Below the pieces are notes generated by a model. It did not search any database and was not told the origin of the DNA. It saw nothing but the letters and a program-made list of their open reading frames with translations. The position numbers and the translations under genes were made by a program. From contig OZ024741.1 in NCBI GenBank assembly GCA_964016885.1, positions 71,610,001 through 71,674,000 of the forward strand: a DNA stretch of 64,000 nucleotides, given 5' to 3'. This DNA is from Eledone cirrhosa (taxonomy: Eukaryota). Within the stretch, counting starts at the first letter, position 1; the number at the start of each line of letters is the position of its first letter. Positions 1 to 64,000 of this stretch are shown piece after piece.

Positions 1-13
1 ACTTCAAATAGCT

Positions 14-182
14 CAACCCTTTAGCATTCAAACCAGTTGTATCTGGTCAGAATTCTCTCACCTCTTTCTGTTCAAACTAACCATAACCAGCTGCTCATAC
101 TTATGTTAAGGTATTGTTCTTGAAATAAATAATATCAAAATACAATAGTAAATATAGAGTAATGTAAATACTAAAGGGTGAA
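14..182. mobile_element. Short MITE with (T)TAA-CCCTTTAG...CTAAAGGG-T(T)AA termini (piggyBac-type non-autonomous element), decayed
   Basis: Left end TCAACCCTTTAGCATT and right end AATACTAAAGGGTGAA are imperfect inverted repeats. The internal sequence matches a second copy at 27110-27320. Confidence 0.55.
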
Positions 183-194
183 GTACTAGGAGTT

Positions 195-865
195 GAGACT
201 TGGAAGTATAGCTTAGAAGCAACTTAGCAAAAACTAAAGTCCTAGTAACTAGAAAGGAAAACAAAACCCAGATCCCTTAAAGGAAATTGCCTTACTCAGT
301 GAGTAGAAAAGGTGTGAGTAGCAATTCCATCATTTGTCCCAAGTGCAAACTATGGGTACACAAGAGATATAGAGAGATCTCAGGTAGGCTAGCAAAGAAC
401 ATAGGTTTTACATGTTGTTGATGCACAGGAACTGTAAGTAGCAAGATCTCACAGGAAACAAGCTCTATCAAATGCTCAAAGGTTTCTGTAGAAGTAGTTG
501 ACAGCTTCTGTTACCTGGGTGGCCAAATTAGCAGTGGAGGTGGGTGTTCGGAAAGTACAGTAGCCAGAGTGAGAATGAAATGGAAAAGGTTAAAAGGAAC
601 TACTGCCGCTGCTAACTACAACAGTTTTTTCCTCAAAATGAAGGGCAGATTGTATGATGCTTGTGTACAAACAACAATGCTGCATGGAAGTGAGACGTGG
701 GTGTGGTGTGCAGAGGACCTATGAAGATTGGAAAGACATGAAGCTTACATTCTCCGATTGATGTGCAATAGTAATATACATGAATGGTAAAGCATGAATA
801 AACTGAGAAAGAAACTGGGTATAAATGGAGTCAGATGCAGTGTGCAAGAGAGGAGATTGTGGTGC
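195..865 (+). mobile_element. RTE-clade LINE fragment (late RT, Cys-rich finger, C-terminal domain), degenerate
   Basis: Homologous to 7850-8620 (KTKVL, NSI.C..CK.WVH, VVDSFCYLG, MLHGSETW, ERRLW motifs), with stops and frameshifts. Confidence 0.85.
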
Positions 866-899
866 AGACTAGTGCCCTGTGTAAATTGGAAGGCAGGTC

Positions 900-1665
900 T
901 TCTGCTGTATAGCATAATGCCAGGGAACTGTGTCATCTCTTTTGAGAAGTTTAATTGTGCATTTATCATTTCATCCCAAGTTTTTTTAGGTCTTTTATAG
1001 CTTCCTTCAACTTTGAGCACCCTGCACCTCTTTATACATCTGTCATCCTCCATACACATTACATATCTATACCACTGCATCTGATCCCTCTTATGCCTAG
1101 TTTCTCTCTCAGTTCATTTATGCTTTGTTGCTCATGCACACTACTGTTACACACCCATCAAAGCAAGCAGCCTTCATTTCTTTCCAATATTTGTAGGTCC
1201 TCTCCACACAGTGCCCAGGTCTCACTTCCATACAGCATTCCAATTTGTATACAAGCATCATACAATCTGCTTGTCATTTTGAGGAAAATACCCTTTGTAG
1301 TTAGCAGCAGTAGTAGCTCCTTTTTTTATTCCAAGCTATGCTTCCAGGTCAGGAATTTCTTCTCTAATTTAGCCATGGATTCAACTATGAAGGTTAGATC
1401 ATTGGCATATAGAAGTTCACATGGGCAGCCAGTTTTGAACTCTTCTGTTATGAATTGCAGAACAATAATAGGAAGGAACTAAGAACAAACCTCCCATGAA
1501 CCCCCACTTGCACCCTAAATTCCTCACTACAAACATTAATTCTAACCTTCTGTACATGGTTTGAACTGCTCTCAAAGCCACTCATCTACCCATAGTCTTC
1601 TAAGAGCCCACCAGATTATGGTATGGGGGACTCTGTCAAAGGTTTTCTCCAGGTTAACAAAAGAG
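900..1665 (-). mobile_element. RTE-clade LINE 3' fragment with internal deletion, degenerate
   Basis: Minus-strand translation gives GCPCELLYANDL (YADD region), LYGSETWA and RPKKTWDE. The sequence jumps from the end of RT to the C-terminal domain near 1320-1335. Confidence 0.85.
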
Positions 1666-1744
1666 GGGCTTATTTTTATCATAGTACATCTATATATATA
1701 GACAGATCGTTTACAAATATATTATACTAGAATTTTTTTCCATA

Positions 1745-1920
1745 TGCTAACGTGTATGTGTATATGCATGTGTGTATGTGCATATGCATACATTTATATG
1801 TATGAGAATATAAATGTGCAAACAGAGACACAAAAATACACACTCACAGACATACATTCACACAAACACATACATTTACACAAACTCACATACAAACACA
1901 CAAACTCACATATACATTTA
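1745..1920. repeat. Degenerate (TG/TA) and (CA) microsatellite
   Basis: Low-complexity TGTA/CACA runs. Confidence 0.7.
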
Positions 1921-2429
1921 CGTGTTCGAACCAAGAGGCTGAGGCCATGCTGGGGCGCTGCCATTGATGCTACACTTTTTAGCCAGCCTTCCCTGGTTGG
2001 CCATTGATACAAAAGAGAATTTGTTGGTCATAGACTCAACTGTAGAGCTCACTCTGCTCTGGTTGTGTCTGATGCATTACAGCATCTATCCTTGTCATAA
2101 TACAGCTTCATCTCTCACCTCTTAAATACCTAATGATTCTAATTAAATACCTGATGTTCCTAACTGAACTGGAACTTGCCTGCCCTAAAATGAAGATGAT
2201 ACCATTCTGAATTACTGACGATGGGTAGCTGAAGCAGAGTAGTTTAATCCTTTTGTTACCATGTCTCTAATGAAAAACACTGCTTATGATTTTTAGTTAA
2301 GTTTGAATATAATCAAGAATTTGGAGAGTATTAGTAAAATAGCTAACTTTTACTTTATTATGTTGGTGTTTGGAGTATAACTTAACAAAGATTCTTACAT
2401 AGAATTATGATAGATTTTTAGATAAATAT

Positions 2430-2995
2430 AATCTAGATCAGTGCTGATCTGGAGTTAAACAACATAGGTCTGTGTGATGTGCTGAATTCAAGACATTTCT
2501 GGACACATTTTGCTCAGGATTGTCATATTTATCTCATACCCACATGGGTGCCACCATCTCCTACACCCATTCTCACTACATAACGATTGCTCCTCTCAGG
2601 ACAGGTTTAATTTGACAGCTAGTTTTACTCATTTCAGTCTGCTAGATTCGAACTGACCTAGGGTTAAACAACATAAATTTCCTGGACCATTGCTGACCTA
2701 GAGTTAAACAACAAAAACTACCACATCTCGGTGTGAAGTGTGATCCCTTCATCATATGAGTCTGCTAGATCAGTACTGACCTTGGGTGAAACAACAGTGG
2801 TCTGCTAGATCATGGTTGTTGTAGGGTGAAACAATAGCCACCGCATGTCAGTGTGCAGTGTGATTCTTTGATCATAAATCTGCCGGATTAGCGCTCACCT
2901 AGGGTTAAACAATATAGGTCTGCTGGATCAGGGCTGGCCTAGGGTGAAACAATAAAAACCAGTACATGTCAGTGTGCAGTGTGATCTTCAACTAG
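2430..2995 (+). repeat. Cluster of about 7 degenerate copies of a ~35-bp motif (CTGCTAGATCAG.GCTGACCTAGGGTTAAACAAC), probably tandemly duplicated retroposon 3' ends
   Basis: Copies near 2433, 2639, 2682, 2762, 2801, 2880 and 2920. A second motif (GTCAGTGTGCAGTGTGAT) recurs near 2728, 2847 and 2968. A single related end (TGACCTGGGATTAAAACAAC) is at 7041. Confidence 0.7.
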
Positions 2996-3167
2996 ATGTT
3001 GTAAGGTTAGGAACAAGTAGAACATCCAGAGTGCTGGATAGTCTGAGTGGGTCAGAAGCAACAGTGGACCCATGCACACCTGAAGAAAATCACGGGTGAA
3101 CAACTGCAAAGAATGAAACATTGGCTGAAGCAGAAAATGAAATTCTGTGAAGATTAATATATATGTA

Positions 3168-3505
3168 TCCAGTACACCCTGTAAGGTGGTTGGTGATAGG
3201 AAGGGCGCCCAGCCATAGAAAGTTGTATCAAAGACATGATGATAGCCTCCTTGGTACTGGGGCCTTGATAAAATGTACATGGTAGAGCACAGGAGCATAT
3301 GTGTGGTCCTCCTCCCCCACACAGTAGAGTGTGGGGGAAAGTGGGTAGTACAAGTGAGTTGCAGCCCCCCCCCCCCCCCCCCCCCCCAACTTGTCTGAGT
3401 GGTCAGTGGGTCCTTTGAGTGCTGCTGGCTTCAGTTGTGACAAACTAGCTAACCCTCAGTCCTTGCCAGCAGGGAAAAGTAACAAGCGGCCTTTAAATGT
3501 TGATC
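3168..3505 (+). mobile_element. SINE-like dispersed repeat pieces with RTE-type 3' end, interrupted by poly(C)
   Basis: Core CCAGTACACCCTGTAAGGTGGTTGGTGATAGGAAGGGC.CCAGCCATAGAAA recurs at about 22486, 24997, 25140 and 29200, and inverted at 10800, 19530 and 19680. The tail GCCAGCAGGGAAAAG matches the LINE 3' end at 7700-7725. Confidence 0.55.
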
Positions 3506-3849
3506 ATACACACAGGTTTTTTTATATCTTATAGTATGACAATATATACATTATCATCATGTTGCTGTGTATGTGTGTGTATATTACTCAATCTGTCTCT
3601 ATCAGTCTTTCGCAGTCTGTCTTTCTCTCTCTTCCTCTCCAACTTGTTTGCCTGTTTTTCTGTCTGTCTATCTCTACCTACATGCTTGCCTTTGTGCACC
3701 AATACATTATTGGCACAACCATTCTTTATAGAGAGATATTTCCCCACCCCTCTACACATACCTACTCCTGACCCTTATAATTTAGCCCTTCTCCCACCTG
3801 ACTATCACTTGCACTAAATATCTGTTACTCAGCAGAAACCTGATATCCT

Positions 3850-3945
3850 GTACTACTACCACCACAACCACCACCACCACCACCATCACCACACTGACAA
3901 CCATTGGCACCATCACCACTGCTTCTACCACCATCACCACCAGTG
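3850..3945. repeat. (CAC/CAT)n trinucleotide low-complexity repeat
   Basis: ACCACCACCATC runs. Confidence 0.75.
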
Positions 3946-4297
3946 TGTATGTGTGTGTGTCTGTAATTTATTTAACTTCACTTATAAAATAAATCAAATA
4001 CATAATAAACAAATGTGACACCAAAAAAAGAAGCGCCAACTATTTTTGGTAAGCTTCTGGTAATAAAATGTATTGTGTTGCTACATGAAGTTTATCATTA
4101 TCATCATCATCACTACCATTGAGGTCATCATCATTGTCATCATCATTACCAACATCCTCATTTAATGAAACATGGTTTATGTTTCAGGGACAGATGTGTC
4201 TGATAATATAGTTTGCTAGTCGAGCTGAAATTATTTACATCTTCCTGAATATATATCTGTCTGTCTCTACCTCTCTATATTTCTCTGTCCACTTTTG

Positions 4298-4570
<273 letters not shown>

Positions 4571-5364
4571 TCTCTCAGTGGATGTTACCACACATTGGAT
4601 AAAAGCTATTTGCAGTTGAATGAATATTAATTTCCAACCATATTTCTAATAAATGTTCAATTTATTTATAAAATGGTTAAGAATTTAGAGGGATTTAGTG
4701 AAATAACTAATTTTCTCATAATTAAACTGGTACTTGGAACATAGGTTATTACATAAAATTATAATTTAGATAATTACAAACACTTGAAAATAAACATTAT
4801 TGTAGAACCAGGGGCAGTTTGAGGTAGTTTTGTATTGAAGAACGAACTTTTGGAAGTTGAAAATACAACCATCTCAGCAGATGGAAAACACAAGTGTTTG
4901 AAAGTCAAGTGCACATGCACTTTGTTACTCTCTCATCTGACAAGAATCTTTGAGTTCAGATATGATGCAACAAGGCCATTGTTTTTACAAAAACATAATC
5001 TTAACCCTTTAGTTAGCAACCTGGCCAAAACCAGCTCTGGTTCTAATAAATAAAACAACTCATTTTAAAGGTTTACAATTTAAATTAGAACCTTCCAACT
5101 TAATTTTATATAAGAACCATATATACTGTTATATTAATGAAATAATTAATAATTTTAGTAAAACCATCAACATTCTTCATTAATTAATTCAAATGGTGTA
5201 TCTCATTTGGTATACAGTCATGAAACGGTTAATAACTACAAGTCAATGTGTGGGTATATTTATATATAAAGAGAGAGAATTAAGGCCAAAAGACAGGCAT
5301 GAAAAGAATGGCAGGATGGAGGAAGTAGAGAACACTACCAGGAGGTCAGGAGAGAAGCTAGGTG

Positions 5365-6968
5365 ACAATAATGAAGTACTTACCCTCACTGATGTTGAAA
5401 AGAAGGTAGCATGGAAGTGCCACTATGAAAGACTACTGAATGAGGAAAATGAATGGGATGAAGATAGTTTGTCCCAAGTTGAACCAACAGAGGGCAACTG
5501 TGCAAGTTAGCAGTAGTATAGTAAAGCAATCAAAGATATATAGATAGGCAAAGCAGCTGGATGTTTGGAGATAATTACCAAGATGCTGACACCATAGTCA
5601 CTCGTATTGTTAACCGAGTAAAACAAAATGGTGTTATACCCAATATCTAGTGTAGCAGCATCATCGTCAACTGCTACAAAGGAGATGTTCTAGACAGAGA
5701 AAACTATAGCGGCATAAAGTTGGTCAACCAGGTTATGAAGGTCATGTGGGACCCCATTTGCTCATAATTCAGAGAGATGGAGAGGGCGAGAGAGATGGAG
5801 GTGATGACAGTGGGAGTTCGGTTCTTCTGTGTGCCAGATTATTATAGAACTTTAAATATGAGAATCTAACTACATTACCTCTAGAGAACAGAAAGAGTTA
5901 TTGCACAACTGATTAGGGATCAAGTTAACGATGAAATGTAGTTTGGATTTGTGCCAGGTAAAAGTGCTACAGATGCCCTCTTTCTTGTGAGGCAACTGCA
6001 GGGAGACATATCTAGCTAAAGGTAAGCCCCTCTACTTAGCTTTTTTTGGCTTGGAGAAAGCCTTTGACAGTCCCCTGTTCCAATATCTGGTGGGCTCTTA
6101 GAAAACTAGGAGTAGATGAGTGGCTTGTGAAAGCTGTACAAGCCATGTATAACGGAACAGTCAGCAATGTTAGAATTAACAATAACTATAGTGAAGAATT
6201 TAGTGAACAGGTAGGTGTTCATCAGAGCTCTGTCCTTAGCCCTCTCCTATTTATTATTGCCCTACAGGCTATAATAGAAGAGTTTAAGACTGGCTGCCCA
6301 TGGGAGATGATCTAACCCTCATAGCTGATTCTATGGCATAATTAGAAAAGAAATTCTAAACTTAGAAGCATGGTTTAGAATTGAAAGGTCTTAAAGTTAA
6401 CTTGTCAAAGACTAAAGTCCTAGTTTGTAGAAAGGAAAATAGAGCCCAGATCCCCTCAGGGAAATGGCCTTACAATGTGTGCAGGAAAGGAGTACGTACA
6501 AATTCCATCCTATGTCCCAAATACAAGTTATGGGTACTTAAAAGATGTAGTGGTATCATAGACAGGTTATCAAAGAAAGTAGGTTTAAATATAGCTGATG
6601 CACAGATGCAGTAAGTAGCAGTACCCCACAGGTTACTAGCTCATTCAAATGCCTAGACTGCTCTGTAGAAATAGTCGATAGTTTCTGTTACCCGAGTAAC
6701 CAAATCAGCAGTGGAAAGGGTGTTCCAGAAGTACAGTAGCCAGAGTAAGGACAGGATGAAGAAAGTTTAGGGAGCTACTACCGCTGGTAGCTACAAAAGG
6801 TTTTCCCCTCAAAATGAAGGGCAGATTTTATGATGCATATATGCGAACAGCAATATTACATGTAATGAGACCTGGGCACTGTGTGCAGAGGACCTGTGAG
6901 GATTGGAAAGAAATGAAGCCTGCATGCTCCGATCAATGTGTAATAGTAATATACATGAACGACAAAGC
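5365..6968 (+). mobile_element. RTE-clade LINE fragment (linker, RT, finger, C-terminal start), heavily degenerate, with a ~140-bp insertion at 5745-5887
   Basis: AWKCHYERLLNEENEWD, GFVPGKSATDALFLVRQLQ, GVHQSSVLSPLLF, TGCPWE and KGLKVNLSKTKVL align to 8500-9480. Confidence 0.9.
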
Positions 6969-7419
6969 AACCCAGTTAAAGAATTTAACTCGTGGCTATA
7001 TGATCATGAGTCCAACACCATCACCACTAGGCCCTGTGTCTGACCTGGGATTAAAACAACTTATTATTTAATTTTTCAACATAGAAAGAATGTTTGAGAA
7101 TGACGCAGAATATATAGATACAGAAATGGTCAACTTATGCTGCAAAGTTCAACATATAAAAGAACACAGCAGCTGTTGCAACCATGCATATTTTCCACTA
7201 TTTGCTTTTAACAACTGTTTTACTGCACACTCAAGTATTTTCTGTTTGAACAGATTAACAGATTAATTTAATATAATATAGGTTTTTCCTTTAAAATGAA
7301 GGGCAGATTGTATGATGCATGTATATGAATAGCTGGGATGCCATTTTGGTAAAAACAGGAGTAAGCAGGAGAAAGCTTTCTATATCTGTAGTGTGTGTTT
7401 ATGATGGAGATTCAGTATA

Positions 7420-7676
7420 AGAATAACATTAAGAAAGATGCTGTTTTGGTACAGGTGCGATTTCATCAGATGAATTTACAAGGATATCCTTGTTGGGCAC
7501 ACAAGACAAACATATTTTGCCTGCAGCATATCACAGATATAAATTCATCTGGTGAAATTGCACATGTACCAGCAACAAATGCAACTACTACACCTTGAAT
7601 GCATATGGATCACCATAGAAATAATTGGGAATAATTGCTTTATGTAAACACAGCATATCTTTCTTAATGTTATTCT
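7420..7676. mobile_element. Fold-back (MITE-like) element with two nested pairs of inverted repeats
   Basis: The outer arm AGAATAACATTAAGAAAGATGCTGT (7420) pairs with 7649-7676. The inner 32-bp arm TGGTACAGGTGCGATTTCATCAGATGAATTTA (7447) pairs with 7540-7571 with 3 mismatches. Confidence 0.7.
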
Positions 7677-7687
7677 CATATATATAT

Positions 7688-10600
7688 CATCATCATCATT
7701 TTATGTCCGCTTTTCCCTGCTTGCAAGGGTGGGATGGGTCTTATTCAGCACAGCATCTCTCCACTTGTCACAGTCCTTCGTCATCTCCACCGTGAGCTTC
7801 AGCGATCTGAGGTCTGTTCTCACCACCTCCGGCCATGTTTTTCGAGGTCTACCTCTACCACGTCTTCCATCAACTGGCATTTCCTGGCACTTCTTCACCC
7901 ATCGGTCATCCTCCATGCGCATCACATGTCCATACCACCTCAGTCTCCTCACCCGTACACTACATTCTATCCCTCTCAGACACAGTTTCTCTCTCAACAC
8001 ATTCATGCTGGGTCGTTCACGCACATTGACATTGCACATCCAACGGAGCATGCTTGCCTCATTTCTCTCCAGCCGTTGCATATCCTCTGCAGTTTCTGCC
8101 CATGTCTCACTACCATGCAGCATCGCGCTCCTCACACAGGCATCATATAACCGGCTTTTCATACGCAGGGAGAAACCCTTCTTCGTCAGCAGAGGAAGCA
8201 GTTCCCTAAACTTCTTCCAACCCGTCCTTATTCTAGATACTATGACCTCAGAACACCCCCCTCCCATGCTAATCTGATCTCCTAGGTACCGAAAGCTATC
8301 CACCACTTCTATAGCACCCTCCTGCATTTGAAAAATGTGTCTATCAATGCGACTTCTACTGTCTAATTTCCCTGTACATCTACTGCATACATATTTCTCC
8401 CTACCTGTTAGTTTGCCTGCTATCCTGCTACAGCTCTTGTGTACCCAGGATCTGCATTGTGTGCATTTTATAGAATTTATGTCAGTTCCTTTTCTGCATA
8501 TCGAACAAGGTCATTTCCCTGACGGAATCAGAGTTTTGTCCTCTTTTCTACTCAACACTTTTGTCTTAGCTAGGTTCACTCTCAGTCCTCTTGCTTCCAA
8601 CTGCTGTTTCCATAGCCAGAATTTATTCTCTAGCTCCTCTACTGATTCTGCTATAAGAACCAGATTGTCAGCATAGAGAAGTTCCCATGGACAGCCAGTC
8701 TTAAACTCCTCTGTTATGGCTTGGAGGACTATAATGAACAAGAGCGGGCTGAGGACCGAACCTTGATGTACTCCTACTTGTATCTGGAATTCCTCACTAA
8801 ACTCCATTCCTACCCTCACTTTACTGACAGCATCTCTGTACAAAGTTTGCACTGTCCTCACAAGCCATTCCTCAACACCTAGTTTCCTTAGAGACCACCA
8901 GATGACAGATCGGGGTACCCTATCAAAGGCTAAGTATAGTGGCTTATTCTTCTCTAAGAACCTCTCTTGTAATTGTCTCACCAAGAAGAGGGCATCTGTT
9001 GTACTTTTCCCAGGCACAAAACCAAACTGCATCTCATCTAGTTTGACTCTTTCTCTAATTAGTTGTACTAATATCCTTTCTGCCACTTTCATAACCTGAT
9101 CCATCAGTTTTATACCCATATAATTGCTCCTCTCCAGAGCATCTCCTTTAACTTTGTAGCAATTTATGAGAATACTGCTGCACCAGTCTTTGGGTATGAC
9201 ACCACCATATATAGCCTGATTGATGATGTGTGTAACCAGTTTAGTGCCTACGTCCCCTGATGCCTTCAGCATCTCAGCAACTATCCCCGATGGTCAAGCA
9301 GCCTTACCATTTTTCATTTCCTTAATCGCCTCTTGGACACTATATTCGTCAATCTCAATAGCTGGTCCCTCTGTCGGATCTTCTGAGGGTAATTTCTCTC
9401 TCCCATTCGTTCTCCACATTCATCAGTCTCTCATAATGACATTTCCAGGCCTCCTTTATCTGATCATTCGTACACTAAGTACACCCGGCATCATTCCGGA
9501 CACATTTATCTCCAACAACATCCTGATTTGCATTGACACACTGCATTGCAATGTGGAATACCGCACGCCTCTGATCTTCCCGTCGCAGAACATTGGCAAA
9601 CCTCCTACTCTCAGCCTCCCTGCATGCTAAGTACACCTGACATCTAGCTTCTCTTTTAGCGGCTGTATATCCTTTTCTACTCCCACCCTTTTTCCAAGCC
9701 TTCCATGCTAGTCTTTTGTCTCTAATGGCCTTATCTACTGTGCTGTTCCACCACCAGGTCACTCTCTGTCTGGTTGGAGCTCTGCTCCAGCCACAAGTTT
9801 CAACAGTAGCCTGCAGTAAGTTGTCACGTAAGAAATTCCAGTTATTATCTATGTCATACATCTCTAAATCGTTTTCTTTTTCGTTATACACATCTTGAAG
9901 GCCTTTCCTAAATTTGTATTTTAGTGAAAGGTCTTTTAGCTTCCAGACCTTTCTTCCCCACACCTTCCTGTATGTCTCTTTCCATCTCTTGCTTACTGAG
10001 ATATCACTAACGACTAACCTATGCTGTGGGGTACATTCTTCCTCAGGTTATGCCTTGGTATTTGACACCATCTGCCTGTCCCGCTGCCTAACTAGTAAGA
10101 AGTCAATCTGGCTTATGTGCTCGCCTGATTTGTAGGTTATTAGGTGGTTGGCAGGTTTCTGGAAGTTAGTGTTGCAAATAGTCAGTGTACTTGCATCACA
10201 AAATTCAAGAAGTCTCACTCCTTCTTCATTTCTTGAGCCGTGACCGTGCCCACCATGTACCCCAGTGTCACCATCCTGGAGCTGTCCAACATGACCATTG
10301 AAGTCCCCTGCTCGCATAACGATGTCCCCGTCCTCTGTCATTGCGGTTGTTTATAAAAGTTGCTCATAAAAGCAGTCTTTCTCTTCTTTGCCTAGGCCTG
10401 CTTAGGGAGCATAGGCAGAGAGGATTGTCAGTAGTCTCCTGCCTACAACTAATCTAAGCTTAATTATTCGATTACTAACTCGAACTACCTCCATTGTCTT
10501 ATTGATCCATCTCTCAGCCAGGAAAATGCCTACTCCCCCTAACCCATCATCCTTACCTACCCAGAAAAGCTTATAGCTAAGATGTTTGCCTGCGACTAGT

Positions 10601-10745
10601 CTCACAGAGGCACCTCTCCATCTCACCTCTTGTACGCAGCACACATCCATATGCCTTCTCTCCAGCATCTCCGCTATTTCAGCAGATTTACCTGTGAGAG
10701 TGCCAACATTAAGTGTTGCAACTCAGAGATACGACGTCTTCATAT
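7688..10745 (-). mobile_element. Near-full-length RTE-clade non-LTR retrotransposon (single APE-RT ORF, now disrupted) with (ATG)n 3' tail
   Basis: APE motifs VATLNVGT, VQEVRW, SAYAP, GDFNGHVG and SQIDFLL. RT motifs QFGFVPGKSTTD, GVHQGSVLSP and YADN. C-terminal FRYLGD, MLHGSETW, RRLRWYGHVMR and RGRGRPRKTW. Tail CATCATCATCAT at 7688-7699. Confidence 0.95.
7701..10743 (-). pseudogene. Disrupted endonuclease/reverse-transcriptase ORF of the RTE element
   Basis: Broken into ORF pieces 10668-10402, 10341-10048, 9963-9475, 9272-8511 and 8327-7701. In-frame stops (e.g. SYL*VAT near 10725, GK*PC near 8512). Catalytic YADD reads YADN. Confidence 0.9.
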
Positions 10746-10939
10746 TTTTGTTCCTATATACTTGTTGCTGTGCTTATAATCGTTTTGGCATTGATACACT
10801 GGTTAGATGCCCTTCCTAACACCAGTGCCACTTTACAGAATGGACTGGGTGCTTTTATTTGTGCCACCAGCACTAGAGAGGATGTCTTACTGGCCTCATG
10901 GGCCCTCTCTACCCCTCCTTTTTACAGCATGGTCATTAA

Positions 10940-10970
10940 AATATATATATATATATATATAAAAAAAAAA

Positions 10971-11040
<70 letters not shown>

Positions 11041-11048
11041 CATACATA
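10940..11048. repeat. (TA)n microsatellite with A-runs
   Basis: Direct reading. Confidence 0.95.
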
Positions 11049-11945
11049 TTAGCAGCCTCCTGGCCCTTGTCTCAGTCTGTACTGTGTACAAATCTATTTA
11101 TATGGCAGCTATTGTCATCTATCATAATGCCCACTTTCCTGAATTAATAGATGTTAAAAGTTATTTAAATATTACATAACATAATTTTAAAATTTATTTA
11201 GAATATCTAAATACAGGAAGTAATAAAAAAAAATAATAGAAAAATGTATTCTATGAAAATCATAAAATACTTAGAGAACTTCAGTAAATACAATGTTTTA
11301 AATTTTTTTCTTTGGGGCATATATGAAGAGTTTGTGGAGGCTTCCTACTCTGGGACAACCTACATAAATGTGAGAAACAGCCCTCTTCTAGATGGAGACC
11401 AACAACCTGCAGTGTTTGACCTTGGGACTTTTTAATGGTCATTGCATAACTGACTCTCATTTGGAATTGCTCTTTCACACAGCCACTCCTTGTTGGAATG
11501 GTGGATTTTAAAATTGTGGAACACTTGATTAAATAAGTTTACAATGCTTTCCACAACAGTAGAAAATGATGGACCAAAACATTTTTTAGTATCAAGAGAT
11601 TGCTTTTCTATAAATTAAATGGCTGAAAGGTAATTATCTGTAACTCCGAGGGTCCTCCTCCCTTCCCACCTTTGTTATTCCCACTGAAGAAACTCTAAGG
11701 TCCCCCTCCCCCAATTCCATTTTTGGAAAAGAAGGTGATTGCGAGTATGTGAGAGGTCAAATTAGTTGAAAACACATGAAAAAACCAAAGAAAAAAAATT
11801 TTTTCAGGATCCTCAGTGGGTGCTTTTCTATACATTTCAACGGCTAAGAGGTGCTTATCTGTAACTCCAAGAGTCTGCTTCACTCCTTGTTCCACTTTTA
11901 GAAAAAGGAGTCGTTGGTGAGTGAGTCGGGTGTCAGATCAGTTTA
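11049..11945 (-). mobile_element. Internally deleted Helitron retaining the C-terminal PIF1-family helicase motifs of RepHel
   Basis: 11478-11275 (minus) reads QFQMRVSYAMTIKKSQGQTLQVVGLHLEEGCFSH, then a frameshift to LYVGCPRVGS...NIVFTEVL, matching the Helitron/PIF1 AMTINKSQGQTL...FSHGQLYVA.SRV block. Candidate 3' end GGCCAGGAGGCTG-CTAA|T at 11049. The 5' boundary is approximate. Confidence 0.7.
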
Positions 11946-11949
11946 AAAC

Positions 11950-13255
11950 ACAGGTTCTCAACCCATTTAGACCAAACGACCCCTTTTGTCCCTCGAAATT
12001 ACGAAACGCCCCCCCCCCCCCCCCCTTCCACCCTATTTTTCCATTTTTCAATATACTACTGATTTGTTGATATCTGTAGATTACTAAAAAATTGATTAAC
12101 AATATTCCAAAGAAACCATTTGCAGGCAGCTGAGAGTATAAATACATTCCTTGAAAGGAAATATATAAATTTCAAAAAAAGGAACATAAATGTTCTTTTT
12201 TATGAATAAGGACCAGTTGAATTTGTTATATTCCCACCAGGCGATACCAACTATTTTGAACATTTATACAAGAGCAACTCTGTTTATCCAAAGAGTGCTC
12301 TTATCTGGAAGAAAGTGGCAATTATATCATTTCAAAGCTTTCCAATTTTCCCTTTAATGAAACGGACAGAATACATGTTGATATCTAACTTGATGTCCCC
12401 TCTGCTTTGTGAGCTTAGAGACCACAGAAGAGGGTTTTCATGACCACACGGGAGGGTATATTTATTAGTAAATGGTAAAATATATACAACAAATGAGTAA
12501 GTGAATTGTAGTAGATGGTTTCCAGTCCAGTCAGACTGCAACTACAAATAAAAAAAATTGTTAGTTTGCTTTGTAACATTAGCATATCCAAGTTTTCAGA
12601 TAAATCAACTTACTTTAACTTTGACCACATTTCAATGGGACCCTTGAACTTTATGGAGTCTAGCTAACTCTTTGACGTCAGGCTGGATTTTCGTAAGATG
12701 TAGCCGGAGATCTCCATGTGTAATTACATTGTAGCAGTTGCGAGCCTTACTGTGCAGTCTGGAAACAGCACCAAACCTCCTCTTGACTAAGTATGAGCTT
12801 AGAAAAGGCAGAACAAATCTCTTAGCCTCTGCATGTAGGTGTGGAAATCGACGCTGAATTTCCTCTTGCATCCAAAAAAGGGGTTCACCTATTTTGGGAA
12901 ATCTAATTTTGATCATGTCATCTGCTTGAAGTTCAATGAATTCTTCTTGAAATATAACGTCCAAATCATCGACGTTAGCTATGAAGGGATCTGCTACCCA
13001 CATTGGGATGTCCATCGGCAAAAGGTCGACAAACCGTTCTCTCATGTTGTCTTGTAGCGCACGGAGGTGAGTGGTATAAATTTGGAGTTGGTCATCGCTT
13101 ATAATGTTTTGAACATTGGCAACGCTAGGAAAATTATAGAATTCCCGTCAACAAAGATTCCTTTCAATGACATTCAATTTGGCCAGGAATGTTTTCACAG
13201 CATTCCTTGCTTTAAGCAAGGTGATCTTCTTCCCCTGCAAAGCCAAAATGACGAA
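11950..13255 (-). mobile_element. hAT transposon (Buster/Charlie, ZBED5/SCAND3-like) 3' remnant
   Basis: ORF 13045-12632 ends VLPFLSSYLVKRRFGAV...GDLRLHLTKIQPDVKEL...QGSH (hAT dimerisation region). The frame continues upstream through one stop (LQGKKITLL...FLAKL). TIR-like CACAGGTTCTCAACC at 11950. Confidence 0.8.
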
Positions 13256-13487
13256 AAATCTAAGGATCAACCCCTGGCACTCCACTCTCTACTGCTGATA
13301 TACCGGCTGTGTTGCAAGTTGGACATCTTGGCATATTCCATTTTTGTAGTGCAAACATGAAGTTCCAGTTTATAAAATTAACAGAACAGTCTGCTCATGA
13401 AATTAACATGCAAGTGACTGAGCTTTCCAGAATTTTTCATTGTGTGATTATTAACCAACAAGGTCTGTATTATTGTGTATAGACCTA

Positions 13488-13531
<44 letters not shown>

Positions 13532-13819
13532 TTATCTACTTTGCATTTGTACCTTCTCATTCAGCTGATCACCTGATCTACTTGAAGAAGTATGTTAGTT
13601 TATAAATTTTATGATAGTTGGGGGTGTGTGTTTTGGCATAGTAACTTAAGAATCTTCCTGCTTGTGGTTCAGTTTACAGCATCTTGGTTTGTTTTACTGT
13701 CTACAAAAGAAACTGGAATGTTCTTTTTGTTGTTGTTGTTCACTGTATGTTGTCATTTTGTTGTAAATGTCTGCTGAGAGCAGTTGTTGATGATTTAGTT
13801 TGTTTGTTTTTTGAGGTGG

Positions 13820-14340
13820 TGAATTGGCAGGGTTGTTAAACTGTCAAATTGAATGCCTAAATATTTATTCTAGCTTTCTACACTCTTGAGTTCAAATCCT
13901 ACAGAGGTTTGATGAAGTGCCAAAAGATTGGAAAGCATAGTTGATCACAGTGAGCTAGAACAAATACTTACAAATGACTCTGCAAAGGACAAACTGCTTT
14001 GTGTTTCAACTCTGTGTGTTTTTAGTTCAAATCCTGCTGAAGTCAACTATACCTTCCAGCCTTTTAGTATTTTATCAACTTTGAAAGTGTAGAGAGCCTG
14101 GATCAAATACAGAGGCTTTTCACCTGACATTTTAATGACTCTGACCATTCATTGGTTCAGAGAGAAAACAAAAAGAAACCCCAAACAAATGAAAGTTTTT
14201 ACATTATTGAATTTTTTACTTTTGGTGTTGATAAATAAAATACCAATCCAGAGAATGGATTGGTGGAGTTGTTAGAGGTAAGAAGGAGTTTGCTTACGGT
14301 ATCTGTTCTAGCTCATTGTCTTCCGAGTTTACATTCCACC
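13820..14340 (+). mobile_element. Several decayed copies of a tRNA-derived SINE head (GAGTTCAAATCC...GAGGTCAACTTTGCCTTTCATCC)
   Basis: B-box-like GAGTTCAAATCC at about 13889 and 14025. The same motif occurs at about 17452, 17741, 23662, 26364 and 26584. Confidence 0.55.
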
Positions 14341-14839
14341 TTCTATCACTGTTATGGACCAGTCTAACAGTGTCAGACCTCCTGTGTCAGTTGGGTTGAC
14401 ATGACACCTAAAGGAACAGCTTGTTTGCATGAACAAAAGCAAGTTGAACATTGCATAAAGTGGGGTAAAAGTTAGGTGGGGAGAGTGTTGGTGTAGTAAA
14501 GCTGTTCTTAGTGTCATGATTTCTACAGTAATGAAAGTTGACCCTTCTGACACCAAACTGCTTTGAGTTTATGACACAAAGTTGTTTGTTTTAGAGTGTT
14601 CATATTTAAATTTAACTATTTCATTACTATATTTTTAATGAAATTCTTTGTATTTTATTTAATTAATAGAGAATTTGAGAAAGATTTACTAAAATCATAA
14701 TTTCATTATGATTGTATTTGTATAGAAAATTCTGTTGGAAGGTTTTAATTCAAATAACATCCCTTAAAATGGGTGGTTTCATTCATAGAAAAAGAGGTAG
14801 TTTTGACTGGATTGCTTTCAAAGTTTTATGTAGAAACAT

Positions 14840-14985
14840 TTGTTAAATTATGTTCCAAACACCAGATTAATAATGACAAAATTAGTTCTATCACTAAATC
14901 TCTATAAATTCTTGATTGTTTTCGAAATTAGTTGAAAATAATAGTCAGTGTCTGTCATTTGAAATATGATAACACAAAGGGTTAA
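14840..14985 (-). mobile_element. End of an AT-rich MITE terminating AAAGGG-TTAA
   Basis: The reverse complement matches 2244-2430, 4630-4750 and 26915-27035. A similar end occurs at 23406-23478. Confidence 0.5.
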
Positions 14986-15589
14986 GGCTATCCTAATGTT
15001 GATTGAGATTACAAGTAGCACTATTTTACTTGACTTCACACGTTTTTTGGTTTTAATACGAGCTGCTTGCTACTGTAAAATTTTAATTTTTAAATGTAAG
15101 AATCCCATTAAATTATCAACTAAGTAAATTAGAACTGACCATCAGCTAAAACTTACATGTATGTTTGTGTGTGTCAGGTTGCTCTTCAGCATTACTGGCA
15201 ACATGTAACCCAGTACAACCTGTGCATGGTCGGGTCGTCAGCAACTAAACTGGTAACCCCACCTAGCTTGCTTTGTAAGGAGGGTGATATTGTACACCCT
15301 GGGAGATGAAAAATAAAACCTGTCAAAGGCAGAGGAACTCTGGTGCTTTTTGTTGTGTCTCCTACACAACCACTTTACAGTGTGTGCTGGGTGCTTTTAG
15401 TCATGACACCTACACAACCATTTTACTGTGGGCTGGATGCTTTTTCCTGTGATAACAATATGACAACTTTACAGTGTAAGGGTCGTGTGAACAGAAGTAT
15501 GTGGGTTGGTGTTGGGGCATGGGAGGTGTATGGAAGGGAATATAGCGGTTAAGAGGTGCCTACTAGATGTATGTTTCAGTCCGTGCACA

Positions 15590-16020
15590 GGGGAAGGCAG
15601 GTCTTCTGTATTACTGCATAATGCCAAAGATGGTGATCCTTTGTCATTGTCTTTGAGAGGTGCAATTGTGCAAAGTCAGCTTTTATCACCTCATCCCAGG
15701 TCTTCTTGGGTTTTCCTACTTCATAGATTTCTTCAACTTTGATTGCTTTGCACCTTTTTATACAGCTGTTGTCCTTCATACGCATGACATGACCATACCA
15801 ATGCAATCTCCTCTCTAGCATGCTACGTTTGATCCCTGATATGCCGAATTTCTCTTTCAGTTCATTTATGCTTTGCCGATTGTGTATTACATATCCATTA
15901 GAACACGCAGGCTTCATTTCTTTCCTATCTTCACAGGTTCTCAGCTTACAGTGCCAGGTCTCACTACCATGTAGCATTGCTGTTCCTATACATAAAATCT
16001 GCCCTTCATTTTAATGGAAA
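15590..16020 (-). mobile_element. RTE-clade LINE 3' fragment
   Basis: MLHGSETW, ERRLHWYGHVMRM and KPKKTWDEV motifs. Confidence 0.88.
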
Positions 16021-19000
16021 AACTTATATTTTATAAAATTGATCTGTCAATCTGGTCAAACAGAAAATACTCGAGTGTGCACTAATGGAGGTGTTTTAAA
16101 GCAAATAGTGGAACATATGCATGGTTGCAACAGCTGCTGTGTTTTTTTAAATGTTGAACTTTATATATTCTGCATCATTCTCAAACATTCTTTCTATGTT
16201 GAAAAATTAAATAATAATTTGTTTTAATCCCAGGTCAGACACATGGTCTAGTGGTGATGGTGTTGGTCTCATGATCATATGGTCATGAGTTAAATTCTTT
16301 AACTGGGTTGCACATTGTTTTATTGAGTTTTGTTTCATGCTTTTCATGATATGACTGGGGTCGCTATCATTAAAAAACCCAAGAAACCTACCATGAGATA
16401 CAGCTTCATCAGAAGCCAGTTGAATTTGCATAGGTGTGAGCTATAACAGCTTTTATGGGCAAAACCAACCAGCTGGAGACCCAGAGATATACTCTGAGCA
16501 AGATAGTTGGATAACATCCATAAACTCAGCTAGTTTCATTTGGGGATCCAGCTGGATCAATTGGAGATACTTGATTCTGGCAGGACCTGCTGGAAGGCGT
16601 GCTTGAGGACTCTGCCTTCATGGCCCTCACAGAAATGTGGGCAAAGAAGGAGAATGAAGAGATTTTAATTTAAATAAAAACTCTTTAAAGTGGATGGTTT
16701 TGTTTCATAGAACCAGAGCCAGGTTTGGCTGGATAAATTTGGTTTGTGTAGGAGGTGGGATCTCTTAAATCTTCAGCAAAATCTGATTAGTGTTAGCAAG
16801 TAGCCTAACATGTAAAACTATATCAATTACCATGGTATCTGATAGAATGAAGCGTTAACTGAAATAAATTAGGATCAGGTTTATTGACTTGGAACACACT
16901 ATATGTCTATATCTCTGTCTCTGTGTTGGTTTATATATGTGGGCTGGCAGTTCAAAGTAATGTCTTTGTGCAATTGATTATTAATAACTTAACAAAGGTT
17001 ATATCACAAATGTTAACTCTCTTTTTCCTCTCTCTTCCACCATCACCAGCACCTCACCACCAGTACCATGACCTGTTTCTCTAATGTTCTGACTAGATAT
17101 TGCAACATTTAACCAGTGTTCAAGCTATGACCACCATTGTCTTTTACAGTGTCATATATTTGAAACCCCACCTCCCTAAATTTACAGTTTACACCTATAC
17201 ATGTTTAGCTGGTTTCCTATGAGGTTGCCTCTCATAAGAGGTTTCTTGGGTGTTTTAATGATAGGGTCTCAGTCTTATTATGAAGAGCAATGTGAAATGA
17301 AGTCTTTTTCTATGACTAATCTTATGTATATTCATAAATTTGTAAGATGGTAAGCTGCTAATTCTAGCAGGTCAAGCACTCTACATCTTCAAATTTGTGA
17401 GGATATTATATGAATTGTGGAATTACACTAATTTATGATTATCTAAGTTCTGAGTTCAAATTTCACCAGGGTTGACTTTTCCTTTTGGCTTGGCTAGTTT
17501 GATGAAAGTGGTACCAACAATGTATGGGAGTAAATTGAAGGAACCATAACACCCTTTCACTGTCTTTTGTTTGTCAGTGACTACATTGTCCACTGTATCC
17601 TTCTTAAAGAATTTAAGGCGTTATTTGAATTATTTTTTGGCTGCTATTTCTAGCATAGTTGTGGCAATGTGAAAAATCAGTAATAATATATCTCTGAAAG
17701 AACAGTGAGTTACTGAACTAAATAAATACCTTATGTTTCAAGTTCAAATCTTACTAAGGTCAGCTTTTTTTTTTACTTAGAATAAAAGACTGTTTCATTC
17801 TTATTTAGTATAAAAGAAACCCACTCTATTAAAGCTCCATTAGCCTTAGTAGCATGTTTAAAAGTGAATCAGAGAAGGTCATGCTTTGTGAATTGATGTA
17901 CATTACATTGTGAGGTTACTAGAGAGTTGTGAGTGTTAGGAGATGGGTGGGTGTGAGATGAAACACTCTGCCTGAATGGACTTAAGCTACAACAATCACT
18001 GAACCATATAAGTCAAATATTCTTGCGGCCTCAATCTTGCTTTTTCCATCCTCTCACTGCAATTTAAACATTATCTGCAATACTTGCATTTGCTTTCATT
18101 ATTCATCCCCTTATGTGAATGTCACTTTATTGACTTCATATCAAATTTCATAAGTCAGTGAAGAAGCTTCTATGTGGTTAGCCATTAGAAATAGTAGCCA
18201 AATCTCCTTCAAATCATGCCTCACTTACTTATAAGAGTGCAGAGGAGATGGGGGTAGATAAGATAATGTGGTCCATGATACACTATCTGAAAGAAAAAAG
18301 ACAGGATGGTTATGGCTGGAAGACCTTTGATCATAATTTTAGTTCTCTTTCTCTACATGTGTGTGTGTATTTATACTAGAACATGTAGGTGGTTACTATA
18401 TATATACAGTATTATATTGATGCCACATATTTATATACTATATATACTTATGCACATTACTTGTGTGTATGTGTTGACTGTGTATGAACGTGCTTTTGCA
18501 TTGAGTCATGGTGTCAGGTTAAAATGCTTTGTAGGATTTATTCCAAAGCCCTCTTGCCTTCCATATTGGCCTTCATCCTTCAGAGTCTGGCAGTTAATGG
18601 AGAGATAGTTGAAACAGTGTACATGATGCCTTGCAATATCTCTTACGGCCATCAGCTCACTGCTTCCTTGGACTTTACCCATGTCATGGGAAGTGGAGAC
18701 TTGCATGGATATACCATTGTTGGTCTTCTTCTGTACAATCCGAAGAGTGCCTCTACATATATGTGTGTGCACATATATAGTGTTGAACAATACTACATGT
18801 GTACATGTGAAAATGCACACATGTATATCCACAATTACTATGGACAAAGACACAGACATACACCTTTCTCACTTCCATCAATGCTTATCTCCTCTTTGAT
18901 AACCCTAATAATCTAAGCTCATTCTGAATTTTCATATTTTAAGATGGCTGTGTGTATGTGTATGTACACATATGAGCGGAGAAAAATTAAATAAATCCAT

Positions 19001-20274
19001 TAAATAGAACAGGATATTTTCATTTTATTTATTCGAGATAGATATATTGTGATTGAAACCCACTATTGTATACAGGTCAACATTATCCATATGTAGTATT
19101 ATTGAGATTGGGAAGAACACAGGTCAGGGCCCACTCCATTTTAGCTGGCCTGCAAACTTGCTGGCTTTGAATTTAAGCTGAAACAGAGTGCACCCTCTGG
19201 TGAGAATTTACCAATTGCTATAAATCATCATCATCATCATCATCATCATTTAACATCTGTTTTCCCTGCTAGCAAGAGTTGGACTAGTTGCTACATCCTA
19301 AGTCAGTGCTCAAACAGAGCTACTGACCTCTCAGATGAGCTGAAGGTCTCCATTTCTCTTACATTCCTGCACTCTACTAAGTGCTCAGCGGGTGCTGGGG
19401 GCCTGCAACTCGTTTTCTAAACATTCCAACAATCTACTGAGTGCATTTTATTGTGGGATTAGTACTAAAGAGGTTGTCATGTCTTTTGCACAGCCCAAGA
19501 GTTCTCTTGATCTTTTGTTTGGCAAGTTTTCTACAGCCCTTCCTGTCACCCAGCACTTTGAAGAATATACTAGGTGCATTTATTGGGTAAATAACCATTA
19601 CTAGGGAGATTGTCGTCTTTGACATGACTGAAAAGTCATCCCAACCCTTTGTTTGGCAAGTTTTTTACAGCTAGATACCTTTTCCCATCACCAACCACTA
19701 GGTGCGTTTATTATGTAGATCACCAACACTAGTGAAATTGATGTGCCCTTGATACAAATCGAGAGTCATCTACACCTGTTTTAGTTTCAAGCATAGTGAA
19801 GTATCTATTTGTGTATATGACTAAATGGACACCCCAACTGCCCTTCCCATGAACTGTTATGTGACTGAGGTCAGCTTGCTCCTCCTAGTTTAACTCTGTA
19901 AGTCTACCTCTATCAATACAACTTCTACTACTACCACCATGATCACCTCTGCTTCATTGAAAACAATCCAGTTATCACCACCACCACCACTAAAGCCACT
20001 ATTACTATAATCACTCACTGGCACTCCATCACCATCATCCCATCTGTCACTGGCTCTCCATCACCATCACCACCATCTCCATCCCCACCTCGAGAAATGG
20101 TGCTCTTAGTGTATGATAAAATGTTTATGTGTGTTTATTTCATAGCTAAATTACTTTTAAAAAACAAAACTGTTTTGTTCTTCTATATATTTCTGTCCAT
20201 TTAATTTCAAACTGACACTGAAAGTGTTTCTTACAAAATTCTTGGCAGCTCACTAGTCTAAAACTAGTCCCTTC

Positions 20275-20470
20275 TCTTTTCTCTCTGTTACTCTCTCTCC
20301 CTCTCTTCTCTCTGTTTTTTCTCCCTCTCTTCTCTCTGTTTTTTCTCCCTCTCTTCTCTCTGTTTTTTCTCTCTCTCTTCTCTCTGTTTTTTCTCTCTCT
20401 CTTCTCTCTGTTTTTTCTCTCTCTCTTCTCTCTGTTTCTCTCTCTTCTCTGTTTCTTTCTCTCTCTCTCC
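20275..20470. repeat. Pyrimidine-rich ~24-bp minisatellite (CTCTCTTCTCTCTGTTTTTTCTCT)
   Basis: About 7-8 copies. It explains the REKRERKN ORFs. Confidence 0.9.
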
Positions 20471-20802
20471 ATAATACACAAGTCTGTTGCTCAATATAAA
20501 AGATTAGTAAAACATCATCCCAACTTTAAACCACGCCACACCACATGCCCTCTTTTTATTGATTATCAATAAATTATTTGTTCTTTTTCGTGTTATTTGT
20601 TTTTGCTTAATATTTTACTATAATTTCTTAGTGATCGATAAGAAAAAGAAAGGTGAGATTGGGTTGGGCTGATGGGTGGAAGGGTAAGGGTAGAGAGGAC
20701 TTATAGGGCATTGGCAGTTGAATTAATCAGCTGAGGCATAGGAAATGGTTGATATAATTGTTATAGATGGGAAAATCTACATGAAAAATTATCAATGTGA
20801 AA

Positions 20803-20870
20803 GTATGTGGCCTATTGGTTAGGCTGTTGGATTTACAATCATAAGGTTGTGGGTTCAATTCCTGGACCAG
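20803..20870 (+). mobile_element. tRNA-derived SINE head (Pol III A and B boxes)
   Basis: A-box TGGCCTATTGG and B-box GGTTCAATTCC at tRNA-like spacing. No clean acceptor stem. Confidence 0.6.
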
Positions 20871-20887
20871 TTTATGAGCAAGATGTT

Positions 20888-21105
20888 TAATTTCACATTT
20901 CTTTTCATGATAGGCCCTATCATTAAAACATTTGAGAAACTTATGAGATACAACTTCACAGAAGGCCAGATAAACCTGCAAAAGTATGAATTGTGAGTTT
21001 TCATTTTCTCATTTCATGATAGAACTGGGGCCCTATCATTTAAACACCCAAGAAACTTCCTATGAGATACAACTTTGCAGGAGTCCAGCTAAACCTGCAT
21101 ATGAA
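20888..21105 (+). repeat. Two tandem copies of a ~100-bp dispersed repeat segment
   Basis: CCCTATCATT.AAACA...AAGAAACT...ATGAGATACAACTT...CCAG.TAAACCTGCA occurs twice. Further copies at 16340-16432 (+) and 17200-17300 (-). Confidence 0.65.
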
Positions 21106-21629
21106 TTTCATTTTTTTTTTCAAATTATCACTCATAGGATGGTTGTTGTTGCTTTATAGTAACAAAACTACTGTAATATTCTAAGTCTACCTGTTATGAC
21201 ACACAGGTCAGTGAATGTATATAATTTGCTTTTTAACATCACGCATCACCTGGCTGCCTCTTGGGTCAGGTCAGCCAGTTACCTGAAAAGTATTTTGTTG
21301 CTTGACCTGTTGTACAAGCTTCTTTTGAAAGGTCAGCAACTAATTAACACTTTTACTTCATAGCCAACCCTACTTTACATCTTAACTGATTATTGATCCC
21401 ATAATTCCTAATGGGGTTGTAGGGGCAATGTCCTGACATACTGCATGTCTTGGGCATTTAAAACCTGCTTGTGCCCATCCTTCTCCAGGTTTTGATTACA
21501 GTTGATTACTTAGAGAGAGAGTCCACCTTCACTTTGTATTATACCATACCACTGTCATTGACACATAACTTACCATTTTTACCTTTTATCAACTCTACTG
21601 CCATACATTACAATAAGACTTCTGTATGT

Positions 21630-21850
21630 GAACTACACAACACACCACCTCTAACTACACAACACACCACCTCTAACTACACATCACACCAGTTCTAACT
21701 GCACATCACACCACTGCTAACTGCACATCACACCACTGCTAACTGCACATCACACCACTGCTAACTGCACATCACACCACTGCTAACTGCACATCACACC
21801 ACTGCTAACTGCACATCACACCACTGCTAACTACACAACACACCAACCCT
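21630..21850. repeat. 22-bp minisatellite (CTAACTGCACATCACACCACTG), about 10 copies, decaying into CA-rich sequence
   Basis: CTAACT at 21673, 21695, 21717 and onward, period 22. Confidence 0.9.
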
Positions 21851-22559
21851 ATCTATGCAACACACCACACTAGCCCTAACTACATAACTTACCACACCAG
21901 TCCTAACACAACACACCACACCAACCACACTATCTCTAATGACACAACACATTACCCATAATGAGCCGACACACCATCCCTAACACACCAGACACACCAC
22001 CCCTGATGATACAACACAAACAATCTTATCAGTAATTAATCAGTTAAATTTGATTAAAACGACTAGCTTTATTGATAAGAGTGATGGGTAATAAATTACT
22101 TTAGTTATATACAAGTCAAACAAACTTGAATATATTTGCTGTGATCTAATTCTTTTGGCTAAGGGATGGGCTCTGTCTGGTTTGGTTTAAATGCCCAAGA
22201 CAGCACCCTACTATTCTATCACGTGTTCATGGCCCATGGATGGATATAATCATCTTCCATCTGTTTTTCCATGGATATTATCATCACCATTTTATGTCTG
22301 TTTTTCCATGCTTGCATTGTTTGGATGTCAGGTAGTTGGCGACAGGAAGGGCACCTTGCTGTATAAACCATGCCTATAAGAAAAATGGGATAGGTGGGGG
22401 TGGGGGAAGTTAAATGAGGACCGTTAGTCATGTCATGGTGCAACAGTCTCTTTAGTGTTGCTGTTCTACACGATAAATACACCTAGGTTGGTGATAAGAA
22501 GTGCATCCAGCCATAGAAAGCTTGCCAAACAAATGTCACATTGTATGATTGTGGCTGGG

Positions 22560-23405
22560 TCTTTATCATCACAGCATGGCACCAGTCCTTTGTCATATCA
22601 GTTATGAGGCTTAGTTTCTTAAGGTTGTTCTTCGCTACCTCATCCAGAGTCTTCCTGAGTCCCAGCCACTGGGATTTTTCTGCATTTCTTTATGCAGCTG
22701 CTATTTTCTATCACATGTCCATACCAACAAAGTTTTCTATCTTGCACACTATATCCGGTTCCTCTTATTTCTTTCATTTCACATATGTTTTATCGTTCAT
22801 GCACACTAACATTTCACATTCATTGAAGTATCCTCGCTTCATTTCTCTTTAGCATTTGCAGATCTTCTGTGGTCAAGGCTCATGTTTCACTGACCTGTAG
22901 CATAGCAGTTTGTATGCAGGCATTATACAGTCTACCATTCACTCTGAGAGAGAAGTCCTTTGTTGTTAGCAGAAATATCAGCTTTCTACATTTTTTCCAG
23001 TCTGTTCTGATCCCTCACTGCTAATTCGATTGCCTAGGTAACAAAAGCTGTCAACAACTTCTAAGGAATCTCCTGGCAAATGAAGGAATTTATTTCACAT
23101 GTGACCTCCTGTGCATCTGCCACTTACAAAGTCTATCTTTTCCATTAACCTACCTGCAATCGCACTACATTTCTTGTGCATCCATAGATTATCTTATAGA
23201 ATTTCCACCCACTCCTTTCTGACATATTGAATAGGGCTACTTTCCTGATGTTATCAGTCTCCCATTCTCTATCCTACTTTCGTGTTTAAATTTACTTTTA
23301 GGCCTATCAACATTGGGTTTTTCATCCATGCTTGGAATTTTGCCTCTAACTCTCCAACGGATTCAGTTATAAAGACTAGGTCATCAACATATAGGAGTTC
23401 CCAGG
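22560..23405 (-). mobile_element. Old RTE-clade LINE fragment (RT end to 3' end)
   Basis: Minus strand reads WELLYVDDLV at 23375-23404, followed by colinear finger, VVDSFCYLG and C-terminal homology. Confidence 0.8.
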
Positions 23406-23860
23406 TTTGATTATTTTCAAAATTAATTGAAATGCATTGGGAATGTATTTCATTAGAAATGTGGTGTCAAAAGGGTTAAATCTTAAGCCACTTTGTCTTT
23501 GGGCATGTAGGTTTGTTTTCTTCTCTGTTGTTGGTATCCAATTAGTGTCATTCAGAGAACATGCCCATAAGACTGTTCTAATCTATGTTCAACCCTACAC
23601 AGTTACAATTAGTTTTCACTCAGAGTTGCTTACTAGTATCTGTTCTGGCATTTTAGCTTTTGAGTTCAAATCCCACCAAGGTCAACTTTGCCTTTCATCC
23701 CTCCAAATCACTGGCCTTGTGCCAAAATTAGAAATCACTGTGGAGCACTAACATACTACAGAACTCCATAAAGTTGGGATCCCGGAAAGCTTTTGAGAGG
23801 AGCTGGAGTATCAATATTGAAGACGGTAGCTGGGTTGATCAAATAAAATTACTTTTACCC

Positions 23861-23893
<33 letters not shown>

Positions 23894-24059
23894 GCTCATA
23901 CATACTTACATTGTATGTCATCAATCCCTATTTGTTGAACTGCTAAGTTACAGGATATAAAAAAATACCACCAGTTAAGTGGTGGGGATGTAAATGTAGG
24001 GGACAGATACTCATCATTATTTTGCATTTGCTTTTCCATGTGGGCATATAATACATACA

Positions 24060-24067
24060 AACACACA

Positions 24068-24146
<79 letters not shown>
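24060..24146. repeat. (CA)(GT)n(TA)n microsatellite
   Basis: Direct reading. Confidence 0.95.
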
Positions 24147-24148
<2 letters not shown>

Positions 24149-24526
24149 CGATTGTAAGAAACAGTTACAGTCCAGCAGAAGTCATTTCTATATGAAATAA
24201 ATATGTACCTTCTCTATTTATGTATTGAGTACCTTATTTAACTGTAGTTCCCTTCCATTCCTCTTCAGAAAACCCTTCTTAAATATATATATATATATAT
24301 ATATATTGTTATACTTGGGGAGGGTCATATTGTTGTAATAATATTGCCAGAAATAATAACAGAACACACTGTTTGGTTGGTTTTCGCTTCTGTATCTTTT
24401 ATATTTCCACAGTTAATTCATTTGGTCCTCAATGTTTATCATTGACTGACCAATGGTCAAAAATACAGATATAAATACATATATATAGTCTAACAAAGTT
24501 CTTTCATTGCACATCTGCAACATCAT

Positions 24527-24861
24527 CAGTGGTACTATTAGCGAGGGTTGCGTTCCTAGAGCACCCTTGAAAAGCGAAAAACCGCAAATATTGGGCACGG
24601 TCCATAAAAATGCCAATAAACATTAAAACTTAATATAAAATATTGGCTGGCAAATACAGTATATCGTTATTAATAATTTAGCATTAAAAGCATGAAAAAA
24701 TATATATTGTCACGAAAAAAGCCATAAAAATCGCAAAAGATAATTACAATTCTGTGAATATGTGGTGGTTTCCACAAACAATTACTAGTTTGGTTCTGAG
24801 GAAAATTACGCGAATAACCGGGACCGTGAATGCATGGACCACGAATGCTGTCAGTACACTG
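24527..24861. mobile_element. Possible Tigger/pogo-like non-autonomous DNA transposon
   Basis: CAGTGGTACT... and ...AGTACACTG|TA termini, repeated CGCGAA/GCGAAA subterminal motifs and local CpG enrichment. TIRs are short and degenerate. Confidence 0.4.
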
Positions 24862-25724
24862 TATATATATATATATATATAGGTATATATATCCTCTCCC
24901 ATCCACTAGCATTTCCTAATAGTTATTCTCAACATCACTACTTCAACCCCCACCACACACATTCCTTGCAGTTGCTGCCCCTTGCCCTCCGTGAAATGGT
25001 TGGTGATAGAAAGAGCTTTCAGCCATGGAGAGCTTGCCAAACAAACAAAGGGTTGGGAGGACAATTTGGTTGTGTCAAGGACATAACAGCCTCCCTAGTG
25101 TTGGTGATTTACTGGATAGGTGCACCTAGTACACAATGTAAAGTGGTTGGTGATAGGAAGAGCATGCAGGTGTATAAAAAGGTGCAGGGCATTCAAAGTT
25201 GATGAAAGCTACGAAGTAGGAAGACCGAGGAAGACTTGGGATGAGGTGATATGAGCTGAACTTGCACAATTGCACCTCTTGAAGGTGATGATGATGATAC
25301 ACACACAGAGGACTTTCTTATAGTCTATCAAATTCATACAGAGGGACCAAACCTGGAAGCTCATGGCTGCTAAGTGAACATAATTACTTGGCCATGCCCG
25401 CTTCTCTCTCTCTCACACACACATACATATTTGCATACACACACACATACATAATTGGAAATAACGTTATTTATTACCCAAAAAGGAATTTATATATTCT
25501 TATAAAAATATTGTTTTCGTTTTATGTTTTTTCTTTTTTTTTCCACATTAAAATGTCATTGAATTGGAATTTGGAGGTGATTGTTTTGAAGTAAGAAATG
25601 TTCTGCTTTAGTATGGTGTCAGTGGCTCTGGAAACCTTTGTCTATGTACAACCAGGAACAGTTATCTTTTCAGTGAATATAAATAAATGTTAAACTACAA
25701 GCAAAATGTTACAGCAACTACTTT

Positions 25725-25741
25725 ATACACACACACTACAC

Positions 25742-25786
<45 letters not shown>

Positions 25787-25836
25787 TACATACATATATA
25801 TATATGCATACATTCATGTATATATATATATATATG

Positions 25837-25907
<71 letters not shown>

Positions 25908-25924
25908 ATATATATGTATATATA
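25725..25924. repeat. (TA)n/(CATA)n microsatellite
   Basis: Direct reading. It explains the YIYI ORFs. Confidence 0.95.
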
Positions 25925-27109
25925 CCGTTCATCACATGCTACTGAGAGTTTAGTCTTATTTACAGGGAACATTGATATTTTAGTAACTCTTTTGGGAAAG
26001 GTACCCAGCAGTAAATTTTTTTTCCTCATTCAACTACTTGCCCAGACTTTCTAAATGTCACAACACCACACCATATAATATCACACCACACATCACTCAA
26101 CACCATACCACATCATACAATTCCACACCATGCCTTACCACACAACACCATATTACACCACATACTGGTTTGTGTCTGTGTTATACAATAGGGAATGGAA
26201 TGTTGGTAACATTTCCAATTCTTCCTTGTTACAGGAAGCATCCTTAATAATCAACTTTTATCTGTTTATCCTATTTAGCAGTCAACAAGCAAGGGATTGG
26301 CTGAATTGTTAGAGTTGTTTGATGAAATACCTTATGATATTTATTTTGGTTCCTTGCATTCTAAGTTCAAATCCTTCTGAGGTCAACTTTGCCATTCATT
26401 ATTCTAGGAGTCAGTAATTAAAGTTTTGGTCTAAAGTGGATTGGTAAATCATTAATGTTGGATGGGATGCCTTGCAGTATTTTTACCTGCATTGAAAAGC
26501 AGTAGGTGCAGTGGGGCTTAGCAATGCCAGTCAGTGCCCCCCCCCCCTCCCACTCTTTAATGACAGGGCCTGCTTTGTATTCTGAGTTCAAATCCCACTA
26601 TGACCTACATGGGTGGTTGACTTAATCTATCTATTGCTTAGTTTAACACTACCATCTGACCCTTCAGTACATTTAATGGAGTCCATTATGTTGCAAGCAA
26701 TCAAACCAAGCGTTTAGTTTAAGGATACTTTCTTTCCTATCTTTCATCAGTCTCAGATACTCTGAAAAAGGTTATGAGCACTACTCTTCTGCTTCACTAG
26801 GTGATAAAAAAAGTACCTGTTATTGTTTAAATCCATCTCTTGATCAGGGAGACTAATAATTCTACCTGTAACTACATTATCTTATGAAAGACCTTGCCTA
26901 TGATTTCCAAATCATTTTGAAAATAATCAAGAATTTGGAGGGATTTAGTAAAACAACTTTCTGATAATTAAGCTGCTATTTAGAACATAAAGATTCTTAC
27001 ATGAAATAATGATGAAAGATTTTTAGATAAATATAAATATTGTAGTTTAGAACTGTGAACTGTTTGAAGCAGTTTGGTATCAAAAAGGTTAAAGATAGCA
27101 GGATATGAT

Positions 27110-27320
27110 TTAACCCTTTAGCATTTAAACTGGCCGTATCCGGCCACAATTCTCTCACCTCTTTCTGTTCAAACCAGCTGCTCATACCTATATTAAGGTA
27201 TTGTTTTCAAAATAAATAACATCAAAATCTCGTAGATTCGATATTATGCGAGATAATTATGTGAAACAAAGTATTTACCATGAAAATATAATAGTAAATA
27301 TAGAGTAATGTAAATGCTGT
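27110..27320 (+). mobile_element. Second copy of the TTAACCCTTTAGCATT MITE (longer internally, right end lost)
   Basis: Colinear with 14-170 (AATTCTCTCACCTCTTTCTGTTCAAAC, CCAGCTGCTCATAC, AATAGTAAATATAGAGTAATGTAAAT). Confidence 0.65.
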
Positions 27321-28092
27321 TTCTAGAAGATTGAGTTATCACTTTTCCCTTGTTGGTTCATACTGAAGCTTGACAGTTTTGAAATCATTTAGTGTTGTGC
27401 AGTGTAGAATTGTAATTCAATTTTATTGAAATGTTTTGTGGTTTTTTTTTATATATATATATTAAAATTTGTCTTTTTACTTATTTATTTAATCTATACT
27501 TTTATCTTTTAATCAATTTTCATTTTGAAATTGAATTTCAATTTCAGATTTTAAAAAAATATTTTGAAAAAAATATATATATTAGGGTATGTCACACTTT
27601 CATTTTATATAGATTTACTATGTAGCAGCAGCAAGCGTTTTTAAAGCCATTTCCCCTGCTATAGTAGGGGTTAACCTTGTGGCACACATAAGTCTTCATT
27701 CTCATCATGAGGTCCTTTTTGAAGTAATGATTTATGGCTAGATGCCAATCCTTTTAGTTGCCTCTTACAACACACAGGGATACAGTGTACCTGTTCAAAA
27801 CTAGATACATACAACATTTGCAATGTACCATAAATTTTGAATTGAAGTTTTCTAAGTTTAGTAGATAAGTTGCATGCTACTTTTCACAACATAGTTTAAT
27901 GGAAAAAAGTGTCATTTACACACTATTATATTACATGTCCTAAATATATATTTAAAACAAAAATATTTTCTCCTTCCTCATCCGGATATATAATGGTAAC
28001 CTTAGTTTATGAACATTATATCATCTTTAACTGTCTATATTTCAATGCCTTTCATAAATAATAAAAAAAAAAACCTTTGAGGTCAACTTCAC

Positions 28093-28420
28093 ATCTCTCT
28101 TTCTCTTTCTCTCTTGTACTAAATCTCTCTCTTTCTCTTGAACTAAATCTTTCTCTTTCTCTTGTACCAAATCTTTCTCTTGTACTAAATCTCTTTTTTT
28201 CTTTGTACTAAATTTCTCTCTTTATCACTCTCTCTCTATTACACTAAATTTCTCTCTCTTGTACTAAATCTCTCTCTCTCTCTTTTGTACTAAATCTCTT
28301 TGTCTCTCTTACACTAAATCTCTCTTGTATTAGATCTCTCTCTTGTACTAAATCTCTCTTTTTCTTTCTCTCCATCTTATACTAAATCTCTCTCTCACTT
28401 GTACTAAATATCTTTCTTTT
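28093..28420. repeat. Irregular minisatellite: CTTGTACTAAATCTC core separated by variable CT tracts (about 12-13 copies)
   Basis: Direct reading. Confidence 0.85.
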
Positions 28421-28744
28421 TCTGTCTTATTAAAAAAAATAATTGACAATATATAGAAAAAACCGTATAAAACAAACTATTAACTGGTTGAAAATGACTT
28501 TTTAGTTGCTTTAAAGGATGAGTTTTTAGCTGTTGTTGGGATTGGTGTGGAGGTATAAGTGATGCTTGTGTGAATTGTAGTAAAGTATTAATGTAGTGGT
28601 GGTGGAGTGACGAAGGAGGGGGTAAAATGAGTAGTGGTAAAAGAGAGACAGGGAGAAAGAAGGGAGTTATGAATCTCATGATCGTCTATCTTCCTTAGAT
28701 AATTCTCCCCTCTCCCTGCTTGTCCTATCTCACTCCTAACTCAG

Positions 28745-28833
28745 TGCATATCTGAAAGAATTGCAGCTCCTTAATGAGAAACAGCTGCACACTGCGTTGC
28801 ATCCACTGTTGATCAGTCTATATGATGGTTTAG
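28745..28833 (+). CDS. Candidate internal exon of an unidentified host gene (AYLKELQLLNEKQLHTALHPLLISLYD[GL])
   Basis: Pyrimidine tract plus CTAACTCAG acceptor, an open non-repeat frame, and GT donors after 28827 or 28833 (both phase 1). No homology recognised. Confidence 0.3.
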
Positions 28834-28994
28834 GTTGGAGAGAAAGATTTGAAGAGGAAAAATTTATTATAATTTGAATCGCAGCAAATTGCTGTGTGTG
28901 CAATTCTGTGATTCTGAGTGTATGTGTATGTATGTATATTGCACACACGGCTAGGATTTGTGTGTTCATGGAAGATTCTCAATTTTTGTGTGAA

Positions 28995-29386
28995 GATGCA
29001 GGCATGGCTATGTGGTTAAGAAATTTGCTTTGCAGGCGAGTGGCTTCAGACTTGATCTCACCTTGGGCCAGTTTCTTCTACTATAGGTTTGAACTGACCA
29101 ATGCCCTATGAGTGAAATTGTAAAATGAAACTGTGCAGATGTTCATTGTGTGTGTGTATATTGTAAAGTGTTTATGTAGGTGTCACAACAAAAAGCACCC
29201 AGTACTCACTGTAAATGAGGTTGGCACGAGGAAGGGCATCCAGCTGTAGAAACCAGGCTGAAACGGGTTTTGTATGAGCATGACAGGATCACCTGACCTA
29301 GCATTGCTTACAACAGGATAACTTGTCTAACCCATGCTAGCGTGGAAAAATGGACGTTAAGTGGTGATGATGATGACGATGATGAT
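28995..29386 (+). mobile_element. Composite SINE: tRNA-like head, central core, RTE-like 3' end with (GAT)n tail
   Basis: Head GGCATGGCTATGTGGTTAAGAA, core GGTTGGC...GGAAGGGCATCCAGCTGTAGAAAC, and tail CCCATGCTAGCGTGGAAAAATGGACGTTAA+(GAT)n, similar to the LINE tail at 7688-7735. Confidence 0.65.
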
Positions 29387-29407
29387 ATATATATGTATAT
29401 ATATATA

Positions 29408-30300
29408 CAGGGTGCAGACGATATCTGTTCGCAAGATTACTGTCCAGGAAAAAATAACACACTAGTTTTATTTTTTAAGATATATTTATCAAACTTGGGT
29501 CAGTTTGTCTTCATGACTTGTTCTTTCGATCTCACTCGATAAACCCGCCATTGGCTTTGATGAAGGCCTCAAGGCGGCCTCGGAACCGGCTACAGGCCTT
29601 CGTCACTGTCCCCCGACTTAGGCCCCTAAAGGCACTTGTGATCCTGGCCTTCAGATCGTCTTTTGTATTGCAGCTAGATCTGTTGGTGTCTCGTTCCACT
29701 GCGCCCCACACAAAGAAGTCGTGAGGGTTGCAGTCAGGCGAGCTGGGAGGCCAGATGCCAGGTGAAGTGTGGTCGACGAAGTTCTCTGACAGCCAGGCTT
29801 GTGTGTTTCGGCTGGTATGGCAGGGTACTGAGTCTTGCTGCCACACGTACGGCCTACCTGCAGCTACCTGGTCGATCCAGGGCTTTACTACCTCGCTTAG
29901 AACGCGGATGTAGCCATCGGTGTTCAGCTTGAGGCCCTCAGGGAAGAAGTGACGTGGCATGACGTCACCTTGACTGCTGACGACACACAACACCAATGTT
30001 GTCGCTGAAAACTTTGTCTGCATGACTCTGGGAACGTCTTTGGATTAGACAGTGAGCCACCTGTTGTTCTGGGTGTTGATCTTCTTGTCTTATTTGTCCT
30101 CCTGGCGCGGACTCCAAGAAGAACTCCGTGTCTCTTCCACAAATTTGGAGGTTCAAAATTATTCATAATCAATTATTCTGAAAATAAATAATGAAAATAT
30201 AGTCACTGTTTTTATGAAGAATAGAGTGAAACGGAAGTAAAAAAAAAAATTGCATAAAATTAGCAGTTGAAAATTGCGAACAAATATCATCCGCACCCTG
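29408..30300 (-). mobile_element. Tc1/mariner superfamily DD37D (maT-type) transposon, internally deleted (893 bp)
   Basis: 27-bp TIRs CAGGGTGCAGACGATATCTGTTCGCAA / CAGGGTGCGGATGATATTTGTTCGCAA (3 mismatches) with TA on both sides. WQQD-x37-D with WPPSSPDCNPHD and an NTQNNRW motif. Confidence 0.93.
29532..30172 (-). pseudogene. Truncated DD37D transposase
   Basis: The short N-terminus (30172-~30100) is joined out of frame to the catalytic region. The first catalytic Asp and most of the DNA-binding region are absent, and there is a stop at about 30045. Confidence 0.85.
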
Positions 30301-30559
30301 TATATATATGGATATGTGACTGATAGATAGTATTAGCAACTGCAAAGGTCAATGGAAACATTGTTTCTTCGGTCTGATTTGATGAAAGGTCGATCGACTG
30401 TTAATATATATGAATTTTCATAAAATTATAGGATTCTCAGTGTGATAGGTATCTGTTTTTGACTACCACCTTAAGAAAAAGGGAACAAATAAACTGGAAA
30501 ATGGAAATTTTAGTCATTTCAGAGTTGTACTTGTTTGGCAATGACTTGATTTGACACTG

Positions 30560-33500
30560 TTGAATCAATTATTATATTGTGGAAGAGTCATTTTAGTTGT
30601 ACTGTGTTGAAACTGAATCAATTATATTGTGGAAGAGTCATTTTAGTCACAGTTGTACTGTGTTGAGACTGAATTAATTATATTGTGGAAGAGTCATTTT
30701 AGTCACAGTTGTACTGTGTTGAGACTGAATTAATTATATTGTGGAAGAGTCATTTTAGTCACAGTTGTACTGTGTTGAGACTGAATCAATTATATTGTGG
30801 AAGAGTCATTTTAGTTACAGTTGTACTGTGTTGAGACTGAATCAATTATATTGTGGAAGAGTCATTTTAGTCACAGTTGTACTGTGTTGGGACTGAATCA
30901 ATTATATTGCGGAAGAGTCATTTTAGTCACAGTTGTACTGTGTTGAGACTGAATTAATTATACTGTGGAAGAGTCATTTTAGTCACAGTTGTACTGTGTT
31001 GAGACTGAATCAATTATATTGTGGAAGAGTCATTTTAGTCACAGTTGTACTGTGTTGAAACTGAATCAATTATATTGTGGAAGAGTCATTTTAGTCACAG
31101 TTGTACTGTGTTGAGACTGAATCAATTATACTGTGGAAGAGTCATTTTAGTCACAGTTGTACTGTGTTGAGACTGAATCAATTATATTGTGGAAGAGTCA
31201 TTTTAGTCACAGTTGTACTGTGTTGAGACTGAATCAATTATATTGTGGAAGAGTCATTTTAGTTGTACTGTGTTGAAACTGAATCAATTATATTGTGGAA
31301 GAGTCATTTTAGTCACAGTTGTACTGTGTTGAGACTGAATCAATTATATTGTGGAAGAGTCATTTTAGTTGTACTGTGTTGAAACTGAATCAATTATATT
31401 GTGGAAGAGTCATTTTAGTCACAGTTGTACTGTGTTGAGACTGAATTAATTATATTGTGGAAGAGTCATTTTAGTCACAGTTGTACTGTGTTGAGACTGA
31501 ATTAATTATATTGTGGAAGAGTCATTTTAGTCAGAGTTGTACTGTGTTGAGACTGAATCAATTATATTGTGGAAGAGTCATTTTAGTCAAAGTTGTACTG
31601 TGTTGAGACTGAATCAATTATATTGTGGAAGAGTCATTTTAGTCAAAGTTGTACTGTGTTGAGACTGAATCAATTATATTGTGGAAGAGTCATTTTAGTC
31701 ACAGTTGTACTGTGTTGAGACTGAATCAATTATATTGTGGAAGAGTCATTTTAGTCACAGTTGTACTGTGTTGAAACTGAATCAATTATATTGTGGAAGA
31801 GTCATTTTAGTCACAGTTGTACTGTGTTGAAACTGAATCAATTATATTGTGGAAGAGTCATTTTAGTCACAGTTGTACTGTGTTGAGACTGAATCAATTA
31901 TACTGTGGAAGAGTCATTTTAGTCACAGTTGTACTGTGTTGAGACTGAATCAATTATATTGTGGAAGAGTCATTTTAGTCACAGTTGTACTGTGTTGAGA
32001 CTGAATCAATTATATTGTGGAAGAGTCATTTTAGTTGTACTGTGTTGAAACTGAATCAATTATATTGTGGAAGAGTCATTTTAGTCACAGTTGTACTGTG
32101 TTGAGACTGAATCAATTATATTGTGGAAGAGTCATTTTAGTTGTACTGTGTTGAAACTGAATCAATTATATTGTGGAAGAGTCATTTTAGTCACAGTTGT
32201 ACTGTGTTGAGACTGAATCAATTATATTGTGGAAGAGTCATTTTAGTCAGAGTTGTACTGTGTTGAGACTGAATCAATTATATTGTGGAAGAGTCATTTT
32301 AGTTGTACTGTGTTGAAACTGAATCAATTATATTGTGGAAGAGTCATTTTAGTCACAGTTGTACTGTGTTGAGACTGAATCAATTATATTGTGGAAGAGT
32401 CATTTTAGTTGTACTGTGTTGAAACTGAATCAATTATATTGTGGAAGAGTCATTTTAGTCACAGTTGTACTGTGTTGAGACTGAATCAATTATATTGTGG
32501 AAGAGTCATTTTAGTCAGAGTTGTACTGTGTTGAGACTGAATCAATTATATTGTGGAAGAGTCATTTTAGTTGTACTGTGTTGAAACTGAATCAATTATA
32601 TTGTGGAAGAGTCATTTTAGTCACAGTTGTACTGTGTTGAGACTGAATCAATTATATTGTGGAAGAGTCATTTTAGTCACAGTTGTACTGTGTTGAGACT
32701 GAATCAATTATATTGTGGAAGAGTCATTTTAGTCACAGATGTACTGTGTTGAGACTGAATCAATTATATTGTGGAAGAGTCATTTTAGTTGTACTGTGTT
32801 GAAACTGAATCAATTATATTGTGGAAGAGTCATTTTAGTCACAGTGGTACTGTGTTGAGACTGAATCAATTATATTGTGGAAGAGTCATTTTAGTCACAG
32901 TTGTACTGTGTTGAGACTGAATCAATTATATTGTGGAAGAGTCATTTTAGTTGTACTGTGTTGAAACTGAATCAATTATATTGTGGAAGAGTCATTTTAG
33001 TCACAGTTGTACTGTGTTGAGACTGAATCAATTATATTGTGGAAGAGTCATTTTAGTCACAGTTGTACTGTGTTGAGACTGAATCAATTATATTGTGGAA
33101 GAGTCATTTTAGTCACAGTTGTACTGTGTTGAGACTGAATCAATTATATTGTGGAAGAGTCATTTTAGACACAGTTGTACTGTGTTGAGACTGAATCAAT
33201 TATATTGTGGAAGAGTCATTTTAGTCACAGTTGTACTGTGTTGAGACTGAATCAATTATATTGTGGAAGAGTCATTTTACTCACAGTTGTACTGTGTTGA
33301 GACTGAATCAATTATATTATGGAAGAGTCATTTTAGTTGTACTGTGTTGAAACTGAATCAATTATATTGTGGAAGAGTCATTTTAGTCACAGTGGTACTG
33401 TGTTGAGACTGAATCAATTATATTGTGGAAGAGTCATTTTAGTCACAGTTGTACTGTGTTGAGACTGAATCAATTATATTGTGGAAGAGTCATTTTAGTT

Positions 33501-36500
33501 GTACTGTGTTGAAACTGAATCAATTATATTGTGGAAGAGTCATTTTAGTCACAGTTGTACTGTGTTGAGACTGAATCAATTATATTGTGGAAGAGTCATT
33601 TTAGTCACAGTTGTACTGTGTTGAGACTGAATCAATTATATTGTGGAAGAGTCATTTTAGTCACAGTTGTACTGTGTTGAGACTGAATCAATTATATTGT
33701 GGAAGAGTCATTTTAGTCACAGTTGTACTGTGTTGAGACTGAATTAATTATATTGTGGAAGAGTCATTTTAGTCACAGTTGTACTGTGTTGAGACTGAAT
33801 TAATTATATTGTGGAAGAGTCATTTTAGTCACAGTTGTACTGTGTTGAGACTGAATCAATTATATTGTGGAAGAGTCATTTTAGTCACAGTTGTACTGTG
33901 TTGAGACTGAATCAATTATATTGTGGAAGAGTCATTTTAGTCACAGTTGTACTGTGTTGGGACTGAATCAATTATATTGTGGAAGAGTCATTTTAGTCAC
34001 AGTTGTACTGTGTTGAGACTGAATTAATTATACTGTGGAAGAGTCATTTTAGTCACAGTTGTACTGTGTTGAGACTGAATCAATTATATTGTGGAAGAGT
34101 CATTTTAGTCACAGTTGTACTGTGTTGAGACTGAATCAATTATATTGTGGAAGAGTCATTTTAGTCACAGTTGTACTGTGTTGAGACTGAAGCGGTTATA
34201 TTGTGGAAGAGTCATTTTAGTCACAGTTGGACTGTGTTGAGACTGAATCAATTATATTGTGGAAGAGTCATTTTAGTCACAGTTGTACTGTGTTGAGACT
34301 GAATTAATTATATTGTGGAAGAGTCATTTTACTCACAGTTGTACTGTGTTGAGACTGAATCAATTATATTGTGGAAGAGTCATTTTAGTCACAGTTGTAC
34401 TGTGTTGAGACTGAATCAATTATACTGTGGAAGAGTCATTTTAGTCACAGTTGTACTGTGTTGAGACTGAATCAATTATATTGTGGAAGAGTCATTTTAG
34501 TCACAGTTGTACTGTGTTGAGACTGAATCAATTATATTGTGGAAGAGTCATTTTAGTTGTACTGTGTTGAAACTGAATCAATTATATTGTGGAAGAGTCA
34601 TTTTAGTCACAGTTGTACTGTGTTGAGACTGAATCAATTATATTGTGGAAGAGTCATTTTAGTTGTACTGTGTTGAAACTGAATCAATTATATTGTGGAA
34701 GAGTCATTTTAGTCACAGTTGTACTGTGTTGAGACTGAATCAATTATATTGTGGAAGAGTCATTTTAGTCAGAGTTGTACTGTGTTGAGACTGAATCAAT
34801 TATATTGTGGAAGAGTCATTTTAGTTGTACTGTGTTGAAACTGAATCAATTATATTGTGGAAGAGTCATTTTAGCCACAGTTGTACTGTGTTGAGACTGA
34901 ATCAATTATATTGTGGAAGAGTCATTTTAGACACAGTTGTACTGTGTTGAGACTGAATCAATTATATTGTGGAAGAGTCATTTTAGTCACAGTTGTACTG
35001 TGTTGAGACTGAATCAATTATATTGTGGAAGAGTCATTTTAGTCACAGTTGTACTGTGTTGAGACTGAATCAATTATATTGTGGAAGAGTCATTTTAGTC
35101 ACAGTTGTACTGTGTTGAGACTGAATCAATTATATTGTGGAAGAGTCATTTTAGTCACAGTTGTACTGTGTTGAGACTGAATTAATTATATTTTGGAAGA
35201 GTCATTTTAGTCACAGTTGTACTGTGTTGAGACTGAATTAATTATATTGTGGAAGAGTCATTTTAGTCACAGTTGTACTGTGTTGAGACTGAATTAATTA
35301 TATTTTGGAAGAGTCATTTTAGTCACAGTTGTACTGTGTTGAGACTGAATCAATTATATTGTGGAAGAGTCATTTTAGTCACAGTTGTACTTTGTTGAGA
35401 CTGAATTAATTATATTTTGGAAGAGTCATTTTAGTCACAGTTGTACTGTGTTGAGACTGAATCAATTATATTGTGGAAGAGTCATTTTAGTCACAGTTGT
35501 ACTGTGTTGAGACTGAATCAATTATATTGTGGAAGAGTCATTTTAGTCACAGTTGTACTTTGTTGAGACTGAATTAATTATATTTTGGAAGAGTCATTTT
35601 AGTCACAGTTGTACTGTGTTGAAACTGAATCAATTATATTGTGGAAGAGTCATTTTAGTCACAGTTGTACTGTGTTGAGATTGAATCAATTATATTGTGG
35701 AAGAGTCATTTTAGTTGTACTGTGTTGAGACTGAATCAATTATATTGTGGAAGAGTCATTTTAGTCACAGTTGTACTGTGTTGAGACTGAATCAATTATA
35801 TTGTGGAAGAGTCATTTTAGTCACAGTTGTACTGTGTTGAGACTGAATCAATTATATTGTGGAAGAGTCATTTTAGTCACAGTTGTACTGTGTTGAGACT
35901 GAATCAATTATATTGCGGAAGAGTCATTTTAGTCACAGTTGTACTGTGTTGAGACTGAATTAACTATATTGTGGAAGAGTCATTTTAGTCACAGTTGTAC
36001 TGTGTTGAGACTGAATCAATTATATTGTGGAAGAGTCATTTTAGTCACAGTTGTACTGTGTTGAGACTGAATCAATTATATTGTGGAAGAGTCATTTTAG
36101 TCACAGTTGTACTGTGTTGAGACTGAATCAATTATATTGTGGAAGAGTCATTTTAGTCACAGTTGTACTGTGTTGAGACTGAATCAATTATATTGTGGAA
36201 GAGTCATTTTACTCACAGTTGTACTGTGTTGAGACTGAATCAATTATATTGTGGAAGAGTCATTTTAGTCACAGTTGTACTGTGTTGAGACTGAATCAAT
36301 TATATTGTGGAAGAGTCATTTTAGTCACAGTTGTACTGTGTTGAGACTGAATCAATTATACTGTGGAAGGTCATTTTAGTCACAGTTGTACTGTGTTGAG
36401 ACTGAATCAATTATATTGTGGAAGAGTCATTTTAGTCACAGTTGTACTGTGTTGAGACTGAATCAATTATACTGTGGAAGAGTCATTTTAGTCACAGTTG

Positions 36501-39500
36501 TACTGTGTTGAGACTGAATTAATTATACTGTGGAAGAGTCATTTTAGTCACAGTTGTACTGTGTTGAGACTGAATCAATTATATTGTGGAAGAGTCATTT
36601 TAGTCACAGTTGTACTGTGTTGAGACTGAATCAATTATATTGTGGAAGAGTCATTTTAGTCACAGTTGTACTGTGTTGAGACTGAATCAATTATATTGTG
36701 GAAGAGTCATTTTAGTCACAGTTGTACTGTGTTGAGACTGAATCAATTATATTGTGGAAGAGTCATTTTAGTCACAGTTGTACTGTGTTGAGACTGAATC
36801 AATTATATTGTGGAAGAGTCATTTTAGTCACAGTTGTACTGTGTTGAGACTGAATCAATTATATTGTGGAAGAGTCATTTTAGTCACAGTTGTACTGTGT
36901 TGAGACTGAATCAATTATATTGCGGAAGAGTCATTTTAGTCACAGTTGTACTGTGTTGAGACTGAATTAACTATATTGTGGAAGAGTCATTTTAGTCACA
37001 GTTGTACTGTGTTGAGACTGAATCAATTATATTGTGGAAGAGTCATTTTAGTCACAGTTGTACTGTGTTGAGACTGAATCAATTATATTGTGGAAGAGTC
37101 ATTTTAGTCACAGTTGTACTGTGTTGAGACTGAATCAATTATATTGTGGAAGAGTCATTTTAGTCACAGTTGTACTGTGTTGAGACTGAATCAATTATAT
37201 TGTGGAAGAGTCATTTTAGTCACAGTTGTACTGTGTTGAGATTGAATCAATTATATTGTGGAAGAGTCATTTTAGTCAGAGTTGTACTGTGTTGAGACTG
37301 AATCAATTATATTGTGGAAGAGTCATTTTAGTCACAGTTGTACTGTGTTGAGACTGAAGTAATTATATTGTGGAAGAGTAATTTTACTCACAGTTGTACT
37401 GTGTTGAGACTGAATCAATTATATTGTGGAAGAGTCATTTTAGTCACAGTTGTACTGTGTTGAGACTGAATTAACTATATTGTGGAAGAGTAATTTTACT
37501 CACAGTTGTACTGTGTTGAGACTGAATCAATTATATTGTGGAAGAGTGATTTTAGTCACAGTTGTACTGTGTTGAGACTGAATCAATTATATTGTGGAAG
37601 AGTCATTTTAGTCACAGTTGTACTGTGTTGAGACTGAATCAATTATATTGTGGAAGAGTCATTTTAGTCACAGTTGTACTGTGTTGAGACTGAATCAATT
37701 ATATTGTGGAAGAGTCATTTTAGTCACAGTTGTACTGTGTTGAGACTGAATTAAATATATTGTGGAAGAGTAATTCTACTCACAGTTGTACTGTGTTGAG
37801 ACTGAATCAATTATATTGTGGAAGAGTAATTTTAGTCACAGTCGTACTGTGTTGAGACTGAATCAATTATATTGCGGAAGAGTCATTTTAGTCACAGTTG
37901 TACTGTGTTGAGACTGGAGCGGTTATAATGTGGAAGAGTCATTTTAGTCACAGTTGTACTGTGTTGAGACTGAATCAATTATATTGTGGAAGAGTCATTT
38001 TAGTCACAGTTGTACTGTGTTGAGACTGAATCAATTATATTGTGGAAGAGTCATTTTAGTCAGAGTTGTACTGTGTTGAGACTGAATCAATTATATTGTG
38101 GAAGAGTCATTTTAGTTGTACTGTGTTGAAACTGAATCAATTATATTGTGGAAGAGTCATTTTAGTCACAGTTGTACTGTGTTGAGACTGAATCAATTAT
38201 ATTGTGGAAGAGTCATTTTAGTCAGAGTTGTACTGTGTTGAGACTGAATCAATTATATTGTGGAAGAGTCATTTTAGTTGTACTGTGTTGAAACTGAATC
38301 AATTATATTGTGGAAGAGTCATTTTAGCCACAGTTGTACTGTGTTGAGACTGAATCAATTATATTGTGGAAGAGTCATTTTAGACACAGTTGTACTGTGT
38401 TGAGACTGAATCAATTATATTGTGGAAGAGTCATTTTAGTCACAGTTGTACTGTGTTGAGACTGAATCAATTATATTGTGGAAGAGTCATTTTAGTCACA
38501 GTCGTACTGTGTTGAGACTGAATCAATTATATTGTGGAAGAGTCATTTTAGTCACAGTTGTACTGTGTTGAGACTGAATCAATTATATTGTGGAAGAGTC
38601 ATTTTAGTCACAGTTGTACTGTGTTGAGACTGAATTAATTATATTTTGGAAGAGTCATTTTAGTCACAGTTGTACTGTGTTGAGACTGAATTAATTATAT
38701 TGTGGAAGAGTCATTTTAGTCACAGTTGTACTGTGTTGAGACTGAATTAATTATATTGTGGAAGAGTCATTTTAGTCACAGTTGTACTGTGTTGAGACTG
38801 AATCAATTATATTGTGGAAGAGTCATTTTAGTCACAGTTGTACTTTGTTGAGACTGAATTAATTATATTTTGGAAGAGTCATTTTAGTCACAGTTGTACT
38901 GTGTTGAGACTGAATCAATTATATTGTGGAAGAGTCATTTTAGTCACAGTTGTACTGTGTTGAGACTGAAGCGGTTATATTGTGGAAGAGTCATTTTAGT
39001 CACAGTTGTACTGTGTTGGGACTGAATCAATTATATTGTGGAAGAGTCATTTTAGTCACAGTTGTACTGTGTTGAGACTGAATTAATTATACTGTGGAAG
39101 AGTCATTTTAGTCACAGTTGTACTGTGTTGAGACTGAATCAATTATATTGTGGAAGAGTCATTTTAGTCAGAGTTGTACTGTGTTGAGACTGAATCAATT
39201 ATATTGTGGAAGAGTCATTTTAGTTGTACTGTGTTGAAACTGAATCAATTATATTGTGGAAGAGTCATTTTAGCCACAGTTGTACTGTGTTGAGACTGAA
39301 TCAATTATATTGTGGAAGAGTCATTTTAGACACAGTTGTACTGTGTTGAGACTGAATCAATTATATTGTGGAAGAGTCATTTTAGTCACAGTTGTACTGT
39401 GTTGAGACTGAATCAATTATATTGTGGAAGAGTCATTTTAGTCACAGTCGTACTGTGTTGAGACTGAATCAATTATATTGTGGAAGAGTCATTTTAGTCA

Positions 39501-42500
39501 CAGTTGTACTGTGTTGAGACTGAATCAATTATATTGTGGAAGAGTCATTTTAGTCACAGTTGTACTGTGTTGAGACTGAATTAATTATATTTTGGAAGAG
39601 TCATTTTAGTCACAGTTGTACTGTGTTGAGACTGAATTAATTATATTGTGGAAGAGTCATTTTAGTCACAGTTGTACTGTGTTGAGACTGAATTAATTAT
39701 ATTGTGGAAGAGTCATTTTAGTCACAGTTGTACTGTGTTGAGACTGAATCAATTATATTGTGGAAGAGTCATTTTAGTCACAGTTGTACTTTGTTGAGAC
39801 TGAATTAATTATATTTTGGAAGAGTCATTTTAGTCACAGTTGTACTGTGTTGAGACTGAATCAATTATATTGTGGAAGAGTCATTTTAGTCACAGTTGTA
39901 CTGTGTTGAGACTGAAGCGGTTATATTGTGGAAGAGTCATTTTAGTCACAGTTGTACTGTGTTGGGACTGAATCAATTATATTGTGGAAGAGTCATTTTA
40001 GTCACAGTTGTACTGTGTTGAGACTGAATTAATTATACTGTGGAAGAGTCATTTTAGTCACAGTTGTACTGTGTTGAGACTGAATCAATTATATTGTGGA
40101 AGAGTCATTTTAGTCACAGTTGTACTGTGTTGAGACTGAATCAATTATATTGTGGAAGAGTCATTTTAGTCACAGTTGTACTGTGTTGAGACTGAAGCGG
40201 TTATATTGTGGAAGAGTCATTTTAGTCACAGTTGGACTGTTGAGACTGAATCAATTATATTGTGGAAGAGTCATTTTAGTCACAGTTGTACTGTGTTGAG
40301 ACTGAATCAATTATATTGTGGAAGAGTCATTTTACTCACAGTTGTACTGTGTTGAGACTGAATCAATTATATTGTGGAAGAGTCATTTTAGTCACAGTTG
40401 TACTGTGTTGAGACTGAATCAATTATATTGTGGAAGAGTCATTTTAGTCACAGTTGTACTGTGTTGAGACTGAATCAATTATACTGTGGAAGGTCATTTT
40501 AGTCACAGTTGTACTGTGTTGAGACTGAATCAATTATATTGTGGAAGAGTCATTTTAGTCACAGTTGTACTGTGTTGAGACTGAATCAATTATACTGTGG
40601 AAGAGTCATTTTAGTCACAGTTGTACTGTGTTGAGACTGAATTAATTATACTGTGGAAGAGTCATTTTAGTCACAGTTGTACTGTGTTGAGACTGAATCA
40701 ATTATATTGTGGAAGAGTCATTTTAGTCACAGTTGTACTGTGTTGAGACTGAATCAATTATATTGCGGAAGAGTCATTTTAGTCACAGTTGTACTGTGTT
40801 GAGACTGAATCAATTATATTGTGGAAGAGTCATTTTAGTCAGAGTTGTACTGTGTTGAGACTGAATCAATTATATTGTGGAAGAGTCATTTTAGTTGTAC
40901 TGTGTTGAAACTGAATCAATTATATTGTGGAAGAGTCATTCTAGTGACAGTTGTACTGTGTTGAGACTGAATCAATTATATTGTGGAAGAGTCATTTTAG
41001 TCAGAGTTGTACTGTGTTGAGACTGAATCAATTATATTGTGGAAGAGTCATTTTAGTTGTACTGTGTTGAAACTGAATCAATTATATTGTGGAAGAGTCA
41101 TTTTAGCCACAGTTGTACTGTGTTGAGACTGAATCAATTATATTGTGGAAGAGTCATTTTAGACACAGTTGTACTGTGTTGAGACTGAATCAATTATATT
41201 GTGGAAGAGTCATTTTAGTCACAGTTGTACTGTGTTGAGACTGAATCAATTATATTGTGGAAGAGTCATTTTAGTCACAGTTGTACTGTGTTGAGACTGA
41301 ATCAATTATATTGTGGAAGAGTCATTTTAGTCACAGTTGTACTGTGTTGAGACTGAATCAATTATATTGTGGAAGAGTCATTTTAGTCACAGTTGTACTG
41401 TGTTGAGACTGAATTAATTATATTTTGGAAGAGTCATTTTAGTCACAGTTGTACTGTGTTGAGACTGAATTAATTATATTGTGGAAGAGTCATTTTAGTC
41501 ACAGTTGTACTGTGTTGAGACCGAATTAATTATATTGTGGAAGAGTCATTTTAGTCACAGTTGTACTGTGTTGAGACTGAATCAATTATATTGTGGAAGA
41601 GTCATTTTAGTCACAGTTGTACTTTGTTGAGACTGAATTAATTATATTTTGGAAGAGTCATTTTAGTCACAGTTGTACTGTGTTGAGACTGAATCAATTA
41701 TATTGTGGAAGAGTCATTTTAGTCACAGTTGTACTGTGTTGAGACTGAAGCGGTTATATTGTGGAAGAGTCATTTTAGTCACAGTTGTACTGTGTTGGGA
41801 CTGAATCAATTATATTGTGGAAGAGTCATTTTAGTCACAGTTGTACTGTGTTGAGACTGAATTAATTATACTGTGGAAGAGTCATTTTAGTCACAGTTGT
41901 ACTGTGTTGAGACTGAATCAATTATATTGTGGAAGAGTCATTTTAGTCACAGTTGTACTGTGTTGAGACTGAATCAATTATATTGTGGAAGAGTCATTTT
42001 AGTCACAGTTGTACTGTGTTGAGACTGAAGCGGTTATATTGTGGAAGAATCATTTTAGTCACAGTTGGACTGTTGAGACTGAATCAATTATATTGTGGAA
42101 GAGTCATTTTAGTCACAGTTGTACTGTGTTGAGACTGAATCAATTATATTGCGGAAGAGTCATTTTACTCACAGTTGTACTGTGTTGAGACTGAATCAAT
42201 TATATTGTGGAAGAGTCATTTTAGTCACAGTTGTACTGTGTTGAGACTGAATCAATTATATTGTGGAAGAGTCATTTTAGTCACAGTTGTACTGTGTTGA
42301 GACTGAATCAATTATACTGTGGAAGGTCATTTTAGTCACAGTTGTACTGTGTTGAGACTGAATCAATTATATTGTGGAAGAGTCATTTTAGTCACAGTTG
42401 TACTGTGTTGAGACTGAATCAATTATACTGTGGAAGAGTCATTTTAGTCACAGTTGTACTGTGTTGAGACTGAATTAATTATACTGTGGAAGAGTCATTT

Positions 42501-45500
42501 TAGTCACAGTTGTACTGTGTTGAGACTGAATCAATTATATTGTGGAAGAGTCATTTTAGTCACAGTTGTACTGTGTTGAGACTGAATCAATTATATTGTG
42601 GAAGAGTCATTTTAGTCACAGTTGTACTGTGTTGAGACTGAATCAATTATATTGTGGAAGAGTCATTTTAGTCACAGTTGTACTGTGTTGAGACTGAATC
42701 AATTATATTGTGGAAGAGTCATTTTAGTCACAGTTGTACTGTGTTGAGACTGAATCAATTATATTGTGGAAGAGTCATTTTAGTCACAGTTGTACTGTGT
42801 TGAGACTGAATCAATTATATTGTGGAAGAGTCATTTTAGTCACAGCTGTACTGTGTTGAGACTGAATAAATTATACTGTGGAAGAGTAATTTTAGTCACA
42901 GTTGTACTGTGTTGAGACTGAATTAATTATACTGTGGAAGAGTCATTTTAGTCACAGTTGTACTGTGTTGAGACTGAATCAATTATATTGTGGAAGAGTC
43001 ATTTTAGTCACAGTTGTACTGTGTTGAGACTGAATCAATTATATTGTGGAAGAGTCATTTTAGTCACAGTTGTACTGTGTTGAGACTGAATCAATTATAT
43101 TGTGGAAGAGTCATTTTAGTCACAGTTGTACTGTGTTGAGATTGAATCAATTATATTGTGGAAGAGTCATTTTAGTTGTACTGTGTTGAGACTGAATCAA
43201 TTATATTGTGGAAGAGTCATTTTAGTCACAGTTGTACTGTGTTGAGACTGAATCAATTATATTGTGGAAGAGTCATTTTAGTCACAGTTGTACTGTGTTG
43301 AGACTGAATCAATTATATTGTGGAAGAGTCATTTTAGTCACAGTTGTACTGTGTTGAGACTGAATCAATTATATTGCGGAAGAGTCATTTTAGTCACAGT
43401 TGTACTGTGTTGAGACTGAATTAACTATATTGTGGAAGAGTCATTTTAGTCACAGTTGTACTGTGTTGAGACTGAATCAATTATATTGTGGAAGAGTCAT
43501 TTTAGTCACAGTTGTACTGTGTTGAGACTGAATCAATTATATTGTGGAAGAGTCATTTTAGTCACAGTTGTACTGTGTTGAGACTGAATCAATTATATTG
43601 TGGAAGAGTCATTTTAGTCACAGTTGTACTGTGTTGAGACTGAATCAATTATATTGTGGAAGAGTCATTTTAGTCACAGTTGTACTGTGTTGAGACTGAA
43701 GTAATTATATTGTGGAAGAGTAATTTTACTCACAGTTGTACTGTGTTGAGACTGAATCAATTATATTGTGGAAGAGTCATTTTAGTCACAGTTGTACTGT
43801 GTTGAGACTGAATTAACTATATTGTGGAAGAGTAATTTTACTCACAGTTGTACTGTGTTGAGACTGAATCAATTATATTGTGGAAGAGTGATTTTAGTCA
43901 CAGTTGTACTGTGTTGAGACTGAATCAATTATATTGTGGAAGAGTCATTTTAGTCACAGTTGTACTGTGTTGAGACTGAATCAATTATATTGTGGAAGAG
44001 TCATTTTAGTCACAGTTGTACTGTGTTGAGACTGAATCAATTATATTGTGGAAGAGTCATTTTAGTCACAGTTGTACTGTGTTGAGACTGAATTAAATAT
44101 ATTGTGGAAGAGTAATTCTACTCACAGTTGTACTGTGTTGAGACTGAATCAATTATATTGTGGAAGAGTAATTTTAGTCACAGTTGTACTGTGTTGAGAC
44201 TGAATCAATTATATTGCGGAAGAGTCATTTTAGTCACAGTTGTACTGTGTTGAGACTGGAGCGGTTATAATGTGGAAGAGTCATTTTAGTCACAGTTGTA
44301 CTGTGTTGAGACTGAATCAATTATATTGTGGAAGAGTCATTTTAGTCACAGTTGTACTGTGTTGAGACTGAATCAATTATATTGTGGAAGAGTCATTTTA
44401 GTCAGAGTTGTACTGTGTTGAGACTGAATCAATTATATTGTGGAAGAGTCATTTTAGTTGTACTGTGTTGAAACTGAATCAATTATATTGTGGAAGAGTC
44501 ATTTTAGTCACAGTTGTACTGTGTTGAGACTGAATCAATTATATTGTGGAAGAGTCATTTTAGTCAGAGTTGTACTGTGTTGAGACTGAATCAATTATAT
44601 TGTGGAAGAGTCATTTTAGTTGTACTGTGTTGAAACTGAATCAATTATATTGTGGAAGAGTCATTTTAGCCACAGTTGTACTGTGTTGAGACTGAATCAA
44701 TTATATTGTGGAAGAGTCATTTTAGACACAGTTGTACTGTGTTGAGACTGAATCAATTATATTGTGGAAGAGTCATTTTAGTCACAGTTGTACTGTGTTG
44801 AGACTGAATCAATTATATTGTGGAAGAGTCATTTTAGTCACAGTTGTACTGTGTTGAGACTGAATCAATTATATTGTGGAAGAGTCATTTTAGTCACAGT
44901 TGTACTGTGTTGAGACTGAATCAATTATATTGTGGAAGAGTCATTTTAGTCACAGTTGTACTGTGTTGAGACTGAATTAATTATATTTTGGAAGAGTCAT
45001 TTTAGTCACAGTTGTACTGTGTTGAGACTGAATTAATTATATTGTGGAAGAGTCATTTTAGTCACAGTTGTACTGTGTTGAGACTGAATTAATTATATTG
45101 TGGAAGAGTCATTTTAGTCACAGTTGTACTGTGTTGAGACTGAATCAATTATATTGTGGAAGAGTCATTTTAGTCACAGTTGTACTTTGTTGAGACTGAA
45201 TTAATTATATTTTGGAAGAGTCATTTTAGTCACAGTTGTACTGTGTTGAGACTGAATCAATTATATTGTGGAAGAGTCATTTTAGTCACAGTTGTACTGT
45301 GTTGAGACTGAAGCGGTTATATTGTGGAAGAGTCATTTTAGTCACAGTTGTACTGTGTTGGGACTGAATCAATTATATTGTGGAAGAGTCATTTTAGTCA
45401 CAGTTGTACTGTGTTGAGATTGAATTAATTATACTGTGGAAGAGTCATTTTAGTCACAGTCGTACTGTGTTGAGACTGAATCAATTATATTGTGGAAGAG

Positions 45501-48500
45501 TCATTTTAGTCACAGTTTAACTGTGTTGAGACTGAATCAATTATATTGTGGAAGAGTCATTTTAGTCACAGTTGTACTGTGTTGAGACTGAAGCGGTTAT
45601 ATTGTGCAAGAGTCATTTTAGTCACAGTTGGACTGTTGAGACTGAATCAATTATATTGTGGAAGAGTCATTTTAGTCACAGTTGTACTGTGTTGAGACTG
45701 AATCAATTATATTGTGGAAGAGTCATTTTACTCACAGTTGTACTGTGTTGAGACTGAATCAATTATATTGTGGAAGAGTCATTTTAGTCACAGTTGTACT
45801 GTGTTGAGACTGAATCAATTATATTGTGGAAGAGTCATTTTAGTCACAGTTGTACTGTGTTGAGACTGAATCAATTATACTGTGGAAGAGTCATTTCAGT
45901 CACAGTTGTACTGTGTTGAGACTGAATCAATTATATTGTGGAAGAGTCATTTTAGTCACAGCTGTACTGTGTTGAGACTGAATCAATTATACTGTGGAAG
46001 AGTCATTTTAGTCACAGTTGTACTGTGTTGAGACTGAATTAATTATACTGTGGAAGAGTCATTTTAGTCACAGTTGTACTGTGTTGAGACTGAATCAATT
46101 ATATTGTGGAAGAGTCATTTTAGTCACAGTTGTACTGTGTTGAGACTGAATCAATTATATTGTGGAAGAGTCATTTTAGTCACAGTTGTACTGTGTTGAG
46201 ACTGAATCAATTATATTGTGGAAGAGTAATTTTAGTCACAGTTGTACTGTGTTGAGACTGAATCAATTATATTGTGGAAGAGTCATTTTAGTCACAGTTG
46301 TACTGTGTTGAGACTGAATCAATTATATTGTGGAAGAGTCATTTTAGTCACAGTTGTACTGTGTTGAGACTGAATCAATTATATTGTGGAAGAGTCATTT
46401 TAGTCACAGCTGTACTGTGTTGAGACTGAATCAATTATACTGTGGAAGAGTAATTTTAGTCACAGTTGTACTGTGTTGAGACTGAATCAATTATATTGTG
46501 GAAGAGTCATTTTAGTCACAGTTGTACTGTGTTGAGACTGAAGTAATTATATTGTGGAAGAGTAATTTTAGTCACAGTTGTACTGTGTTGAGACTGAAGT
46601 AATTATATTGTGGAAGAGTAATTTTACTCACAGTTGTACTGTGTTGAGACTGAATCAATTATATTGTGGAAGAGTCATTTTAGTCACAGTTGTACTGTGT
46701 TGAGACTGAATCAATTATATTGTGGAAGAGTCATTTTAGTCACAGTTGTACTGTGTTGAGACTGAATCAATTATATTGTGGAAGAGTCATTTTAGTCACA
46801 GTTGTACTGTGTTGAGACTGAAGTAATTATATTGTGGAAGAGTAATTTTACTCACAGTTGTACTGTGTTGAGACTGAATCAATTATATTGTGGAAGAGTC
46901 ATTTTAGTCACAGTTGTACTGTGTTGAGACTGAATTAACTATATTGTGGAAGAGTAATTTTACTCACAGTTGTACTGTGTTGAGACTGAATCAATTATAT
47001 TGTTGAAGAGTCATTTTAGTCACAGTTGTACTGTGTTGAGACTGAATCAATTATATTGTGGAAGAGTCATTTTAGTCACAGTTGTACTGTGTTGAGACTG
47101 AATCAATTATATTGTGGAAGAGTCATTTTAGTCACAGTTGTACTGTGTTGAGACTGAATCAATTATATTGTGGAAGAGTCATTTTAGTCACAGTTGTACT
47201 GTGTTGAGACTGAATTAAATATATTGTGGAAGAGTAATTCTACTCACAGTTGTACTGTGTTGAGACTGAATCAATTATATTGTGGAAGAGTAATTTTAGT
47301 CACAGTTGTACTGTGTTGAGACTGAATCAATTATATTGCGGAAGAGTCATTTTAGTCACAGTTGTACTGTGTTGAGACTGGAGCGGTTATAATGTGGAAG
47401 AGTCATTTTAGTCACAGTTGTACTGTGTTGAGACTGAATCAATTATATTGTGGAAGAGTCATTTTAGTCACAGTTGTACTGTGTTGAGACTGAATCAATT
47501 ATATTGTGGAAGAGTCATTTTAGTCAGAGTTGTACTGTGTTGAGACTGAATCAATTATATTGTGGAAGAGTCATTTTAGTTGTACTGTGTTGAAACTGAA
47601 TCAATTATATTGTGGAAGAGTCATTTTAGTCACAGTTGTACTGTGTTGAGACTGAATCAATTATATTGTGGAAGAGTCATTTTAGTCAGAGTTGTACTGT
47701 GTTGAGACTGAATCAATTATATTGTGGAAGAGTCATTTTAGTTGTACTGTGTTGAAACTGAATCAATTATATTGTGGAAGAGTCATTTTAGCCACAGTTG
47801 TACTGTGTTGAGACTGAATCAATTATATTGTGGAAGAGTCATTTTAGACACAGTTGTACTGTGTTGAGACTGAATCAATTATATTGTGGAAGAGTCATTT
47901 TAGTCACAGTTGTACTGTGTTGAGACTGAATCAATTATATTGTGGAAGAGTCATTTTAGTCACAGTTGTACTGTGTTGAGACTGAATCAATTATATTGTG
48001 GAAGAGTCATTTTAGTCACAGTTGTACTGTGTTGAGACTGAATCAATTATATTGTGGAAGAGTCATTTTAGTCACAGTTGTACTGTGTTGAGACTGAATT
48101 AATTATATTTTGGAAGAGTCATTTTAGTCACAGTTGTACTGTGTTGAGACTGAATTAATTATATTGTGGAAGAGTCATTTTAGTCACAGTTGTACTGTTT
48201 TGAGACTGAATTAATTATATTATGGAAGAGTCATTTTAGTCACAGTTGTACTGTGTTGAGACTGAATCAATTATATTGTGGAAGAGTCATTTTAGTCACA
48301 GTTGTACTTTGTTGAGACTGAATTAATTATATTTTGGAAGAGTCATTTTAGTCACAGTTGTACTGTGTTGAGACTGAATCAATTATATTGTGGAAGAGTC
48401 ATTTTAGTCACAGTTGTACTGTGTTGAGACTGAAGCGGTTATATTGTGGAAGAGTCATTTTAGTCACAGTTGTACTGTGTTGGGACTGAATCAATTATAT

Positions 48501-51500
48501 TGTGGAAGAGTCATTTTAGTCACAGTTGTACTGTGTTGAGACTGAATTAATTATACTGTGGAAGAGTCATTTTAGTCACAGTTGTACTGTGTTGAGACTG
48601 AATCAATTATATTGTGGAAGAGTCATTTTAGTCACAGTTGTACTGTGTTGAGACTGAATCAATTATATTGTGGAAGAGTCATTTTAGTCACAGTTGTACT
48701 GTGTTGAGACTGAAGCGGTTATATTGTGGAAGAGTCATTTTAGTCACAGTTGGACTGTTGAGACTGAATCAATTATATTGTGGAAGAGTCATTTTAGTCA
48801 CAGTTGTACTGTGTTGAGACTGAATCAATTATATTGTGGAAGAGTCATTTTACTCACAGTTGTACTGTGTTGAGACTGAATCAATTATATTGTGGAAGAG
48901 TCATTTTAGTCACAGTTGTACTGTGTTGAGACTGAATCAATTATATTGTGGAAGAGTCATTTTAGTCACAGTTGTACTGTGTTGAGACTGAATCAATTAT
49001 ACTGTGGAAGAGTCATTTTAGTCACAGTTGTACTGTGTTGAGACTGAATCAATTATATTGTGGAAGAGTCATTTTAGTCACAGTTGTACTGTGTTGAGAC
49101 TGAATCAATTATACTGTGGAAGAGTCATTTTAGTCAAAGTTGTACTGTGTTGAGACTGAATTAATTATACTGTGGAAGAGTAATTTTAGTCACAGTTGTA
49201 CTGTGTTGAGACTGAATCAATTATATTGTGGAAGAGTCATTTTAGTCACAGTTGTACTGTGTTGAGACTGAATCAATTATATTGTGGAAGAGTCATTTTA
49301 GTCACAGTTGTACTGTGTTGAGACTGAATCAATTATATTGTGGAAGAGTCATTTTAGTCACAGTTGTACTGTGTTGAGACTGAATCAATTATATTGTGGA
49401 AGAGTCATTTTAGTCACAGTTGTACTGTGTTGAGACTGAATCAATTATATTGTGGAAGAGTCATTTTAGTCACAGTTGTACTGTGTTGAGACTGAATCAA
49501 TTATATTGTGGAAGAGTCATTTTAGTCACAGCTGTACTGTGTTGAGACTGAATCAATTATACTGTGGAAGAGTAATTTTAGTCACAGTTGTACTGTGTTG
49601 AGACTGAATTAATTATACTGTGGAAGAGTCATTTTAGTCACAGTTGTACTGTGTTGAGACTGAATCAATTATATTGTGGAAGAGTCATTTTAGTCACAGT
49701 TGTACTGTGTTGAGACTGAATCAATTATATTGTGGAAGAGTCATTTTAGTCACAGTTGTACTGTGTTGAGACTGAATCAATTATATTGTGGAAGAGTCAT
49801 TTTAGTCACAGTTGTACTGTGTTGAGATTGAATCAATTATATTGTGGAAGAGTCATTTTAGTTGTACTGTGTTGAGACTGAATCAATTATATTGTGGAAG
49901 AGTCATTTTAGTCACAGTTGTACTGTGTTGAGACTGAATCAATTATATTGTGGAAGAGTCATTTTAGTCACAGTTGTACTGTGTTGAGACTGAATCAATT
50001 ATATTGTGGAAGAGTCATTTTAGTCACAGTTGTACTGTGTTGAGACTGAATCAATTATATTGCGGAAGAGTCATTTTAGTCACAGTTGTACTGTGTTGAG
50101 ACTGAATTAACTATATTGTGGAAGAGTCATTTTAGTCACAGTTGTACTGTGTTGAGACTGAATCAATTATATTGTGGAAGAGTCATTTTAGTCACAGTTG
50201 TACTGTGTTGAGACTGAATCAATTATATTGTGGAAGAGTCATTTTAGTCACAGTTGTACTGTGTTGAGACTGAATCAATTATATTGTGGAAGAGTCATTT
50301 TAGTCACAGTTGTACTGTGTTGAGACTGAATTAAATATATTGTGGAAGAGTAATTCTACTCACAGTTGTACTGTGTTGAGACTGAATCAATTATATTGTG
50401 GAAGAGTAATTTTAGTCACAGTTGTACTGTGTTGAGACTGAATCAATTATATTGAGGAAGAGTCATTTTAGTCACAGTTGTACTGTGTTGAGACTGGAGC
50501 GGTTATAATGTGGAAGAGTCATTTTAGTCACAGTTGTACTGTGTTGAGACTGAATCAATTATATTGTGGAAGAGTCATTTTAGTCACAGTTGTACTGTGT
50601 TGAGACTGAATCAATTATATTGTGGAAGAGTCATTTTAGTCACAGTTGTACTGTGTTGAGACTGAATCAATTATATTGTGGAAGAGTAATTTTAATCACA
50701 GTTGTACTGTGTTGAGACTGAATCAATTATATTGTGGAAGAGTCATTTTAGTCACAGTTGTACTGTGTTGAGACTGAATCAATTATATTGTGGAAGAGTC
50801 ATTTTAATCACAGTTGTACTGTGTTGAGACTAAATCAATTATATTGTGGAAGAGTCATTTTAGTCACAGTTGTACTGTGTTGAGACTGAATCAATTATAT
50901 TGTGGAAGAGTCATTTTAGTCACAGTTGTACTGTGTTGAGACTGAATTAACTATATTGTGGAAGAGTAATTTTACTCACAGTTGTACTGTGTTGAGACTG
51001 AATCAATTATATTGTGGAAGAGTCATTTTAGTCACAGTTGTACTGTGTTGAGACTGAATCAATTATATTGTGGAAGAGTCATTTTAGTCACAGTTGTACT
51101 GTGTTGAGACTAAATCAATGATATTGTGGAAGAGTCATTTTAGTCACAGTTGTACTGTGTTGAGACTGAATCAATTATATTGTGGAAGAGTAATTTTAAT
51201 CACAGTTGTACTGTGTTGAGACTGAATCAATTATACTGTGGAAGAGTCATTTTAGTCACAGTTGTACTGTGTTGAGCCTGAATCAATTATACTGTGGAAG
51301 AGTCATTTTAGTCACAGTTGTACTGTGTTGAGACTGAATCAATTATATTGTGGAAGAGTCATTTTAGTCAGAGTTGTACTGTGTTGAGACTGAATCAATT
51401 ATATTGTGGAAGAGTCATTTTAGTTGTACTGTGTTGAAACTGAATCAATTATATTGTGGAAGAGTCATTCTAGTGACAGTTGTACTGTGTTGAGACTGAA

Positions 51501-54500
51501 TCAATTATATTGTGGAAGAGTCATTTTAGTCAGAGTTGTACTGTGTTGAGACTGAATCAATTATATTGTGGAAGAGTCATTTTAGTTGTACTGTGTTGAA
51601 ACTGAATCAATTATATTGTGGAAGAGTCATTTTAGCCACAGTTGTACTGTGTTGAGACTGAATCAATTATATTGTGGAAGAGTCATTTTAGACACAGTTG
51701 TACTGTGTTGAGACTGAATCAATTATATTGTGGAAGAGTCATTTTAGTCACAGTTGTACTGTGTTGAGACTGAATCAATTATATTGTGGAAGAGTCATTT
51801 TAGTCACAGTTGTACTGTGTTGAGACTGAATCAATTATATTGTGGAAGAGTCATTTTAGTCACAGTTGTACTGTGTTGAGACTGAATCAATTATATTGTG
51901 GAAGAGTCATTTTAGTCACAGTTGTACTGTGTTGAGACTGAATTAATTATATTTTGGAAGAGTCATTTTAGTCACAGTTGTACTGTGTTGAGACTGAATT
52001 AATTATATTGTGGAAGAGTCATTTTAGTCACAGTTGTACTGTGTTGAGACTGAATTAATTATATTGTGGAAGAGTCATTTTAGTCACAGTTGTACTGTGT
52101 TGAGACTGAATCAATTATATTGTGGAAGAGTCATTTTAGTCACAGTTGTACTTTGTTGAGACTGAATTAATTATATTTTGGAAGAGTCATTTTAGTCACA
52201 GTTGTACTGTGTTGAGACTGAATCAATTATATTGTGGAAGAGTCATTTTAGTCACAGTTGTACTGTGTTGAGACTGAAGCGGTTATATTGTGGAAGAGTC
52301 ATTTTAGTCACAGTTGTACTGTGTTGGGACTGAATCAATTATATTGTGGAAGAGTCATTTTAGTCACAGTTGTACTGTGTTGAGACTGAATTAATTATAC
52401 TGTGGAAGAGTCATTTTAGTCACAGTTGTACTGTGTTGAGACTGAATCAATTATATTGTGGAAGAGTCATTTTAGTCACAGTTGTACTGTGTTGAGACTG
52501 AATCAATTATATTGTGGAAGAGTCATTTTAGTCACAGTTGTACTGTGTTGAGACTGAAGCGGTTATATTGTGGAAGAATCATTTTAGTCACAGTTGGACT
52601 GTTGAGACTGAATCAATTATATTGTGGAAGAGTCATTTTAGTCACAGTTGTACTGTGTTGAGACTGAATCAATTATATTGCGGAAGAGTCATTTTACTCA
52701 CAGTTGTACTGTGTTGAGACTGAATCAATTATATTGTGGAAGAGTCATTTTAGTCACAGTTGTACTGTGTTGAGACTGAATCAATTATATTGTGGAAGAG
52801 TCATTTTAGTCACAGTTGTACTGTGTTGAGACTGAATCAATTATACTGTGGAAGGTCATTTTAGTCACAGTTGTACTGTGTTGAGACTGAATCAATTATA
52901 TTGTGGAAGAGTCATTTTAGTCACAGTTGTACTGTGTTGAGACTGAATCAATTATACTGTGGAAGAGTCATTTTAGTCACAGTTGTACTGTGTTGAGACT
53001 GAATTAATTATACTGTGGAAGAGTCATTTTAGTCACAGTTGTACTGTGTTGAGACTGAATCAATTATATTGTGGAAGAGTCATTTTAGTCACAGTTGTAC
53101 TGTGTTGAGACTGAATCAATTATATTGTGGAAGAGTCATTTTAGTCACAGTTGTACTGTGTTGAGACTGAATCAATTATATTGTGGAAGAGTCATTTTAG
53201 TCACAGTTGTACTGTGTTGAGACTGAATCAATTATATTGTGGAAGAGTCATTTTAGTCACAGTTGTACTGTGTTGAGACTGAATCAATTATATTGTGGAA
53301 GAGTCATTTTAGTCACAGTTGTACTGTGTTGAGACTGAATCAATTATATTGTGGAAGAGTCATTTTAGTCACAGCTGTACTGTGTTGAGACTGAATAAAT
53401 TATACTGTGGAAGAGTAATTTTAGTCACAGTTGTACTGTGTTGAGACTGAATTAATTATACTGTGGAAGAGTCATTTTAGTCACAGTTGTACTGTGTTGA
53501 GACTGAATCAATTATATTGTGGAAGAGTCATTTTAGTCACAGTTGTACTGTGTTGAGACTGAATCAATTATATTGTGGAAGAGTCATTTTAGTCACAGTT
53601 GTACTGTGTTGAGACTGAATCAATTATATTGTGGAAGAGTCATTTTAGTCACAGTTGTACTGTGTTGAGATTGAATCAATTATATTGTGGAAGAGTCATT
53701 TTAGTTGTACTGTGTTGAGACTGAATCAATTATATTGTGGAAGAGTCATTTTAGTCACAGTTGTACTGTGTTGAGACTGAATCAATTATATTGTGGAAGA
53801 GTCATTTTAGTCACAGTTGTACTGTGTTGAGACTGAATCAATTATATTGTGGAAGAGTCATTTTAGTCACAGTTGTACTGTGTTGAGACTGAATCAATTA
53901 TATTGCGGAAGAGTCATTTTAGTCACAGTTGTACTGTGTTGAGACTGAATTAACTATATTGTGGAAGAGTCATTTTAGTCACAGTTGTACTGTGTTGAGA
54001 CTGAATCAATTATATTGTGGAAGAGTCATTTTAGTCACAGTTGTACTGTGTTGAGACTGAATCAATTATATTGTGGAAGAGTCATTTTAGTCACAGTTGT
54101 ACTGTGTTGAGACTGAATCAATTATATTGTGGAAGAGTCATTTTAGTCACAGTTGTACTGTGTTGAGACTGAATCAATTATATTGTGGAAGAGTCATTTT
54201 AGTCACAGTTGTACTGTGTTGAGACTGAAGTAATTATATTGTGGAAGAGTAATTTTACTCACAGTTGTACTGTGTTGAGACTGAATCAATTATATTGTGG
54301 AAGAGTCATTTTAGTCACAGTTGTACTGTGTTGAGACTGAATTAACTATATTGTGGAAGAGTAATTTTACTCACAGTTGTACTGTGTTGAGACTGAATCA
54401 ATTATATTGTGGAAGAGTGATTTTAGTCACAGTTGTACTGTGTTGAGACTGAATCAATTATATTGTGGAAGAGTCATTTTAGTCACAGTTGTACTGTGTT

Positions 54501-57500
54501 GAGACTGAATCAATTATATTGTGGAAGAGTCATTTTAGTCACAGTTGTACTGTGTTGAGACTGAATCAATTATATTGTGGAAGAGTCATTTTAGTCACAG
54601 TTGTACTGTGTTGAGACTGAATTAAATATATTGTGGAAGAGTAATTCTACTCACAGTTGTACTGTGTTGAGACTGAATCAATTATATTGTGGAAGAGTAA
54701 TTTTAGTCACAGTTGTACTGTGTTGAGACTGAATCAATTATATTGCGGAAGAGTCATTTTAGTCACAGTTGTACTGTGTTGAGACTGGAGCGGTTATAAT
54801 GTGGAAGAGTCATTTTAGTCACAGTTGTACTGTGTTGAGACTGAATCAATTATATTGTGGAAGAGTCATTTTAGTCACAGTTGTACTGTGTTGAGACTGA
54901 ATCAATTATATTGTGGAAGAGTCATTTTAGTCAGAGTTGTACTGTGTTGAGACTGAATCAATTATATTGTGGAAGAGTCATTTTAGTTGTACTGTGTTGA
55001 AACTGAATCAATTATATTGTGGAAGAGTCATTTTAGTCACAGTTGTACTGTGTTGAGACTGAATCAATTATATTGTGGAAGAGTCATTTTAGTCAGAGTT
55101 GTACTGTGTTGAGACTGAATCAATTATATTGTGGAAGAGTCATTTTAGTTGTACTGTGTTGAAACTGAATCAATTATATTGTGGAAGAGTCATTTTAGCC
55201 ACAGTTGTACTGTGTTGAGACTGAATCAATTATATTGTGGAAGAGTCATTTTAGACACAGTTGTACTGTGTTGAGACTGAATCAATTATATTGTGGAAGA
55301 GTCATTTTAGTCACAGTTGTACTGTGTTGAGACTGAATCAATTATATTGTGGAAGAGTCATTTTAGTCACAGTTGTACTGTGTTGAGACTGAATCAATTA
55401 TATTGTGGAAGAGTCATTTTAGTCACAGTTGTACTGTGTTGAGACTGAATCAATTATATTGTGGAAGAGTCATTTTAGTCACAGTTGTACTGTGTTGAGA
55501 CTGAATTAATTATATTTTGGAAGAGTCATTTTAGTCACAGTTGTACTGTGTTGAGACTGAATTAATTATATTGTGGAAGAGTCATTTTAGTCACAGTTGT
55601 ACTGTGTTGAGACTGAATTAATTATATTGTGGAAGAGTCATTTTAGTCACAGTTGTACTGTGTTGAGACTGAATCAATTATATTGTGGAAGAGTCATTTT
55701 AGTCACAGTTGTACTTTGTTGAGACTGAATTAATTATATTTTGGAAGAGTCATTTTAGTCACAGTTGTACTGTGTTGAGACTGAATCAATTATATTGTGG
55801 AAGAGTCATTTTAGTCACAGTTGTACTGTGTTGAGACTGAAGCGGTTATATTGTGGAAGAGTCATTTTAGTCACAGTTGTACTGTGTTGGGACTGAATCA
55901 ATTATATTGTGGAAGAGTCATTTTAGTCACAGTTGTACTGTGTTGAGATTGAATTAATTATACTGTGGAAGAGTCATTTTAGTCACAGTCGTACTGTGTT
56001 GAGACTGAATCAATTATATTGTGGAAGAGTCATTTTAGTCACAGTTTAACTGTGTTGAGACTGAATCAATTATATTGTGGAAGAGTCATTTTAGTCACAG
56101 TTGTACTGTGTTGAGACTGAAGCGGTTATATTGTGCAAGAGTCATTTTAGTCACAGTTGGACTGTTGAGACTGAATCAATTATATTGTGGAAGAGTCATT
56201 TTAGTCACAGTTGTACTGTGTTGAGACTGAATCAATTATATTGTGGAAGAGTCATTTTACTCACAGTTGTACTGTGTTGAGACTGAATCAATTATATTGT
56301 GGAAGAGTCATTTTAGTCACAGTTGTACTGTGTTGAGACTGAATCAATTATATTGTGGAAGAGTCATTTTAGTCACAGTTGTACTGTGTTGAGACTGAAT
56401 CAATTATACTGTGGAAGAGTCATTTCAGTCACAGTTGTACTGTGTTGAGACTGAATCAATTATATTGTGGAAGAGTCATTTTAGTCACAGCTGTACTGTG
56501 TTGAGACTGAATCAATTATACTGTGGAAGAGTCATTTTAGTCACAGTTGTACTGTGTTGAGACTGAATTAATTATACTGTGGAAGAGTCATTTTAGTCAC
56601 AGTTGTACTGTGTTGAGACTGAATCAATTATATTGTGGAAGAGTCATTTTAGTCACAGTTGTACTGTGTTGAGACTGAATCAATTATATTGTGGAAGAGT
56701 CATTTTAGTCACAGTTGTACTGTGTTGAGACTGAATCAATTATATTGTGGAAGAGTAATTTTAGTCACAGTTGTACTGTGTTGAGACTGAATCAATTATA
56801 TTGTGGAAGAGTCATTTTAGTCACAGTTGTACTGTGTTGAGACTGAATCAATTATATTGTGGAAGAGTCATTTTAGTCACAGTTGTACTGTGTTGAGACT
56901 GAATCAATTATATTGTGGAAGAGTCATTTTAGTCACAGCTGTACTGTGTTGAGACTGAATCAATTATACTGTGGAAGAGTAATTTTAGTCACAGTTGTAC
57001 TGTGTTGAGACTGAATCAATTATATTGTGGAAGAGTCATTTTAGTCACAGTTGTACTGTGTTGAGACTGAAGTAATTATATTGTGGAAGAGTAATTTTAG
57101 TCACAGTTGTACTGTGTTGAGACTGAAGTAATTATATTGTGGAAGAGTAATTTTACTCACAGTTGTACTGTGTTGAGACTGAATCAATTATATTGTGGAA
57201 GAGTCATTTTAGTCACAGTTGTACTGTGTTGAGACTGAATCAATTATATTGTGGAAGAGTCATTTTAGTCACAGTTGTACTGTGTTGAGACTGAATCAAT
57301 TATATTGTGGAAGAGTCATTTTAGTCACAGTTGTACTGTGTTGAGACTGAAGTAATTATATTGTGGAAGAGTAATTTTACTCACAGTTGTACTGTGTTGA
57401 GACTGAATCAATTATATTGTGGAAGAGTCATTTTAGTCACAGTTGTACTGTGTTGAGACTGAATTAACTATATTGTGGAAGAGTAATTTTACTCACAGTT

Positions 57501-60500
57501 GTACTGTGTTGAGACTGAATCAATTATATTGTTGAAGAGTCATTTTAGTCACAGTTGTACTGTGTTGAGACTGAATCAATTATATTGTGGAAGAGTCATT
57601 TTAGTCACAGTTGTACTGTGTTGAGACTGAATCAATTATATTGTGGAAGAGTCATTTTAGTCACAGTTGTACTGTGTTGAGACTGAATCAATTATATTGT
57701 GGAAGAGTCATTTTAGTCACAGTTGTACTGTGTTGAGACTGAATTAAATATATTGTGGAAGAGTAATTCTACTCACAGTTGTACTGTGTTGAGACTGAAT
57801 CAATTATATTGTGGAAGAGTAATTTTAGTCACAGTTGTACTGTGTTGAGACTGAATCAATTATATTGCGGAAGAGTCATTTTAGTCACAGTTGTACTGTG
57901 TTGAGACTGGAGCGGTTATAATGTGGAAGAGTCATTTTAGTCACAGTTGTACTGTGTTGAGACTGAATCAATTATATTGTGGAAGAGTCATTTTAGTCAC
58001 AGTTGTACTGTGTTGAGACTGAATCAATTATATTGTGGAAGAGTCATTTTAGTCACAGTTGTACTGTGTTGAGACTGAATCAATTATATTGTGGAAGAGT
58101 CATTTTAGTTGTACTGTGTTGAAACTGAATCAATTATATTGTGGAAGAGTCATTTTAGTCACAGTTGTACTGTGTTGAGACTGAATCAATTATATTGTGG
58201 AAGAGTCATTTTAGTCAGAGTTGTACTGTGTTGAGACTGAATCAATTATATTGTGGAAGAGTCATTTTAGTTGTACTGTGTTGAAACTGAATCAATTATA
58301 TTGTGGAAGAGTCATTTTAGCCACAGTTGTACTGTGTTGAGACTGAATCAATTATATTGTGGAAGAGTCATTTTAGACACAGTTGTACTGTGTTGAGACT
58401 GAATCAATTATATTGTGGAAGAGTCATTTTAGTCACAGTTGTACTGTGTTGAGACTGAATCAATTATATTGTGGAAGAGTCATTTTAGTCACAGTTGTAC
58501 TGTGTTGAGACTGAATCAATTATATTGTGGAAGAGTCATTTTAGTCACAGTTGTACTGTGTTGAGACTGAATCAATTATATTGTGGAAGAGTCATTTTAG
58601 TCACAGTTGTACTGTGTTGAGACTGAATTAATTATATTTTGGAAGAGTCATTTTAGTCACAGTTGTACTGTGTTGAGACTGAATTAATTATATTGTGGAA
58701 GAGTCATTTTAGTCACAGTTGTACTGTTTTGAGACTGAATTAATTATATTATGGAAGAGTCATTTTAGTCACAGTTGTACTGTGTTGAGACTGAATCAAT
58801 TATATTGTGGAAGAGTCATTTTAGTCACAGTTGTACTTTGTTGAGACTGAATTAATTATATTTTGGAAGAGTCATTTTAGTCACAGTTGTACTGTGTTGA
58901 GACTGAATCAATTATATTGTGGAAGAGTCATTTTAGTCACAGTTGTACTGTGTTGAGACTGAAGCGGTTATATTGTGGAAGAGTCATTTTAGTCACAGTT
59001 GTACTGTGTTGGGACTGAATCAATTATATTGTGGAAGAGTCATTTTAGTCACAGTTGTACTGTGTTGAGACTGAATTAATTATACTGTGGAAGAGTCATT
59101 TTAGTCACAGTTGTACTGTGTTGAGACTGAATCAATTATATTGTGGAAGAGTCATTTTAGTCACAGTTGTACTGTGTTGAGACTGAATCAATTATATTGT
59201 GGAAGAGTCATTTTAGTCACAGTCGTACTGTGTTGAGACTGAAGCGGTTATATTGTGGAAGAGTCATTTTAGTCACAGTTGGACTGTTGAGACTGAATCA
59301 ATTATATTGTGGAAGAGTCATTTTAGTCACAGTTGTACTGTGTTGAGACTGAATCAATTATATTGTGGAAGAGTCATTTTACTCACAGTTGTACTGTGTT
59401 GAGACTGAATCAATTATATTGTGGAAGAGTCATTTTAGTCACAGTTGTACTGTGTTGAGACTGAATCAATTATATTGTGGAAGAGTCATTTTAGTCACAG
59501 TTGTACTGTGTTGAGACTGAATCAATTATACTGTGGAAGAGTCATTTTAGTCACAGTTGTACTGTGTTGAGACTGAATCAATTATATTGTGGAAGAGTCA
59601 TTTTAGTCACAGTTGTACTGTGTTGAGACTGAATCAATTATACTGTGGAAGAGTCATTTTAGTCAAAGTTGTACTGTGTTGAGACTGAATTAATTATACT
59701 GTGGAAGAGTAATTTTAGTCACAGTTGTACTGTGTTGAGACTGAATCAATTATATTGTGGAAGAGTCATTTTAGTCACAGTTGTACTGTGTTGAGACTGA
59801 ATCAATTATATTGTGGAAGAGTCATTTTAGTCACAGTTGTACTGTGTTGAGACTGAATCAATTATATTGTGGAAGAGTCATTTTAGTCACAGTTGTACTG
59901 TGTTGAGACTGAATCAATTATATTGTGGAAGAGTCATTTTAGTCACAGTTGTACTGTGTTGAGACTGAATCAATTATATTGTGGAAGAGTCATTTTAGTC
60001 ACAGTTGTACTGTGTTGAGACTGAATCAATTATATTGTGGAAGAGTCATTTTAGTCACAGCTGTACTGTGTTGAGACTGAATCAATTATACTGTGGAAGA
60101 GTAATTTTAGTCACAGTTGTACTGTGTTGAGACTGAATTAATTATACTGTGGAAGAGTCATTTTAGTCACAGTTGTACTGTGTTGAGACTGAATCAATTA
60201 TATTGTGGAAGAGTCATTTTAGTCACAGTTGTACTGTGTTGAGACTGAATCAATTATATTGTGGAAGAGTCATTTTAGTCACAGTTGTACTGTGTTGAGA
60301 CTGAATCAATTATATTGTGGAAGAGTCATTTTAGTCACAGTTGTACTGTGTTGAGATTGAATCAATTATATTGTGGAAGAGTCATTTTAGTTGTACTGTG
60401 TTGAGACTGAATCAATTATATTGTGGAAGAGTCATTTTAGTCACAGTTGTACTGTGTTGAGACTGAATCAATTATATTGTGGAAGAGTCATTTTAGTCAC

Positions 60501-63500
60501 AGTTGTACTGTGTTGAGACTGAATCAATTATATTGTGGAAGAGTCATTTTAGTCACAGTTGTACTGTGTTGAGACTGAATCAATTATATTGCGGAAGAGT
60601 CATTTTAGTCACAGTTGTACTGTGTTGAGACTGAATTAACTATATTGTGGAAGAGTCATTTTAGTCACAGTTGTACTGTGTTGAGACTGAATCAATTATA
60701 TTGTGGAAGAGTCATTTTAGTCACAGTTGTACTGTGTTGAGACTGAATCAATTATATTGTGGAAGAGTCATTTTAGTCACAGTTGTACTGTGTTGAGACT
60801 GAATCAATTATATTGTGGAAGAGTCATTTTAGTCACAGTTGTACTGTGTTGAGACTGAATTAAATATATTGTGGAAGAGTAATTCTACTCACAGTTGTAC
60901 TGTGTTGAGACTGAATCAATTATATTGTGGAAGAGTAATTTTAGTCACAGTTGTACTGTGTTGAGACTGAATCAATTATATTGAGGAAGAGTCATTTTAG
61001 TCACAGTTGTACTGTGTTGAGACTGGAGCGGTTATAATGTGGAAGAGTCATTTTAGTCACAGTTGTACTGTGTTGAGACTGAATCAATTATATTGTGGAA
61101 GAGTCATTTTAGTCACAGTTGTACTGTGTTGAGACTGAATCAATTATATTGTGGAAGAGTCATTTTAGTCACAGTTGTACTGTGTTGAGACTGAATCAAT
61201 TATATTGTGGAAGAGTAATTTTAATCACAGTTGTACTGTGTTGAGACTGAATCAATTATATTGTGGAAGAGTCATTTTAGTCACAGTTGTACTGTGTTGA
61301 GACTGAATCAATTATATTGTGGAAGAGTCATTTTAATCACAGTTGTACTGTGTTTAGACTAAATCAATTATATTGTGGAAGAGTCATTTTAGTCACAGTT
61401 GTACTGTGTTGAGACTGAATCAATTATATTGTGGAAGAGTCATTTTAGTCACAGTTGTACTGTGTTGAGACTGAATTAACTATATTGTGGAAGAGTAATT
61501 TTACTCACAGTTGTACTGTGTTGAGACTGAATCAATTATATTGTGGAAGAGTCATTTTAGTCACAGTTGTACTGTGTTGAGACTGAATCAATTATATTGT
61601 GGAAGAGTCATTTTAGTCACAGTTGTACTGTGTTGAGACTAAATCAATGATATTGTGGAAGAGTCATTTTAGTCACAGTTGTACTGTGTTGAGACTGAAT
61701 CAATTATATTGTGGAAGAGTAATTTTAATCACAGTTGTACTGTGTTGAGACTGAATCAATTATACTGTGGAAGAGTCATTTTAGTCACAGTTGTACTGTG
61801 TTGAGCCTGAATCAATTATACTGTGGAAGAGTCATTTTAGTCACAGTTGTACTGTGTTGAGACTGAATCAATTATATTGTGGAAGAGTCATTTTAGTCAC
61901 AGTTGTACTGTGTTGAGACTGAATCAATTATATTGTGGAAGAGTCATTTTAGTCACAGTTGTACTGTGTTGAGACTGAATCAATTATATTGTGGAAGAGT
62001 CATTTTAGTCACAGTTGTACTGTGTTGAGACTGAATCAATTATACTGTGGAAGAGTCATTTTAGTCACAGTTGTACTGTGTTGAGACTGAATCAATTATA
62101 CTGTGGAAGAGTCATTTTAGTCACAGTTGTACTGTGTTGAGACTGAATCAATTATATTGTGGAAGAGTCATTTTAGTCACAGTTGTACTGTGTTGAGACT
62201 GAATCAATTATATTGTGGAAGAGTCATTGTAGTCACAGTTGCACTGTGTTGAGACTGAATCAATTATACTGTGGAAGAGTCATTTTAGTCACAGTTGTAC
62301 TGTGTTGAGACTGAATCAATTATACTGTGGAAGAGTCATTTTAGTCACAGTTGTACTGTGTTGAGACTGAATCAATTATATTGTGGAAGAGTCATTCTAG
62401 TCACAGTTGTACTGTGTTGAGACTGAATCAATTATATTGTGGAAGAGTCATTTTAGTCACAGTTGTACTGTGTTGAGACTGAATCAATTATATTGTGGAA
62501 GAGTCATTTTAATCACAGTTGTACTGTGTTGAGACTGAATCAATTATACTGTGGAAGAGTCATTTTAGTCACAGTTGTACTGTGTTGAGCCTGAATCAAT
62601 TATACTGTGGAAGAGTCATTTTAGTCACAGTTGTACTGTGTTGAGACTGAATCAATTATATTGTGGAAGAGTCATTTTAGTCACAGTTGTACTGTGTTAA
62701 ACTGAATCAATTATATTGTGGAAGAGTCATTTTAGTCACAGTTGTACTGTGTTGAGACTGAATCAATTATATTGTGGAAGAGTCATTTTAGTCACAGTTG
62801 TACTGTGTTGAGACTGAATCAATTATATTGTGGAAGAGTCATTTTAGTCACAGTTGTACTGTGTTGAGACTGAATCAATTATATTGTGGAAGAGTCATTT
62901 TAGTCACAGTTGTACTGTGTTGAGACTGAATCAATTATATTGTGGAAGAGTCATTTTAGTCACAGTTGTACTGTGTTGAGACTGAATCAATTATATTGTG
63001 GAAGAGTCATTTTAGTCACAGCTGTACTGTGTTGAGACTGAATCAATTATACTGTGGAAGAGTCATTTTAGTCACAGTTGTACTGTGTTGAGACTGAATC
63101 AATTATACTGTGGAAGAGTCATTTTAGTCACAGTTGTACTGTGTTGAGACTGAATCAATTATATTGTGGAAGAGTCATTTTAGTCACAGTTGTACAGTGT
63201 TGAGACTGAATCAATTATATTGTGGAAGAGTCATTTTAGTCACAGCTGTACTGTGTTGAGACTGAATCAATTATACTGTGGAAGAGTAATTTTAGTCACA
63301 GTTGTACTGTGTTGAGACTGAATTAATTATACTGTGGAAGAGTCATTTTAGTCACAGTTGTACTGTGTTGAGACTGAATCAATTATATTGTGGAAGAGTC
63401 ATTTTAGTCACAGTTGTACTGTGTTGAGACTGAATCAATTATATTGTGGAAGAGTCATTTTAGTCACAGTTGTACTGTGTTGAGACTGAATCAATTATAT

Positions 63501-64000
63501 TGTGGAAGAGTCATTTTAGTCACAGTCGTACTGTGTTGAGATTGAATCAATTATATTGTGGAAGAGTCATTTTAGTTGTACTGTGTTGAGACTGAATCAA
63601 TTATATTGTGGAAGAGTCATTTTAGTCACAGTTGTACTGTGTTGAGACTGAATCAATTATATTGTGGAAGAGTCATTTTAGTCACAGTTGTACTGTGTTG
63701 AGACTGAATCAATTATATTGTGGAAGAGTCATTTTAGTCACAGTTGTACTGTGTTGAGACTGAATCAATTATATTGCGGAAGAGTCATTTTAGTCACAGT
63801 TGTACTGTGTTGAGACTGAATTAACTATATTGTGGAAGAGTCATTTTAGTCACAGTTGTACTGTGTTGAGACTGAATCAATTATATTGTGGAAGAGTCAT
63901 TTTAGTCACAGTTGTACTGTGTTGAGACTGAATCAATTATATTGTGGAAGAGTCATTTTAGTCACAGTTGTACTGTGTTGAGACTGAATCAATTATATTG
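30560..64000. repeat. Satellite DNA array, 56-bp monomer AGTCACAGTTGTACTGTGTTGAGACTGAATCAATTATATTGTGGAAGAGTCATTTT, about 600 head-to-tail copies, continuing past the window end
   Basis: Period 56 (e.g. TATTGTGGAA at 30681 and 30737). 50-, 54- and 55-bp deletion variants. 19/56 GC. No insertions or orientation switches seen. Confidence 0.99.
40770..61895. repeat. Two tandem copies of a 10,529-bp (189-monomer) higher-order repeat within the satellite
   Basis: Eight rare markers recur at exactly +10,529 (40941/51470, 42041/52570, 42861/53390, 45511/56040, 47001/57530, 48191/58720, 50451/60980, 51271/61800). Confidence 0.92.

What the first reader, a model, noticed from the sequence alone, without database searches (positions are those of the whole stretch)
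40770..61895. Hidden 10,529-bp (189-monomer) super-repeat inside the 56-bp satellite
Rare monomer variants recur at exactly the same offset: CTAGTGACAG 40941/51470, GGAAGAAT 42041/52570, GAATAAA 42861/53390, CAGTTTAA 45511/56040, TGTTGAAG 47001/57530, CTGTTTTG 48191/58720, TTGAGGAA 50451/60980 and GAGCCTG 51271/61800. The length reconciles arithmetically: 189 x 56 = 10,584, minus eight 6-bp, three 2-bp and one 1-bp deletions (55 bp), gives 10,529. I saw only four differences between the copies (about 41522, 47527, 59224 and 61355), implying a very recent large unequal exchange or duplication. This is higher-order-repeat (HOR) organisation like that of primate alpha-satellite, here in an apparently invertebrate satellite I do not recognise.
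Basis: seen in the sequence. Interest (0 to 1): 0.75.

Follow-up and report, generated by a model that had tools for sequence, protein, structure and literature searches.

The report
One-off block duplication in mollusc satellite
A 10,529-base block of a 56-base repeat is present twice, head to tail and almost identical, inside a 50,000-base array found at one place in a mollusc genome; it is likely one recent copying event of a kind common in this genome's repeats, not a centromere-type higher-order repeat, and the array likely grew inside an old jumping-gene remnant.

Summary
The alpha-satellite reading is too strong. There are only two copies. The array is bounded, 898 monomers and 50 kb, and all 630 genome-wide hits of a 56-mer-specific probe lie in it. 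The unit is three older, unequal blocks of 64+56+69 monomers, and its junction joins two different block types within 75 bp of perfect homology. So it is the latest layer of serial in-register duplications. A sister 84-bp array has similar 2-7 kb head-to-tail duplications. The 56-mer is an 84-bp unit of a dispersed, partly palindromic element minus 28 bp, and the array sits in that element's left arm, as with Tetris/TIR-220. An assembly artefact is disfavoured (no gap; the copies differ about six-fold less than the flank alleles) but not excluded: reads could not span the junction, and short-read depth suggests a shorter mean array. The genome is molluscan, probably cephalopod. The scan has noted similar cases before, in this genome and others.

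The parts
40767..51295 (+). Copy 1 of the 10,529-bp (189-monomer) block; carries one private substitution at 41522
51296..61899 (+). Copy 2 plus the 75-bp terminal overlap; carries three derived changes (58056 back to consensus, 59224, 61355)
51296..51370 (+). Novel junction: 75 bp of pure consensus in which the exchange must lie; joins a downstream-type block end to an upstream-type block start
   Evidence: the monomer string across it occurs once in 898 monomers, while the ancestral continuation occurs 7 times
41091..44653 (+). Sub-block 1 of the unit (64 monomers, 3,563 bp; phase set by a landmark monomer pair)
44654..47775 (+). Sub-block 2 (56 monomers, 3,122 bp)
   Evidence: sub-blocks differ by 0.7-1.2% plus monomer indels
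47776..51619 (+). Sub-block 3 (69 monomers, 3,844 bp; runs across the junction)
30581..64000 (+). 56-bp tandem array; continues to 16,573 bases past the window end (898 monomers, about 50 kb, no N gap inside)
38150..40116 (+). Smaller exact head-to-tail duplication in the same array (17 monomers, 946 bp, 0 differences)
30517..30595 (+). Worn full-length (84-bp type) unit: outer end of the left arm of a foldback-like dispersed element; its inverted partner lies about 18.0-18.1 kb past the window end
   Evidence: (70% over 90 columns, E 1.7e-4)

Best explanation
The 10,529-bp block is present twice head to tail, and it is likely the product of one recent homology-directed copying event (unequal sister or homologue exchange, or template slippage in break repair) in which the array paired 189 monomers out of step. 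Shown: the two copies, the four differences, the whole-monomer register, the 75-bp junction window, older nested blocks of 45-70 monomers, and a single-locus array. Inferred: pairing used plain monomer similarity (about 97%), not block register, because the junction joins unlike blocks; repeated events of this kind built the 50-kb array; two of the four differences are likely gene conversions from neighbouring monomers and two are new point mutations. Also inferred: the array began when a 28-bp deletion between two ACT triplets shortened an 84-bp unit in the arm of an old foldback-like element. No function is needed; the block is most likely neutral and may be polymorphic.
For: Two copies only, with no third in the rest of the array or elsewhere in the assembly (630 of 630 probe hits lie in this array). 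10 of 11 variants seen exactly twice are at lag 189, and only 2 of 15 singleton variants fall in the 42% of monomers that are duplicated (P = 0.018), as expected of a young copy. Eight complete tandem duplications of 3-189 monomers are found in this array. In a 200-kb piece of the sister 84-bp array, 9 of the 40 longest matches listed are complete head-to-tail duplications of 2.0-7.2 kb with 0-0.38% differences. Against an artefact: no N gap in the array; the longest exact repeat is 6,004 bp; all four differences are substitutions, whereas HiFi assembly errors were mostly small indels in Arabidopsis; both copies carry derived changes. One run's flank contigs differ from the window at 8 sites in about 3.4 kb, which predicts about 25 differences if the copies were two haplotypes; 4 are seen (P about 1e-7, or 0.004 at half that rate). 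Periodicity-preserving tandem duplications and non-allelic conversion were measured directly in Arabidopsis (10.1101/2025.06.02.657473).
Against: No read or contig spans the junction. Array-specific word depth in two runs of one sample is about 383 times the flank depth (362 and 410), against 565 expected if both chromosomes carried the assembled array and 446 if one unit is removed. This fits a shorter second allele or library bias, but it also fits an over-expanded assembly. The 8 flank differences come from one of three runs of that sample (0 in the other two), 7 of them from one contig, and the sample is not known to be the assembled individual. The block is about twice the largest insertion seen in the Arabidopsis lines (31 units of 178 bp). 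Sequence alone cannot separate crossing-over from break-induced replication.
Confidence: 0.72

Rival explanations
1. Assembly artefact: two haplotypes, or two under-collapsed read sets, were joined in tandem through a short overlap of consensus monomers.
For: Exactly two copies. The junction window is 75 bp of pure consensus. Depth ratio 383 lies closer to 446 (one unit removed) than to 565. A 200-N gap lies about 20 kb past the array end.
Against: No gap between the copies, which is one listed mark of false duplications (PMC9516828 passages). The copies differ about six-fold less than the flank alleles. Differences are substitutions, with derived states in both copies. The same pattern at many sizes is found in this and a sister array; that control comes from the same assembly, so it is not independent of assembler behaviour.
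Confidence: 0.15
2. The duplication is real but arose by excision of a 10.5-kb circle from a sister chromatid and its reinsertion, or by a short rolling-circle round.
For: A circle formed by exchange between consensus monomers would carry exactly this junction (inference). Rolling-circle reinsertion is discussed for satellites (PMC4079207 Discussion).
Against: The copy lies exactly next to its source and there are only two copies. The cited paper calls this route hypothetical.
Confidence: 0.08
3. The block is an incipient functional higher-order repeat, for example of a centromere, kept or amplified by selection.
For: The array is homogeneous (96.8%) with quasi-periodic blocks of 45-70 monomers, in a repeat-rich region where no host gene was found.
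Against: The array is only 50 kb and at a single locus on a 416-Mb scaffold. Block lengths are irregular and the junction is out of block register. There are two copies only. In maize, local HORs are unrelated to centromere activity (PMC13011684).
Confidence: 0.05

Closest known systems
Periodicity-preserving kilobase tandem duplications in Arabidopsis CEN178 arrays (10.1101/2025.06.02.657473; abstract and two Results sections read)
   Same: Whole-monomer, in-register, adjacent duplication; later point changes partly explained by conversion from neighbours.
   Different: Here 189 units (10.5 kb) against at most 31 units there; no sign that this array is centromeric; inferred from one assembly, not seen in pedigrees.
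Local HORs of maize CentC/knob arrays (PMC13011684; abstract, Background and Discussion read) and local-nested HORs (PMC10053651; passages read)
   Same: Low-copy, locally confined repeated monomer strings, nested at several sizes.
   Different: Maize local patterns average about 4 monomers in about 3 copies; this top layer is 189 monomers in 2 copies.
Primate alpha-satellite HOR arrays (PMC10053651 passage; the very high copy number is recalled)
   Same: An ordered string of monomers is repeated with much higher identity between units than between monomers.
   Different: Monomers here are 96.8% alike, the unit is not amplified beyond two copies, and the array is 50 kb at one locus.
Tetris foldback element and its TIR-220 satellite, Drosophila virilis (PMC4079207; abstract and Discussion part 1 of 2 read)
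   Same: Tandem array grown from a repeat inside one arm of a non-coding inverted-repeat element.
   Different: Here about 900 copies of a deleted 56-bp derivative, against up to 66 copies of TIR-220 in that assembly. The parent also yields arrays of period 33, 38, 40, 58, 63, 83 and 84 bp at other loci. No target-site duplication was found.
Cg_HINE Helentron-borne tandem repeats of the oyster (PMC7492417; abstract only)
   Same: Mollusc satellite-like arrays carried inside dispersed non-autonomous elements.
   Different: The parent here shows long inverted arms; Helentron hallmarks were not tested.

Membership tests
Alpha-satellite-type HOR array | Units far more alike than the monomers within them | tested here: met
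   0.038% between units against 3.2% between monomers
Alpha-satellite-type HOR array | Divergent monomer types (50-90% identity) in fixed order | tested here: not met
   Mean pairwise identity 96.8%; 392 of 898 monomers equal the consensus
Alpha-satellite-type HOR array | Unit repeated many times in tandem | tested here: not met
   Two copies in the whole array; probe found nowhere else in the assembly
Alpha-satellite-type HOR array | CENP-A/kinetochore association | not testable with these tools
   No chromatin data
Local in-register tandem duplication in satellite DNA | Adds whole monomers, adjacent to and nearly identical with the source | tested here: met
   189 whole monomers, head to tail, 4 differences
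Local in-register tandem duplication in satellite DNA | Present on real molecules | tested here: inconclusive
   Only short contigs and RAD reads were available; none spans the junction; depth ambiguous
Foldback-element-derived satellite (Tetris type) | Long inverted arms around a non-coding centre | tested here: met
   Both ends of the array match an inverted unit about 1.5 kb past its end (70-74%). Self-inverted score exceeds all 30 shuffles at the centre of this copy and at 6 of 13 other loci, clearly at 3.
Foldback-element-derived satellite (Tetris type) | Array monomer derives from a repeat inside the arm | tested here: met
   56-mer aligns to 3 of 3 tested 84-bp units with one 28-bp gap; worn full-length units bracket the array
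Foldback-element-derived satellite (Tetris type) | 8-10 bp target-site duplication | tested here: inconclusive
   Best direct repeat near the ends of this copy is 6 bp and AT-rich; ends are worn; other copies not tested
Foldback-element-derived satellite (Tetris type) | Autonomous transposase partner or empty-site evidence of mobility | not tested
   No search made
False duplication of assembly | Gap between the two copies | tested here: not met
   No N between 30.6 and 80.6 kb
False duplication of assembly | Half or very low read depth, discordant spanning reads | tested here: inconclusive
   No per-copy depth possible; array-wide ratio 383 against 565 or 446

The most novel reading that the evidence does not exclude
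One old foldback-like element of this probable octopod acts as a satellite nursery. At separate loci, short deletions or partial duplications of its 84-bp arm unit gave arrays with at least eight monomer lengths (33, 38, 40, 56, 58, 63, 83, 84 bp), which then grow by block duplications of up to 10.5 kb that ignore older block register. The family would be a set of natural replicates, with known ancestor and intact flanks, for how satellites and higher-order patterns are born.
Probability: 0.5. Interest if true: 0.4.

Novelty: new member of a known kind. Interest (0 to 1): 0.22.

Why it matters
The duplication itself is ordinary satellite turnover at the large end of the known size range. Its value is as a clean, fully bounded example: the ancestor unit, both flanks, the deletion that made the monomer and several layers of duplication can all be read at one locus, in an animal group for which my searches listed no satellite study. 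It does not bear on centromere identity unless CENP-A is found here.

Tried and rejected
Coding origin: 84 bp is 28 codons, so I checked for a zinc-finger or other coding repeat; all frames of the two 84-bp loci examined are broken by stops within the array. Rejected.
Host gene or intron context: 135 of 1,434 stop-to-stop frames of 40 aa or more (window 1-30,500 and about 103 kb past the array; the top 140 by composition, 5 dropped as simple repeat or overlapping a LINE frame) gave, above curated cut-offs, only LINE reverse transcriptase, endonuclease and PHD matches and one Pif1 helicase piece. Short exons could be missed, so an intronic position is not excluded.
Rfam on one parent-element locus: 3 weak matches far below family thresholds, none on the element.
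Read support for the junction: contigs built from 31-letter words cannot span 75 bp of consensus, and the 11-12 RAD reads laid per run fitted only in part. No verdict.
Run X1 (another species label, small share) was laid on the left flank and covered mainly repeats. Not used.
One literature search returned nothing. Supplements were not opened.
The flank denominator typed was 3,293 bp; the five listed pieces add to about 3,400 bp, which changes the expectation from 26 to 25.
No absolute age is given: no mutation rate for this animal is in hand, and conversion raises rates in satellites.
Full report
Observation. Self-comparison at lag 10,529 gives 0.999-1.000 identity in every kilobase from 41,001 to 51,000. 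The unit has 189 monomers: 177 of 56 bp, 8 of 50, 3 of 54 and 1 of 55. At monomer level 110 variant monomers match at lag 189, where 200 shuffles never exceed 20 at any lag.

The array. I fetched 200 kb past the window. The array ends 16,573 bases past the window end. It holds 898 monomers in 50 kb with no N gap; the nearest gap is about 20 kb further on. A 25-base probe specific to the 56-mer has 630 hits in the 3.0-Gb assembly, all in this array. It is a single-locus array on a 416-Mb scaffold, and the assembly holds no second haplotype of it. Monomers are 96.8% alike on average. The genome is molluscan: 39 matches to the haemocyanin beta-sandwich family. Among single-domain structures, the best scores are 1js8_A and 4yd9_C (141 and 139 bits) against 1lnl_A and 8tnv_A (101 and 93 bits). 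I recall the first two as octopus and squid and the others as snails, so a cephalopod is likely. Earlier scan notes on this genome also say octopod (unchecked).

Inside the unit. The 189-mer is three older blocks of 64, 56 and 69 monomers (3,563 + 3,122 + 3,844 = 10,529 bp) that differ by 0.7-1.2% plus whole-monomer indels. Landmark monomer pairs recur, mostly every 45-70 monomers, along most of the array, with one block type from 35 to 58 kb and another from 62 kb to the end. Other exact copies exist: 17 monomers (946 bp) head to tail with no difference, 2,560 exact bases at lag 3,073, and 1,882 at lag 3,465. No third copy of the 189-mer exists. The junction lies within 75 bp of pure consensus (51296-51370) and joins the end of a downstream-type block to the start of an upstream-type block. 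That monomer string occurs once, while the ancestral continuation occurs seven times. The exchange therefore kept monomer register but ignored block register, which is the opposite of how a fixed higher-order unit would be propagated (inference).

Youth. Ten of 11 variants seen exactly twice are at lag 189, and only 2 of 15 singletons fall in the duplicated 42% of monomers (P = 0.018). One difference is private to copy 1 and three are derived in copy 2. Two of the four alleles occur elsewhere in the array and could be conversions; two are unique.

Real or artefact. There is no gap between the copies, the longest exact repeat is 6,004 bp, and all four differences are substitutions. Three runs of one sample cover the left flank: the listed single-copy flank contigs of two runs match the window without a substitution, and those of the third differ at 8 sites in about 3.4 kb. 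Read as the second haplotype, that predicts about 25 differences between two haplotypes of the block, against 4 seen. Against this, no contig or read spans the junction, and array word depth is about 383 times flank depth, below both 565 (assembled array on both chromosomes) and 446 (one unit removed). A shorter second allele or library bias would explain it, but so would over-expansion. I put the artefact at about 0.15.

Control. In 200 kb of an 84-bp sister array on C14, 9 of the 40 longest matches listed are complete head-to-tail duplications of 2.0-7.2 kb, with 0 to 0.38% differences. Blocks of this kind are common in this assembly; the 10.5-kb one is the largest I saw.

Origin of the monomer. 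A DNA search found weaker relatives at 69-75% identity in other arrays. The 56-mer aligns to 84-bp units from three loci with one 28-bp gap. In the units that bracket the array, the missing segment lies between two ACT triplets (read from the sequence). A 21-base motif from that segment has 3,311 exact hits, as scattered single copies and as arrays. Among 20 loci that I picked from these lists, partly because they looked like arrays, periods of 33, 38, 40, 58, 63, 83 and 84 bp occur. Past the array come a full unit, a spacer split by about 1.2 kb of other DNA between 16-bp direct repeats, a palindromic centre, and an inverted unit matching both ends of the array at 70-74%. Six of 13 other loci score above all 30 shuffles for self-inversion, three of them clearly; seven do not. 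No convincing target-site duplication was found at this copy. The array thus appears to have grown in the left arm of an old foldback-like element; that the element was mobile is inferred from its dispersal.

Mechanism. Most likely a homology-directed event paired the array 189 monomers out of step and copied the block once, the latest of many such events. The products are shown; the pathway is inferred and cannot be fixed from sequence. No function is required. The flanks gave only LINE and helicase fragments in a partial Pfam screen, 135 of 1,434 frames.

Known parallels. Arabidopsis mutation-accumulation lines show the same whole-unit tandem duplications, up to 31 units, and non-allelic conversion (10.1101/2025.06.02.657473; abstract and two Results sections). 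Maize arrays are full of local, low-copy HORs unrelated to centromere activity (PMC13011684; abstract, Background, Discussion). Alpha-satellite HORs have monomers 50-90% alike (PMC10053651; passages), a test not met here. Tetris/TIR-220 is the precedent for a satellite grown inside a foldback arm (PMC4079207; abstract, Discussion part 1), and oyster Cg_HINE elements are a mollusc parallel (PMC7492417; abstract). Marks of false duplication are from PMC9516828 (passages). Two searches for cephalopod satellite work listed no paper on it by title; the library lacks most subscription papers, so this repeat family may or may not be described.

Verdict. The feature is real in the assembly and probably real in the animal: a new example of a known process. 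Interest 0.22. The more promising lead is the parent element that seeds arrays of many monomer lengths.

Noticed in passing
window 29399-30309: About 900-bp element with 36-bp inverted ends (92% alike) in TA-rich flanks and a 170-aa frame on the minus strand that I read from memory as a mariner-type transposase fragment (no Pfam match at E 0.01); very high copy in the runs of the window's species label; ends 210 bp before the satellite-bearing element.
   Followed up: partly
G000:C14 about 19.43-20.04 Mb (L003, L047-L066): Large 84-bp satellite of the same parent family, continuous over the 200 kb fetched, with many multi-kilobase tandem duplications.
   Followed up: partly
L038, L039, L040, L042, L043, L044: Arrays with 33, 38, 83, 40, 58 and 63 bp monomers, each cut from a different part of the same 84-bp unit; L039 also has a 32-bp array from the element's centre next to the 38-bp one.
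   Followed up: partly
L006, about 16,664-17,892 bases past the window end (G000:C2 about 71,690,664-71,691,892): About 1.2 kb of other DNA between 16-bp direct repeats splits the element's left spacer; either an insertion with a target-site duplication or a duplication of the spacer.
   Followed up: no
window 7701-10722 minus strand; also L008:562-2910 and L010:3830-6973: LINE copies with endonuclease, reverse transcriptase and PHD-like matches; the window copy is broken, while L010 holds a 1,048-aa open frame.
   Followed up: no
G000:C2 about 71.70-71.74 Mb (L007-L011): Cluster of kilobase-long (TA)n-rich tracts around a 200-N assembly gap.
   Followed up: no
window 30581-64000 and beyond: The commonest indels remove short direct repeats: a 6-bp loss between two AGT triplets (40 monomers) and a 2-bp loss in a TG run (7 monomers). 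Several common substitutions match the 84-bp parent's state, by retention or by conversion from other loci.
   Followed up: no
G000:C1 173.7-173.9 Mb and C26 21.9-22.0 Mb: Several haemocyanin gene copies, in tandem on C1 and as an inverted pair on C26.
   Followed up: no
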